Assembly (NCBI GenBank): GCA_036172245.1
Contig: JAYWIR010000008.1
Span: 434,001-498,000, forward strand
Length of the DNA stretch: 64,000 nucleotides
Direction: 5' to 3'
Origin: Raillietiella orientalis
Taxonomy: Eukaryota
The notes beneath the pieces are model-generated. The model was not told the DNA's origin and did no database searches. It worked only from the letters and a program-made list of their open reading frames with translations. Position numbers and translations under genes: made by a program. Below are positions 1-64,000 of the stretch, piece by piece (the stretch's first letter is position 1; each line of letters opens with the position of its first letter).

Positions 1-1055
1 TTCGTAGCGCCTCGGGCGGCCGAGCTACGAAACCACGTAAGGTACGGCACAGGTCGCGAGCGGTCTCCTCCGGGGGCCAACGATACACGAGACAATGGGA
101 AACGCCCCCTTCTTGCCCTCGTCGCCTCCGGTGCGTAAACGATGGCGCGCCGAGGGTGACGTCACGAAAGTGACTGACGCCCGCGGCGACAGGGAGAGGA
201 GCAGACGCACACGACGTCACTCTTCCATCCCCAAAACCTTCCCCACACTCTTTAAGCTGATGCCGAGCCCGAATGCGGGAAGAGGGCGCGAAGCTCCCGA
301 CTGGAGCTGCGGGAAAAGGAAAACGGACTTACCTTCTCTGCCGCGTGTTTCCACTTTCTCGTCCTGTCCCATAGGAGGAGGCATCCCGCGCCCGCCGCCT
401 CCAGGGCGAGTAGCAGGATCCACTGAGGACGCATGCATGACGAGGATTCCATCCTTGCTGTTTCTTCCTTCGTCCAAATCTTCTCTTGCTCGTTCTTCTG
501 GACCTTATCCTTTTCTTCTCAAAGTATGGACAATGGGGAAGATGGGATAGGATTTCGGCGTACAATGGTCAGTTGCTACGAGACCACCCTTGCAATTCCT
601 CTGCTTTCTCTTGTTCCGTCCAGCCTAGTTAGCCTGCTCGCCACTCCTCCGCCCCATTCGGGCCCCACGTCAGGCTGTCGCTTTCCCCCTTCACAACCGG
701 ACGTGTCCAACGGTGGTTGCCCAGCGCCACCGGCGTCGAAGAGGCTCTTCGTCGTGTCCTTGGGATGAAGTCGTTTCACCTTCGCCCTCGGAAGCGGGAC
801 CAACCACCCCATCGGGCGGGCCGTGGAGCCCTTGCAGCCGTCTTGCCAGCACTGCAGGAAGCACATTCAGCAGGGATGCCCCAACCGCCTAACCAAAGCC
901 GTGCGCCGCGCACGTGCCAGGGGAAGCGGCGCCTTCTTTCGTGATCCCAAGAAGCAAACCACGCAAATCCTCCTCTCCTCGTCTCCCCCTCTATCTCCGT
1001 CGGACACGCAGAAAGTCATACGCTCCCCTCCTCCCCCTCCCACACAGAAAATTAC

Positions 1056-1232
1056 TTTGCACAGGATGACGCCGTTTTCCAGAACTTCCAGGAAGTTGTC
1101 CGTGGTTACGGGCAGACAGTACAGCTGGCGGAGGCGTTCCGCGAGATCTTCCTTCATGGCGTACAGATATGTTTCCGACGATTTGAACGGTTTGTGTAGG
1201 CGTGGATCCAAGGACAACTCATTGGTCCACAT
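1056..1232 (-). CDS. GAS2L: GAS2-like protein (GAS2L/pickled-eggs family), N-terminal calponin-homology exon
   Basis: Translation [59 protein letters not shown] matches the GAS2L N-terminus ([21 protein letters not shown]...GxxLC). An in-frame GTAATT splice donor follows the K codon at 1056, where similarity stops. Confidence 0.85.
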
Positions 1233-3629
1233 TGCTGCTCGCTCGTGCCGCTCGTGGTCATCATCCTCGGCTCGCCGGATCACGCCTAATATCCAGAATC
1301 CAAGCCATCTGAGATTCAAGCGACCACTACCACCGGATGCGCTCTTTCCTCAGGGACGACCCTTCCGCGACGCACCCATTGCTGGATCCCAGAGAAACAC
1401 TGCAAAACAACCGACACGTCCATCAACAGCCACCAACACGTGTCAACAAACATCTGTTTGGCTCGTACAACACACACGCAACCACACGCTTTCCCCACGA
1501 CACTGCGGACGTCGTCGGTCCGCTTTGCATTCCCAGAAGCTTCCGGCCGACCCACCGGGCGCGCACACCTCGCCAGCACCTCTCTTCTTCCACACTGCGG
1601 AATTGGATAATGGTCGCGCACCAGCTTCCCACCAGCACCCCCGTCGGTTCGTCTCGGAAGCTTCCTCCGTGCAAGCAGCATCCCCGATTCCAAGACAAAC
1701 CGGAAACTCGTTCGCCAAAGGAACGCAGCCACCCGGCTCCCGCACCCCGTCTTCGGTCTTTTCTGAGTCCTCAGCCCAGCCCTGCTCCTACCACTTCCTT
1801 CGCAGCCACTCCCTACCGCCATGCACCGGGCCAACCTGCGGTGCTTCCCTTCCCGCCAGAGTGGCGGACGCGCTCTGCCAGCGAACAGGAGGCCCACCCG
1901 CCTGACCGGCAAGCAAGCGAAACGGCAGCTGCCACCAAAGAGCCAGAACGAAGGCGAAGCACGCCGGCCGGTGGCACCATCCTGCCGCCGATCCAGCGCT
2001 GCTGCCCCGCACTTGCCGTCTCTGGCTGCCTTTTGGCGGCTCCCAGCATCCCCAGCCACGCGACCAACTCTTCCTCGCCACCACGTCAGCGCTTCCGTCC
2101 ACGTCGCACCTCGCAGCAACGTCGCCGTCGACGCCCACCGTGCGCGCGACGGTTTGTCATAGAGTGCCGCGGGTGATGCGCCAGCTGCTGCTGGTGCCGC
2201 TGTGCAGGGTGAACCCGCGGCGGCCGCATGACAGTCGTGCCAAGTCGTCAACCCAGACCGTGGAAACGACGTAGCAGAAGGAACACCTCCGAAAGGCAAC
2301 TGACGTCAGGCAAATTGCAAACGCGTTGCAGTAAGGCAGGAAGTTGGTGCTGTTGTCTGCCGTAGGACACGGCCCAATGGCACCGCGCACGTCACTCGAA
2401 GGAAAGGTTTCGGCGCGTGGTAATGAAAGTGGCACTGAAGTGCTGCCGCGCTGCCGACAGGTACAAATCAGAAACAGGAATGGTTCGTGCGTACACATAT
2501 TGTGTGTATCGGTACATTCGCGTATGGGTCGTACGTGGGGATACGCCTGTGTGCGAATTTCAAGGTCCTCGGTGGCTGCACGTTCCGTGTCGGGCAACGG
2601 ATTCTGCGGCTGCATTTCTTCGTGGTTGCAATATGGGATCTAGGGAACTGCTACTCGCGTCTTCTCTTCGTCTTGAACCATTTCATCAGTCTGTTGGTAG
2701 AGTACAGAATCCTGCGACATGGGAAAGGCACGGTGGATGCCGAGGTGAGAGTGCTCCTTGCTGACCAATTTTCGCATGCTGTGATGTTTGAACGTCGTCA
2801 GCGCCGATCTCCCATGGAAACGGAGAACTTTGAAGGATCCAGAAATCGAATTCGACCAATCAGCTGTGAAGGGTAGCTGATGATCGCGTTGCTTTTGTAT
2901 GCATGTATGGAAAATAGCGCACCGGTCCGCCATGCTAGGTGGGTACACGCGCCTTCTACGGAGATCGGCCCACAGTTACATTAGGGAAAATGGGCACATG
3001 CTCCTGCTTGCGAAAATAGGTGAAGAACGAGAATAGTAAGCACTGCTTGCAACAACTTGGTCCTTTCCCTATTCAGGCAAGTACATGCAAGACCAAAGCC
3101 GTCGCTGATAATATCTTTGCTCGGCAGACGTGCGATGTTCGTTGCCCTTAGATATGGCGTGCACGAGTGTGCAAGAGAGCATGCAAATCATTAGTTTTGC
3201 TTGCTGCATCACCTGTAGGAACGCTTTGTTTATGCATGTGGACGAAGCACTCGTGTCTCTGCTGCTCCAGTTGCAGCCTCCGTGGCTACTCCGAGCTCAA
3301 GCCACTTACAGGACTGGGTCTTCAATCGTTCTCAGTGCGAGATAGCGAACTGAGGGGGGCAAGAGCATCGGCGTCAACAGACAACTATGAGCCTCTGGCT
3401 CATCGACATGAGCCTGCTTTCGCGTCCAGCAGCAGGTGATGAATCGCAGCCATGATTACCCTTCTCTAGCTGACGTCGGTGAAACTGTGATCCACCTAAG
3501 ACAGCAGTGAACTCGCCCTGTTGCTCTGTTGAGGATCCTCTACTGCCGCCTGTGCGTCGAAAATTTGAGCCACCAGGAAGATTGCTCGAGTGCTTACAGC
3601 TGAAACGAGCGTCCTTGGAGACCGCAATC

Positions 3630-4190
3630 ACCAGGCGTGAAGCGAAGAGTACTGAGAATACTCGCACGCCGTGTCTGCAAGATCGCTGAAACCTGCTGGT
3701 GTCATCGGGACCACAGGATCGACAGAGCTGGAAAAAACAGTATCAAGAGACTGCTCGCTATTACGTGACCACCGGATGCTGAGGGACGCGCGAGATTCGG
3801 ATCCGGCGGGCACTCCGGCACGAAGGCGCATGCAGGAAATGAATTTCCGCACTCTTCGTCGGAAGGATTCTTCGTAGTCCTCGCAGGACTCTGCACACTT
3901 CGAGAGGTTTCGAATCCGGAGACATCCCGTTCCCGCCCTGCCTTCCCCTTGCCAGCGTGTGGCTGCTGCTTCGCGAGCCAGGAGCAGCTGGTCAGCTTGA
4001 GGTCTCCGATACGCTTCTACAAGAAACCCGCATACTCGGCACTCCGCGCTCTCGCAGCGGCAGATGAGCTCATCGGGAATTGTCCTGGGGCCTCCGTTCA
4101 GCTCCCATGCACTCCTCCCCCAAGACACGCAGCCTTGGCAACGAACAAGACGGGATAAGTGGGGCACGGTAGCACGTGTGCATCGATTCA
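3630..4190 (-). mobile_element. Degenerate non-LTR retrotransposon ORF2 C-terminal (zinc-finger) fragment
   Basis: ORF 3628..4191 has ...ICRCESAECRVCGFL... in the context typical of the LINE ORF2 C-terminal CxxC region. Confidence 0.4.
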
Positions 4191-4429
4191 CTGCATTCTC
4201 TCTTCCTGAAGTTTACAACCATGTCGCCTCCTTCGCGACAGTTCCTTCGCTTCCTTCGTGACGCAGCCAACACGTAGAACACGCATTCGTTGATAACGTG
4301 TTTCATGCGCGACCCAACCAATCCTGCTCGTCTTTCTTGTGCCACCTCATGACCCTGAACTGGAGACTCTTTTCCCCGATTCCTTCCACGGAATGCCCAC
4401 CGTTGCGCGAGGGTTCCCCTCGTCACCTC

Positions 4430-4910
4430 CACACGCATCTGCCACTGCAGGACACTGCACGGTTGGACCCCGGGTCAGCTCAGAGAGCTGCAACCCAGGT
4501 CTCTCAACGAAAAGCACTCTTGCGCTGTGGCGAGTCGCTGGGAATCTCCGGGAAGACTTCGAGTGGCCTCTAATACTGCGGAACTCCCGCACCCTCCCTT
4601 TCAAGTAGCAGGAGTCGGTGACCCTGCTGCTGCACTGGGACCTTCTGTGCAACGCCTCCTGACATCATAGACCGGGGAGGAGGGGATCAGACTGCAGCAG
4701 GAGCGGAGAACGTGAATTCCTCTCGCACCTGCTCGTGGGCTGGGTTGTCCTGCAATGTTGTGGGAACGTTTTCCCACGACGCTGCCAACCCCAGAGACCG
4801 TTTGAAACGCCCCTCCAGTGCGCGACGTTCTACTGCCGGCCGTATCCCCAGCAGTACTTTGCCGCCTACCCGGGGTTGAGGCTGCCTAAAACCGGGAGGA
4901 GGAGAACATC
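4430..4910 (+). mobile_element. Tx1/L1-like LINE 3' fragment
   Basis: Reads QESVTLLLHWDLLCNAS*HHRPGRRGSDCSRSGEREFLSHLLV, homologous to KWQDSALQWLHLEVPCNARVHHWTRG..DCSRCEERETFLHLLL in the full-length copy and to 33330-33630. Confidence 0.7.
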
Positions 4911-5271
4911 AGGGAACATCAGGCCAAACTGCTCAGGGCGTGCCGAGCACACGAAGGAGAGCATCAATAAGCGAAAAAATGTCGCTTCCGAGTAAGAAAG
5001 AGTCTTCTCACAGGCTTCTTCTCTTGAGCAGGGCCACACCCCTCTACAGCAGTGGTCAGAAGGAGAGCTTTTGCTGTCTTTCTGGTGTGTCTCTGGGCTC
5101 CGGGCAAGCCACGAGCCTTGCGCGATGGTGTCAGCACAGCCTGGCATAGGTGCTGCTGCCATCTTTGCCGTGGAAAGCTCTTGAGGAGGGAAAGTACGCG
5201 TCGTCCTCATCAGGAGAACGTCTCATCGGTGAGCGCGAGAGGGCTGCAACCTGCCTCTCCCAACTACCTCA

Positions 5272-5753
5272 AAGTGCTAAAGGATTAGCCGCCTTAAGAA
5301 GGCGACTGGTTCTTAAGGGGGGCTCACGTGGTTCTTTGACAATGTATATGCCATTCGGGGGTGCGTGTTAACTCTTCAAGTTAGAGTTACCCTAGAAGGA
5401 AACCATTCTATGAATCAGGGAAGGCTCCAGAGGAAGGAGTCTATTCCTCTCACTCTTAGGAGGGAAACCTGAAGGGAACCCTACTCTCTGGTTCTCTCCT
5501 AAGGGAACTTCTTTATTCTCTAAGGAGGGATCCCCCGGAGGGGCCGCTTCCTCGAAGGGATCCCGGAAAGGATCCGCTCCTGGAATTTTCTCTCTGAAGG
5601 GAGCCCGCAAGGGGGTCGCACCTTCTTTCCTCCTCTGAAGAGAGCTCCAAAGGGATGCTTCCAATTTCTCTGGAGGACACTCCCCGAAGGGAGCGACGCT
5701 CTTGACACTCTGGAGAAGCAACCCCCCGAGGGGGGCACCAAACTGCTCCATTA
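5272..5753 (-). mobile_element. Element X (SINE-like), 3' half
   Basis: Aligns by eye with 32840-33070, 42930-43240 and 50300-50810 (shared TATGAATC(C)AGG(G)AAGGCTCC and CCCCGAAGGGAG motifs). Directly abuts the LINE 3' terminus at 5754. Confidence 0.75.
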
Positions 5754-6019
5754 TTTTCTCCCGGTCACGCCAGGACGTTAATTGTAAAAAAAAATATTTA
5801 CAAAAAACAGTTATATAAAATGCAAAAAAATGTCTTTCTTGGTAGTGGCTTCACATCACTAATACGAAGGGAAGGCCTCGGAGGCGCTGCTTCTCGTGAG
5901 CATCTGTCTCGATGAGGTCCGCACAGGAGAACTGGAGGAAGGGAAGGGATAAAGAAAAAGGCAAAAAAAACACGAAAGTTCAGTTTAAAAATGTATTGGG
6001 GGGGAGGGAAGGAAAGTAA

Positions 6020-9000
6020 TCAGAGATTTCTTTCCAGCGTCCTCAGCATCCTTTGGAGGATATTGGCAACTTCCTCCATTTGTTGACAGAGGTGTGGCCA
6101 TCCTGTCGCCTTCCTCCCCAGACTTCCTACGCGCCCTCCATCGAGGAAGAGGACAAGAGCCGAATTTCTCGTTAGAAGACCAAAAGATTGACATGACCTC
6201 ATTCTTCGACTGGACTCTTTCGGCGCGACTTCTCGCCGCCATGATCCCACGAAGGCAGCACGGAACTGCGAGGGAAGCTGCAGGTGACATCGAGTTGCGC
6301 GTGAAGAGACACAGCAAAAACCTCTCTGCAGTTGCCCATCGGTAGTGGGAAAACCGGAGCGAAGCATTCCTATACACTCAGGAGGGCAACACTATCCAAC
6401 AGCAGGTGCAGGAAGGTCTCCCGTTCCTCACACCTGGAACAGTCTGGGGCCGCACTTCCTCTTGTCCAGTGGTGGACTCGTGCATTGCATGGGACCTCCA
6501 AGTGCAACCACTGCAATGCTGAGTCTTGCCACTTCAAGGGAAGCTTGGAGCTGTCCACAAACACTGGCGGTATTTCTGCCTCTTCAGGAGGAGTGCCCAA
6601 GAGATCCACTCAGCGACGAATGCCTTTGGGAGGGGCATCAGGGTCACATGCGTCAACTAGTTGACATCCGTTCTTTTTTCCCGCAATCTCGCAGGATACT
6701 TCCCATCTTGCGAGCGCATCTCTATTTCCACTTTGTAGTAGGGTGTCCAGCGTGGACGCAAGTGGGGTGTTCTGCGCCCAGGTGGTCTTCCGTGGGCACT
6801 CCATGATTTCCTGCAGCGAGCAGCGAGCGCAGTTCGAGAATCGCAGGCATCGCGACTGCTCCGGGCTCGTGCCGTTTCTTTCCACCCACGCGGCTCCTGT
6901 TTCCAGGCACTACAGCTGGCGGGCGGCAGGAAATCCATCTGCTTTCCTGCACCAAGGCAACCATTTGCTGGAGTTGGCATTCGCATCGGGGCAACTCTCG
7001 GTGGCCATGCACGAGGAACGCACCGCGTCCCTCTGAGCCGGCTGCTACTTTGGCCAGGAGTCTGCCTGGGACGCATCAAAGTGTGGTCCAGAACTTCGCC
7101 ACTACGGCTAATCTTCTACACTGGAGCTGACGCTCCACCCTCTCCAACGTCAGGACACCGAGTCCGTCGTCCCGGCGCGACGCCCAAAAGTCGGACCTGG
7201 GAACTCTGCGTTTTCAAGAAGGCTTTTCGCAAAAGGTCCTTGGACCGCCTTTTTACATCTCCAGGGTGAAGGTAAACAAAAAGCAGGGATAGGACGAAAG
7301 GAACCACAAACGTGTCCCACAGGACAGATCGTTCCGGAAAAAGGGACCTGTCATTCAAGAATGGACTGAGGGCGATTCTGTCTTTTGGAGGCAACCGGAC
7401 CAGGCAGCTGCTGCGCAGAAGTTCCCCAACGGGACTCGCGGTACTTGAAGCACCTGACTGACCGTTGGGATCCCCATACGGATCCAGTCCTATTGCCCTG
7501 CTCACCCTGCACCAACGGGAAGCACAGTCGACTTGGCCCTGTTTCTACGTCTGCCAGCTCCCCGGTGGATCAGTTCGAGGAATTCTTCGAGCTATCCTAC
7601 CGGGGCTGACTTGGGTAGCAGGAGCAGAAGATCGTCGGCCTAGGCGGACACAGCAGGCGTGCCGGGGCACATGCTGCGAAGGGCATCAGGTGTACACTCT
7701 CAGCACCAGTTCGACTCAGATGCTGTAGAACAACGGGCTCAGGCTGTCTCCTTGCCGAATCCCGTTCTGCACCGGTACGCCGAAGACGTGTCGGTCGCTG
7801 GACAAAACTTATAATCATCGCGTTGCGCCAGTAGGAGCGCAGGTAGTCCAAGAGGACATCCGACAATCTCATGCGTTCCAGAAGCTCCAAAAGGAGCTCC
7901 TGGTCGACCAGTCGAATGCCTTTTGCAACCGCAAGGACTCCTGATGCCTCCGACTCCACATGACCTCTCGATCCCTGGCCATCTCGGAATTCAGGAACCC
8001 TTTGGCTGACTGGCTCAACCCTTTGTTGCGACTGAAGCCAGGAGCTGACCAGGAACGAAGCATGGAAACCATGGTTTCCATGCTTCGTACGGAAACAGCG
8101 TAAGCCTGTTCCGGACTGATGAACGTTTCCGCCAACCGCCCCAGGCGTTCAGTCCATAGCTTCTCGAGCAGCTTGGCGTCCGTGTTGATTACGGTAATAG
8201 GACGCCAGTAGCTTATGTTGCGGAGGTCTCCTCCCATTGGAAGGAGACGTACTCTTGCTGATGGGAAGGAGGCGGATACCTCGCCTGTCTCCCGAATCAG
8301 CGTGCGTATACGATGCACCTGTGGAGTCAGCTCTGCCTCGGAACACTGGCGAAATTCAGCCGGCAGACCATCCTCCCATGCCGTGCTTTCCTCCTCTTGA
8401 GCTGGCCGATGGCGGAGATGTTCGGTGGCGCTCTCCCGTACAAGGAGGAGCAAAATTGGAGCACGATGCATTGTACGTGTGCCGGGGACGAGCGCTCCTG
8501 GCCCTGGTCGTCCAATAAGCTGGTTCCCCTGAGTGCCAGGCTTGTCTCTCAGCCAGATGACGAATCTCTGGCTTTTTCTGAAGCACCGAGCTTGGAGATA
8601 CGCGCGCTCATCGCGCATTCCCTCACCAACCCGGCGGAGGATGGGGGGGATCTACAGGGAACCCGTGCAGAACTCTCGAACCGAGCACTTCATCTCGTCC
8701 TAGTTTTCGAGTTGCTGCACGTCTGCATCTCGCAGGAAGCAACAGAAGTGTTCCGCAGCCTCTGGGAGGTGGGGCTAATGCCTTGGTAGGTGCCGCGAGC
8801 TGCAAGAGGGATCATTCCCGCGTGGAAGTACTTCCAGCTCAATTCGGTCGTGATCCGACAACGTAGTTCTCGACTTTCCACAATAACCGATCCGCGCCTG
8901 CAGGTGGTCGTCGAGGAAGACGTGATCGCTGCTGCCTTCCATGCCAATGACCCCAGTCAGCAAGTTGCACGTGTGCATTGCTGCGCACATCTTGTTAACC

Positions 9001-9534
9001 AGGTTGAGCTGGCCACTACACCTTCCTGAAAGCAAGGTGATGTTGAAATCTCCCACTATCATGTGGACTCTTTGCACGCCTACTTCCACCAAACATTCGC
9101 GCTTCGGGACTTCGACGAATCCGGTCCTCGTCCCGCTCATGTTGGATCCTCTTGGTGCGTATATATTGGTCACGAAAAGGTCGATCGATTCGGACCATTT
9201 GAGAACGAGTTGTCCAACTCGACCTTCCTCATCGAACTGAACGTCTCGTACGGCGCTCTCCATGGTTGGTTTCAGCGAAAAGGCGACCTCTAACGAGTGC
9301 GTCGAGCCGAGCCCGCAACGCCCATGCAGCTGGCCGCCTCCGATCGCTTCAATTCCCTGGATCTCTTCCGCAGAGATCTTCTCTCTTGGAGATCTCTTGC
9401 AGAAACCCCAGGTCGAACCGTCGCAAAGAGGCAGGTGCGTCCCGTCTCCTGCCGTCGTCGCGCAGCCCGTTGACGTGCCACCAGGCTACACGTAGTCTCC
9501 GGAGGGGGCCGGGAGCACGCTTGACTCCTGGCAT
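6020..9534 (-). pseudogene. LINE ORF2 (APE endonuclease - reverse transcriptase - zinc finger), many stops and frameshifts
   Basis: EN motifs LRVAWWHVNGL, FLQE, NIYAP, VGDFN, SDH. RT motifs YWRPITVINTDAKLL, LQKAFD, GIRQGDSLSP. YADD is mutated to TAG-GCC-GAC-GAT at 7643-7632. C-terminal CSRC...ETFLHLL. Confidence 0.9.
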
Positions 9535-9599
9535 GTCGTACTGCGGTTCCCACCAGGTGCTCAGGCGGGATGGTCAGTGATGAAGGAGATAAAGGGATG

Positions 9600-11066
9600 A
9601 TCTTTTTCTATCTTCTGCTCCTCCACCTTCTGTAGTAAAGGATCCTTTCCTAGCAGAACTCCTTGGAACCAGCATGCATCCTCTCGGCTTCTAGAGCTGA
9701 TGCACCCTTTCCCTGTAGGGATGCATTCTTCCTCGGGGCCTTGGGCCTCTTTAAGGAGGTTTCCGTTGCTTCCGAGTCTCTTCTGGAGCTTACCTTATCC
9801 AGGCCGGAGTCGAAAGCCATGCTGAGTTGCCTTCACAGCGGGACGCCTCACAGCCTTGCTTTTTTTTTTTTTTGAGGCCTTTACTTTCGAAAGCGCTGGC
9901 GTCACCACCTTCTCCGAAAAGATGGCAGCAGCGCTGCAACAGCCTCCGTCGCTATTGATGGGCTCGTCGATCACGCTTTTCAAGGCTGCTTCTCACGCTT
10001 TTCACGACGCTGTCGATCGTATCGTCGATCGCGCTAATCTGCTGAAGTGCCGCCTTGCGGTCCTGCGGCTGCCTAACGGTCGCCTCCGCGTTGTCGCGAT
10101 TTTTTTCGGCTTTGGGAGGTCTCTTGCTTTTCTTTTTCGGTTGTTACCACTTGCCATCCCGTTTCGTCAGTCACAACTTCCACTCTTTTGGAAGTTCGCT
10201 TCGATGAATTCTGGTTGGAGTGCGGTGGGCATCCTTCCTTCCTCCTTTTGCTTCCGTTCTTTTCCTCGCGCTGTCTCTTCTGTTTTGTGCTCGGAACTTC
10301 ACGGACGAGTCTTCTGGGGCACGCAAACGTCATAGGGCCTCCAGTCCGTTGCCATGGCAAGTAATTTCTGGACATCTTCCCTTCAGGCGCCCTGTCCCAT
10401 TGCAATGACTGCATAATCTCGGTTCTCCGGGCAACCAGAGATCGGCGTAAAGTTCCCCGATTTCCATCCGGTAGGGAAGCTGCTTTCCTTCGTGTACGGT
10501 CATGCGTGCTGCAACCAAGCCGCTATACAGTCCCTTATACCGGGGAGCAAGTCTGGTTTGGCTCAGTACTCGTGGGCCGTCGCGTATTCTTTGAGCTGAC
10601 GGAGGACCTCACGCACGTCCATCTGCAGCCGTAAACCTCGTGGGTAGACCACTCCTGAGTGGTCCCCCATTCTAGTATAGAGCCTCTTGCCTTCGATGGT
10701 TTTGGTGGTGTTCAGCAGTCGCTGAGCAGAAGCTGCCTCTTTGCAGATCAGCTCAACAACTTCTCCCCCGCTCGCCACAGAGAGTCCTTCGAGGTATTCC
10801 TTCTCGACGATCGCGTCTCGTGACCCCTCCTCAAAGGAACGCGCAATGGACGCTAAGCCTAATGGACTTACCTTGTAGAGCAGGACGGGACGCTAATTCT
10901 GGGTCACAAATGCTTCCGTTTCTGCCTGGTTACCGGTCCCTGGCAGCCGACACCACTTTGCTCCATCCTCGGAAGCGATAGCTTCCGTCTCCATCGGGAT
11001 TGGTGGTGAAGTATTCGCATCACCTCCGCCCTCCATAGCGGCAACTATGTTTGGCATTTGTGTCAT
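9600..11066 (-). pseudogene. LINE ORF1 (RRM-like region + CCHC zinc knuckle + K/R/S-rich tail), frameshifted
   Basis: GVVYPRGLRLQMDVREVLRQLKEY... and GLVAARMTVHEGKQLPYRMEIGELYADLWLPGEPRLCSHCNGTGRLKGRCP (CX2CX4[H>R]X4C), as in Tx1-type ORF1. Confidence 0.75.
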
Positions 11067-11159
11067 TACGCTGCCACATCCACAACCACCATACAACTTT
11101 GAAGAAAAAAACAAAAAGAAACGCACCACTCGTTGAAATTGGCGGAGCGTCGCGAAGCG

Positions 11160-11235
11160 CGTTCATCCTTCACGGGTATTCGAACCCGCAACCTTTGGTG
11201 CCGAGTTCGGAGAACGTAGCCACACTTCCTCCAAA
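11160..11235 (-). promoter_or_regulatory. tRNA-like head with Pol III B-box-like motif (same head as element X)
   Basis: Minus strand GGAGG..GTGGCTACGTTCTCCG..GGCACCAAAGGTTGCGGGTTCGAATACCCG forms a T-arm-like stem. Same motif at ~25105, ~32563, ~44610 and ~51135. Confidence 0.55.
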
Positions 11236-14200
11236 GAGGACAAGCCAAAATCTGCCGCCACTTCTGAGAGAACGAGGAACATCGGTGCAAGATTTGAAAA
11301 GTTCGCGGATCTCCTCAGAACAGTGGGCGAATCGAGCCAATACATAACCATGAAACATAACCTTGAGCTACCATTATCAAAACACACCCCATCCTTCTGA
11401 TAATCCATGCTGCGTAAATTGGTTCAGTGGACGTGTATGGACAAGACATGGCATATGAAACCAAACCGGCTCTGATGAGCAGCAACCGACTCGAAACACT
11501 CCCCCAAAATCTCGAAAACACCGGATCCGATGATTTCTCGCTTTCTCTGTAAAGCGAGTTGCAGAACTGCAGAGCTTTTCCTGCCGAATGGGCAGCGAAC
11601 CTCTGGGCCTGCAGCAGGAGACCGAAAGCAGGGATGCAACTCGATCTGATCTGGAATGAAGAGGTTCTTTTGAGCGGCCTTCTCACACGAACCACCAGCG
11701 ACTGCTTCAGGGAGCCCACGGCAACGAAGCACAAAGATGGGAAGTGTCGCGCGTGTGCCATGAGAGCCCTTTTCCTCCTCTGCAAAGGAGAAACTGCCAT
11801 GGGGAAAAGCAAGAAGTTTCCTCGGCAGGACTGTGGGCACAGGGATGAGACTTGGAAAAAGGTGTGTAGGCAAGCCAAATACCAGGGAGCTCCGACCTAA
11901 GCGTAAACGGTGCGAAAGGAGCCTTCAGGATAAAAACTGTTTACGTTCCAGTATGAAGTGTATTTCCATGCGTGGAGCTGCAGTGGTTGAAACAACGATG
12001 CCTTCCTGAGGAAAACGACAACCGGTTAGAGGTTAATGTGTGGCGTCAGCTGATATGTTTCCGGTCATCGGCAATCGGCAGAGTTCCAGGCAAAACAAAT
12101 GTCTGCAGGTGGCAGGCTTCAGAGTGCACTGATGGATGTGACTGCCTGGAAACGTTCCTGCATTTCTGGACGCAAAACAGGCGACTGTGATCGTGTGACG
12201 GACTCGGCGAAAGTCGAACGGGAAAAGGCCTTCAGGCTTTTTTGTGAAGGAAAGGGATGGTTGGCTTTTCATCCTGGTGGACACTTTGAGGATACGCCTA
12301 CGAGCTTCATGCACGGTGAGGATAGGCTGCGAGGCAGAAGCGCTTCTGCCCCGCAGTTCGGAGCCCACGTTTACCCCTTCCACTAATACCACGGAGGCAC
12401 CTGGGGTAGGCCCTAGCAAGCCTGAGATAAGCGGAGTGGGGGAAGGAAGTATCTCGTGCACCACCCTTACCTCGTGCAGGAGCATTCCTCCTGGACTCGA
12501 ACGCTAAACAGGAAGGAGCTTCCCAACTGCAGCTTACATCCCTTCGAGCAGCCAAATGTTTCGGATGGGATCCTTCTGCCTTGAGGCGCGTTCGCGAGTT
12601 CAGCGATCCGCAGTGGACAGAGGAACCTGACCAGGCGCTCCAAGAGAGCGTGCGCTTCTGCAGCTCAAGAGGGTCCATGCGTTCCCCATTGCGACGTGCG
12701 TGTGGAGGAAAGGAAATTCCAGCTCTGGAAGCAGCTTAGCAACCCTCAATTCGGGTAGTCCATAAGAAAAGTTTTATTTTAGCCACAGTTCCGAAGCCGA
12801 TCGCACCGAGATCCAAGGAGGCGGGATCGAAAAGACCACCATTTTCAGCGGACGGCTTCATCTGGATAATAATTGCTTGAAGAGACTTTCCCATCCAAAG
12901 AAGAGCCGGGTGAAAGCCGTGATGCTTGCGAAAATCTGCTTAGGATTCAGAACCACAGATTTCAATACGCAAAACAAAGAGAAGAAGAGTTGCACAATCA
13001 ACGTTCCAAGTTCCTTAAAATCTCTGGAAGAGGAAACAAAAAAAAACAAAAGAAGAAACTGTGAGTTGTCATCCGGAGTCATGTGTTGCTACTTGTACGA
13101 AATTTATGGATTTTGTACCAACTCTCATTCCTTGGTATCGAATCTTGCTCATTACAGCACCTATGAATGTACATGTCTATGAATGCCCCAGCTCCCTAGG
13201 TGCTACAGCATCTAGGACGCTGGAGCATTCTTCCAGCGATTTTGGAAACACCGGCCCGCAAAACTCGAATGCAACGTGATGGAAATTTTTAGACCGTCAG
13301 AGGTCATTCTTTCGGTCTGGGTTTTGAGCCTCCAACGTGACAGACACTACATGCACTCGTGGTGCATGAAGAGTGCGGAAAACTGCTTAACATTAGTGGT
13401 TCATATCTCTGTCCGGTACGTGCCGGTGGTACAGAAAGACACCCATTCCAAACACCAATACGCGTACATCGCGGAATGCCACCTTACGATCACGGATGGA
13501 TCTGCTGTAAAACTCGCTTCATCTAGACAGAGGTACTGCATTCTTGAAACGCAGTCTTTGTCCATCTTTGGACAACAAACCACAAGGGTTGGAAAGGGAA
13601 TCCCCAAAGGAGGAACTTGCCAGAGCGGGCTTCCAGAAGGGAGGTTCGCCTTGCGCACCGCTGTTCATTCGAGCACCGCGAAGTTTCCGCACTGCTCACA
13701 CGCGAGCACCGCTGCAAAAAGGGAAGCAGCGGCACGCTGGCCTTCGATCTCCCTTGGCCCCCAGGGAAAGGCAACCGTTACTATCTCTTCTCAATCGCTT
13801 CGAGCCGGCAACGTTTCAGTTTCTCTGACCGGGGTGTGAATGACTCATGCAACCCATACATACCCAAACAGCTGACGGAATAGATCTCCCAAAGACAGGA
13901 ACCTCAGGAGAAAAAAATGCCCTAAAATTTTGAGTAAATCATTCAGGATCTTTTGCAGTCCCTCAATAAGCTTGGAACCAGAAACTCCCAAGGAGCATTC
14001 AGGTGCCAGGTCACCCAGAATATTGGAGCTCCCGTTCACAGCCTCGCTTAGGGAACTGGGCAGCAGGAATGCAATCAGAGATCATTATGCACAGGTCACA
14101 GCCATCGTTACCTGAACCTTTCCTGAATCTCCATTACCTCCGAGGGAAAGAGTTCATACTGCTGCTGCTGTTTCGTAGTTCCGGAGACAGCGATACCTAA

Positions 14201-16649
14201 TGGAATACAACCGTGAATGCAGGCTTAAAGGACTTCTCTGTTGTCTTTGCCCTCCCCCGCATCGCCTTGTATTTGAAAGTCACTGCTTGGCGCTAACTAT
14301 CGAGTGACACGGGCATGTTGATGCTCCCTCGACGGAATTTCTCCATGAGATGTTGCGGATGGGATGAGCCCAGCGATCAGTTCAGAACTTACATGTAGCC
14401 GACAGTACGAGCGTCACAGCGATTCCCCAAACCATCTTCGTTCTCTTGTATTCACGGTTGGCAGGATCAGTGACTTCCACAGAATCTTATAATCCTGAGT
14501 TGCATGCAGCGTGCACTTGTTCTGCTACCAGAATGGGGGATGTAGGTGTGGTGGATCGAAAATAGAATCCTCCAGCTGAAGAAATAACGTTTGCGTGCGG
14601 CAGTTCCATTTTCCGAGAAGAGGGACCACTGTCGCTCCAGATCGGCAGCTGACTTGGCCCGCCATCCATTGCAGCTCTCGCAAGGAAAACATGCAAATCC
14701 CAGCAACACTCACATCCTCTGTATAGCTGTTCTCTCAGCTCTGCTTCCATGTTGACTCTCTGGAGCCCTGTGAAGCTCGGTAGACGTGGTGAGCACCCGA
14801 TTGGTTTGCTCATTGATCCACCTGCTTGATTCATGTTAAGACGCCGCGCAAATGAAGACGTGAGTTGAAATGGCCAAAGGCTGGCAGCCAGCTTCCCGTA
14901 GGTTGCAGTCATCTCCCGCAGATACAAGGTCGCAAGTAAACTGATAGCAGCAGCGTCCTCTTGCCCGTACCAACGATGAAAGGGAAAGAATCCAGTATTT
15001 GAGATTTGCTGTTCCTCAGAACCGCTGTTCCTCTCACACACAAACAGATGCTAAGAATGTGGGAGAGACTCTTTGCACTTCTGCTTTTCCGCACTTCCCG
15101 CAATCTTCGACCTAGAAAGAGATGCCTCTTTCATTTGAATGTTTCATCTATCGTTTGGCAAGGCAGCTTGGCCACCGCACTGTTAGTGATCACTATGTCT
15201 CGTGATCCGTGATCCTGGAACACGGCTTGCATTTTGGTTTGCAGGTAGGCGCATGATGGTGGGTGGCATGGTGGTGTCCAGAGGCACGGTTTGCCTGAAG
15301 GGGTCGTGACCCCGATGTGAGGTGTGAGCTCCTCGAAAGCAAGAGGAGGTTCTCCTTGACTGCGTCCTGGAAGTGTTGGCCATTAGAAGCTGTGATTCTC
15401 TTCCTTAGCACTGCAGCGTCGGGGCATGCAACTTCCAACCCTACCGAACGCTGTGCCGCTTTGATCGATGAGGGTGCGCGGTGAGCCACTCCAGCAACAG
15501 CCACCACCGGATACTAGCGAGCACCGAAATGCCGAATTCCGCTGTTGTTTTCAGATGTAGCCCGCGGTTCCTGAACCGGCGCTGGTAAACGAGGACAAGA
15601 GCTTCAAGAAACCGCTCTTTAGCAGCTGTACCAGGCGAGCCCCGGCTTGAGATCTTCACCCCAGTAGACAGCAGAGCAGTGGCTGATCCCATGAAAAGTC
15701 CGTTCCCTAGAAAGGTTCTTCGAATCACAGGAGTGCAACACGGAAGGGTTCCCTGGCTTTCGTCAGCGCGGTGCTCTCTCAGTGGATTTTCCGGTTATTT
15801 TTTCCCGGCACAGCAACACGGATCGTTCGTGCAGGGTGTCCGCAGGAGACCTGTTGTGCTTTCGTGACGTGGTGTTGCGAAACACATGTAGTGTTCTTCA
15901 CGTCATCCGTTGATGCGATCGTTTTTATCTCCTTCAAACATCAATCAGGAAACACGGTCATTACGCTGATTCTCACCTCTGGCCTTTCTTCACTCCATGT
16001 CTGCGTGGTTCCGCAGGCTTCACCTGAGCTTAGAAGGCACTTCAGCTGCACCGTGCGGGCGTAAGTAAAAACCTGAGATGAGCTTTCCACATATCGATTG
16101 CAATCGGCATCGTGTTTACTTTCTTAAACGCCTCCAGACTAAAGTCTGATCTAAAAGCCTCCAGAAAGGAAGGCGTTACCTTTTTTACCTGGAGACAAAC
16201 CTCATATTCAGTCTGACCTTAATTGAGCGACTGCGTCGCCAGAGTTAGTCCTGTCCCTGGAGATCAGGAACCTAAATGGAGTGCTTGAGAATTGTAAGTG
16301 AGGAGGAACACGAAGAGCAGCGGCAGACACTCATCTCTCTGTTCCACGACTGGGCTTTCTACTGGGATGTAACCATGACATTGGCTGTTGAAATACCTGC
16401 GCTTCGGCTCCAGGGATGCATCTTCGGGAGCGTTGTTTCGGTTTCTCGTAGAGACCCAGCCTTCGTAACGTGTCATGTTGCCTAAGAGCACTTCACGTGA
16501 CGTCAGGTGCAGCCGACTACCGCAGAGTCTTCTTCCTAGCTGTAGTTAGGGAAAGGATGGTCAAATGTCCTTTACAACGGTCGTCAGTTATCACCCCGCG
16601 CTCAAGAGGGCACTCCGCTTGCGACGTCATGTCCTGAAGACGGACGGCC

Positions 16650-17700
16650 CTGCGTGCATTTAGGCTCTTTGTCGTCGCGGCTGCAACCAGCTTCCGTGCA
16701 TCCTTTTCAGCCAGCCGTGCGATCGCATGGTGGAGGTGCCTGCAACATTCCCTTTCGAGCTACGGTACGTGCCATTCTGAATGACTCGGACAGCTCTCTG
16801 GTCAAACGAGGTGACGGACGACCTGCTTTCAATAGGACAGAGCCGAGTGGCCCATACGCCCATCATGGGCAAACGACCTTCAGTGCGGAGCGCCACTCGA
16901 CTGCACACCGCCACCTTCCTGTGAACAGAGGTTTGTGCAGTCGTGAACGGGTCAACGCGCCTCGAGAAGGCAAGAGATGTTGGCCGCCTAAGCGCCGTAG
17001 CTCTCCTGCTGTCACCTGCTATGCGCCAGGGCAGCTCGCAGATCTGCGCATTCAGTTGCAGACGCCAAAGAGCTGCCGCGGCTCCTACAAGATGCTGGCC
17101 ACTGAGGGAACTAGGAAAGTGGAGATGACTGTCTGTGTGCGACTCCTCACCTCGCCTTGAGATTACCCACACGTGTCGCCAGCAACGGGTCTTCTTCGCA
17201 CCATCGACGGAATCGTGGACGCACCGCGGCTTTTCCATCCAGGAAAAAGTTCCTGTAAAGTTTGCCTTAGTTTCGCTTGCACCGGAGATCCTCTTCTCGG
17301 CTTGTGCTCGAAATTCCAGCTTTCATCCTAGGAAAGGCATCAGATATCTTAGGCATCCATCCGAGATCGAGAACCTTTCGAAGGCGCCACGAGGGCTTCC
17401 TCGTCCCTTTCCTGGCCCTCCTAGCGCTCTCCCCTTCTTCCTACGCACGTTTTCAATTGGAACCAATGGAAAAGCTTCCGGAGTGAGGCGTCTCGCGCAG
17501 CGAGAAAGTGGACACCCTTGCAGACCATATGGTGCTAGCACAGGAAGACACTCGTTGCAAGCAATTGCCGAGAATCCACCTCCACCCGATGGCGCCGCTT
17601 CTCAGCTCTGTATGACGACCGCGGATGGCATTCTCCAGGCAGGAACCAGCAGGACAGCCCTCTTGCTCTGTGCAAGACCAAGGCTCTTTGTCAAGGTCAG
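16650..17700 (+). mobile_element. Degenerate Gypsy-type LTR-retrotransposon pol (RT) remnant
   Basis: NIPFRATVRAILNDSDSSLVKRG ~ xVPFALRxxVExELDRLVxxG; TEPSGPYA; RGLCSRERVN; GIRYLRHPSEIENL; LVPFLALL ~ LRSFLGL. Motifs are in order but heavily decayed. Confidence 0.45.
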
Positions 17701-19142
17701 GGACATCCGGAGCCGTGGTTTCTGTTCATAAAGGCTGCTGCCTCATCTCCGCTCCTTATCTGCGAACTACGAAGAACGTTTTTATTTTTCGGATTTGCTG
17801 TGGGATGTGGGTGGAATGTCAGGGTTTCTTCCCGAAGGACGCCCTATGAGTGCATGGACATGGCAAGAAAAGCGCCCTCTTTCAACGTAGTTTCCTCACA
17901 TCCGGTAAGGAAGATGCGTCTCGCACCGTCGTTGCGACGGTAAGACACTGCGTGGACATTGGTAACTCTGCCAACCTAGTCTCGGTGCCCACGACTGACC
18001 TCAGCTAGACTTCTGCTGCTTTTGTTCCCTGGTTGCGTGCCCACAAATGCCGCCACGGAATCAAGGACCACACGGTCCAGCACACACGAACAGTTGCAGA
18101 CACTGCTTCCGTGCCAAGAATATAAGGAAACTCACCTGGAATCCTCCATGAAGACTTCCAGTCTTTGAACTTGCTGGTAAATGCAACTTGCATCCTTGCT
18201 GCCTGGGATTTCCATCATTTTCGAATCGCCCCATGCTCACTGGGAGGGATCTTGAAATCTCTCAAGATGTTTTCAAAGTGCTGGAAATTGCAAAATAGTT
18301 CGTTTTTATTTAACTTTGAGTACTAGAAATCATTTCAAGGAAGATGCCACACCCGCTGGGGATGTCTCGACCATCCTCACATCCTGTCTTTCATCTTTCT
18401 CTTTTCACTGTGTTTTGAAAGGTTTTCCCACCGGCAATGACGACTCAGCGTTGCTTCCAGCATATGTTAATGGAACACACTGTATTTCAAGGTGACCGCT
18501 TTTTTAGCTCTCCTCTTCGGAATTTCCAGAATTTCCATAATTTCCATAATTAGCTGATCCAAGCATCCCAATTATTCTTTTGCTATTTCTTTTCCTGTTT
18601 CAGGTGTCCTTTTGGAGTTGGAGCGTGCATCCAGTCTTCAATAACTGCTCTTCGCCCTCTGTCCCTTCCAATGCTGTTGGCAAATACTTTTAGAGGCGAG
18701 AGGCATCCATGGGGCTACTACTTGATCATCCCCATTCAGTAGATGACCGGACTCCGATTTCGCTCTCGAAATGGACTAGTTGGCAGCAACCAGTATTGCA
18801 ACACTTATTGTGTGGTGGTAGTGCTCGTGCTGTTCAGTAATAATCCAACTTTGGTTTCAAGCGCGTTTGTCCATGCCTTGGGGTCTTTCCACATCTTCTG
18901 CATAAGCAATCCGCTCCATTCCTTGTGACTAGTGCTTTTATTGGCAGCAAATAAAGTCGCGACACTTGTAAGATCTGTAATCTTCACGTCGAAAATGTCA
19001 TCCGTTGATTGGAAACTCTGTCGAAGCCAACTGCTGACCAATACAGTCTGCGCTCTGCTCTCGATCTGGGTGTTTCGCTAAGGCGTGTTCATGGCGTGTT
19101 GCGTGCACGCAGACTTGCTGATGGAATAGCTTCGGTTTTGCA

Positions 19143-19206
19143 AAATCTTCGCAGTCTGTCATACTCGAAATCTTGGCAATCTGTCATACTCAAGCATCTT
19201 CGCAGT
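19143..19206. repeat. ~25-bp tandem repeat, about 2.5 copies
   Basis: AATCTTCGCAGTCTGTCATACTCG / AAATCTTGGCAATCTGTCATACTC / AAGCATCTTCGCAGT. Confidence 0.7.
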
Positions 19207-20599
19207 AGATGGTCGCAGGAGCATCGAAAATTCCGAGGAACAACACTTGGCGGACTCTTTGCTTCTCATTTGTCGGTTCCTTGGGTTTTCCATGGTTTCA
19301 GCTGGTGGACTGCTTATGATTCTCATAAACTGATGCAGTGGTACGTAGTGATATGGAACTGTGCTTGCATGGTTGCGTGTATCCTAAGGATTCTACCTAC
19401 GAAGTCCGCAAGCTAGTGGGTCCACTTTCATAGGGATACTGCGCGCAACAGCAGCACTTTTGCTTAGCAGTGTGAAGTGCCACCATCTCTTTGTGTCGGA
19501 AACGCAAATCCTCATTCGCCTTTTTTTGCTTTTTTTTTTTTTTGGATCATAAACATCACCGCGGTCTGACATGCACCGAGTCGGAGCGCAAAGTCAAAAT
19601 GAAGGGATTTCCAAGAGAGAATGATATGTAGCGAATGTCTGAAGAAATTCATTACATGCCATTACATGAACTAATGCTTCTTTACCACATAACTGTGATG
19701 CTGGAGGAACGTCCCTCTCCACGTTCATGGAGAGACGTACATGCAACACTTGTTCGTTCCGGAGTCAGTAGAGGATGCTTCTGATAGAAAAATCGTGAGT
19801 TCTCTGTTCAAAAACATCTCTGAAGACTGAGTCCCTATTGAGAACAACACACCTGCACACGTCATGCAATGCCTCATAAAAAAACCGCCTTCTGTTCCTG
19901 TTCCTCAGGTTTACTCCGAGGAGTACTAGAGAAATGCTTGTGGCAATTCTACTGTTCGCTTCATTCTGTGACAGTAAGTTCCTACGATCAAGCTGTGTGT
20001 GCTCTCTTAGAAGGAATATGGAAAGAGTGAAACACAAGGATCAGCGACGCTTTCTGCCTTCCGGGATCGGTACAGGATGAGCAGCGGGAGTTGTCCGAAG
20101 TAGGGCACTCACGAGTGCATTGCTGGTCCAAGAAATCCTCCAGTATCTTGACAGGAGAAAATGATGATCGAAAAAAAATTCTTTCACGAACTAAAATTAA
20201 CGATGCTGTTTTTGCTATTCGTAGGCACCACTGCCGGCGAAGATGCGCGCCAAATCAACGTGCCATTCGGCACGCACTCCATTGCACTGCGAGTGAGGTA
20301 ACCACATCGACTTCACTCAAACCGTGCCAGTGTTTTGTCCACCCATCAGAGACCTTAGGAGGGTCCTCAATTCCACAGTAGAAGTCCTGAATAATATAGC
20401 GGAGGAGTGCAATCTTGTAGAGATCGTCATAAACGTCAAAAATTCCTGGATGATGCTTTATGGCAACTTAGGGGGACTGCTGGACGACATTTTCGAGCTG
20501 ACTTTCAAGGAAACGAAGGATCTGACGGTGTCTACATATAGGTAAGCAATGCTAAGCGTTCTGGCCCGAAACCTCAGTGGCTGGTCATATTGAGATTTC

Positions 20600-21300
20600 G
20601 TTTCACCACAGTTCGTTTCGGGCGTGGGTAAGGATTGGCGACCTGCATCTTTTGATTCTTGGCTTTCCGAGGAGACAACCGTTCGTGTTGCGAACCCAGA
20701 AGAACGCGCTCGGCTCCCCGGGTGGTGAACGAATGCCCACCGGAGATTCCAACGGGCTTTCGTCGTTCTCCGATCGTGTTTCTGGTCCTTCCTTCCAAGC
20801 TGAACAGGCAGCCGAGATTCGATCCCCCGTTCATTTCGTTCGAATGCTCCGGAAGTGCGCGGGATGGAGGAGCATTCCAAGCACAAATCAAAGAGCATCA
20901 TATTAAAAAGCCCACGCCAGAGCTCGTGGTCTGCGAGTAGAACTGTGGCGGTGCTTCGGAAACTCCTCCCCGTCTTTGGCAACTCAGCTCACAGTCGGTA
21001 ACCTGAGCATTGAAGATCTCCTGCGGGTAAAGTGGGAAGGGGAAGAACCGAGGCGCGCTGAATGAAAGACGAGTGCAGCTGCTGCCGGTTGAAATTTGAA
21101 CCCGAGCTCTCACGAAGTTTGAGAACACCTCGGGGCTTGCGTGTGGGTGGGGTCGTTTGCCGGGACTTTGAGTTCGTCTCTCTCTCAGCAGAGTGCGTCC
21201 GCTCACCATCAGAGCCTGTGACTTTGGCACGCAAGAGGTGACCTACAACTCTCAAACGTTTACGTCGCTTTCTGTCTGTCCCCAGAAACATCATCGATTT
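20600..21300 (+). mobile_element. Degenerate Gypsy-type RT remnant
   Basis: RRQPFVLRTQ, then after a frameshift RVVNECPPEIPTGFRRSPIVFLVLPSKLNRQPRF ~ RLVxEGIxEPVxxSxWASPIVxVPKxNGxxR; later RTPRGL. Confidence 0.45.
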
Positions 21301-23109
21301 CTTCAAACTTCTCTGGGAATTGTTTCTCGCATTAATTTGCGTGCTGTGGAAACTAATCAAGACTCCAAAGCTCCTGGTTAATCACACCGGATCGCTGCTC
21401 AACCTCGGTCTCCAGTGGAGCGCGGAGTTCGTATAGCAATGGAGGATTTAAGGAATCAAGGTTCAAAAGGCGCGCTGCATTCGTGTCTTCACAAAGGTGT
21501 TGTCGAGCCGGCAGAACACGTGTTTGCAAAATAAAGACGCTAAAACGAAATGCGTGTTCCGATTTTTCTTTTGTTCTTGGAGCTTGGGAGGCCACGTGTC
21601 TCATAGATCGTCACGATGAATTCTGATTTCGAGACAAACCCTCTGAGGTCTCTCAGAACAACGTGGTTCCTGCAAAACGAGCACCCAGACTCCGTAGAAT
21701 CTGTACCAGAGCTCTTTCGCAAGTAACTAGGAAACATCACGTGATCGGCTCAGGAGCGGCTCAAAGCGGTGAATAGTGGAATCTCGCGGATGCCTCTTAT
21801 AATCTCAAAGGGTTGCGAGAAAAAATACAGCGCGACAGTTTATGACGGACAAGGATTTTGTTTTCCTTGGATGGGTGGTCCACGCTACGGGATGCGGGCA
21901 CAGGATCCTCTGAAGGAAAGAAAGAGACAGAGGAGCTGCTCCTTGCGAGTCACTTTGGCCTGCTCAAGGGTCATCTTCAACTTTTTTTTAAACTCCTTGG
22001 TCTCCGCTCTCGACTGATTGCTTCTTTTTCATGGGTTTCCATGGAATCTGAGAACCCGAGAAGGCAGATTCGTAGAATTCTCAAGGCGTTCTTCCAGTGA
22101 TCGGTGGGAACATACCAAGGGTGGGCCACCTTGAAGGGCAGAGCTCGTCTGTGCTAGAAACAAGTGTGAGAGGGAGAGCAAAGCAATCTACGCGTACCAT
22201 TTGAAAATCTCCCTATGCTGCTGGATAGAGCTGCATTCAAGGGATGAGCAAACGGTGGACGCTTCTGAAATGAAGCGACAAGCATCGGGAGACTTCTGAG
22301 AACAAGTGAAAACGAAGCTGCAAAGAGACAAGAAAAGGAACAACGAATAGATAAGACAAAGGCACTGTTAGAAAGATCGGCTCCTCATGCGGTGAAGCAG
22401 AGTCATCGCTTAGACAGTCCATTAGGTAGTGGGGAAAAAAGGAAACATGGAATCTTTATCTTTTTTCCGTATTGTTCTCTGAAGAAGAAAAAAAAGCAGG
22501 AGCAGCGGTTCTTTGTTTGTAAGAACACGGGCTGGCAAAGAAAGCGGCCTATGCATGAGAAAGTGCGTCAGTGCCCAGCGAAAAAGAGCCTTCCTGAGCT
22601 CAACTTGAAAAAGATAGGGCTGCTGGAAGCGCAATGCGTTGGCTAGGGAAGAACAGAATGACCATGAAGCACAGCATGAAATTAGGGGCGTCAAAGTAAG
22701 GAGCACTCCAGAGCACATCTCTTTCTTCCTCTTCTTACCATTTTCATTCAGCAACGACAGGCTGTCCACCTGTATTCAGGGAGTTCGGGTCCAATGCCTC
22801 AATGAGAGGAACTCTATATGGAAAGACTCCTTCAAAGAGAGATGAGCTAGGGAAGCCTTTTTCTGTTGCAGCGGTCCCTTTCCAAGTATCTCGTGCCACT
22901 AACTGCGTTGGCGGAAATTGCCAGAAGAAGAAAAGTATGATGCTGCGCTACAAAGCGGTTCTTCAGTAATTTGGATACGGAATTCCTTCCCGATTTGAAT
23001 GGAACTGCTGTCTCTTGCAAGCAAACGACGAGGCAACTAACCGATTCGTTCTTCCACTTGCCGGAAGTGAGATGGGTGAGCCTCGATGCTCCCAGAGGCA
23101 GCGCCTTTC

Positions 23110-23285
23110 GTACCCCATCAGCGACCCCTCTGGGTGCACAGTCTCTTCCTAGGATAAGGGTCGGACTCGGTCGACTAGAAACGTTTCCGCTTTCGGTTCC
23201 TCTTCTTCCTTTGCTCCGAGAACGGGTATTGCCTACATGCCGCTTCTCTGAGCTCATTCTCGCAACAGGAGACCAGGAGATCCAA
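23110..23285. repeat. Direct repeat copy 1 (partner at 27563-27738)
   Basis: Shared core AAGGGTCGGACTCGGTCGACTAG...TTGCTCCGAGAACGGGTATT...CTCGCAACAGGAGACCAGGAGATCCAA; roughly 85% identical by eye. Confidence 0.85.
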
Positions 23286-24309
23286 CGTTGTTGGCGCTCC
23301 GATCGAGATCTCTCTTCACGCAAAGGTGGCAGGTTTTTGGCCACAACTTTTACCCTGGATGTGCCCACTGCTGATCGCTGGATTCAGAAGCAGAAGCAGA
23401 TACTGTTGCTCTGCTGTGAGCAAAGTCTGGAAGGAAAGTCTTTAGGTGCAGCATGGGAACCTGAACAGCATAAGCAGCTGGGAAGCGGCACTCTCAGATG
23501 TCGACCTTTTCCTTCCCATTGTCAAAATCGTCCCTCCCTCACACCACGATGTTTAAGTGACTGGTTGGAGGAAGTCGTAGTAATCCTTTTGTGGGTGTGC
23601 AGTGCTCACAGGGTGCTTGGAAGCGACGAAAGAGCGTGCACTGATGCCGCGGTGTACCTCATGCGTGGGCACTGCCGAAGTTGCAGCCTTCGCTGTGTTC
23701 GAACGGGAGGAACACCGCGGCAAGTCCTCATTCAGCCGAAGTTCCCTGGAAGTCAGCTCCTATTTCCAGATGAGGGGACATGGTCAAGAGGCCGCTAGGC
23801 AATGAGTTCAGGAAGCTGGAGTGCACGACCGCTTCCCCCCCCCTCCCGTTCCCACTTTTTCAGGACCGCTTTTTCTTAAAGTGCCATCCGTCCTCAACGC
23901 TGACAAAACCGCCCTTGCTGCAAGATGGGAGATCTGAGAGATGGCAGGCAACAACTGATGGCTGAACTGCAGATCAGTCGGCAAGGGATTGAGGCGTCGA
24001 TACGCAACTCGGCATGCTGACGTCACAAACCCTAATTAGAAAAACAACAACAACAGCAATTGCTGGGAAGCTCTGAACATCCTCTTAGAAGAAGAGAGCT
24101 CTTTGCGGAGACAGATGCACTCTTCCCTTGAGGTGGCAGCATGTTCCTGTTGCGTTGAGGCTTGTCTCGCAAGGATCGCGGGGTCCCCATCCTCATTCGG
24201 CTACCCCTAGGCGTTTAGTCAGAAAACAAAGGGTAAACCAGCGTGGTAGGACGTCAACAATCCATTCCGAAAGTCCAAGAATGGGGTATAAAGCGACGCT
24301 CAGGTAGGC

Positions 24310-24960
24310 TTAAAGGAAATCAAGGATAGTTGTAGGGAAAGGGAAGGGAATAAACGAAGAAAGACCGGGGCAGAGAGATGACTGCCACTGGTGGAATACT
24401 CCAGAGCCTTCTACGGAGTCCGAGCGATGCCTGCGGCGTACCCAGCTTCTTCTTTCAGATGTGGAGGTTTTTTCTCCAGCATTTCGCATCACCCAGCAAG
24501 CGAGACCATTTGGCCCCCGGGTCTTGGACCACCCACCTGGCACTGAGAATCGACGTTTCCCCCCAAGCCCTGCGCAGGCTCGCAACCGGTTCCTCTTCCG
24601 GTGGCCAGTCGCGCGCGGAGCAGCACCAGAGAAGCTCCTGCAGAGTGCCTTCCGGGAAGACCAGCTCTGCCGGTTGTCGCTTTCAAGTGCTCCGGGGCGC
24701 ATCGCAGTCCAGAAGCAGGTGCGGGAACATCTCCAGCTCTGCGCACCTTGCAAAGCTCGGAAGGAGGTTTCCCCGGTTCCAGCACCGAGCTCGGCGCTGA
24801 GCTGCAAGGGAAGTCCCAGTGCATGGAAGGGGGGAGCCTCCCGATGCCTCCTGGAAGGGAGCACGAAAGAGTCCATGAATAAAGGAAGGTGTCGAACGCC
24901 TAAGGGTGGAATATTCTGGAATTTCGTCCGGAGAAGAGCTCCTTTGGTGCGGTCACTGCA
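24310..24960 (-). mobile_element. Tx1/L1-like LINE 3' fragment
   Basis: MHWDFPC...CARCAELEMFPHLLLDC across frameshifts, followed by a pyrimidine-rich UTR. Confidence 0.7.
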
Positions 24961-24974
24961 TCAGTCAACCGTCT

Positions 24975-25582
24975 CATGGATCACCCGTTCGGGAGTTTCG
25001 CCACCCCCGCCGCAGATCACACCACCTCCTGTTCTACCTTGTCGTTGGACCCGCGTCGGAGGCCACGTAGCTGCTGAGGTCTCCGCAAGGCGTGGCACCA
25101 GGCATCGCGGGTTTGAATACTCGGAAAGGATGGACGACGAGAATGGAGGGTGCGTCATGGGTTCGAGTTCCTCCTACAAGATGGCGCTGGTTGGCCGGCA
25201 TTGGGTGCGGCACCGGTGGCGATTAAAAATGGATACCCCCGTTGAGTGGCCGGGAAATGGGAGTCGACCTCGGGTCCTTCCAGGAAACACAATCAAGGAG
25301 TGGAAGTTCCCCTCCGGTTGTTCAAGGGAACGCACCCCTTCGTGGGGGACCCTCGCCCCATGGAGGAGGTGCGGTACCTCTCCAGAGCGCAGAGAAAAGT
25401 GCCGTTCCCTTCGGGAAGCGCCCCTCTGAATTTCAGAAGCGTCCCTTCGGGGTTCCCTTCAGAGGAGGAGTAAACAGGAGCAGGTTCCCTCCGGAGAAGG
25501 AAAAATGGAGCTGACCCCCCCGGGGTTCTTTCGGAGACAACCAGGTGGGAGGCTCCCTTCGTCGATCCCTTTCCAGGCGTGA
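24975..25582 (+). mobile_element. Element X (SINE-like), head and body, cut by a LINE 3' end
   Basis: GCGGGTTTGAATAC head, CAAGATGGCGCTGGTTGGCC and CCCTTCGGG repeats; colinear with 32520-33080 and with the reverse complement of 50480-51250. Confidence 0.8.
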
Positions 25583-27324
25583 TTTCACACCCAGGTACGC
25601 CGGGAAGTTTATTCTGTTACAGGAATCGACGGAGCCAATGGCCCACCAAATCCCATTGTTACACTAGAAAGAAGGGGGGCAGCCGGAGAGGTCCATCACA
25701 TCCACGAAGGGGGAGGGGCGATGAAACAAAAATATAAAATGAAAACAAACTATAACAAGCAACCCAAAAAAAAGAAACAATAAAAAAAAAATAATCAGTT
25801 GGGGGGAAGGGAAGGGATCACATTTGGTGGTGGGTGAGACCTCTGAATCAGTTGAAGGATGCCGGCGAGCTCCTCCTTCTCTGTTTCCAGGTGTGGACCC
25901 CTCAAAGCCATCTGCAGGAAGCGGATGGCGTGCAGGACAGCCTCCCCGTAGCTCCGGCCTCTCTCGGCGTCGCACTTCGCCGGGACGACACCACACACGC
26001 AGCACAGCACTGTGATTGCGGCTGCGGTCGTCATGGCGTCCCGTCCGAATAGGGGCCTCAAAGAGTCTCCGGGACCGCCCACGGGGTGGAAAGACGCAGA
26101 GAAACGTTCCCACATGGGTTCGAGTGGAGTGTGGCGGTGGCGCACTGCACTATGAGGTGGGGAAAGGTCTCCTTCTCTCCACACCTGCCACAGTTCGGCG
26201 ATGCTCTTCCCCTCGTCCAGTGGTGCCGGCGCGCATTGCACGGGAGACCCCCAATGCAATATCAGCAGCGCCGATTGCTGCCACTTGAGATGAAGCAGTT
26301 TCCTGTCCATAAACGAGGGGGAAAATTCCAACTCTCCGGGCTGAGTGGAGAAGAGTTCGCTCAGACGTCCCAGTCCTTTGGAGATGGTTCTTGCTGTTGC
26401 CGTGTCAGCCAGCTGTCGCATAGTCCAACCACCGACAGGCTTATTGCGGGCTGAGATCTCGCAGGAAACCTCCCACTTCGCCGGTAGGCAGATGCCATGT
26501 ACTCCGACAGCGGAGGACACCGCTTCAGCGAAGGGGGTGGCTGGTGGGTAGGCCAATATGGTCAGCTCACTACCCACCGTCTCCAGTGTTCTTCTGCTGT
26601 TCCTCTGAAACTCTCGGCAGCGGGTAACTTCCGGCGGGTCCGAGTGAGCTGGGTGCACATCCTCACTTTCTTCTGCCGCCAGGCCGGAGTATTTGCAGAG
26701 CGGCAGCAAATCCACGTGTTCGCTCTCACCAGAGCAGCGACGCACTGGTGGGGAAAACCTCAAGGTGGAGCCGGCAGTGGTGGCGCGCAAACAGGTTGTG
26801 AGTCCTTCTCCGCCTACCATCAGCCTGGAGAGCAAACGTGAGGGGGCGCACCAATGGATGGTCCAGTTCTGTGACACGAAGGCCAGTCTTCTGAAGTTCA
26901 TTTGAACTCCTTGGACTGCCCAGTAGTCCAAGTCCTTCTCAAGTGATGATGTAAGTCCATGCCCTGCAACATTCAAACGCCGAGTCCTGGACCCCTTTGG
27001 GACGCAAAGAAAAGGTTTAGGCGATCGCGGGGCACTGCACTACCCGGCGGTGCTTCTTGGGCGAGGGCGTCCATCTTCACGCATCGCTTCATCTTGCGGG
27101 ATCCAAACAGGGCGAAGGATCCCGAAGCTGCGAGTCAGCGGCGACATCGCAAATGAAGGTCCCGTTCATCAGGCAAAGCTTTCCACCTCGCAAGGGTTCA
27201 GGACTCCGCTTCGCAGGGACATGAGAGGAAGCATGAGAGGACGGCCTGCTGGCGAAATCCCCTCAGCGCTTCGAGGCAGAGCTGACCTCTTGATGCTGAG
27301 TCTCTCTTTCGACACTGAGTAGGC
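25583..27324 (-). mobile_element. Tx1/L1-like LINE 3' half
   Basis: LHLKWQQSALLILHW / PCNARRHHWTRGRASPNCGRCGEKETFPHL; T-rich UTR; terminus AATAAA-CTTCCCGGCGTACCTGGGTGTG-AAA at 25613-25583. Confidence 0.85.
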
Positions 27325-30176
27325 TTTTATCCGGTGATGCCGGGACCTTAATTTGAAAAATTAACCTAAATTTGTAGAGGAACAACAGTGTTCCCTGAAA
27401 ACAAGAGGTGCTAAAAGAAAAAAGAAAAAAAAAACGAAGTTATTAGGGATGACCACCGACACTCAGGCCAGCTTCTATAGAAGTGGAGAATGGAGGGAGA
27501 GGACAATAAATAAACAACAAAAACACGGGAGGGTAGGGACAGGGGACTTTTTGGGTCAGCCTCGCACCAAATCAGCGCCCCCTATAGATGCATATCTCTT
27601 CCTGGGACAAGGGTCGGACTCGGTCGACTAGGTGTGGTTCCGCTTTCGGTTCCTCTTCCTCCCTTGCTCCGAGAACGGGTATTCCCTACATGCTGCTGCT
27701 CTGCGCGCATGCTCGCAACAGGAGACCAGGAGATCCAATAATCTGCTCTAAATGAGGAGGCTTTGGTATTCTTCGTTTCTTTCCTTCTAGAAGCGGCTGT
27801 GTATGGAGGCGATCTCACTGATGACTCCTCCAGCAAACGAGACCATCTTGTAGCTGTCCTCATGGAGGCAGCTGCCATGCTGGCGGCCTCCTTTCGCTGC
27901 GAACATGGCCCCAACTCATGGCAGACTGTCACTGTGGCGCGAATGCAACAACAGATTATAGCGACCACAGCTCCTGTCTTCAGCCTGACTTGAGTGAAGA
28001 AGCGCCTCAGCAAAATCCAAGCCGGGGGTTCCTCCGGGTGGCAAGCGGAGGGGCGAAGCAAGTCTCTGCCGCATGACTTCCAGGGCGTTGAAGATGCGGA
28101 ACGATTCCTTAGCCCTGCACCTGGAACAGTTTCTACTGTTTTGATTTACAATCAGATAGCATGTTACAGGGGGGGAGAGGGGCGGGCTCTTGATATTCTT
28201 CCAGAGTTCCTCCTCTGTTCGTCTGGGGTGCTCGTCTCCTCCTCATCATGTTGCTTCCTCGGCTTCCTGTTCTTCGTCTCGCGATAGCTGACCGCTGGGA
28301 TTGTCCTACTGCATCTGATTGTCGGTCCTTCGTGTGAAACCATGGGCTGCATAGATATCGCTGGAGTATCGGATATGCACGAAGCACTATCCATTGCCTC
28401 ATCGTTATTAAGGGCTTATTCGGAATTCCAAGATCTTGCAATACTATTTCTTTACTCGGATCCCAGGCTCCCAGAGAACCAATGATGAAAGCGAGACGAA
28501 CGCTGGAGAATAGCTGGAGCGCTACTTCCTTGTATTTTCTTGTTTTCTCCTCTTCCTAGCTGCGCTGAACACCTCACCTCCATCCTCGTACGGGCAGCAG
28601 ACGTCCAGTACTATAAACCTGTTTTCATTTTTCATTACCAAGTTCGGTCTTAAGAGGGAGTTTGTTCCTGGAGCTCTTTGGTTAGGGGACACTGGGGCCC
28701 ACTTTGCTTAATCCACTGCACCTTGATGATCATCTCTTGAATCGCGTTAGCCGACGAGGCAATTTCCCTGGAAACCAGGTGTCTGCGCTGAATGCATCGG
28801 AACTCTCAATGTAGAAACAGCAGAACATCCTGTTTCCAACGGCCAAGAACACGGAGGCACTGAAGAGGGAGCTGACTTTGAGTCTGACTCCTTCCGCTCA
28901 GCGAAAGAGCCTCTCCTGGCGAAGGGCAGAGATACTTACAGCCCAATTAACTGTCACCTAATCACGGTCGTGAACTCGCTCGTCAGTTGCTATCAAAACC
29001 GTGGACCTTGAGGATCTCAGAGTTGCGGCTTCTTTCGTAGACCCATGCTGCTTTCGGGTGGTCCATGGAAATCGGCATGTTCATCGCTCGGAGCTGACTT
29101 GAACGCTGTCGTGTGACCGCGCTGCGCTGACTGCCTGCCGAGAAACAAGTGCTGCAGACGAAAAGGGACAGATGGCAAAGGAGCAACAGTGGAGACGCCG
29201 GGAACCAGAAGGTAGCGGTCGACCGTCAGAAAGCGTTCGACTACACGAGGCGGTAAATCCTTCTGGAGCTCTTAAAACCCCTCGGGCCTCCGGAACCCTC
29301 TTGAAGCACTTGCGCTCCAGCTGGAGCAACGCCTTCATGACTATTTCTTTCGGCAAGCCCCTCCGAGTCTCCAGAGAATACGGAAGAGATTCTGAAGTTC
29401 ACAGGGCTGCGACTGTCCGGTCAAACTCCTGCGCATCTGAACCTGAGGCTTCCTTCAGGCTAACCCGTTGGGAAGCGGGCACGCGCGTGAATGGGACGAA
29501 ACCAGAGGGATTCCCTGCCGAAGCACAGTAGGAGGAACAGCCGGACTGGATCCCTCTGGCCAAGTACTTCTTGTACCTCGGGTCACTTGCGCAGCCCCAG
29601 AAGATCATATGCCTTCAGAAGACCATGATCGCTTTCGGTCCGCTCCTTGATGCCAAGTTTTTCTCATCAGGCCACCAGCCGGAACACCTTGGTAGCTCCC
29701 TCCTTCGAATCTTTTCGCCTCCCTTTCTTCTATCAAGGCAAGGTAAAGGATCCACGGAATGCTGGGGATCGTCCTTCAGCCCCGAGTTCTTCCCCAAAAC
29801 TTTTTACTTCAAGAAGGGGTGCACGTCGGGGAGGATAGAGCTGCAATTTTACTTTAGAAGAGTTGCTCTGACAGAGATCTCCGGGAGCCAGTTGAGCTGT
29901 TTCCCTGGACATCACATTCTAAGACATCTTGAGAGATCGAATGGATTTCCTAGATCTTGGTCTCTGGAGTACACGCCAGGATTGGGGACGTCACACGTGA
30001 CGTCCGCGTCGAGCCTTTCCCGAATGACTTCTCCTCTGACCTTGCTTCATCCCCTTGGAAGATCAGGAGATGCCCGCAGTGATGACAGAGAGCCAAACGC
30101 TCTGCATGAAGTGATAGCAGTCAGTCCACCTGATCCCTCATGGAGGCCTCCCTTGCATGGCACGCTGGCACCATCG
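27325..30176 (-). mobile_element. Internally deleted LINE (EN/RT remnants + 3' end) nested against the previous copy
   Basis: Terminus AATTAA-GGTCCCGGCATCACCGGAT-AAAA at 27353-27325. 27440-28100 is homologous to 59910-60350. KEIVMKALLQL..APEGFTASC ~ SPGPDGFTAEFY. Confidence 0.65.
27563..27738. repeat. Direct repeat copy 2, an insertion inside a LINE 3' region
   Basis: Matches 23110-23285 and is absent from the homologous LINE copy at ~60015-60030. Confidence 0.8.
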
Positions 30177-33100
30177 TAACCCGGTGACGCCGGGGCGTTT
30201 CTTTCTTAAAAAGGAAAAGAAAAGCAAAAGGTCATGTGGATCAGTAAATCCATTGGTCTACGAAACATTCAGGGCAATCGGTCAAAAAGAAACAGAACCA
30301 CCGATCTGCAGGGCGGATACACAGAAGGGTGAGGAGGGAGTGACTGAGGGACAATAATGAGAGGGAAGGGACGTAGGGTCACCTGCATGCGATGTAGACG
30401 GCAACCTCCTTCACCCTGACATCCTTCAAAGGCCATTTTGGTACATCCCTCAGCACTGAAGAGTTGAGGCGAGGTCTTTCTTCCTTGTTGGGTGCTTCCT
30501 TAGTATGACTTATCAAAACGATCTCCCTGTCGCAATGTACAGAATTAGGGTAATCGGGGAAGCAAGCGAAAACCCGGCCGGGGTGAAGCAGCGCCTCAGA
30601 TGCTCTCCTGGAGCGTCTTCGGGTCGGAGCGGAGCAGTCACGAGGCCTTTCCACGCCCTCCGAAGGTCACTGCATTCCAACAGCAGATACGAGCAAGCGT
30701 CCAGCTGGAGCAGCTGGAGGAGATGATCCCACTCGTCCAGCGATGCCACCGCTGGCTGCAGGGGGAAGTCCCAGTGGACGAGCAGCAGCAAGGCTTCCCT
30801 CACTCCATCTGAAGGAGGGAAAGCTCAGAGCTGTCCAGGTAGAGGGGAGGGGTCGCGATCTCTGACGGAAGAGCCTGCAGCTATTCTATCCAACGGAGTA
30901 GTTCTCCAGCCGTGCACTGGGCGTTCCTCGCCAGCGTTCACCGAGGCGGGGGGGGGGATGCTAGCTTCGAACTGTAGAAGGCGTTGTGATGGGAAGGCGT
31001 TGTGAGGCACTCCCTCGGGGGACACTAGCCTCTGAGGCCGCGCACTCTACCTGCACTCTTGGCCGTAGGAGCGAGAAGTTCGCTACCGTCTCATTTGGGG
31101 CTCCCGTTGAAACTCGGGTGGTCCAGCGCGCTGCCTGCGCTCCAGGCGTTCCTCTCTCTCGGAATTCTTGCCCTTTTAGGGAAGCATATTGCCGGCCAGA
31201 GTGTGCAGGAACGTCTCCCCAAAGCCCTGCAAATCTTGATTGGGAACAAGATGGACGAAAAGCGTGGCAGGCTGGGCCCGCTAGCTTGCCGGAACGTCAG
31301 TGCCCACGAATACTGGGCTGCTGCAGAGAAAAGCCGCATTGTGCGGGGGTACCAACCCTTGTACTCGAAGACGCCACCGCATGGCGACTTGTTCTGAACG
31401 CTTTTATCCTGAATAACTCGACTATTTACTGGAAATAAATAACTGATGAAAAGAAATGCAGTTAGAGGACGACTTGCGCAGGTTGGTTCCAGTTGGGTTC
31501 GCTTTCCTGGAGGCAGAACCAAAGCGAGAGGGGGAAGATGCGTGAATTGGGTAAACGAAATGGACCGGCTACGTGGCACTGAACGTGGATTCTAGAGGAC
31601 CTGATATGGCTAGGAAGAGATCGAAAGGGAGTCAGTTCCCCCATTTCGGGGCTGGTGTGCCCACTGTCTCCCCAAAGTTTCCCCCATCCCGCCTCGATCA
31701 TTGTCGTCTTCCTTCCCACGTAGGTCGATGGCGATTCCAAGCGGCATCCTCGGGTCTTGGATGGCCCACCTGCTGGGTGCACTGAGAATCAACGGCCCTC
31801 TCTCCGTTCTGGCGCTCAGCATGCTGGCACGAGGCGCAGAAGTGACGTCGACTGCATGCCACCGAGGAGAGGCGAACAAGTGAAGAAGCAACGCCTGAGG
31901 GTTGGCATCAGAGAAGGGAAGCGCCCCACTGAGGGAAACCTCTCTGCCCTCTCAGCCATCCCTCCGCTTTGAGCAAGCCCATATGACCACTGCTTTCAAT
32001 CCCTCTCATTGGGTGCACCCTTTGGGCAACCTCCCCTGATGAAACTAAGTGACCTCATTTTCAGGGAGGAGCCAGAGAATCACGTAGTGCACAGAATTAT
32101 GGAGTCCACACGGTGAACGACGAGGAACTGGGACAGTCTCTGGAAGTCCTGAGAAGCCCTTTGGGTGGGGCTTCTTTAGCTAACTAGGACATTTGCCATA
32201 GGGAGGTGGGCTGGATAGCTCTGGATTGCAGGAAATTCACCTGCCACGCTCTTCACCTTTTCTCCATCCCACCTATACCGTAGGGGACGCATGGTCGTGC
32301 GGAGCTCTGGGAGGCAGGATGGCATCGAAGAGAATCTCTCCGAGCGGGGATAGATGGCATTGCTGTTGGGGATAGTCAGACTTTCCGAGCTCCTCCGCGT
32401 TTCCAGGGAGTCCTGCCAAACGTTCCTGTTCCCCGAATAGCAGAATGCCTCCACTCCTGCTCCTCTACCTGCAGCGCTGTTGAGCAGCCCGGACAACGCA
32501 GACCTTGTCCTCGTGTACGTTTGCGGCAGTGTGACTGCGGTCTCCATGCATCATACCAACCGTCGCGGGCTCGAATACCACGCGGGGAAGCATCGACGCA
32601 AAGTACGGGGGGGCTTCCTGAGTTTCGAGCCCCTTCCCTTCCGCACGATGACGCTGGTTGGCCTGTAGGTTCCGGGTACGCCGGCGGCGGCAGTCCGATG
32701 CCTACGTTGACTGGCCGGGATCGGAAGTTGACCCTCCGACGTTCTTCCAGGAATCAAGGAGCTGAGTCCCTTCGGTATTCCCCTTCGATTGTGCAAATGG
32801 ATCCGCCCCTTTCCAAGGGTAGACCCTCCATCGCGTACCAGGAAGCAGGTCGATACCTCCCTCGGGGGATCGCCTTACCAGAGTGTTAAGAAGCGCACTG
32901 TTCCCTTCGGGGAGCTCCCTTCAGAGAAATTTGGGAACGTCCCTTCGCGATTCTCTTCAGAGGGCGAAACGAGGAGCGGATCCTCTTCGAGGGGTCCCTC
33001 CAGAGAGGAAACGAAGAGTGGGGGCTCCCTCCGGAGAGAATAAGGAAAGGATTCCTTTCGGGGTTCAATTCGGAGACAGCGTTCGGCGGCAGCAGTGCTC

Positions 33101-34280
33101 CTCACGAGAAGGGCACTTGACAGCAGTCAACCGCCGAGGTGACAGTCTCCTGAGAGATTGCAGGCAGACGGAATTTGGTGAGCGGATAAACCAAGGGGCA
33201 GCTGGAGGATGCTGCGACCCCGAGTTCCTTTCCACGAGGACTACAGCGCTGGGGCGAGCCGCTCGGTATTCTTAGCGAAGACTGGAATGGCCCCCAGCGC
33301 TCAAGATCAGCAGCGCCCTCGCCCTCAAGTGGCAGCAGTCGGCCCTTGTGCTGTTGCACCGGGGTTTCTTCCTTGCAACGCGCGCCGACACCACCGGACG
33401 CTGGGCAGGGCGAGCCCGGACTGTCGCAGGTGCGGGGCACGGAAATCCCTCCCGCACCTGCTCGTGGACCTTGTAGCCTTCCAACCCTCATGGGAACGTT
33501 TGGGAACGACTCCGCATCCTTTTGAGGGACGGGTCCTCTGTGTGCGGGACGCCCTGCAGCGCTTTGCCGCATCCGCGGGGTTGTGGCGGCCTGGAGCGAA
33601 ACCGACAGAAGAAGGAAGGAGAAGGACGTTACCGAGTGTGCACTTCCTCTTTCTGCGGCTAACGACTGGATGCTGTCCCGCCTAACACCTATCCGAGAGG
33701 ACCCAGCTGGCATCCCAGAAAGATGAAGACTTTCTCCAGGAGACGGTGGTTCCCCCCCGACCGTTTCAAAGATTTTTATTTGCTTTCTTTTGGTTTTCTC
33801 CCCTCCGCCTCCGCTGCCGAGGGGAGCTGGACGGCAGACAGGCTGGACCGTGTGCCGTCTTGCGTTCAGGCTCGAAGCACAGGTTGAAGAGTATCGGGCG
33901 TCAACCCGCGGCCTTTCTATTGAATTCCCCGTCTGGCCTTCAGGTCATCGGTGAGGAGACCGCTGATAAACATGCAGATTTTCTCCTTGTGCTTGGATAG
34001 GGCAGGCAGCGTAGGACGCTGGCTGGGAAGCCAAGCCGTTCCAGCATCTTTGGATGTCCTGGCCCATGCAGTGGACTGTCTTCCTCAGGTCTGTTGCGAG
34101 GGCTCTCTTCCTCGGTGCTTTCTTGTGCCATAACTCTCGCACAGCTCGGGCGTGACCTTTTCTCGCACAGTCCGAACTAGGGACATCAGGATAGAGCAAG
34201 TGGGCACCCAGGGTTCTTTCCAGGGTTGCGTAGGGCTCGCTACGCATCCTATCACTTGCACGATTCGGCCATTCCACCTG
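30177..34280 (-). mobile_element. LINE RT-to-3'-end, interrupted by the 1311-bp insert at 32518-33828
   Basis: ATDLRKTVH; MLERLGFP; FISGLLTDDLKARRGIQ; PILFNLCFEP (34130-33850). Resumes after the insert with Y(T/E)DKVCVV (YADD region) and LLLVHWDFP. Terminus AAGAAA-CGCCCCGGCGTCACCGGG at 30203-30180. Confidence 0.75.
32518..33828 (+). repeat. Left arm of a 1311-bp near-perfect inverted duplication (X head/body + LINE 3' fragment)
   Basis: Reverse complement of 43357-44667 (coordinates sum to 77185). The ORF track is mirrored. About 6 substitutions seen, near 32528, 32546 and 33754-33766. Confidence 0.97.
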
Positions 34281-34299
34281 CTGGGGAGTTGCTCGACTT

Positions 34300-34950
34300 G
34301 TCTTCGTGAAACTGTGTATAGCAACGTGTGTTGCTGTTTCGTTGAACGAGTGCAGCGCTCTGCTTTTCGGCCACGGAGGATTGGTCCTGCTGCGCTCTGC
34401 AAAGCTGATGTTTTCGGATTCTTCAGGTGCAGAATGGAACGAGTTTGTGCGTGACTTCCCATTTTATGGGAACGAGGAGTCATTTTCCGGTAGCGTATCC
34501 TTGCAAAGTCCTCGGTAGTTCGCCAGCTGTGGTATGGTGGAGGCGCTGCTACAATTGAGTGCGAGGGATGATTTGCTTGCAGAAATTTCCCGTCAACTGA
34601 CGTGGGATCGATAAAATCAGTAAATTCGCGGCGGTTCGTCGAGTGAACCATTGGTGGCTTTCTAAATTCACTCGAGTTTTCTTGTCGCGCACGCCAGCTG
34701 AACTTGGGCAAAGGGATCTGGTGATTGACGACAAGGAGATTCCTAGTCCGTTCCGTCCACGGTCGTGAAATCCGGAAAGTGCAGAAGAGGGAAAAAGGGC
34801 AGCCAGAATCACGGAAAGATGGCCGAGCTTTGCTAGGAATATTCTTGGGACGGGTCAAAGGTCTCTCGCGAAACCGGGTCGTTGGCCAACTTCCGGAAGC
34901 TCTTGCCAATATTCCCGGAATTTTCCGAATGGTGCGTGGAGTCACGCTGC
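34300..34950 (-). mobile_element. Degenerate Gypsy-type integrase remnant
   Basis: LHFPDF..VDG; LLVVN; KPPMVHSTNRREF ~ GxPxxIxSDNGxEF; PPYH; SAAGPILRGRK ~ SPAELLFGRK. Confidence 0.5.
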
Positions 34951-37899
34951 GACCTCTCGGAATTCACCCCACAGGAATCGGAACCGTCCCTGCGAACGGG
35001 CTGCACGCGTAGCAGACGATCGGCGCACCCCGGCGCCCCGAGGCCTGAGAAGCTCCAGCAGAGCTTTGCAGGTTTCGTACGAAGGAGCTCCTGGATTCCT
35101 AAAAATACACCTCAGAGACCCAGTTTCGAACACTTGCGAAAAACCATGGGGCCCTTACGAGTCGAACCCAACTGTTTTCAGCAAAGGCAAGATCACTGTT
35201 GATTACGAAGAGTTCTAGATGGTGGTGCAAAAAAAACAAAGCGTGCATTTTTTTTATGCGTTGCCTTTAAGTCCCCTGCAGTTGCGAAGGTTCGTTCCTT
35301 TTTCGAAGGATTGTCAGATGAGGCCTTAATGATCATTCCAATGCAGGTGATACCTTAACGATGTGTTTCGTTTAGCCACCTCTTTTCTTTTTTTTGGCGG
35401 GTTCCTTCCCCCCTCCCCCGTTGAAGGCGCATTTCTCAAGATGCCCATGCAAATTATTGTCTCTGTAATTGTACTTTGTTTCTGATTTCCTTTCGTATAC
35501 GCAGTGTACGGTGTATCCCATGTACCGATTTGCATCTCTTTGAAAACTTCAGCTGGGTTTCTTTCTTTAGAGGTCATGGCTGCCTGGGTCAACTTTCAAA
35601 CGGCCGCCTTCGCCCAACACCTGCTCAAACGAATCCAGGGGGAGAGTTCACTGCAGGTCGTGCCCTTTGTTCCAGGTCCTATGAGAACTGAACGGGCATC
35701 TCCTCCTTATTCTTGCCTCGGAACGCCGCTATCCCGCGCGACGGAAAGTCAGAGATCAAATGCTCCAGGCTCCTTGATTTCCAAAGATCCATATCGCCAC
35801 GCACCCACGGAGAGCCAACAGATAAGGCTCTAATGGATGCCCCCATCAGCAACAGATGGAAAATCCGCACCAGAAAATGAGAAGGGCTGGATTTATCTCA
35901 TCCTTGCTGTAGGAGCGCAAAAAACACTCTACGATTCCAACCGCACGAAGATGATTGGGCTTCGTGCGTAACAGTTTTGCAGCACCCTTGCGATGCCTCC
36001 AACGAGCTCTGTGCTTGCTGATTTGGGTTCCTCAGCGTATTCGAGAAACCACGAGAAGCTCATTGTGGGTTGCCGATCAGCTCATGCCGCTCGTGTCTCC
36101 TAGGTGACGCATAAAAGCAGAATTCAGTTCTTCTCGAGCACCATTCCGCGCGTGTCCAATGACACGGTCACACAGAACTCTCTCTTCTCTTCGCTATGGA
36201 GTTGCTCATGGAGCCGGTTCCCATGCTGATGGAGTTGCAGTTGAAAAAGCAAACGAAAGCAGTGGCTCGGAAAGCGAAAACGGCTAGAGCTTTTTAGCTC
36301 CCGCGAGAGCGGGTGTCCCATAGCAACCGCATCGATGCGATGGGGCCGAAAGTAATCTGGAAAGACAGCATTTGCGGCTCGTAGTCAACAGTGAGGAGGG
36401 AGAGCCAGAGACGAAACGGGCATCCTCCATCGGTGAGTCCATCCGCAACTTCTATCGGTGACTGAATCGCATCAGGGATTCAGCACATGTCAGGGAGCCA
36501 AAAATGCCTTTTTTATATTTATCGTGTGCTCCTGCCTGGTTTCGCAGGCCCGCGAGGTAGGGATATATCGTCGTTTCACATGTTCTCCTTCGGCAGCGGT
36601 GACGTAGAAACGCGATGATCACCGGAGTCACTCCGCTGCTGCTTCCCGGGAGCATTTAGGAATTCAAGACTCACGCAATGAGCGCGTCGAGCGCGTGTTG
36701 GAGCGGCAGCGCTTGGCGGCGCGCCTCTATTCTCCCAGGAGGGACTCCTCCGACGAAACTCAAGCAGGCCGCTCATCGACGTTTCCACGAATCCAAGACT
36801 ATCCTGGCAGGCAGCATTGCAGAGCTGCCTGTGCTGGTTGCTCCTGCGTATCCCGAATCCTCAGGACGGATTAGACCGCAGCGGAACGGCGTGGCGCAGT
36901 AGGTCAGGGCTTGCGATTCCAGGAGACGCGTCTCCTGTTGCCGCCCACCCACTTGGCGCGCTGGAGGTCGAGGATGGATGGCGCCATGTGAAACGCTGCA
37001 GCGGTGGGACGCAGTTGCGTTTGCGGACCTTCGTGGGCGCCGCGAGCGACGGACGGTTTGCCCGCTTCACGCGAAACGTCCGCACCGTCTTTCCCCCTTG
37101 TTGCTCCATCTGCAGTTCGGCAACTGTAATTCGGTAAAAAATCCGTAATTCATCAGTAAACGAATCTGTAATTCGGTAAACATTTCAGCTGTGCAACCCG
37201 CCGTTCAGTCCTCTGAACGGTGATTTCCGTCTGCGTATCAGCTGAGGAGCGATAAGCTTGAAGCTGAGGTTCCTCTTCTGCATTGCACTGCAAGCTGTGA
37301 AACCTCCTCTTTCGGCAAAGAAGCCGTCCAGAAGATCTGCACGTGTGCGGCCATGAAAGTCCGCTGCGTGACTCCTCGAAAGCAGTTCTTTAGGTTACCA
37401 AAGCTCCTGTCTCAGGCGCATGATCGCTTAATGGACCAATGAGGCAGCCAGAAAAATCCACAATTGCCCCTTGGCCCAAGTGAGATGTGGGTTGTTACAA
37501 TTTTCTTGCTGGGTCTGTTAAAAGCATTTGACTAAACTTACCGACGACTGGACAGACTTTTGTTGACGCGAGGCGAACTCAGATGATCTGACAGTTTTTC
37601 TTCGGGTTCAACGGGAGAGTTTCTGAGATGAAGCCATTCTTTGCTCTGGAGGCATCACTGACATCATGCACGGTTGACACAGAGTACTGAAGGAATACAA
37701 CAGATGGTGGCGATTCCAGAGTGATCGCAGCATTCCGGGGAAAATTGGAAGGAAAAAAGTGACCGTCTCCAGACACGATGACGCCTTCCCTGTACTTCTT
37801 TCCCAAAAAACACCAAAGGGAGTTGCGCTTTTAGGCTGCAATCTTTATCACGGAAGGAAGAGTAAATGGTTCCGTTTGCAAATGCAACATCTCGTGAAG

Positions 37900-39450
37900 A
37901 TTTGGTTCCGCAGGAGAGAATCTCAATTGGTCAGAGATAATCTTCATGGGAGGATCTGGTGGAGATTAAAGTCAAGGAGCTTCTATTGGAGTTCTCATGT
38001 GTGATGTTTGACTCCCTAGAGAGGCCACTGACTGTGTTTGCACAAGATTAACGCAAACCTGGATAGCACGGGATCACGTGCAAGTTGCAACTGGAGCTGT
38101 GAAGTCTCTTCCAGAATAATCAGCCCTTCCTGCTTTGAGCAGACCATGGATGCATGTTTACTCGTGGCGGGGGAGGATTTTGACGGAAGGAACGCACCCT
38201 GTAAAATAAACTTCCTATGTGGTTCATCGATGGGCAGACCGGTGAAGCAAGAAGAGAGGAAACGCATACGAAGCGACTAGAAGGTTCTGAAAGCAAGTTT
38301 CAAACAAAAGAGAAACGGAAGCAAAAGTCTGTCTATTCGGGAACACTCTTCTTGTGCATCTCAGCGCAAAGTGAGTAACACGCTCGTGATCGAGTGTGCA
38401 CTTGACAGCTTTCGTCCTCAGTGTACCAAGTTGGCTGCAGTTTGGCATGACTTGCTGTTACATCTTCTCGTGAGCCTTTGGAGTCATCATAAATCTGACC
38501 TCGCATCCAGGCAGTGGGAAACCATCAAACGGTCCTTCTCCGTTTTTAGGAATCACAAGGTCCATACACTTCACGGAAGGGATAGTCATCGATGGCATTA
38601 CTGATATCCGGCGCGGGTTTCCTCAAAAGCCCATGAGGGTATATCACTCTGTTGGAAAGACAGTTTGCGGCTGCTGCATATGACTGGCTCTGCCTACTTT
38701 GAAAATCGAAAACGAAATTTTCCAACCGTTCCTTCACAACCGTGACGGAAAGCGTGGGCAGCGGCTCGGGACATTTAGAAGAGAATGATGGCATTCGGGG
38801 GAGAGGAGGATTCAAGCAACGAGGAACCAAATCATATCAGGAATCGGAAAGGTATTTATGTCGAGCTGCATCCGCAAGGGTCGCAAGGAGGCAGCAGGTT
38901 CAGCTAGAAGCCGTCAAGGACTCGTGCACGGTTCCCGTCCTAGTCGGTCAGCCTCCCTGCAGGCTTCCTAAAAAAAAGTGCATCTCGTGCGCTGCGGTAT
39001 CGATCCCTGGAACATTCTGCATAAGAGTCCTGTCAAGAGAGGTAAGATTGGCTTTCTTCAAGCATCAGAAGTTTGGCTTCCAATTTTTACCATACTGTCA
39101 GTGAACTTCGTGGGCAAATAAACTGCACAAGATGAAGATGAGAACAAGAAACTCTTTGGAAATGGTTGAAGATAGCGTCTCTGGTCGGCTCCGAGGAAGA
39201 ACAGAGGAGCCGCACGAGTTTGGATAAACGCAGACGGGTATTGGATAGGGAAAGAGCTGGACGGATATCTGCAGCATAAGGAATTTGTCCTTGATCAGCC
39301 TGTTTGCAGTAAAATTGAGGATGGGTGGGATCTATATTAAACCCAGATTCAAATGGAGAATCGAACATAAATATGAATGATCAGGATGAGTTTGGTTATC
39401 TCGGGAGAGCTCAGTGCTATTGCGCGCAACTGCACCTGCAATTGAACAAA
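37900..39450 (+). mobile_element. Degenerate RT of an RLE-type (R2/R4/NeSL-like) non-LTR retrotransposon
   Basis: TLVIECALDSFRPQCTKLAAVWHDL ~ FxLQxAIxDARRxxxxLAVAWLDL; IRGRGGFKQRG ~ IRRGVKQG; FGFQF; FGYLG, in order. Confidence 0.45.
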
Positions 39451-41149
39451 TGTCTGGAACATTCCGAATAACCATCCTTATGATGGACCCAGATGCCACG
39501 TTAAAGAGAGGTGCCCAGCGGGTAACCTTGCCGGATGAAGAATAAATACAACAACCTCCCCTTCAACAATTCAGGTGACCCAGACTACGATGGAATGTAC
39601 ACCTTTGGTGAAAGAACCATCAAAAGAGGTTTCGAAAACTCGAGGCATAGCCTATGGAGAAAAGGCCAAAGACAATCTTCGCATACTCGAGCTTCACACG
39701 TCAACGTTGGCAGAATAAAGCCTTGTTCCAGCAGACAGCATCTTGTGGCAGAAACAGCATTTTGCGAGCACCTAGAGCTTTCCATAAGTCTTTTCAGGAG
39801 AATTCTGAAGAACTTATCATGAGAGGAACAGATCGCAACTCGTGAAAGGCTGGCATCACATCATCTCAAAGTTCTACTGTGAAAAGGAGGAAAAGGAATG
39901 ATTCTGGGTCCACCAATTGCGGAGAAATTCTCCCCTGTTTTATGAGAGCGTTGGAAAAAAAAAAAAAGCTTCAAGACAAAGCGCAGATTAATGAGCGCAG
40001 CAGAGATGGAGAAATGTGGGAGGCCATTCTTTTCCGGTCTCCGAATGTTGGATCTTAGACAGGCAAAAATTTCCGTTTGGACAAATGGGAGGCGCATCTT
40101 CTACTAGCTGAACCATCACTTGATTATTACGTGACGACGAAAGAAGTATTCCGCTCCTCGACTTTCTCAAGAAATTGTTCAGAAAAGGTAGTTTTTGGTA
40201 GCAGAGAGAAAATGGTGAGGCACGAAGGATGAGGTTCCAAATGGTCCATGCGGCTCTCTCTGTTCTTGTTTCGTGGACTCCACTCATCCCGATGTTTCTC
40301 AAGCTCGTTGGGCAGCGCGAAATCTCACAGCTGAACTCAGCAGCGGGACAGATGCCTGCGTGAGTGCGATCATGGCCTGTTGTAAAGTGTAAACATGCAC
40401 AGGCTGGTTGTTTCATGGTGCATTCTGCAGATCTCGTGAGCTTCAAGGAAGACTTTGTTCCTTCTTCTGGCGTGCGATCCTCAAGGCTCTGTGGCGAGCC
40501 ATCCTCAAGGCTCTCCACAGAGTTGTCCAGCAAATCAGAGCTGGAAGAGCATCATCATGGAGAGTGTAACTGCTTGAAAATGCACGCTGCTTGAGTGCTG
40601 GAATTCAGAAAGTGTCGGAAGAGCCCTGGATCACCTCCAAGGGATGCTGGCAAAAGTGCCGTACCAGAGCCACATCATGCAGTGGTCCATTGCGTTCTGG
40701 AGGATTTCAGCCGGGACCATTCAGCGCTGGAGAGTGAGTCCACCTCTGAGTCGAACGACATGCCAGTCCGGTGGTGAAAGTGGCGTGCAAGAACTCTGGA
40801 CAGAGGGGATCCTTCAGGGAATGCTCTCTCGACCTTATCAGGGGAGAGGACGGTTCACCATCGAGGGAAAGAGAGGTAAGTGGGGACAAATCAGGAATCC
40901 TGCACAAATGGTAGATGCTTTCCTTGGTTCTTCTAATGGTTGTGGAGGGCAGAGACGTGCGAATTTATGAGGGGAGCGAACTCATTTCGAAGTGACAGAC
41001 TTTCCCAGGTCATTCTGAGGGGCCGATTAGACTGGGCAAGAGCACTTCGTGTGGTGATTGCCCAGTCCGACTCGCGGTGGGAGAATCCAGTTTGCTTTCG
41101 AGTCTCGCTAATCGATTAAACAAAGCCGCAGCGATGGAACGACGGAACG

Positions 41150-42650
41150 CTGCTCGTTGCTGATTTCAAACTCCTCAAGTCATCTCCTTCGGATCCGGAG
41201 TCTGTTTTTGTATTCAAGTACGAAGTGGAAAGGAGAGAACGGGGGAAGTGGAAGCAGCTGGGTTGGGTGGGGGGAAGGTGTGGACCGTTCACTGCATCCA
41301 TCGCGTCTTTGGCGTCCTACTGCATTGAGCACCAGCCTCTCGACTTTCCTCAATCTTCTGCAGAGTGTCCACGCTAGCTCTCTGCTTCAGCTTCTTGCGC
41401 CTATCTCTCGTTTGCGAAGGCTCGTTCTTACCTCGCATGAGTTGACCTCTATGCCCCTGTGAAGCTTCGTCCTTCTGATGAGGAGGGTTCCCACGAAGAA
41501 GGCCAGTGTGGTCCTCAACTTGAGGTTGTAAAAGAGAACGACTCCTTCTCGGAAGAGTCCGCGAGGGAGTTCTGTTCTGTTCCGACTTCGGATGGTGATC
41601 CCGTCGTCTGTTGGACTACTCCGGCGCAGGGAGAGAGTACTGCAAATGAACAAGCTGACCTTCCGTGCTCCCGCATGGGGGGGGGGGATCCGCGTCTTTC
41701 GGGTTTCCTGTCCAACTCTGGAGCCTCGTGCCGCACTTTGCACGGTGACTTCTTTGGAGGTCTCCTCCTACAGCGAACTCTCTACAGCACTTGGAACTTC
41801 AGCGCTCTGGATACGGCCAGGGTTTGTAGGTCCAGGGGCGACGACATACACGTTCTAGTGGTGCTTTCGTACTTTCGTGCAGCTGCTGAAAATTGCAACT
41901 GCTCAAAAGCTGTCCGCATGTATTCTGCAAAAGTGACCTGCGGTCAAGAAACGGGTGAAAAGTCAGTTGAGGAAGAGAGGGGGCATAAGTGAAGAAAGAA
42001 GAGTTGAGACTGGTCATTCAGATGAACTCTTTGGATGAACCAGACGGGTCAAGTATAGGCTGAGGGTTCACTAAGGCCGATGTAGATCTCGATTTGAGAG
42101 CTCAGAAAAGCACGTGAAACTTCCATAGTGGCTCCCCAGCATTTACTCAGTTGGTCCAATAAGATGCGTCCTTTTCTAATTTCCTCAGCTGCCGCTCGGA
42201 TCACACGCTGCGAGCCCATCCTTTGTTTACATTTCTCCGTTCTTCTTTGTTTGTTAATTTTCTTCAAGCTAGAATTGGACTCGGCACCGCGATGGATTCC
42301 GTGACGTCTGAACCCATCCTCTATGACCTGTCCACACAGACTTTCCACATATTTGCATTCCGCTCTATCCGCTTTCTTTTTTTCACTCCCCCTCTACGGA
42401 ATCTCAATCTCTACATTTGGCTTTTTCCACCCATTATCATCTCGCTTTCGTCCTGCGACCCTCCTTCTAAGAAGACACTTCCTTCTAGTCCATCCACCGT
42501 GAATCCGATCGCTCATCTAGGAAATTTCGCGTCACTTCCACTTTTGATCTTCACACAGCAGTGGGACATCAATCTCTACGGTAATTCTGTTGATTCGTGA
42601 ATTTTGGAGTTCGTCGTCCTTCCATCCGCTTCGCCTTAGGGTGGCTCAGT
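41150..42650 (-). mobile_element. Degenerate LINE ORF2 (EN end to RT start)
   Basis: RRSSPTDDGIT ~ KSPGPDGIT; AWTLCRRLRKV ~ AKVLANRLRKV. Confidence 0.5.
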
Positions 42651-43008
42651 TCGCATCCTTGACTTTCAAATCCCCGCGGACAATTCGTACTCCATGCACA
42701 GGAGTTTCTCTGCTTGGAAAAAAAACCAACAAACAGAAACCTCCGAAATCACAAACATCAAATCGTTCAGTGCCACTTTTCACGAGGCTAAAATTGGCTA
42801 AAATTAAGACATCATCACTGTGGTTTCTTGCATCCTCATTTCCTGTTTATTTTTTACTTTTCTGTCTGTCAAATGCTAAAGAATCCTTCCCTTCCTCTAA
42901 TGGGGCCCATGAAACTCTGCTGTCTTCGCCTTCCGAAGGTGCGCACAATTCTTCAGGCTATAGCGACCACGGAGGGATCATCCCATGAATCCAGGAAGGC
43001 TCCGGAGG

Positions 43009-43156
43009 TTGCCACCCGGATATGCCGGGGCGTTTATTTAAACTTTACAAAAAAAACATGGTACAAGGCCCCACTAACGGCCAACACAACACGGACTTGC
43101 CGGGTTGCCGGAACGCCGACCAGCGTGACTCTCCTTGGCGGCGCAAGGGGGATCGG
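43009..43156 (-). mobile_element. Short 5'-truncated LINE 3' end with degenerate 15-bp TSD
   Basis: Terminus AATAAA-CGCCCCGGCATATCCGGGTGGC-AA. Flanks are GGAAGGCTCCGGAGG (42994-43008) and GGAAGGTTCCATAGG (43157-43171); this sequence is single-copy in X at 5419-5433. Confidence 0.75.
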
Positions 43157-43242
43157 GGAAGGTTCCATAGGAAGGAGTCCGTGCCTTCCACGCTTGGGAG
43201 GAAACCCCAAAGGGAAACCCCTCCCCCCCTGACTGCCTCCGA

Positions 43243-44105
43243 TTTCCACCTGGACACCCCGGAGCGTTTATTGAAGTTTGAAAGGAACTCACCGATTGTG
43301 GAAGGGCACGTGGAAGGGACGACACGGACCTGCCGGGTCGCCGGTGCGCAGACCGGAGCTCCCCTCGGCAGCGGAGGCGGAGGGGAGAAAACCAAAAGAA
43401 AGCAAATAAAAATCTTTGGGACGGTCGGGAAGGAACCACCGTCTCCTGGAGAAAGTCTTCATCTTTCTGGGATGCCAGCTGGGTCCTCTCGGATAGGTGT
43501 TAGGCGGGACAGCATCCAGTCGTTAGCCGCAGAAAGAGGAAGTGCACACTCGGTAACGTCCTTCTCCTTCCTTCTTCTGTCGGTTTCGCTCCAGGCCGCC
43601 ACAACCCCGCGGATGCGGCAAAGCGCTGCAGGGCGTCCCGCACACAGAGGACCCGTCCCTCAAAAGGATGCGGAGTCGTTCCCAAACGTTCCCATGAGGG
43701 TTGGAAGGCTACAAGGTCCACGAGCAGGTGCGGGAGGGATTTCCGTGCCCCGCACCTGCGACAGTCCGGGCTCGCCCTGCCCAGCGTCCGGTGGTGTCGG
43801 CGCGCGTTGCAAGGAAGAAACCCCGGTGCAACAGCACAAGGGCCGACTGCTGCCACTTGAGGGCGAGGGCGCTGCTGATCTTGAGCGCTGGGGGCCATTC
43901 CAGTCTTCGCTAAGAATACCGAGCGGCTCGCCCCAGCGCTGTAGTCCTCGTGGAAAGGAACTCGGGGTCGCAGCATCCTCCAGCTGCCCCTTGGTTTATC
44001 CGCTCACCAAATTCCGTCTGCCTGCAATCTCTCAGGAGACTGTCACCTCGGCGGTTGACTGCTGTCAAGTGCCCTTCTCGTGAGGAGCACTGCTGCCGCC
44101 GAACG
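43243..44105 (-). mobile_element. 5'-truncated LINE 3' end with 10-bp TSD
   Basis: PCNARRHHRTLGRASPDCRRCGARKSLPHLLVD; terminus AATAAA-CGCTCCGGGGTGTCCAGGTGG-AAA. Flanks CTGCCTCCGA (43233-43242) and CTGTCTCCGA (44106-44115). Confidence 0.85.
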
Positions 44106-44667
44106 CTGTCTCCGAATTGAACCCCGAAAGGAATCCTTTCCTTATTCTCTCCGGAGGGAGCCCCCACTCTTCGTTTCCTCTCTGGAGGGACCCCTCGAAG
44201 AGGATCCGCTCCTCGTTTCGCCCTCTGAAGAGAATCGCGAAGGGACGTTCCCAAATTTCTCTGAAGGGAGCTCCCCGAAGGGAACAGTGCGCTTCTTAAC
44301 ACTCTGGTAAGGCGATCCCCCGAGGGAGGTATCGACCTGCTTCCTGGTACGCGATGGAGGGTCTACCCTTGGAAAGGGGCGGATCCATTTGCACAATCGA
44401 AGGGGAATACCGAAGGGACTCAGCTCCTTGATTCCTGGAAGAACGTCGGAGGGTCAACTTCCGATCCCGGCCAGTCAACGTAGGCATCGGACTGCCGCCG
44501 CCGGCGTACCCGGAACCTACAGGCCAACCAGCGTCATCGTGCGGAAGGGAAGGGGCTCGAAACTCAGGAAGCCCCCCCGTACTTTGCGTCGATGCTTCCC
44601 CGCGTGGTATTCGAGCCCGCGACGGTTGGTATGATGCACGGAGACCGCAGTCACACGGCCGCAAACG
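43357..44667 (-). repeat. Right (donor) arm of the 1311-bp inverted duplication
   Basis: Reverse complement of 32518-33828; clearly continues into its own LINE 3' UTR on the inner side and apparently into the X head on the outer side. Confidence 0.97.
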
Positions 44668-47559
44668 CGAGCCCCTCAGGCGATGTGTGTGACATTCTCG
44701 GGGTAATGAGCTACAATTTAGATGGAATAGAGAAGTCTACTTTGAATGAATCTCGATAATAGTTCCTGAAAGGTGCTGACCTAGAAGATTAATTCCCAAA
44801 AATAGATCATTGCCTGTGAATTGAGCGCGTGTCAGTAAAGAAAACTGGAATAGGGCCATAGAAGAACGACTTTATAGTATTTGGTTACCGTCTAAGAAAT
44901 GAAGCGAAATTTCCAACTTATCATTCAGTTCGTGTTCATTCATCACACGCTATCTATGAAAAATATCTATGCGATTTCATGTTACCATTAGAATTAAATC
45001 GTATCCTTTGGTAACCGCATTCCTCTCAAACCCTGAATAGATGCTCGGCATCCTGAGACCTGATGGATGCACTGGATCACAATTATTGGCAATTTCCGTC
45101 CACCCACTAGAAGGAAAGAGGGAAAGAAAATGGAAGTGGAGATCTAAATTTCATCATTCAATGTCGAATGAGGTCCTGTTGTTCATTTTTTTTTTTTTGA
45201 ATAACAAAGAAAAATGAACAGCTGATGTGTGCAGAACATCCCGCTTGCAACGGAGGGGAGTAGTTTTCTGCAGAAGCTGACGTGGGGGACTGCCCATTTC
45301 AGGAGTCGATGAGAAACCCACACGCGCACTCTGTCCTCCGTCCGCCGGCTGATGACGTGCAGCGTGTGGACTTTCATGAATGCACTGCGCGGCGCTCTCT
45401 TCTTCGCACAGCGAGAATTTGGGCTGCCTCTTCTTCATGCGAGGAAAAGTTAAGATAAAGTCTTCCAGCACATGTCTCGTAGAGAGGTCGATACTGCTTT
45501 TGGAATTACCAGCTACCACATCTGTAGTGTTCCTTTCACAATAAGACTGGTTGGAGAATCGCTAGAAATCGAGAGTGCACTGACGTGTTGCTCTGGCAAA
45601 AGTGTTGTGGGCAGGTGCAATGGGTTATGAAGTGAAAAGAGGTGGCTGGTATTCAGGGCCTGGATTTCCGAACGTGTCTGGGATAACCGGCGTCTATGTC
45701 CTGTTATGGCATCCCATGCGGCCCAGTGAGACCAGTGATGTGCCAGGAGGTCATTCCAGCTGTATGTGTGTTGGGCGGTGAGACGATTGACTTACGATGA
45801 TGAGGTAAGGTTGCGAGAGAAGGATTCCGGCAGTGGACCTTCATGCTATGCAGACAGACTGAGGATGGATGCAACAAAGAAAGACGTCGAAGTTATCAGT
45901 GAGGAAGTGAACTTTAGATGAAATTTCGATTGATTGGCAAACTGTGTCCTCTTCCATGCACTGAATACCAGTCAGCATCTTTTTCTTTTTTTTTTTTTTA
46001 ACAAGGAATCGTTGGTTTGATTCTGGATCCCTCCTGGGTCAATTGGATCTCTGGCCTCAACTACAACTGGTGTGGCTTGTCTAACAAAAACGGTTAAAGG
46101 AAATAAAAGACCAGAAACAGTTTTTCTTTTCTTTGAATACAAGGGCTACACGATGTTCTCGTGACGATGGCACGAGGACACCAGGAGGTTTTGCTGCCAG
46201 ATGCTGAGCGTGAGGTCATGAAGTGAAGTTCCACATGCGGAACTCCTGGATAGAGTGCACGGTGCCAAGGATGTGATAAGTTAAGTACGTGCAAGAAGAC
46301 TTCGATGGCGTTCGACGGCGAGCCTTCCCATGACTTCACAGATGGCAAATCTACTGAGCAAAAAGTAGGCCCTCTAGCTACTCCAGGGAAAGCGATGGGG
46401 ATGCAAGTGGTCGTTCCAAGAGAAGTTTGGAATTCACGGAGAGAATTTTGGATTTCATATGATCTCTTGGGCGTTCGAAGAAAAAAAAGCATCTGTTTGG
46501 ATATGTCCGTGTAACATTGGGATACGATGAAGATATATACGTATAATGTGGACCCATTCAAGTAGATATAGACAGAAACATGATTTCTGTTGAAAGTCAT
46601 GGGTTGGGTTCGGAGTGGGGCTTACAGTGACAAGAGCTCCTTAGTCACTCCAGAACAATGGTGCGTTAGGGAGATGCTGAGAATGGTGGAAAGTTCCATC
46701 ATTCCAGCTGTTGACAGTGGTGCAACACTGAAATTCGTTTGGTCCTCCGATGCTCGCTGTCTCCCTTGATCTGAAGATGGAAATATCCTTTCTCGAGTAA
46801 TAATCATCAGTGGTTTGCTGTTTATAAGGATCCCACGCTTAATGAAACTAAAGGATTTTCTAATCCTTCCACACACTGAGGTAACTTTTAGATGACAGGC
46901 GGTGGTTCATTTGTTGTTCTATCAGAGATCAAGAAGTGTATGCCTAGGAATGACTGTGAAGCTTCTCCGTCTGCTGCTGTCTGGTGTATGATTGACCATT
47001 AAATCAAGGCAGATGAAGAATCCGTTTATTTGCCTATGAGATGTCGGACACTACGCAGTGGTTTCAACAAAAGTTCTTCGTCACCTATGAGATGCGGAGG
47101 AAGGTCCACACTTTCATGGATATTCTTCTGCATAAAGTGGGAGTTCTTAAGTTCAGCCTATTAGGACGAGGGTCAAGAGCCAGCACCCTGAGAGTAAAAT
47201 TTCTCGCCGATCTGGTCGCAGAATATTCTGGAAAGGCGAGAGAAGGAAAGGTGGATTTCAAGTGTTCTCCCTGATTTCGAGAGGAGAAAGGAGTTCAATC
47301 CAGTAGGTCTGCCTGAGCGATGCGCGCTTCTTGCTGATTTCTGTTAGTTTCGACAGGATGTGGCTTGCAAGGAGGGACAAAGTTCACAAGGAAGGAAGAA
47401 ACACTGTAGGATGAAACAAGAAGAGCGATAGTCGATAGCATTCGAGGAAGTTGATCTCACGGAACGATCTCTTCCTTTCACGATCTCTGGAAACCGCTGC
47501 GATCCAAAGGGAATGAGAAACCTAAAATAAGTGAAAGAAGGATAAGAGAGGAGCAAAAA

Positions 47560-49650
47560 ACAATTCAATCCAGAGAAATTTTAAAGGAGTCCCTCCTTGT
47601 AGTTTTGAAGTGGCTACTCGGGCATCGTTCGCGCTCCAAGCATTTTCGGGAGCGAGGCACTGTGTAGGCATTGCTGATGCCTAATGGGCTTTGTCGAGGG
47701 AGGCTGCGCCCGAACTTTCCAGAAGGGAGATCCGAGCACGTGAAGCGGAAGAACCAGTTCATCGCAGCACGTCAGACACGAGGGATGCACGGGCGGCGCA
47801 AAGAAGGGTGCGAAAGAGCGACGTCGTGGGTGCTCTCGAAAATCCATGCACCGCAAGCTACGAAGTCTGAACGTGGGCTGCAAATGGAATGGACTGCTTC
47901 TTCAGGACAGACAGCTTTGTGGCCAGGGCGTCTCATCTTTTGTCTCCTGTGGTCCGTCTTCCTTGACTGTTGCGAAGCACCTGGACAGGTGTTACTGACG
48001 CTCCAAAGATAATCCCGTGGATGGGGTGTCATCTGTGTGCAAATGGAAACTTGAACAGCTCGAAAATTCCTCGCAGGAATTCTGGAAGATGGCAGTCGGT
48101 TGCGAATCTAAGGACTCTTCGGATGGGCTGGCATCTCGAGTGTTTTACCAAAGGATTTTGGAAGACGTGCTCGTTCAACTCGGTCTCTCTTTTGCAGCTC
48201 CGCGTCCCTTCCATTTCTTGAGTGACTCCGATGTTTGCCTTAATAAACATCGTGAAAGTTCTTGAAAAAAATAAAAAAAGTCAGTCTCCAGGCCAGAACC
48301 AAAATTTTGATGGATTTGGCATGCTGCGGTTCCGCTGGTTCTACTAGCCACTTCTCGCAACTCCAACTGCTTATCCGGCTGGTGGAAGAGTTCGCATTTG
48401 CTCCACCCCCGCAGCGTGCAGTATCCTTGCTTGCCATCTCCAAGGCTCGTTCTTTAAAGAATCAGCGATCCATATCTGCAAGACTCTTCTTGGCTGGTAC
48501 AAAGAAAAGAGTCTCCACAGGACACTTGTTTCCTTATTCTTTTGCTCTTCCCGTGTTGCCAGATGAGCTCATCAGTACTCAGCTGGCAGACAACGGATCT
48601 CCGACTTCCTGAGCTCCTCGTATATGTGCCGGATTTGCCACTCTCCCGATGGAAATCACGCGCGTCGAGGAGTCATTTCGCTTCCTGAAAACGTCCTGAA
48701 GATCCATCCAGGCACCTGCTCCATGAGGTATTTCGCGAGCATTGATGGGGTCAGCGAGGGTTCCTCAAGCTTTGAAGAGCCTTCGGCATGCGGCTACTGT
48801 CGAACGAAGAGCTGCACAGACATTGCGTGCTGGCGCTGTTCTAGAGACACCGGTCCGTTCTGCACCTCGACGTTTGAAGCAAAAGGCTCTAGGACGAAAG
48901 GGACGAGGGAAGAAGGCATCCTGCATGCGTGAGGGCGACCGATAGCAGATGGCGAGGGACGCATTCGGGATCCTCCTGGAGGACTTCTCTGGATGTAGGT
49001 TTGCGCCCACCGGCACAGGAAAGAGGTGACCCGCTTCCTGAGGGGAAGGCGCCGATCTCGTGCGCAGGAAATGCGTGACCCTGGAGGAATCCTCTAACCA
49101 GAGACCATGGAAGCGATCACACTGAAAGGAGGAGCACATATTCCCTAAAAGCTGGGAGCCACCCGTCTCCAATCAACCCGTTCCGGGATGGTCTTTAAGC
49201 GTGAACGTTATCCGGCACTCCAGGACTACTCAGGAGCTATCACGTGGACATCTCCTACGTGCGACTCCCAAGGACTACAAGCAGCCTCTCCAAGGGGAAC
49301 AAAAAAACTCAAGAATAGCAAGCACCGCGGAGGACGCGTTCATGATCCGCGTCCGTGCGAGCGACTGTTGCAGGCTCCTTAGGATTCGGCTGAGGGAGAC
49401 GTGATGAGAGAGTCCGCGGTCCCTGGGAGGGACTCGGTAGCATATTAAGAGAGAAATGGTGTGTTCCCGAGTGTCAGGCTCTCCCGGGATTTGTATCTGG
49501 AGCACACGTTGGGCCACTGGGCCTCCTGGAGGGCCTTGCAGCCTCGCCAGGCAGGAAAGATGGAGAGAGCGGATAGGGTGCGAGGGAGATGGGAAACCGC
49601 TTCCCTCAGGAGCTCTTACCCGTGGAATTTAGAGCGCCAAAACTTTGAGG
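47560..49650 (+). mobile_element. Degenerate LINE ORF2 fragments
   Basis: SKIHAP ~ NVYAP; ASRVFYQ...FLSDSD ~ SRLDRFY...SDH; KDYK ~ TDYK; RWETASL. Confidence 0.45.
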
Positions 49651-50237
49651 TTGATGCAAGTGAAGGTCAAGCATCAGCAAATGGTGCGTGTGGCCGAAAG
49701 TTCCTGGTAGGCATCTGCCGGTCGCTGGTCTGCCTTCTCAGGCACGGGCGAGGGATGCTTTCCTTTCTTTTCCTACGATTGACGCTCGCTCCTGTGAATT
49801 TCACTACCATATAGCGCTGCCTGCCAGGATCAGGGAAGCCGCGATTCTCCTCTGTCGGGATGGTTCAAGTGCGCTCGGGTTTCTCGAAAGACCACATCTG
49901 CAAAGATTGCAAGCATTCACGTGAGAATGAAACCCACGCGATCTGCAACTGCGTAGACGAGGGATCCTTGAGCAGAGAGCAAATAGCATCCACGGTAGTT
50001 ACTGGGACGAGTGCCGGATTCTGCCTTACGAATCTCCCCGTCCTGACTTCTCCCCGTCACTCTCCCTGCCCTCGCTCGTCTGTCGCGAATTTTCGTCCAC
50101 CTCTCTTCGCCTCCGTATCCTTCCTCTTGCTTGTCCCCTTACGTATCACCAGTGAGTTCAGTTCAAGGCAACGAGGAAAGCAAAATAGCCGCAGCTACGC
50201 AAAAAGGAAAGAAACCGACCGCCCAGTTCTTCGTAGA

Positions 50238-51290
50238 CTTTTTTTCTTTTTGTTTTTTAAGAGTTTTCTTTTTTTTTTTGGTTCGCTAAGTACCTCAGAG
50301 CCGGTCGCGTGCCTCGTGGAGCACGTGGCTCTTTTAAACACCTGTTTTGTTTCCACGCCTCTCCCCTGCGACAACCCCTCAGGGGGACGTGTAATTCTTC
50401 AGTGTAATTCTTCAGGATAGGGCACCCCGGGATGGGAGTCCGCCCTATGAATCCAGGAAGGGCTCGGAGTCCGTTCCTTTCACTCTTGGGGAGGGATCCC
50501 TCCCGGACGGGGGGGATCGCACCTCCCTTCCTGGTTGTCTCCGAAGCTCCGAAGGGGAACCCCGAAGGGAATCTCCTTCCTCATTCTTTCCGGAGGGACC
50601 ACCGGAACCCGAAAGGGGGGTGGTCCTCTCCATTTCATCTTCTCCGGAGGGAACCTGCAAGGGAACCGCTCCTGTTCACTCCTCTGAAGAGAACCCCGTA
50701 GGGACGCTTCCGAATCTAAGAAGGGAATCTCTGCAGCTTCCTGCAGGGGATCGCTCTCGCTTGCTTCTTTGCTCTCTGTGAAGAGGCGACGACTCGGAGG
50801 GTCCCCCCTCAAGAGGGTGGGGGGACCCTCCTAGTTCCCCTCTCCTTTGAACAACTGGAGAGGTGCCCGTGAGGACTCCTGCACCATCTTGAAACCGGAG
50901 GGGTCCCCCGGTGAAGGGGGGGTCCGCTCTCCGTTGCACGACAGGAGGGGGAACTCCCCACTCCTTTATTCCTGGAAGGACCCGAAAGTAGACTCCCATT
51001 GTTCCGGCCTTCATCGGGGGCCTCCGGCTTAATCCACCGCCGGTGCCACGCCCGAATGTCTCGGCCAACCAGCGCCATCTTCCAGAGGAAACTCGAAACT
51101 CGACGACGCAGTGGCGTCCGAGTTTCTGCCGAAGTATTCGAACCCGCTACGCATTGTGCCACGCGCGGAAGCCTTAACCACAAAGCCTCCCTCGGGGGCT
51201 TTGTGGTAGAATTTGATAGAGATTTTGCTGCTTGTGGCGTATGTCCTGCACGTTCTTTGGACTGGTTTCTAGATTTTCTTGTAGGTGTGC
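50238..51290 (-). mobile_element. Element X, most complete uninterrupted copy (tRNA-like head, hairpin-repeat body, A-rich tail)
   Basis: Minus strand GTGGTTAAGGCTTCCGCGCGTGGCAC...GCGGGTTCGAATAC; AAGATGGCGCTGGTTGGCC; CCCTTCGGGG repeats; ends CTTAGCGAACC then an A-rich tract (50279-50238). Confidence 0.8.
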
Positions 51291-51479
51291 TGCTGGTCGT
51301 ATGCGGGAAGCCTCCCATGGGTTACGCGTGTCGCGCTTGGGTGGTCCCGTCACGAGGTCAAGTGCTGCCACACGTTCTCCACTTCCCAGCTTTGTCCTTC
51401 TGATCCCATTGGTAACGATTGCGCCGGCGGATCATCCACAGGGACATTTCTTCCTTCTTCGTGCCGCCAGCCGGGCCCT

Positions 51480-52040
51480 TGCACTGCCCAGATGACCTGT
51501 ACTGTCCGGTGCTTCTCGCAGCTCCTACTATTTTATTGATGCGTCGGCAATGTGGAAAGTGTCTGTGGACTTACCGGCACCTCGCGTTGCATTCTGTAGT
51601 GACGGATTCAAATATGCTCCACTGCAGCGCCATACGTGCTACAAATGAACTTCACCGTTGTTTGCCAACAAGTGATCAACTTAATAATTTTGATAATTGG
51701 ACTCAACCGCTCACTTTTGGATGACACCGCTGAGTGGAAGTCGATCCAAAGCTCTTTAGACTGATTCCGATCTTGTGGACAGGAAGTCTTTGGCGCAACA
51801 ACTGGCTTGTAAAGCATTCGTTCAATTATCAAAATGGGGGGGGGGGCAGACCTCATGTCAAAACAGTCTTTTTTTTTGAACAAACATCCATAGCTTTAGG
51901 GTTTTTAGAACCCTCATCTCCTACCGTCTCCATCAATATGGACGAGGAACAACCATTTATGCGTGATGACATCTCTTCGTGCAGCTGTCGGACACTTGGG
52001 TTAATTGGCATGTTTACCATTTGCATTTTCATTAAGTGAG
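51480..52040 (-). mobile_element. Possible hAT transposase remnant
   Basis: EEMSSRINGCSSSILMETVGD ~ FSIxxDETTD; KFICSTYGAAV ~ GICTDGAAVM; frameshifted. Confidence 0.35.
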
Positions 52041-54487
52041 TACTGGAAGGCTTCCCTATGCGTGGGGGTCGGATCGAAGGAGCAACAGGAACACCAGAGT
52101 TTCCAGCAAGCGCGGAGTGCCTAGTGTCTTGACCCGGCTTTCTCAAAAAATCCTTTCACTTATCGCTGCAGCCGGTTGAGAACGTCTCGCTTGCTGAGAT
52201 GGAGCTTCTACGCGGCGATGGTGGACCATGCCACCTCACACATAGTAGCACGAATGATTTTCTCAGACTCCGAACCTCTGCATCAACTGCAACGCTCGTC
52301 ACGCGGCTCATTCTTGCGGCACTCCACGTGAACGAATTTTCTTCGACCAGAATGCAGGAAAGACTTTGCATCCCCCGCGTTGCCGGCCGAGGGTTTCTTC
52401 GGAGAATGCGGAAGGTGAATTTCCTCGAGGGCTCATGTGACTCCAGGCTTGTCTTTCTTGCAAGTTGCCGATGAGGTTCGCGTCGAGGCTCCCACTTTCG
52501 GAAGGGCTTTTTGCGATCAACTGGGGGCTCCACGCTACGACTGACTTTGGTGAAGCGTCCGATTAAGAAACCAACAGGTTGACTACAGATGTCCGCGGAT
52601 TGCATAAAAGCTCAGTAGTTTGGATCCTGCTGGTTTCGTTTGCAAATGCTTTCCCTTATTGCGCTAGTTTCGCGATGACCCAGCAGCTGCCAGCCGTAGT
52701 CGCAGGTTTGGGGAACTCTGGAGCAGCTTGGGGACAACACAAAGTCCAGAAAGCCTCTTCCACGGCTCGAGTTTATGTCTCTTTCCATATGAAGTCCAGT
52801 TTTCCTTCAGGGATTCATCGTGCGGTTTATTTGCCATCCGCTCGAATGGTTGCTCGTCATCTCGCTGTTAAGCCTTTCGAGTTACCACAGTTGTTTTCGC
52901 ATGATTCCGTGTGTTTCCCCAGGCACCGTCTTTCTCACCAGCCGTTCTTCTTTCCAACGCGAGGACTCATTTTCACGGTGGATGTTTATTTCTCCTTTCT
53001 CCATGACGTCGCGAATGTTCTGCATCAGTTGCGTTCAGCACATCGCAGTAAGCTACAGTCCGGGAGTATGGTCATTCCCTTGGGCTGGTAATTGAATATG
53101 CTTCCTGTGATGTTGATTGCTTTATTGCTCCACATGGGAAATCTCCGAATGAATGAACACATGGATGTTGTTCCCACCTACGTCGAATGCAGAATCACAT
53201 TACTTCGGAAAGGATGGAGCGAACGCAGCCGACAATAATAATCACGAACTTTTAGAAAGATAAAGAGTTACATCTGCCTATAGAAGTAGTTGGCACTGCC
53301 ATGCTCCAAAACGAGCACATTCCGCTATGTAAGCTTCCCGATAATGTATACCGAATGTATGGGAATCCGGCCGAACACCACGAAACATCACAACAAAGTT
53401 CGCGAGGTGGAGACCTCGTCAGGAGATCCCTCGTCCGTAACAAATCAGCATTCCCGTGATTCCCGTGAACAGTGATGGTGCCTCCCTCCGCTCAAGCCGG
53501 TGCCACCACCCTCGTTTATGCAGGGAAAACCGAAACAGCTCGTTCGAAGGGAAGCGTTGGACTCGGAGGGGTGCGCCTTCACGAAGATGCGCGCAGGAAC
53601 ACAAAATGTCGTCGCTACCGCCCCCCCATCGCCTTGAGAGCGTTCACGTCGATGTGGAAACTGCAAGGTTCTCGGCACAGATGTGGGTGCTCCCAGTCCC
53701 GTTTCCAGCTCCCCCTGGAGCTGCTGCTGCTGCGCATTTGTGGGCGTGCTCGAATGAATTCAGTCCCTAAATGCTAACGAATGATATCCAAATGACGCTC
53801 ATTTGAATATCGCTCATTAGCATTTTCGTTTGCACTCGCATGCCACGCAGCCATGCCCAGAAGGCATTGCGCCACCGGCGAGGTTTCGTACGTGTGCCTT
53901 TTAATTCGCGGTTTACAGGAAGTCATAACCCGCGAAATTTTCCCACAGCGCTTATTCTCAGTCAAACATGGCATCACCGCTATACCACACCACGAGGTTT
54001 GTGTATACCACGAGGGGAGAGAGTGAATTTCGTACGCCAATGTCTACAGGAGGGTGTGCCGCGTTGCTCTGCGGGCGGAAATTCGCACAAACCCTTATCT
54101 GAAATTTGCGAGTACGAATCGTGCGAATGAATGTCTTTGCATCTTTAGACGTGCCACGCGTTCGTTTTAACTGAGGTGTGTCTCCATCCTTCCATGCTGC
54201 CAGGACGCTTTCTCAAGGGGCAGGCGGGGCTCTGCCGTTCGCAGGCTTCCGGAATTGTAACCGGGACCTTGTTGACCCCGGTTCCAGAAAGTTCCCCGAA
54301 TTCGGAATGACCGGAGAGCTTCACGTTTTTGTTTTTGTTTTTCTATATATATCTTGACAGTTTTGACCGATACTGGTGATCTGGAAGGCTCTCGTTCTGA
54401 AATCCTTGTCCACTGTGCACTTCGACATCCAGCATCGTTGTTTAGAAATGGCGAAATGATAGAAGAACGCGGGCTTCAGATTTAAGG

Positions 54488-54802
54488 ATGATTGCGGACT
54501 CCACGAGGTCGTCTTCACCTCTTTCTGTTGGCGTTCAGGAAAATGTCGACACGCAATGGGATGACTATGAGGTATTATTCCCAGGCAGCCCTGTATCGGT
54601 TAAGGTGTCCCGACAGCACGACGGCATTCAATTTCCATACACGAACCTCGACGTGGAAGCCGAGGTCGTTCGCAGAAAATTCGTTCCTGCGATTCAAACT
54701 AACATAAGTTCTCGAAGTCAGAAGGAGATCTCCGAATTCGCAGAGAGATTGCACCAATTCATACCATCGGTTGGGGGTCCTCAGTACGCGTATGCCTTGT
54801 TG
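54488..54802 (+). CDS. Divergent PP2A scaffold subunit A-like (HEAT) gene, exon 1
   Basis: VVRRKFVPAIQTNISSRSQKEISEFAERLHQFIPSVGGPQYAYALL ~ RTRSELLPFL...[28 protein letters not shown] donor at 54803. The start codon is uncertain. Confidence 0.75.
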
Positions 54803-54852
54803 GTAAGTTGCCTTCGGGAGTCCTCGGTCAGTGTGCCGGAAAAATTCCTTAG

Positions 54853-55072
54853 CCGATCATGGAAACCATATGCACTCTCAAGATAACGGAAGTGCAAGAA
54901 TCGTTTTTCGAGGGTTTCGGCAAGATTTTAGAAGACCTGAGCTCCGACGACCTGCACACCTATTTCGTTCCCATGCTGAGGCGCTTGGCCAGCTTTGACA
55001 GCTTCGTTGCACGCTTTTCAGCTTGCACATTCTTGAGCATGTTGGTCCATCGCCTGCCACCAGCGGTTCAAG
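54853..55072 (+). CDS. Divergent PP2A scaffold subunit A-like gene, exon 2
   Basis: After the TTCCTTAG acceptor (50-bp phase-0 intron): PIMETICTLKITEVQESFFEGFGKILEDLSSDDLHTYFVPMLRRLASFDSFVARFSACTFLSMLVHRLPPAVQ ~ PPLESLATVEETVVRDK...[36 protein letters not shown] donor at 55073. Confidence 0.8.
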
Positions 55073-57572
55073 GTAATGCAGCGACCTCACATTCATATGA
55101 AACTGCTCATCATCTAGCTGACCTAGTCAGCGACTTCACATTCTGAGCCCCCCTCCAAGGAGGCGATCCCCTCTTCAGATTTTAGAGCAGAGGCGGTGAT
55201 GACGCTGGGCCAACCGGAACCCACGCCTGATCCGATATGCAGAACCAAAACTTTAGCTGGTTCCAGGGCAGCATCACGTGTTTTCAAAAACACCAAAAAT
55301 GTTTGCTGGCAGTTTTTTTTTTTTTTTTGGCATCAGTTGTTTCATGAAAAAAGGTATAAAAGCTTCCAAGATGAAAATGGCGAATGTCGCGCAAAGAGTG
55401 GTCCGCAGCAGCACCCAAGCCAGTTTCGGAACTTTTTGTTTCAGCATCTCCTTCCTTCCTACAAACAAGTGGCGAAGGAATCACCTGCTCTTTCCTACCC
55501 GTTGCCTTTTTTTTTTTTTTTCTGCTGAGATCACATTCACACGCTGAAATCGTCGAGAGCTCCTGCAAATCCTACTGGTTCTTTACAAATGTTCATCTTG
55601 GTTTCTAGGGGTTTTCCGGATCTGCGCGAGGGCTAACGGCAAAGCACACTTGTTTATCAAATTTGTAAAGTCTGATGCAGCAGCCACGCGGTTCAGCACG
55701 GCTTTCTGCCACCCCTGGCATGCAGCATCGGCTTCTGGAAGAATAGTTGTTGAGAATTCATCTGAAACACTGCGAGCAGCGTCAAGTGGCAGCTTGCATT
55801 TTCGGAGACAGGTTTCTGGTGAGGACGGGTCTGGTGTCGAAATCTGGGGTCAGCATGCACTGATCGTAATGAAACCAAGCGGACTGAAAGACCAAACATC
55901 CATTAACGACAGACGTGGCGATTACGCATGGCGGCGAGTTGTCTGACGCGAGACGACGGAAGACCGAAAATCGCACGTGACGAAGACGGAACCCTCAGAA
56001 GCCGTGAACCTGAAGCTGATATGGCAGGCTCTCCGAATCCTGCCTTTCCTTTAGAAGGAGCAGGTCTTGCCCGTGGTTGTCACATCCTCGGAATGCATAG
56101 AGACGCTTCGAGGGGAACACGTTGGGCACTATAGGGTTTCGAAGACTGCGGTCGGCGCTTGGTCCCATCTTCAGAACTTTGATCTTTCCGTACACGCATG
56201 ACGGGATTGCTCTCCAGTATGGCTGACATGTACACTGTGTCACGACCACTGCTTTTAATATGACATTGTGACTGTCGCAGAACTGTATGGGATGGTGGGT
56301 GCTTCGGAGTGATTACAGGGGAAAAGTCTTTGTTTCTCCAGGAGCCTCACGTTCTTCTGAAGCACAAGAAAGGAAAGTTCAGAGCAACATTAGTTGATTT
56401 CCATTTTGGCAGGCGCTGATCATCTTTTATGACGGATACCACAGATATGCAGTTGCTTAACGACAAGACGAAGCATTAAAAAAAAAAGATTCATAAAATA
56501 GGAATTGCATGGATGAGATCTTCGGTCTCTGTAGTGACAGAATTGTTACCGTCGTTCTTATCAGCCGTATGCTCGCAGGGATGGAACAGCGCCGCAGGCA
56601 CCACCAGAAAAAAAACACGTCGTGCCTCGGTCCTTCTTTTCTACTCTGCTGCTCTTAAGATGAGTGTGAGTTGGCATCCATCGTTCATAGTTTTAGACGT
56701 GCTTGATAGAACAATAGAAAATAATTTAAATTAATCATCCATGTATATGGTATCAGCCATCCTTTGCTCGCTGTCCCCTCTCCCCTTTCTGCAACCCGCA
56801 CTCTTCCTGATCCCTGTCTGTCCGCATGGCAGGGGGAAGCCTCACTGGCTGTAGGTTTGTTCCTTTTCCTACAAACGTCACGGAGTAATTGGCCTACCAA
56901 CCAGTGATCGAAGCCTCATCTGTGTACACGCCTACAAGTTTTACTTGTGGAAAGCCAAATTTGGTGGTGCCCGTTCGTCTTCTTTGAATAAGTCTTTCCT
57001 GTGGACGCACCTTGAATCGCAATCCACCATTAGCAGATCCTTGAGCATTTTCGTGCGTTCATTTCGTACTGCCCTAATGAGAGTGAATCGCGGATCTGCA
57101 CTCGGCGGCATCGGTTGGTCCATGAAGTTCATTAAAAGAAAGAAAAATCGAAATTTTTGCACCAATCCAATCCAGAGTCGATCTCAGCAATCACCTTCCG
57201 TTCTTCCAGATGCGGTTTATCCGGTACAAACTCGGCATCGAGGACAAATTGACCTCGTCCAGGATTGAGGCAGATGTAAGGAGGCAGATCCTTCCCGGTT
57301 TAGCTTCCTGCCTGAGCAGCTTGAGCCGTGTTGCTCCTCAGCCTGGGATTTTGCCACCAGTTTTGCTGCTTCCACTTTCCTGTTTGGGGATTCACCGGCT
57401 CTTGTGGGTTCTTCGAATCTTTCGTACCTCCGAAGTTGCATTTCGTCGCAGCTGCCCTGACCAACTCACTTCGCCAGGAGCACGAGGCTTCTCCATCTAC
57501 TGGCTATGAAGAAAATAAATCTAGTTCGAGCATGGTTATACTAGCGCTGATATTCACACAGATTCTCTCCCT

Positions 57573-57605
57573 TTCCTGAAACGCCAGCATCTGGCGTTTC
57601 AGGAA
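57573..57605. repeat. Perfect 15-bp inverted repeat with 3-nt loop
   Basis: TTCCTGAAACGCCAG-CAT-CTGGCGTTTCAGGAA. Confidence 0.9.
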
Positions 57606-58329
57606 GGCCCTGCTCACACAGATATGTAACAGGATATTTGAAATCCCGTGAGGAAAAAAGGTTCAGTGAACAAAGTGCAAGCACTGCTGCTGCACCATGT
57701 CGTGTGCGTGCTCTTGCTCTTGCAGGTACCTACCATAGTGAACAGCCTGTGCAACGGCAGACTCCCTTGTACAGACCAAGCCATCCGCAACGCATCTTCG
57801 TTTGTTCGTAGATCTGTGAAGCATCCGATTCAGAAACACGAGGTTGACAGCAAAGAGGTTGGCTGCGATTCCGAAAGTTCCCCTCGGGCTGCTAAAATGA
57901 ATGAGGCCGCAGACAGCCCATGACCGCGCCTCATTCATTCCGAAAACAGACGGAGACTTCGAAGGCGGAGGGGACGCGACAGTGAAATCTTCAACCGGGG
58001 ATGGAAGCAGCGAATCAGAGCAAACTCGAAATAGGTTACAAGGCGGAAGTGAAGGGAGGAAAATTCGAACTGACTGCACCCCACGATTGGTCGTCGGTCC
58101 AGATCCTGCGTGCTCTTAGAACATTGCCGTTCCAAGAGGGTTCCCGTAGCCGTTCTTCCGATCCCTTCCCATCGGTGCTTTGTTTGGGCCTGCAGATCCT
58201 TTTGGTTAGTTGCTAAGAAGAAAAAAATGGCAAAGTGGACAGTTCGGGTCTGCATCGGCTCAGATGAGTCCTTGTGAGATGAGAGTGCGTGGACCCGCGC
58301 ACGTTACTATGGTGCGCACCCTAGTGCCC

Positions 58330-59810
58330 TAGCGTCGCTCACCCAGGTGGTCAGCGTTTCTTGTGAAGTTCATTCGGAGACGACCAGACGGAAAGTCCAG
58401 GCAAGCAGAGATGGTCTCCGGATGCCCCGAAGCGCGATCTACCAGATCCACAATTAGACGGACGCTTGTCAGCTCACAAAGAGGCTGGTTCCTTAACAGT
58501 CAGATTATGGAGCTTCGGCGAGGCTGCTTTGAGAATCGCATGGTCCACCTTTCCTCCCTCCGGCCATTCTTGTCCCTGACTTCCGAGCTCCTAAGAGGTC
58601 AGAATCTGTTCGGGGAAGCTGTGAGAAATCCGGTTCGCCATCACCCCATCGCGGCAGCAAGCGGGAGTCCCGCTTTTCGAAATTTTCTCTTCGGACAGGC
58701 TTCCTTCTTGCAGCGGCGCCTCGTCGGCAGTACCTCGGATTCAGCTTTCATCAGGAAACTCCTCCAGCCTTCCGAGCCGTCTGTTTTCCACGAAGAAGAG
58801 CTTCATTGTGATCATTCTTCGCGGAAGCATGTGGCGCTTACTGTGGGAGCACACAGCATGATTTCTCTTGAGCCTGGCCTCCGTGAATCATCAAGACTAA
58901 AGAGGACCAGCGTGCGGCTAGGTCTTGTAGGCTGATTTCGAAGCTGGAGCTGGTCAAAAACCATGCTTTGTTCGTGGCGTAGATGAATCCCCATGCATGT
59001 TGCAGATGCTGTTCCTTATGGGAATGGTCTCCTTGCTGCCAGCTCTGCAAGACACGAAATGAAGCAAATGGAAGTGGGGGCCACCCTTGACTCGCAATTG
59101 CTTCCGCTTCTGGCACCCTATTTTTGTGTTTTATGTCCGATAAAGGAGGACACTTGGCGATCCCATAACAGGAGCCAGGAGCTTTCACCTGCCTCCCCGG
59201 CTGCCAATCCTCAACTGCTTCAGGAGGATCGCTGCTGCAGTTCACATGGTGGCGGCACACGCGGTAAGTGGAAGGAAGATCACACGTCCTCGTCTGCTAC
59301 TCGATCAGCAATGTGGCTTTGGGAAAAGGGAGTCAGGGAGGACGCTGCAAAGACCTGCATCGCTCAGAGCCTTAAGAGGAGGCAGAGACTGTTTCTCGTG
59401 CTCCTCTGTCTTCCGCGCCTTTTCATCTGTTGTCACCTCCTCTGTGCCCTTCCTGCCTTCCGATGTAGTCAGATCTCGAGTCGTTGGTGGTCTTCCTTTC
59501 CCTCTTCCTTCGATGTTCGCGAAAAATCTAGCGGAATTCCACATCTCCTGTTCCCTCTTCCTCCTTTGGAAAACAAATGCCACCGGGTGACTCGGTGTTG
59601 GCAGGTTCCGCGAAGAAGAGTCAGTTCCACGTCAGTTGCAGGGAGGCGTTCTGCCGCCTGAGGGGAAGCAAGGATTTCCCTCGCACCCTGCAGACGAGCA
59701 CCCTTTCCGGGCATTCTTGTACCTTTACAAAAGCCGTCTCCGCGCGTCAGTCCGGGGCTGGTTGTCTGCCGGAAGAGCTTGGCCAAGAGACCTTGACCTC
59801 TCCCGCGGTA
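58330..59810 (-). mobile_element. Degenerate LINE ORF2 N-terminal part (EN + linker)
   Basis: Decayed equivalents of LLQE, GDFNC, DRIY and SPGPDG motifs in order (e.g. DVELTLLRGT, HHVNC, GFIYATNKAW, DRASGHPETISA). Confidence 0.4.
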
Positions 59811-59817
59811 CGACTTC

Positions 59818-60400
59818 CTCTGCCCGTTTGTGGCCAGAGACGTCTATTGAAAAATAAATAAACTACAAGGTAGAGGGGGCAGTGTCTTTTGATACAAGAG
59901 AAAAAAAGTTTACTGGGAATGACCACCGACACTCAGGCCGGCTTTTAGAGAAGTTCGGAACGATAAGGAGGCGATAATAATAAAAAAAAAAAAAAGTAAA
60001 AAGAAACAGGAGGGCAGAGACTTTGGTATCGAACGCTCTTCGTCCCTAAAATAGGTTCCGCTATGGTGGCGACCTCCCTAGCGACTTCATATTCCGGGTG
60101 AGGCCACCTTGCAGTCGTCCTCATCAAGGCGGCTTCCATGCTGGTGGCCTCCCTTCGCGGCGAACGAGACCCCACCATGGAACGGGCTGTGAGGATGGAG
60201 CGGATTCAACAGACCGTTGCGATCGTGGCGCCCGCCCTCAGCCTGCCCTCAGTGAAGAAGCGCCATAGGAAGTCCGGGTGGCGGGCGGAGCGCCGAAAAG
60301 AGTGTGCACCACGTGCCTTCCAGGATGCTGTAGTGCAGCGGGAGTTGCGGGAACGATTCCATCGCCTGCACCTGGTTTCTGGGGGAGGCAGCTCCCCCGG
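59818..60400 (-). mobile_element. LINE 3' fragment (same subfamily as 27325-28100)
   Basis: Shares ATGACCACCGACACTCAGGCC and CCATGCTGG.GGCCTCC.TTCGC with 27449 and 27876; decayed terminal signature at 59848-59818. Confidence 0.75.
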
Positions 60401-60820
60401 AAACCAGGTATCTACGATGCAACCATCGTAGACACCTGGTTGGAAATGCCCATTACAGAAACGGAAGAACATGCCGTTCCTACCGGAGCGGGAACACGGA
60501 GGTGTCCAAGGGAAGGAACCCCGAGTTCTTCGGGGGACACACAAAACAGCAAGCACCAAACACCAAATACCTGCTTGTAGACTGTGTTGCTCTCTAACCC
60601 CTGTGGTTGCTCCACGCAACGTCCCTTGGGGCATCAAAGAACAATCCCAGAGACGTGCTGAAGCGCCTCTTCGTGCTCGATGCCCTTTCGTCTGCCGCAT
60701 CCCTAGCAGCTCCTTGCTGCCTACGAGGGGTTGTGGCGGTCTGAAGCTACGCGACAGAAGGACGGCGCCATAGGAACGTCATCTGCTTCGTCCTGAGCTC
60801 TAGATGGGCCCACCTGGGAC

Positions 60821-60905
60821 ATACTTAGAAGGAACTTCTAAGGAACTTAGAAGTTCCTTCTAAGTATACTTAGAAGGAACTTCTAAGGATACTTAGAAGG
60901 AACTT
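60821..60905. repeat. Fold-back/tandem array of a 22-bp unit
   Basis: U = ATACTTAGAAGGAACTTCTAAG arranged as U, GAA, reverse complement of U, U, partial U. Confidence 0.95.
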
Positions 60906-61170
60906 GCCGGAATTCTGCAAAGGATGCAGAGGACGCCCTCCAGCTAAGAGTGATCCTTTCCCTAACCCTCCCAATTTCTGCATACATTTTGTTTGTTTAT
61001 TTTTTATTTTTTGTTTGCTCTCTCTTCCTCCGGTGCCGAGGCGAACCTCGTTGGCTTGCGTGCCAGTTACTCGGCAGGTTCCGAGCATTTTCGGACAATG
61101 TAGGACCAATTACCCTACAAAGGTATGTTTATTCTTTATAATAAAGGTCTCGGCGTGACTGAGTGATAAA
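60906..61170 (+). mobile_element. Short LINE 3' end
   Basis: AGILQRMQRTPSS* matches other ORF2 ends (ILQRMLR, AGILQLIQR). T-rich UTR; terminus AATAAA-GGTCTCGGCGTGACTGAG-TGATAAA. Confidence 0.8.
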
Positions 61171-62299
61171 CCAAGCAGGTCACTCCATCGACGGAGTTCC
61201 TCTTCCCGGAAAGGAGGTGGGGCGGTGTTTATCAGCTCTATCGTCTTGCAGTCGTCCAGGAGTTTCTGGGCTTTGGAGGGGTGCAGTCGTGCAGGAGAAC
61301 TCCCTCCTCGCCGGTTGGCTACTGTCATTATTTGCCCTGAGGGCAGGCAGCGCTGTGGCAGGGAGCGAGGCAGCTATCTGGAATCACTGTGCCCATTCCA
61401 GCAGGACGTCTTCTAGCGGCTTGGGAGTTTCCTAGCGGACCAAGTTCCTCTGGATGCACTTCCAGAGTGCCGACCTAGGACTCCAGCGCATCCTGCTGCC
61501 AGGCGTTCCAGTTTTGGTTACAGCAGGAGATCCACGGGAGAGCTTCCAGCAGCGAGGACAGATGCCTCAAGAGGTACCCAAATCCACGCATCTTTTATGA
61601 AGGCCACGCGACAGCAGTGAGACGTCATTCGCTGCGGGCTCTCCTCCGGAGGATGAGGCGCGCTAGAGCGCACCAAGCAGACGTCCGCGATTTGGTTCAC
61701 GACTTGGCGCGGAGTGCCAAAATACGGAACTGCACCTGTGGTCTGACTCCGTGGATGGTCAGAACTCCCAAGACGGAATCCTGACGCGGTGCCACCAAGT
61801 CTTTCAGTCGGATCCGGAAGCTCTGTGCTCGGGAGCGTTCCTCATTTCGGATAAAAGTCTGTGTTTATTACGAAGAAATTTCGGGATTTTGATTGCTCGG
61901 GATTTCGGCGTCCGGGATTTTGAGCCGAACCCCTTCGGGCTGGCCCCTCCAGGAGGCAAACGCTCAGGAAGAGATGGGCAGAAGCGCACGCTTTTCCTCG
62001 CCGGAGCTTTACTGGAGAGGCAGTCTCCCTGGATCCTTTCGGGGATCCCCGTGGGCGGTACTTTTAAGTGTGTCTGTTGGAGACTTCTGCGCTCCAAATT
62101 CAGGACCCGACTTACTTGAAAGACGGCGAAGGCGAAGACGCTGGATCCGTTCGAGAGATGCTCCCGCCGCGGTGCGGGAGGCAGTGTCAAGCAGCTTCGT
62201 GGATCCCTCCTCTGACCCCCGACTTTGCCTGCTCCCGCCTTTAGGGGCAAACACTTGGCGGAACAGCCTCCTCAGAAGATACCTGGGAAGCTGGAGGAG

Positions 62300-63242
62300 G
62301 CCTAGGTGCTAACTCAGGAGCTCTCGGAGGCGCCGCTCCGCGCCATTGGATTGGAGGAGACATTGGGACGAATGGGGCAGCATCTGAACTGCTGTTCAGA
62401 AGACCACCTGTAGGTTCCCGGCTGCAGAGCTAACACTACTGCCATACCCACTAGAAGCGATGAGCGTTTACGACCGTGCGTGCAGGGGAGGAGGAGGAGG
62501 AAGGGAGGAGGAGAGGAGGGAGAGGGGATGAGAAGGGAAGTAGAAAGAGAAGACTTGCAAAAAGTCTCTTCGTAATGCCACGAGGCACATCGAACGCTCC
62601 GCTGCCAAGACAACACTTCGCCACGATGAGCCGGCTAACAGACTGAGGAGAAATGGCTGCGACGAACCGGGGCCCGATTTTTTCCAGCCAATCCTTTCCC
62701 CGGGGTAGATCCCAGCCTTCTGACCACGCGTATCCTTTCCAAACGACGGGAAGGGATCAATTCGACGTCGTTGTCCGTCCCTTCGAGACAAGCGTTAGCC
62801 CTACCAAGCCTGAAAAGACTTCGAGAAGAGTAAAGAGCAGTATTTGTCAACCCGGTGAAAAATGGCGATAGAGCGTCCCGGAGGACCGCTGACAGTCCCC
62901 ATCGCCTGCATGCGAGGGGCAACGAAACCACTCAGTCCGAATTCCGAGGCACAAGGGCATCTTCGAATGCTCGCGGGAGGGCTGACCCAAATCCAGTGAG
63001 CCGAGTAGTTCCCGGCCCGACTCAAGACCCCGGGAATCACTTGAAACCCTTTGAGGCCGCTCCATTCCATTCCCTATATATTTGTTTCTTTATTTGTTGT
63101 CCAACCTTCCTCCCTGGTTCCGTGTCCTGTCTTTGAGCAGTCCCTTTGGGTTCCGGTTGATCCTGTCTATCCTTCTCTGTCCACGGCCGTGAAATCTGAT
63201 TTCTTCCTTTCAAAGAGATGGCCCGGTTATCCAGGATGAGAA
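62300..63242 (+). mobile_element. Degenerate LINE 3' portion
   Basis: T-rich UTR at 63065-63110 and a terminal CCCGG-TTAT-CCAGG-like motif at 63222-63235. Confidence 0.4.
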
Positions 63243-63299
63243 GGAAGGGGAAAGAGTAACTCCTGGCTCGGCGTTTCTCCAGTAAAGGAGTGCTAACAG

Positions 63300-64000
63300 G
63301 AGGCACCACTGCAGGAGCCCTCCTCAGTGCTCGGGACCCAGGTGACGACAAGGCATCAGAGGAACTGGGAGGAGGAAAGGGGAGGAGAGCACAGTAAACT
63401 GAAAGGAAGCAGCACAACAACGATTCCGGAGGCTGCGCTGGAACACACAGGACGGACCTGTCGAGTGCGAGGAGGTCACAAACTGAAGAATGACCGCCAT
63501 CTTCTACGGTCGCAATACCGCGGTCACTGTGGAGATCGCAGATGGCATCCACGGCATCTCGCGCGCCCTTCTGTGGAGTGTGTGTTAGACGTCCGTCAAC
63601 AGCAACGCTGCGGTGATGAGTCGTGCGTTGACCAAGTCGCCCGCTCCAGAGGCCGACCGCTGCCGCTTCGCTTTAGGGAAGCCAGCGCTCCGACCGAGGG
63701 CTGAGGATGTGAGTGAATCCCCTACAACCGAATTCACCATCTCTGGAGGATTGTCTTGGGTCTGACTCGATCGACCTCGTCGTTACAAATGTGTACAGAC
63801 CGAGTGACGCTGAGTGGCGTGCCGAGAGAATATAGTTCATCGGTGCCTTTCAGAACCAGAGGCTCGCTAGCTCCTGCCCAAGGGTGGCTCACCTCATTGC
63901 AAGGGACTTCAGCGTCCACCTGCTTTCAGAGGAGATCCACTACCACAGGTAGTGGATATTTACCATAGGTAAATATCGCTGGTGGAAGAGTTGTGCGCGT
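63300..64000 (-). mobile_element. LINE 3' fragment running off the window
   Basis: DAEVPCNEVSHPW...ILQRW ~ LEVPCNARVHHW...ILQRM. UTR motif ACGGACCTG is shared with 43324. Confidence 0.55.

Follow-up and report, generated by a model that had tools for sequence, protein, structure and literature searches.

A long tRNA-like SINE family with a hairpin-module body in Raillietiella orientalis, and a LINE that lands in its older copies

A repeat that recurs in a 64,000-nt stretch of the Raillietiella orientalis genome (GenBank assembly GCA_036172245.1, contig JAYWIR010000008.1, positions 434,001 to 498,000 of the forward strand; this whole stretch is referred to below as the window) is very probably a tRNA-Arg-derived SINE of ~1,075 nt, built of modules and spread by target-primed reverse transcription (TPRT), whose older copies are the landing site of an L1/Tx1-like LINE. 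An initial annotation of the window had described an unusually long SINE-like element, and this description was borne out by a sharp shared 5′ end, a tRNA-like head, TSDs, poly(A) and a high copy number. Given the single 5′ G, the resemblance of the head to tRNA-Arg(CCT), the TSDs and the poly(A), the family therefore behaves as a SINE.

We located the copies in the window by self-BLAST and with two models, one of the head (R1) and one of the body (R2). The four copies and one duplicate described earlier were all present. R1 matched at 25050-25343, 32518-32814, 44371-44671 and 50915-51198, and R2 at 5472-5729, 25366-25572, 32863-33065, 44120-44322 and 50519-50789. The hairpin motif CCCTTCGGG occurred 7 times in the window versus 0.81 times expected, with 6 of the 7 occurrences inside SINE copies.

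Copy 4 (minus strand, 50239-51199) belongs to a young subfamily and has an intact 5′ end, which we moved from 51290 to 51199, the 5′ G common to the family. Its tRNA-Arg(CCT)-like head (51128-51199), which agrees with the genome's own tRNA-Arg(CCT) in 41 of 64 columns, contains an extended 9-bp D-arm hairpin (51167-51190) and a B box (51134-51144), and is followed at 51087-51118 by a second hairpin and a degenerate second copy of the T arm/B box, which in older subfamilies is a clear GGGTTCGAGTTCC. The body (50420-51060) consists of bulged hairpin modules of 35-45 nt with purine-rich linkers, one 44-nt module being missing. All of these features lie on the minus strand, as does the CTTAGC plus A-rich tract (50239-50290) at which the copy stops, at consensus position ~972 of ~1,075. 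The tract had been taken for the end of the family but is internal; full copies extend ~110 nt beyond it, and copy 4 lacks this final stretch with its conserved terminal hairpin, as well as poly(A). The head consensus quoted in the initial annotation describes the older subfamilies and not copy 4, the copy that had been flagged. At its 5′ junction (51180-51208), copy 4 also carries a short piece of its head sequence in inverted orientation.

LINE insertions have broken up copies 1, 2 and 3. Copy 2, of a middle subfamily (plus strand, 25049-25582), is cut at 25583-25614, where the 3′ end of a LINE lies antisense. Copy 3, an old one (minus strand, 42845-44672), is broken by a LINE fragment (~44095-43243) and by a second LINE 3′ end (43009-43038). 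The body and 3′ part of copy 1 (minus strand, 5272-5753) adjoin a LINE 3′ end at 5754-5783, and a SINE head at 11159-11238 (minus strand, model positions 4-83) is probably the head of this copy, separated from the body by ~5.4 kb of decayed LINE. That LINE (5754-11150, minus strand) is apparently full-length, and ~200 nt of SINE are missing at its site. The recent duplicate reported at 32518-33080 is indeed a duplicate. It is part of a 1.3-kb inverted duplication in which 32518-33828 (plus strand) is 99.5% identical to 43357-44667, 10 kb away; the duplicated segment takes in part of copy 3 together with its LINE fragment, so it did not arise by a separate retroposition.

Elsewhere in the window we noted a cluster of short palindromes, perfect or near-perfect and 40-66 nt long, at 60370-60905, and an exon at about 1050-1232 (minus strand) that groups with calponin-homology clusters. 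The exon, which we take to be GAS2-like, was the sole trace of a host gene seen in the window.

We searched the 210-Mb assembly (491 contigs), whose tRNAs look like those of an animal, with copy 4. There were 3,036 first-look candidates, of which 40 were scored, and the best matches shared one start: in the 30 loci fetched, similarity begins at a single G that corresponds to window position 51199. The young consensus measures ~1,075 nt, poly(A) not counted, and individual copies show 28-73 mismatches to it. Full copies end in a conserved terminal hairpin, TTT(T) and poly(A), and the hairpin is kept in the oldest copies too. Head motifs counted with one mismatch allowed, which gives lower bounds, numbered at least 524 for the young type (controls, 0) and at least 649 for the older type (controls, 5).

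Poly(A) was reached in 12 of the 30 young loci, 17 stopped early and 1 ran into the end of its contig. Of the 17 early-ending copies, 6 have a TSD that overlaps or adjoins an internal A-rich tract. Exact TSDs of 9-15 nt were present at both ends in 11 loci. The other 19 had no exact TSD of at least 9 nt, and some of them showed, by eye, shorter or one-mismatch repeats; 2 of the 30 loci share a flank with a third. When 20 loci were anchored at the tail instead, the head was kept in 14 and the copy was 5′-truncated in 6, and TSDs were seen in 2 of the 3 such loci viewed. Judged from the sequence, the TSDs, poly(A) and 5′-truncated copies establish that the family spread by target-primed reverse transcription.

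These ends also bear on two other classes of element. A MITE or other DNA transposon would fit the many internal palindromes, but the young copies have neither terminal inverted repeats nor a TSD of fixed length (the range is 6 to 17 nt), and they carry a poly(A) tail and are truncated in a polar manner; the ends refute this explanation, to which we give practically no weight. It is very unlikely that the element is a non-autonomous LINE derivative with bipartite UTRs, or an ordinary LINE 5′ UTR. LINE-derived bodies are common in SINEs according to the part of PMC5786205 consulted, and one SINE head adjoins a LINE 5′ end at 11150. Against this, copies end in poly(A) and a TSD rather than continuing into ORF1, the body model has no match in three whole units of a tandem LINE (see below) or in the full-length LINE of the window, and the tail was not joined upstream to ORF2 in any of 20 tail loci. 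The earlier observation that no ORF is conserved between copies is in line with a non-autonomous SINE. The young consensus does hold an open frame of 212 codons, frame-shifting indels occur between copies, and the family evidently encodes no shared protein. Scanned with Pfam, 95 of the window's 117 frames gave no match at all.

Two SINE loci contained traces of other RNAs. One old copy (L151) harbors a U6-like 5′ fragment, and a U2 5′ fragment lies in the flank of locus L003 (3592-3649; Rfam, E 0.0026), which is also flanked by an inverted 15-nt duplication. Such fragments are typical by-products of L1-type enzymes.

The head matched the genome's tRNA-Arg(CCT) at 64% of the 64 columns, a 4-nt insertion included, the best result among 30 tRNA genes scored. 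Arg(CCT) was still best, by eye, when 26 further tRNA genes were aligned; six longer Ser, Leu and Tyr genes were left out of the comparison. The oldest copies retain a canonical B box, GGTTCGAATCC, and the 3′ strand of the acceptor. The D arm is lengthened to 9 pairs, and the second hairpin with its T-arm-like copy, clear in older copies, has decayed in young ones. ARAGORN gave no match on the element. Of the 4 copies in the window, 2 carry the motif AAGATGGCG, read earlier as a YY1 site. Genome copies in the alignment have it in 4 cases of 40, and we rejected it as a conserved part of the SINE.

Counted by eye in the young consensus, the body comprises about 14 related modules of 35-45 nt, spaced 40-45 nt apart. 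A module reads GGAG, bulge, CCC-loop-GGG, CCTCC, and the linkers between modules are rich in purines. The UUCG hairpins reported earlier do exist, as TTCG loops, but TTCG is only one of several loop sequences, which include TTGC and TTTCC. Tandem Repeats Finder did not detect the array, returning only a 13-nt duplication and A tracts. Exactly one 44-nt module is missing from 5 of 13 young copies, window copy 4 among them, and the body thus evidently gains and loses whole modules. In a 40-row alignment whose differences we read by eye, the copies fall into three successive subfamilies (oldest, middle and young), the older ones being about 0.8-0.9 kb long and 60-78% alike to the young. To judge from this alignment, successive master elements replaced one another.

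A single-lineage succession of this kind would also be left by a host Pol III noncoding RNA gene with a tRNA-like leader, similar to 7SK or BC1, whose retrocopies were dispersed and whose array binds many copies of one protein. The length, the terminator-like end and terminal hairpin, and the frequent 3′-truncated copies, which resemble the tailless retropseudogenes described in part of PMC5322556, all fit such a gene. We nevertheless consider it distinctly unlikely. Rfam 15 gave no match at its gathering score in the window, and nothing it returned for 6 loci at E values up to 10 overlapped the element; there are thousands of copies; divergence between the subfamilies amounts to about 25-40% and includes whole modules, which is fast for a host RNA; and a succession of SINE masters yields the same pattern.

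The element had also been called highly structured. As regards predicted folding this stands, since a 990-nt copy folded at a z of -4.24 in the sense and -2.01 in the antisense direction (20 shuffles each); as regards selection, the case consists of a handful of subfamily changes. We analyzed 52 pairs, drawn by hand, in 40 copies; the structure was derived from the same 40 sequences, and related rows inflate the counts. In total, 83.8% of cells were paired, versus 41-53% when partners were slid. Two-sided changes were found in 38 cells versus 22.4 ± 4.7 expected, while the other measures were unremarkable: pairs with a two-sided change numbered 12 versus 14.9 in shuffled data (454 of 500 shuffles), the covariation score was 0.155 versus 0.147 (29 of 500), and further pair types did not stand out. 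RNAalifold was unsupportive. On a head alignment of decayed copies it found 5 pairs only, which is uninformative, and on the terminal hairpin its covariation term was unfavorable.

The structure signal comes from about seven subfamily-level events. Changes that preserve pairing occurred at columns 20-30, 21-29, 251-262, 306-331, 16-42, 17-36 and 117-153, with 306-331 appearing as A-U, G-U and G-C in 10, 20 and 8 rows, respectively, and 251-262 changing from U-A to C-G. Young copies have lost pair 246-274, and the middle subfamily has a mismatch at 20-30. Together these changes offer modest evidence that suggests selection on the fold of the master elements.

It is quite possible, although we lean the other way, that the hairpins of the same SINE are incidental, a GC-rich palindromic unit having expanded in the manner of a minisatellite and folding without selection. 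The modules resemble one another and come and go whole, the antisense strand also folds below its shuffles, three of five covariation measures are unremarkable, and RNAalifold finds little. What speaks against incidental hairpins is that two-sided changes occur in helices that are not repeated (the D arm and helix 243-277) and track the subfamilies, that one change passed from A-U through G-U to G-C, that even the oldest copies still have the terminal hairpin, and that the sense strand folds better than the antisense. In our preferred reading, it is most likely the element that benefits from the hairpins, which would stabilize or help to package its very long Pol III RNA, and selection on them is most likely weak, acting on master copies only and not for a host function.

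LINE tails ending in AATAAA cut 3 of the 4 window copies. The abundant LINE family to which such tails belong ends in AATAAA and a small hairpin, a motif found 1,769 times in the genome (control, 0), and 4 of the first 30 genome tails of this wider family lay antisense at one SINE site. Among tails ending in GGTGTCAA, 18 of 30 adjoin the 5′ part of the SINE at model position ~170 and 12 do not; these 30 were sampled from 90, and the selecting pattern contains one target base, a mild bias. The 3′ part of the SINE was on the far side in 15 of the 18. The exact LINE-SINE junction occurred 128 times genome-wide (control, 0). Insertions of the targeting LINE have TSDs of 14-15 bp, with one nested repeat insertion visible, and in its decayed frames we saw motifs of RT and, toward the C terminus, CCHC-like ones. 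We take it to be an L1/Tx1-like LINE subfamily that prefers one site and lands antisense in older SINE copies. The four LINE insertions in the window itself all lie elsewhere than at the position ~170 site. Near position 670, a second target site was not established: 2 of 24 tails lay there, including one from the window. Separately, 5 of 30 LINE tails share similar flanks, 4 of them antisense in the apparent endonuclease-coding part of another LINE, which reads as a second target-preferring LINE subfamily.

We found no junction of the targeting LINE with a young-type site, which is uninformative because the copies of this LINE are old (about 80% alike). A more elaborate account would make the modular array a selected, multivalent protein scaffold, for the element or for the host, with a LINE arms race at one helix from which young copies escaped by a compensatory U-A to C-G change at the end of the target site. 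We regard this as unlikely.

Under our preferred reading of a TPRT-spread SINE, RNA polymerase III would transcribe the element from its internal A and B boxes, and the transcript would stop at TTT(T) behind the terminal hairpin and receive an A tail. No T4 occurs inside the young consensus or, in the single full copy scanned, on the sense strand, an absence not far from chance. An ORF2 protein of the L1/Tx1 type would then prime on the A tail. For about half of copies it would instead use single-stranded, A-rich stretches inside the RNA that base-pair with the target.

Among the LINEs of the genome are open APE-RT elements that are most similar to human L1 ORF2p. Neither a tail shared with the SINE (stringent tails are covered in PMC3747384) nor SINE body sequence was found in a tandem LINE or in the AATAAA-hairpin family, two 3′ ends having been viewed for the tail; a C-closed tetraloop hairpin in the tails of both SINE and LINE was too weak to count as shared. 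We infer poly(A)-type priming by an L1/Tx1-like protein. The tandem LINE is a young family whose ORF2 measures about 1,200 aa and most of whose copies are 90-99% alike. On contigs C71, C33, C114, C53 and C139 and on small contigs, its units repeat head to tail every ~5.5 kb, in many cases close to a contig end. This LINE ends in AATAAA and a hairpin without poly(A), and is possibly self-targeting or subtelomeric.

Taken as a whole, the family stretches the size of known tRNA SINEs by about 400 nt, its three subfamilies with their module gains and losses form a natural series for testing RNA-structure selection in SINE masters, and the junction counts show across the genome how often a LINE has landed in a SINE. 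Under the plain reading alone, annotation gains one more well-defined repeat family. Our full-text searches, which took in neither Repbase, Dfam nor subscription journals, listed no publication that describes this family, a SINE as long as this one or a Tx1 that targets SINEs.

The targeting LINE resembles the target-preferring Tx1 LINEs (Tx1 in Tx1D, Tx1-Mar, Keno and Tx1-9_AMi), as described in part of PMC4494074, in inserting at one position and in one orientation within another repeat with ~15-bp TSDs. By that source's measure, more than 20% of flanks in one target, the targeting LINE had 18 of 30 and the wider family 4 of 30. The targets that the consulted part names for Tx1 are DNA transposons, LTR elements, snRNA, 5S, satellites and microsatellites, whereas here the target is a SINE.

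The early-ending SINE copies are like the tailless retropseudogenes outlined in part of PMC5322556, which arise by internal priming, are 3′-truncated, carry TSDs and end at internal A-rich single-stranded sites. Those are occasional and come from therian mammals, while here 17 of the 30 top young copies end early. Like B2, Dip and Ves, which are T+ SINEs, the family has a short, copy-variable T-run remnant of a terminator right before poly(A). T+ SINEs, reported only in mammals in the portion of PMC8466645 consulted, have AATAAA before the T run; this SINE has a hairpin there instead, and since it has the T run and no AATAAA before the terminator or poly(A), it falls outside the T+ class.

The closest parallel for the body is CHRS, a quasi-oligomeric SINE family in which, as characterized in part of PMC3531059, a degenerate motif is repeated more than 10 times in variable number. 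The likeness, drawn from the description, lies in that repetition; the CHRS motif is ~20 nt, whereas the unit in this SINE is 35-45 nt and forms a hairpin. More broadly, the family shares with tRNA SINEs whose body is of obscure origin, as set out in that part of PMC3531059, a tRNA-like head, internal boxes, a non-coding body, a tail, TSDs, more than 100 dispersed copies and subfamilies. It differs from the 175 families of 75-662 nt counted there for SINEBase in its ~1,075 nt, its second B-box-like unit and its ~14 hairpin modules. Against the SINEBase criteria in the same source, it is a non-autonomous retroposon with TSDs, a tail and no shared ORF; its 524 plus 649 head motifs exceed 100 interspersed copies; and its tRNA identity, 41 of 64 positions with the 4-nt gap included, is narrowly above 60% over at least 60 nt. 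SINEs are held there to less than 1 kb, typically less than 700 bp, which the young elements exceed and the older ones, at ~0.8-0.9 kb, do not. On this comparison of sequence features, we judge that the family works as a tRNA SINE, a long variant within that class.
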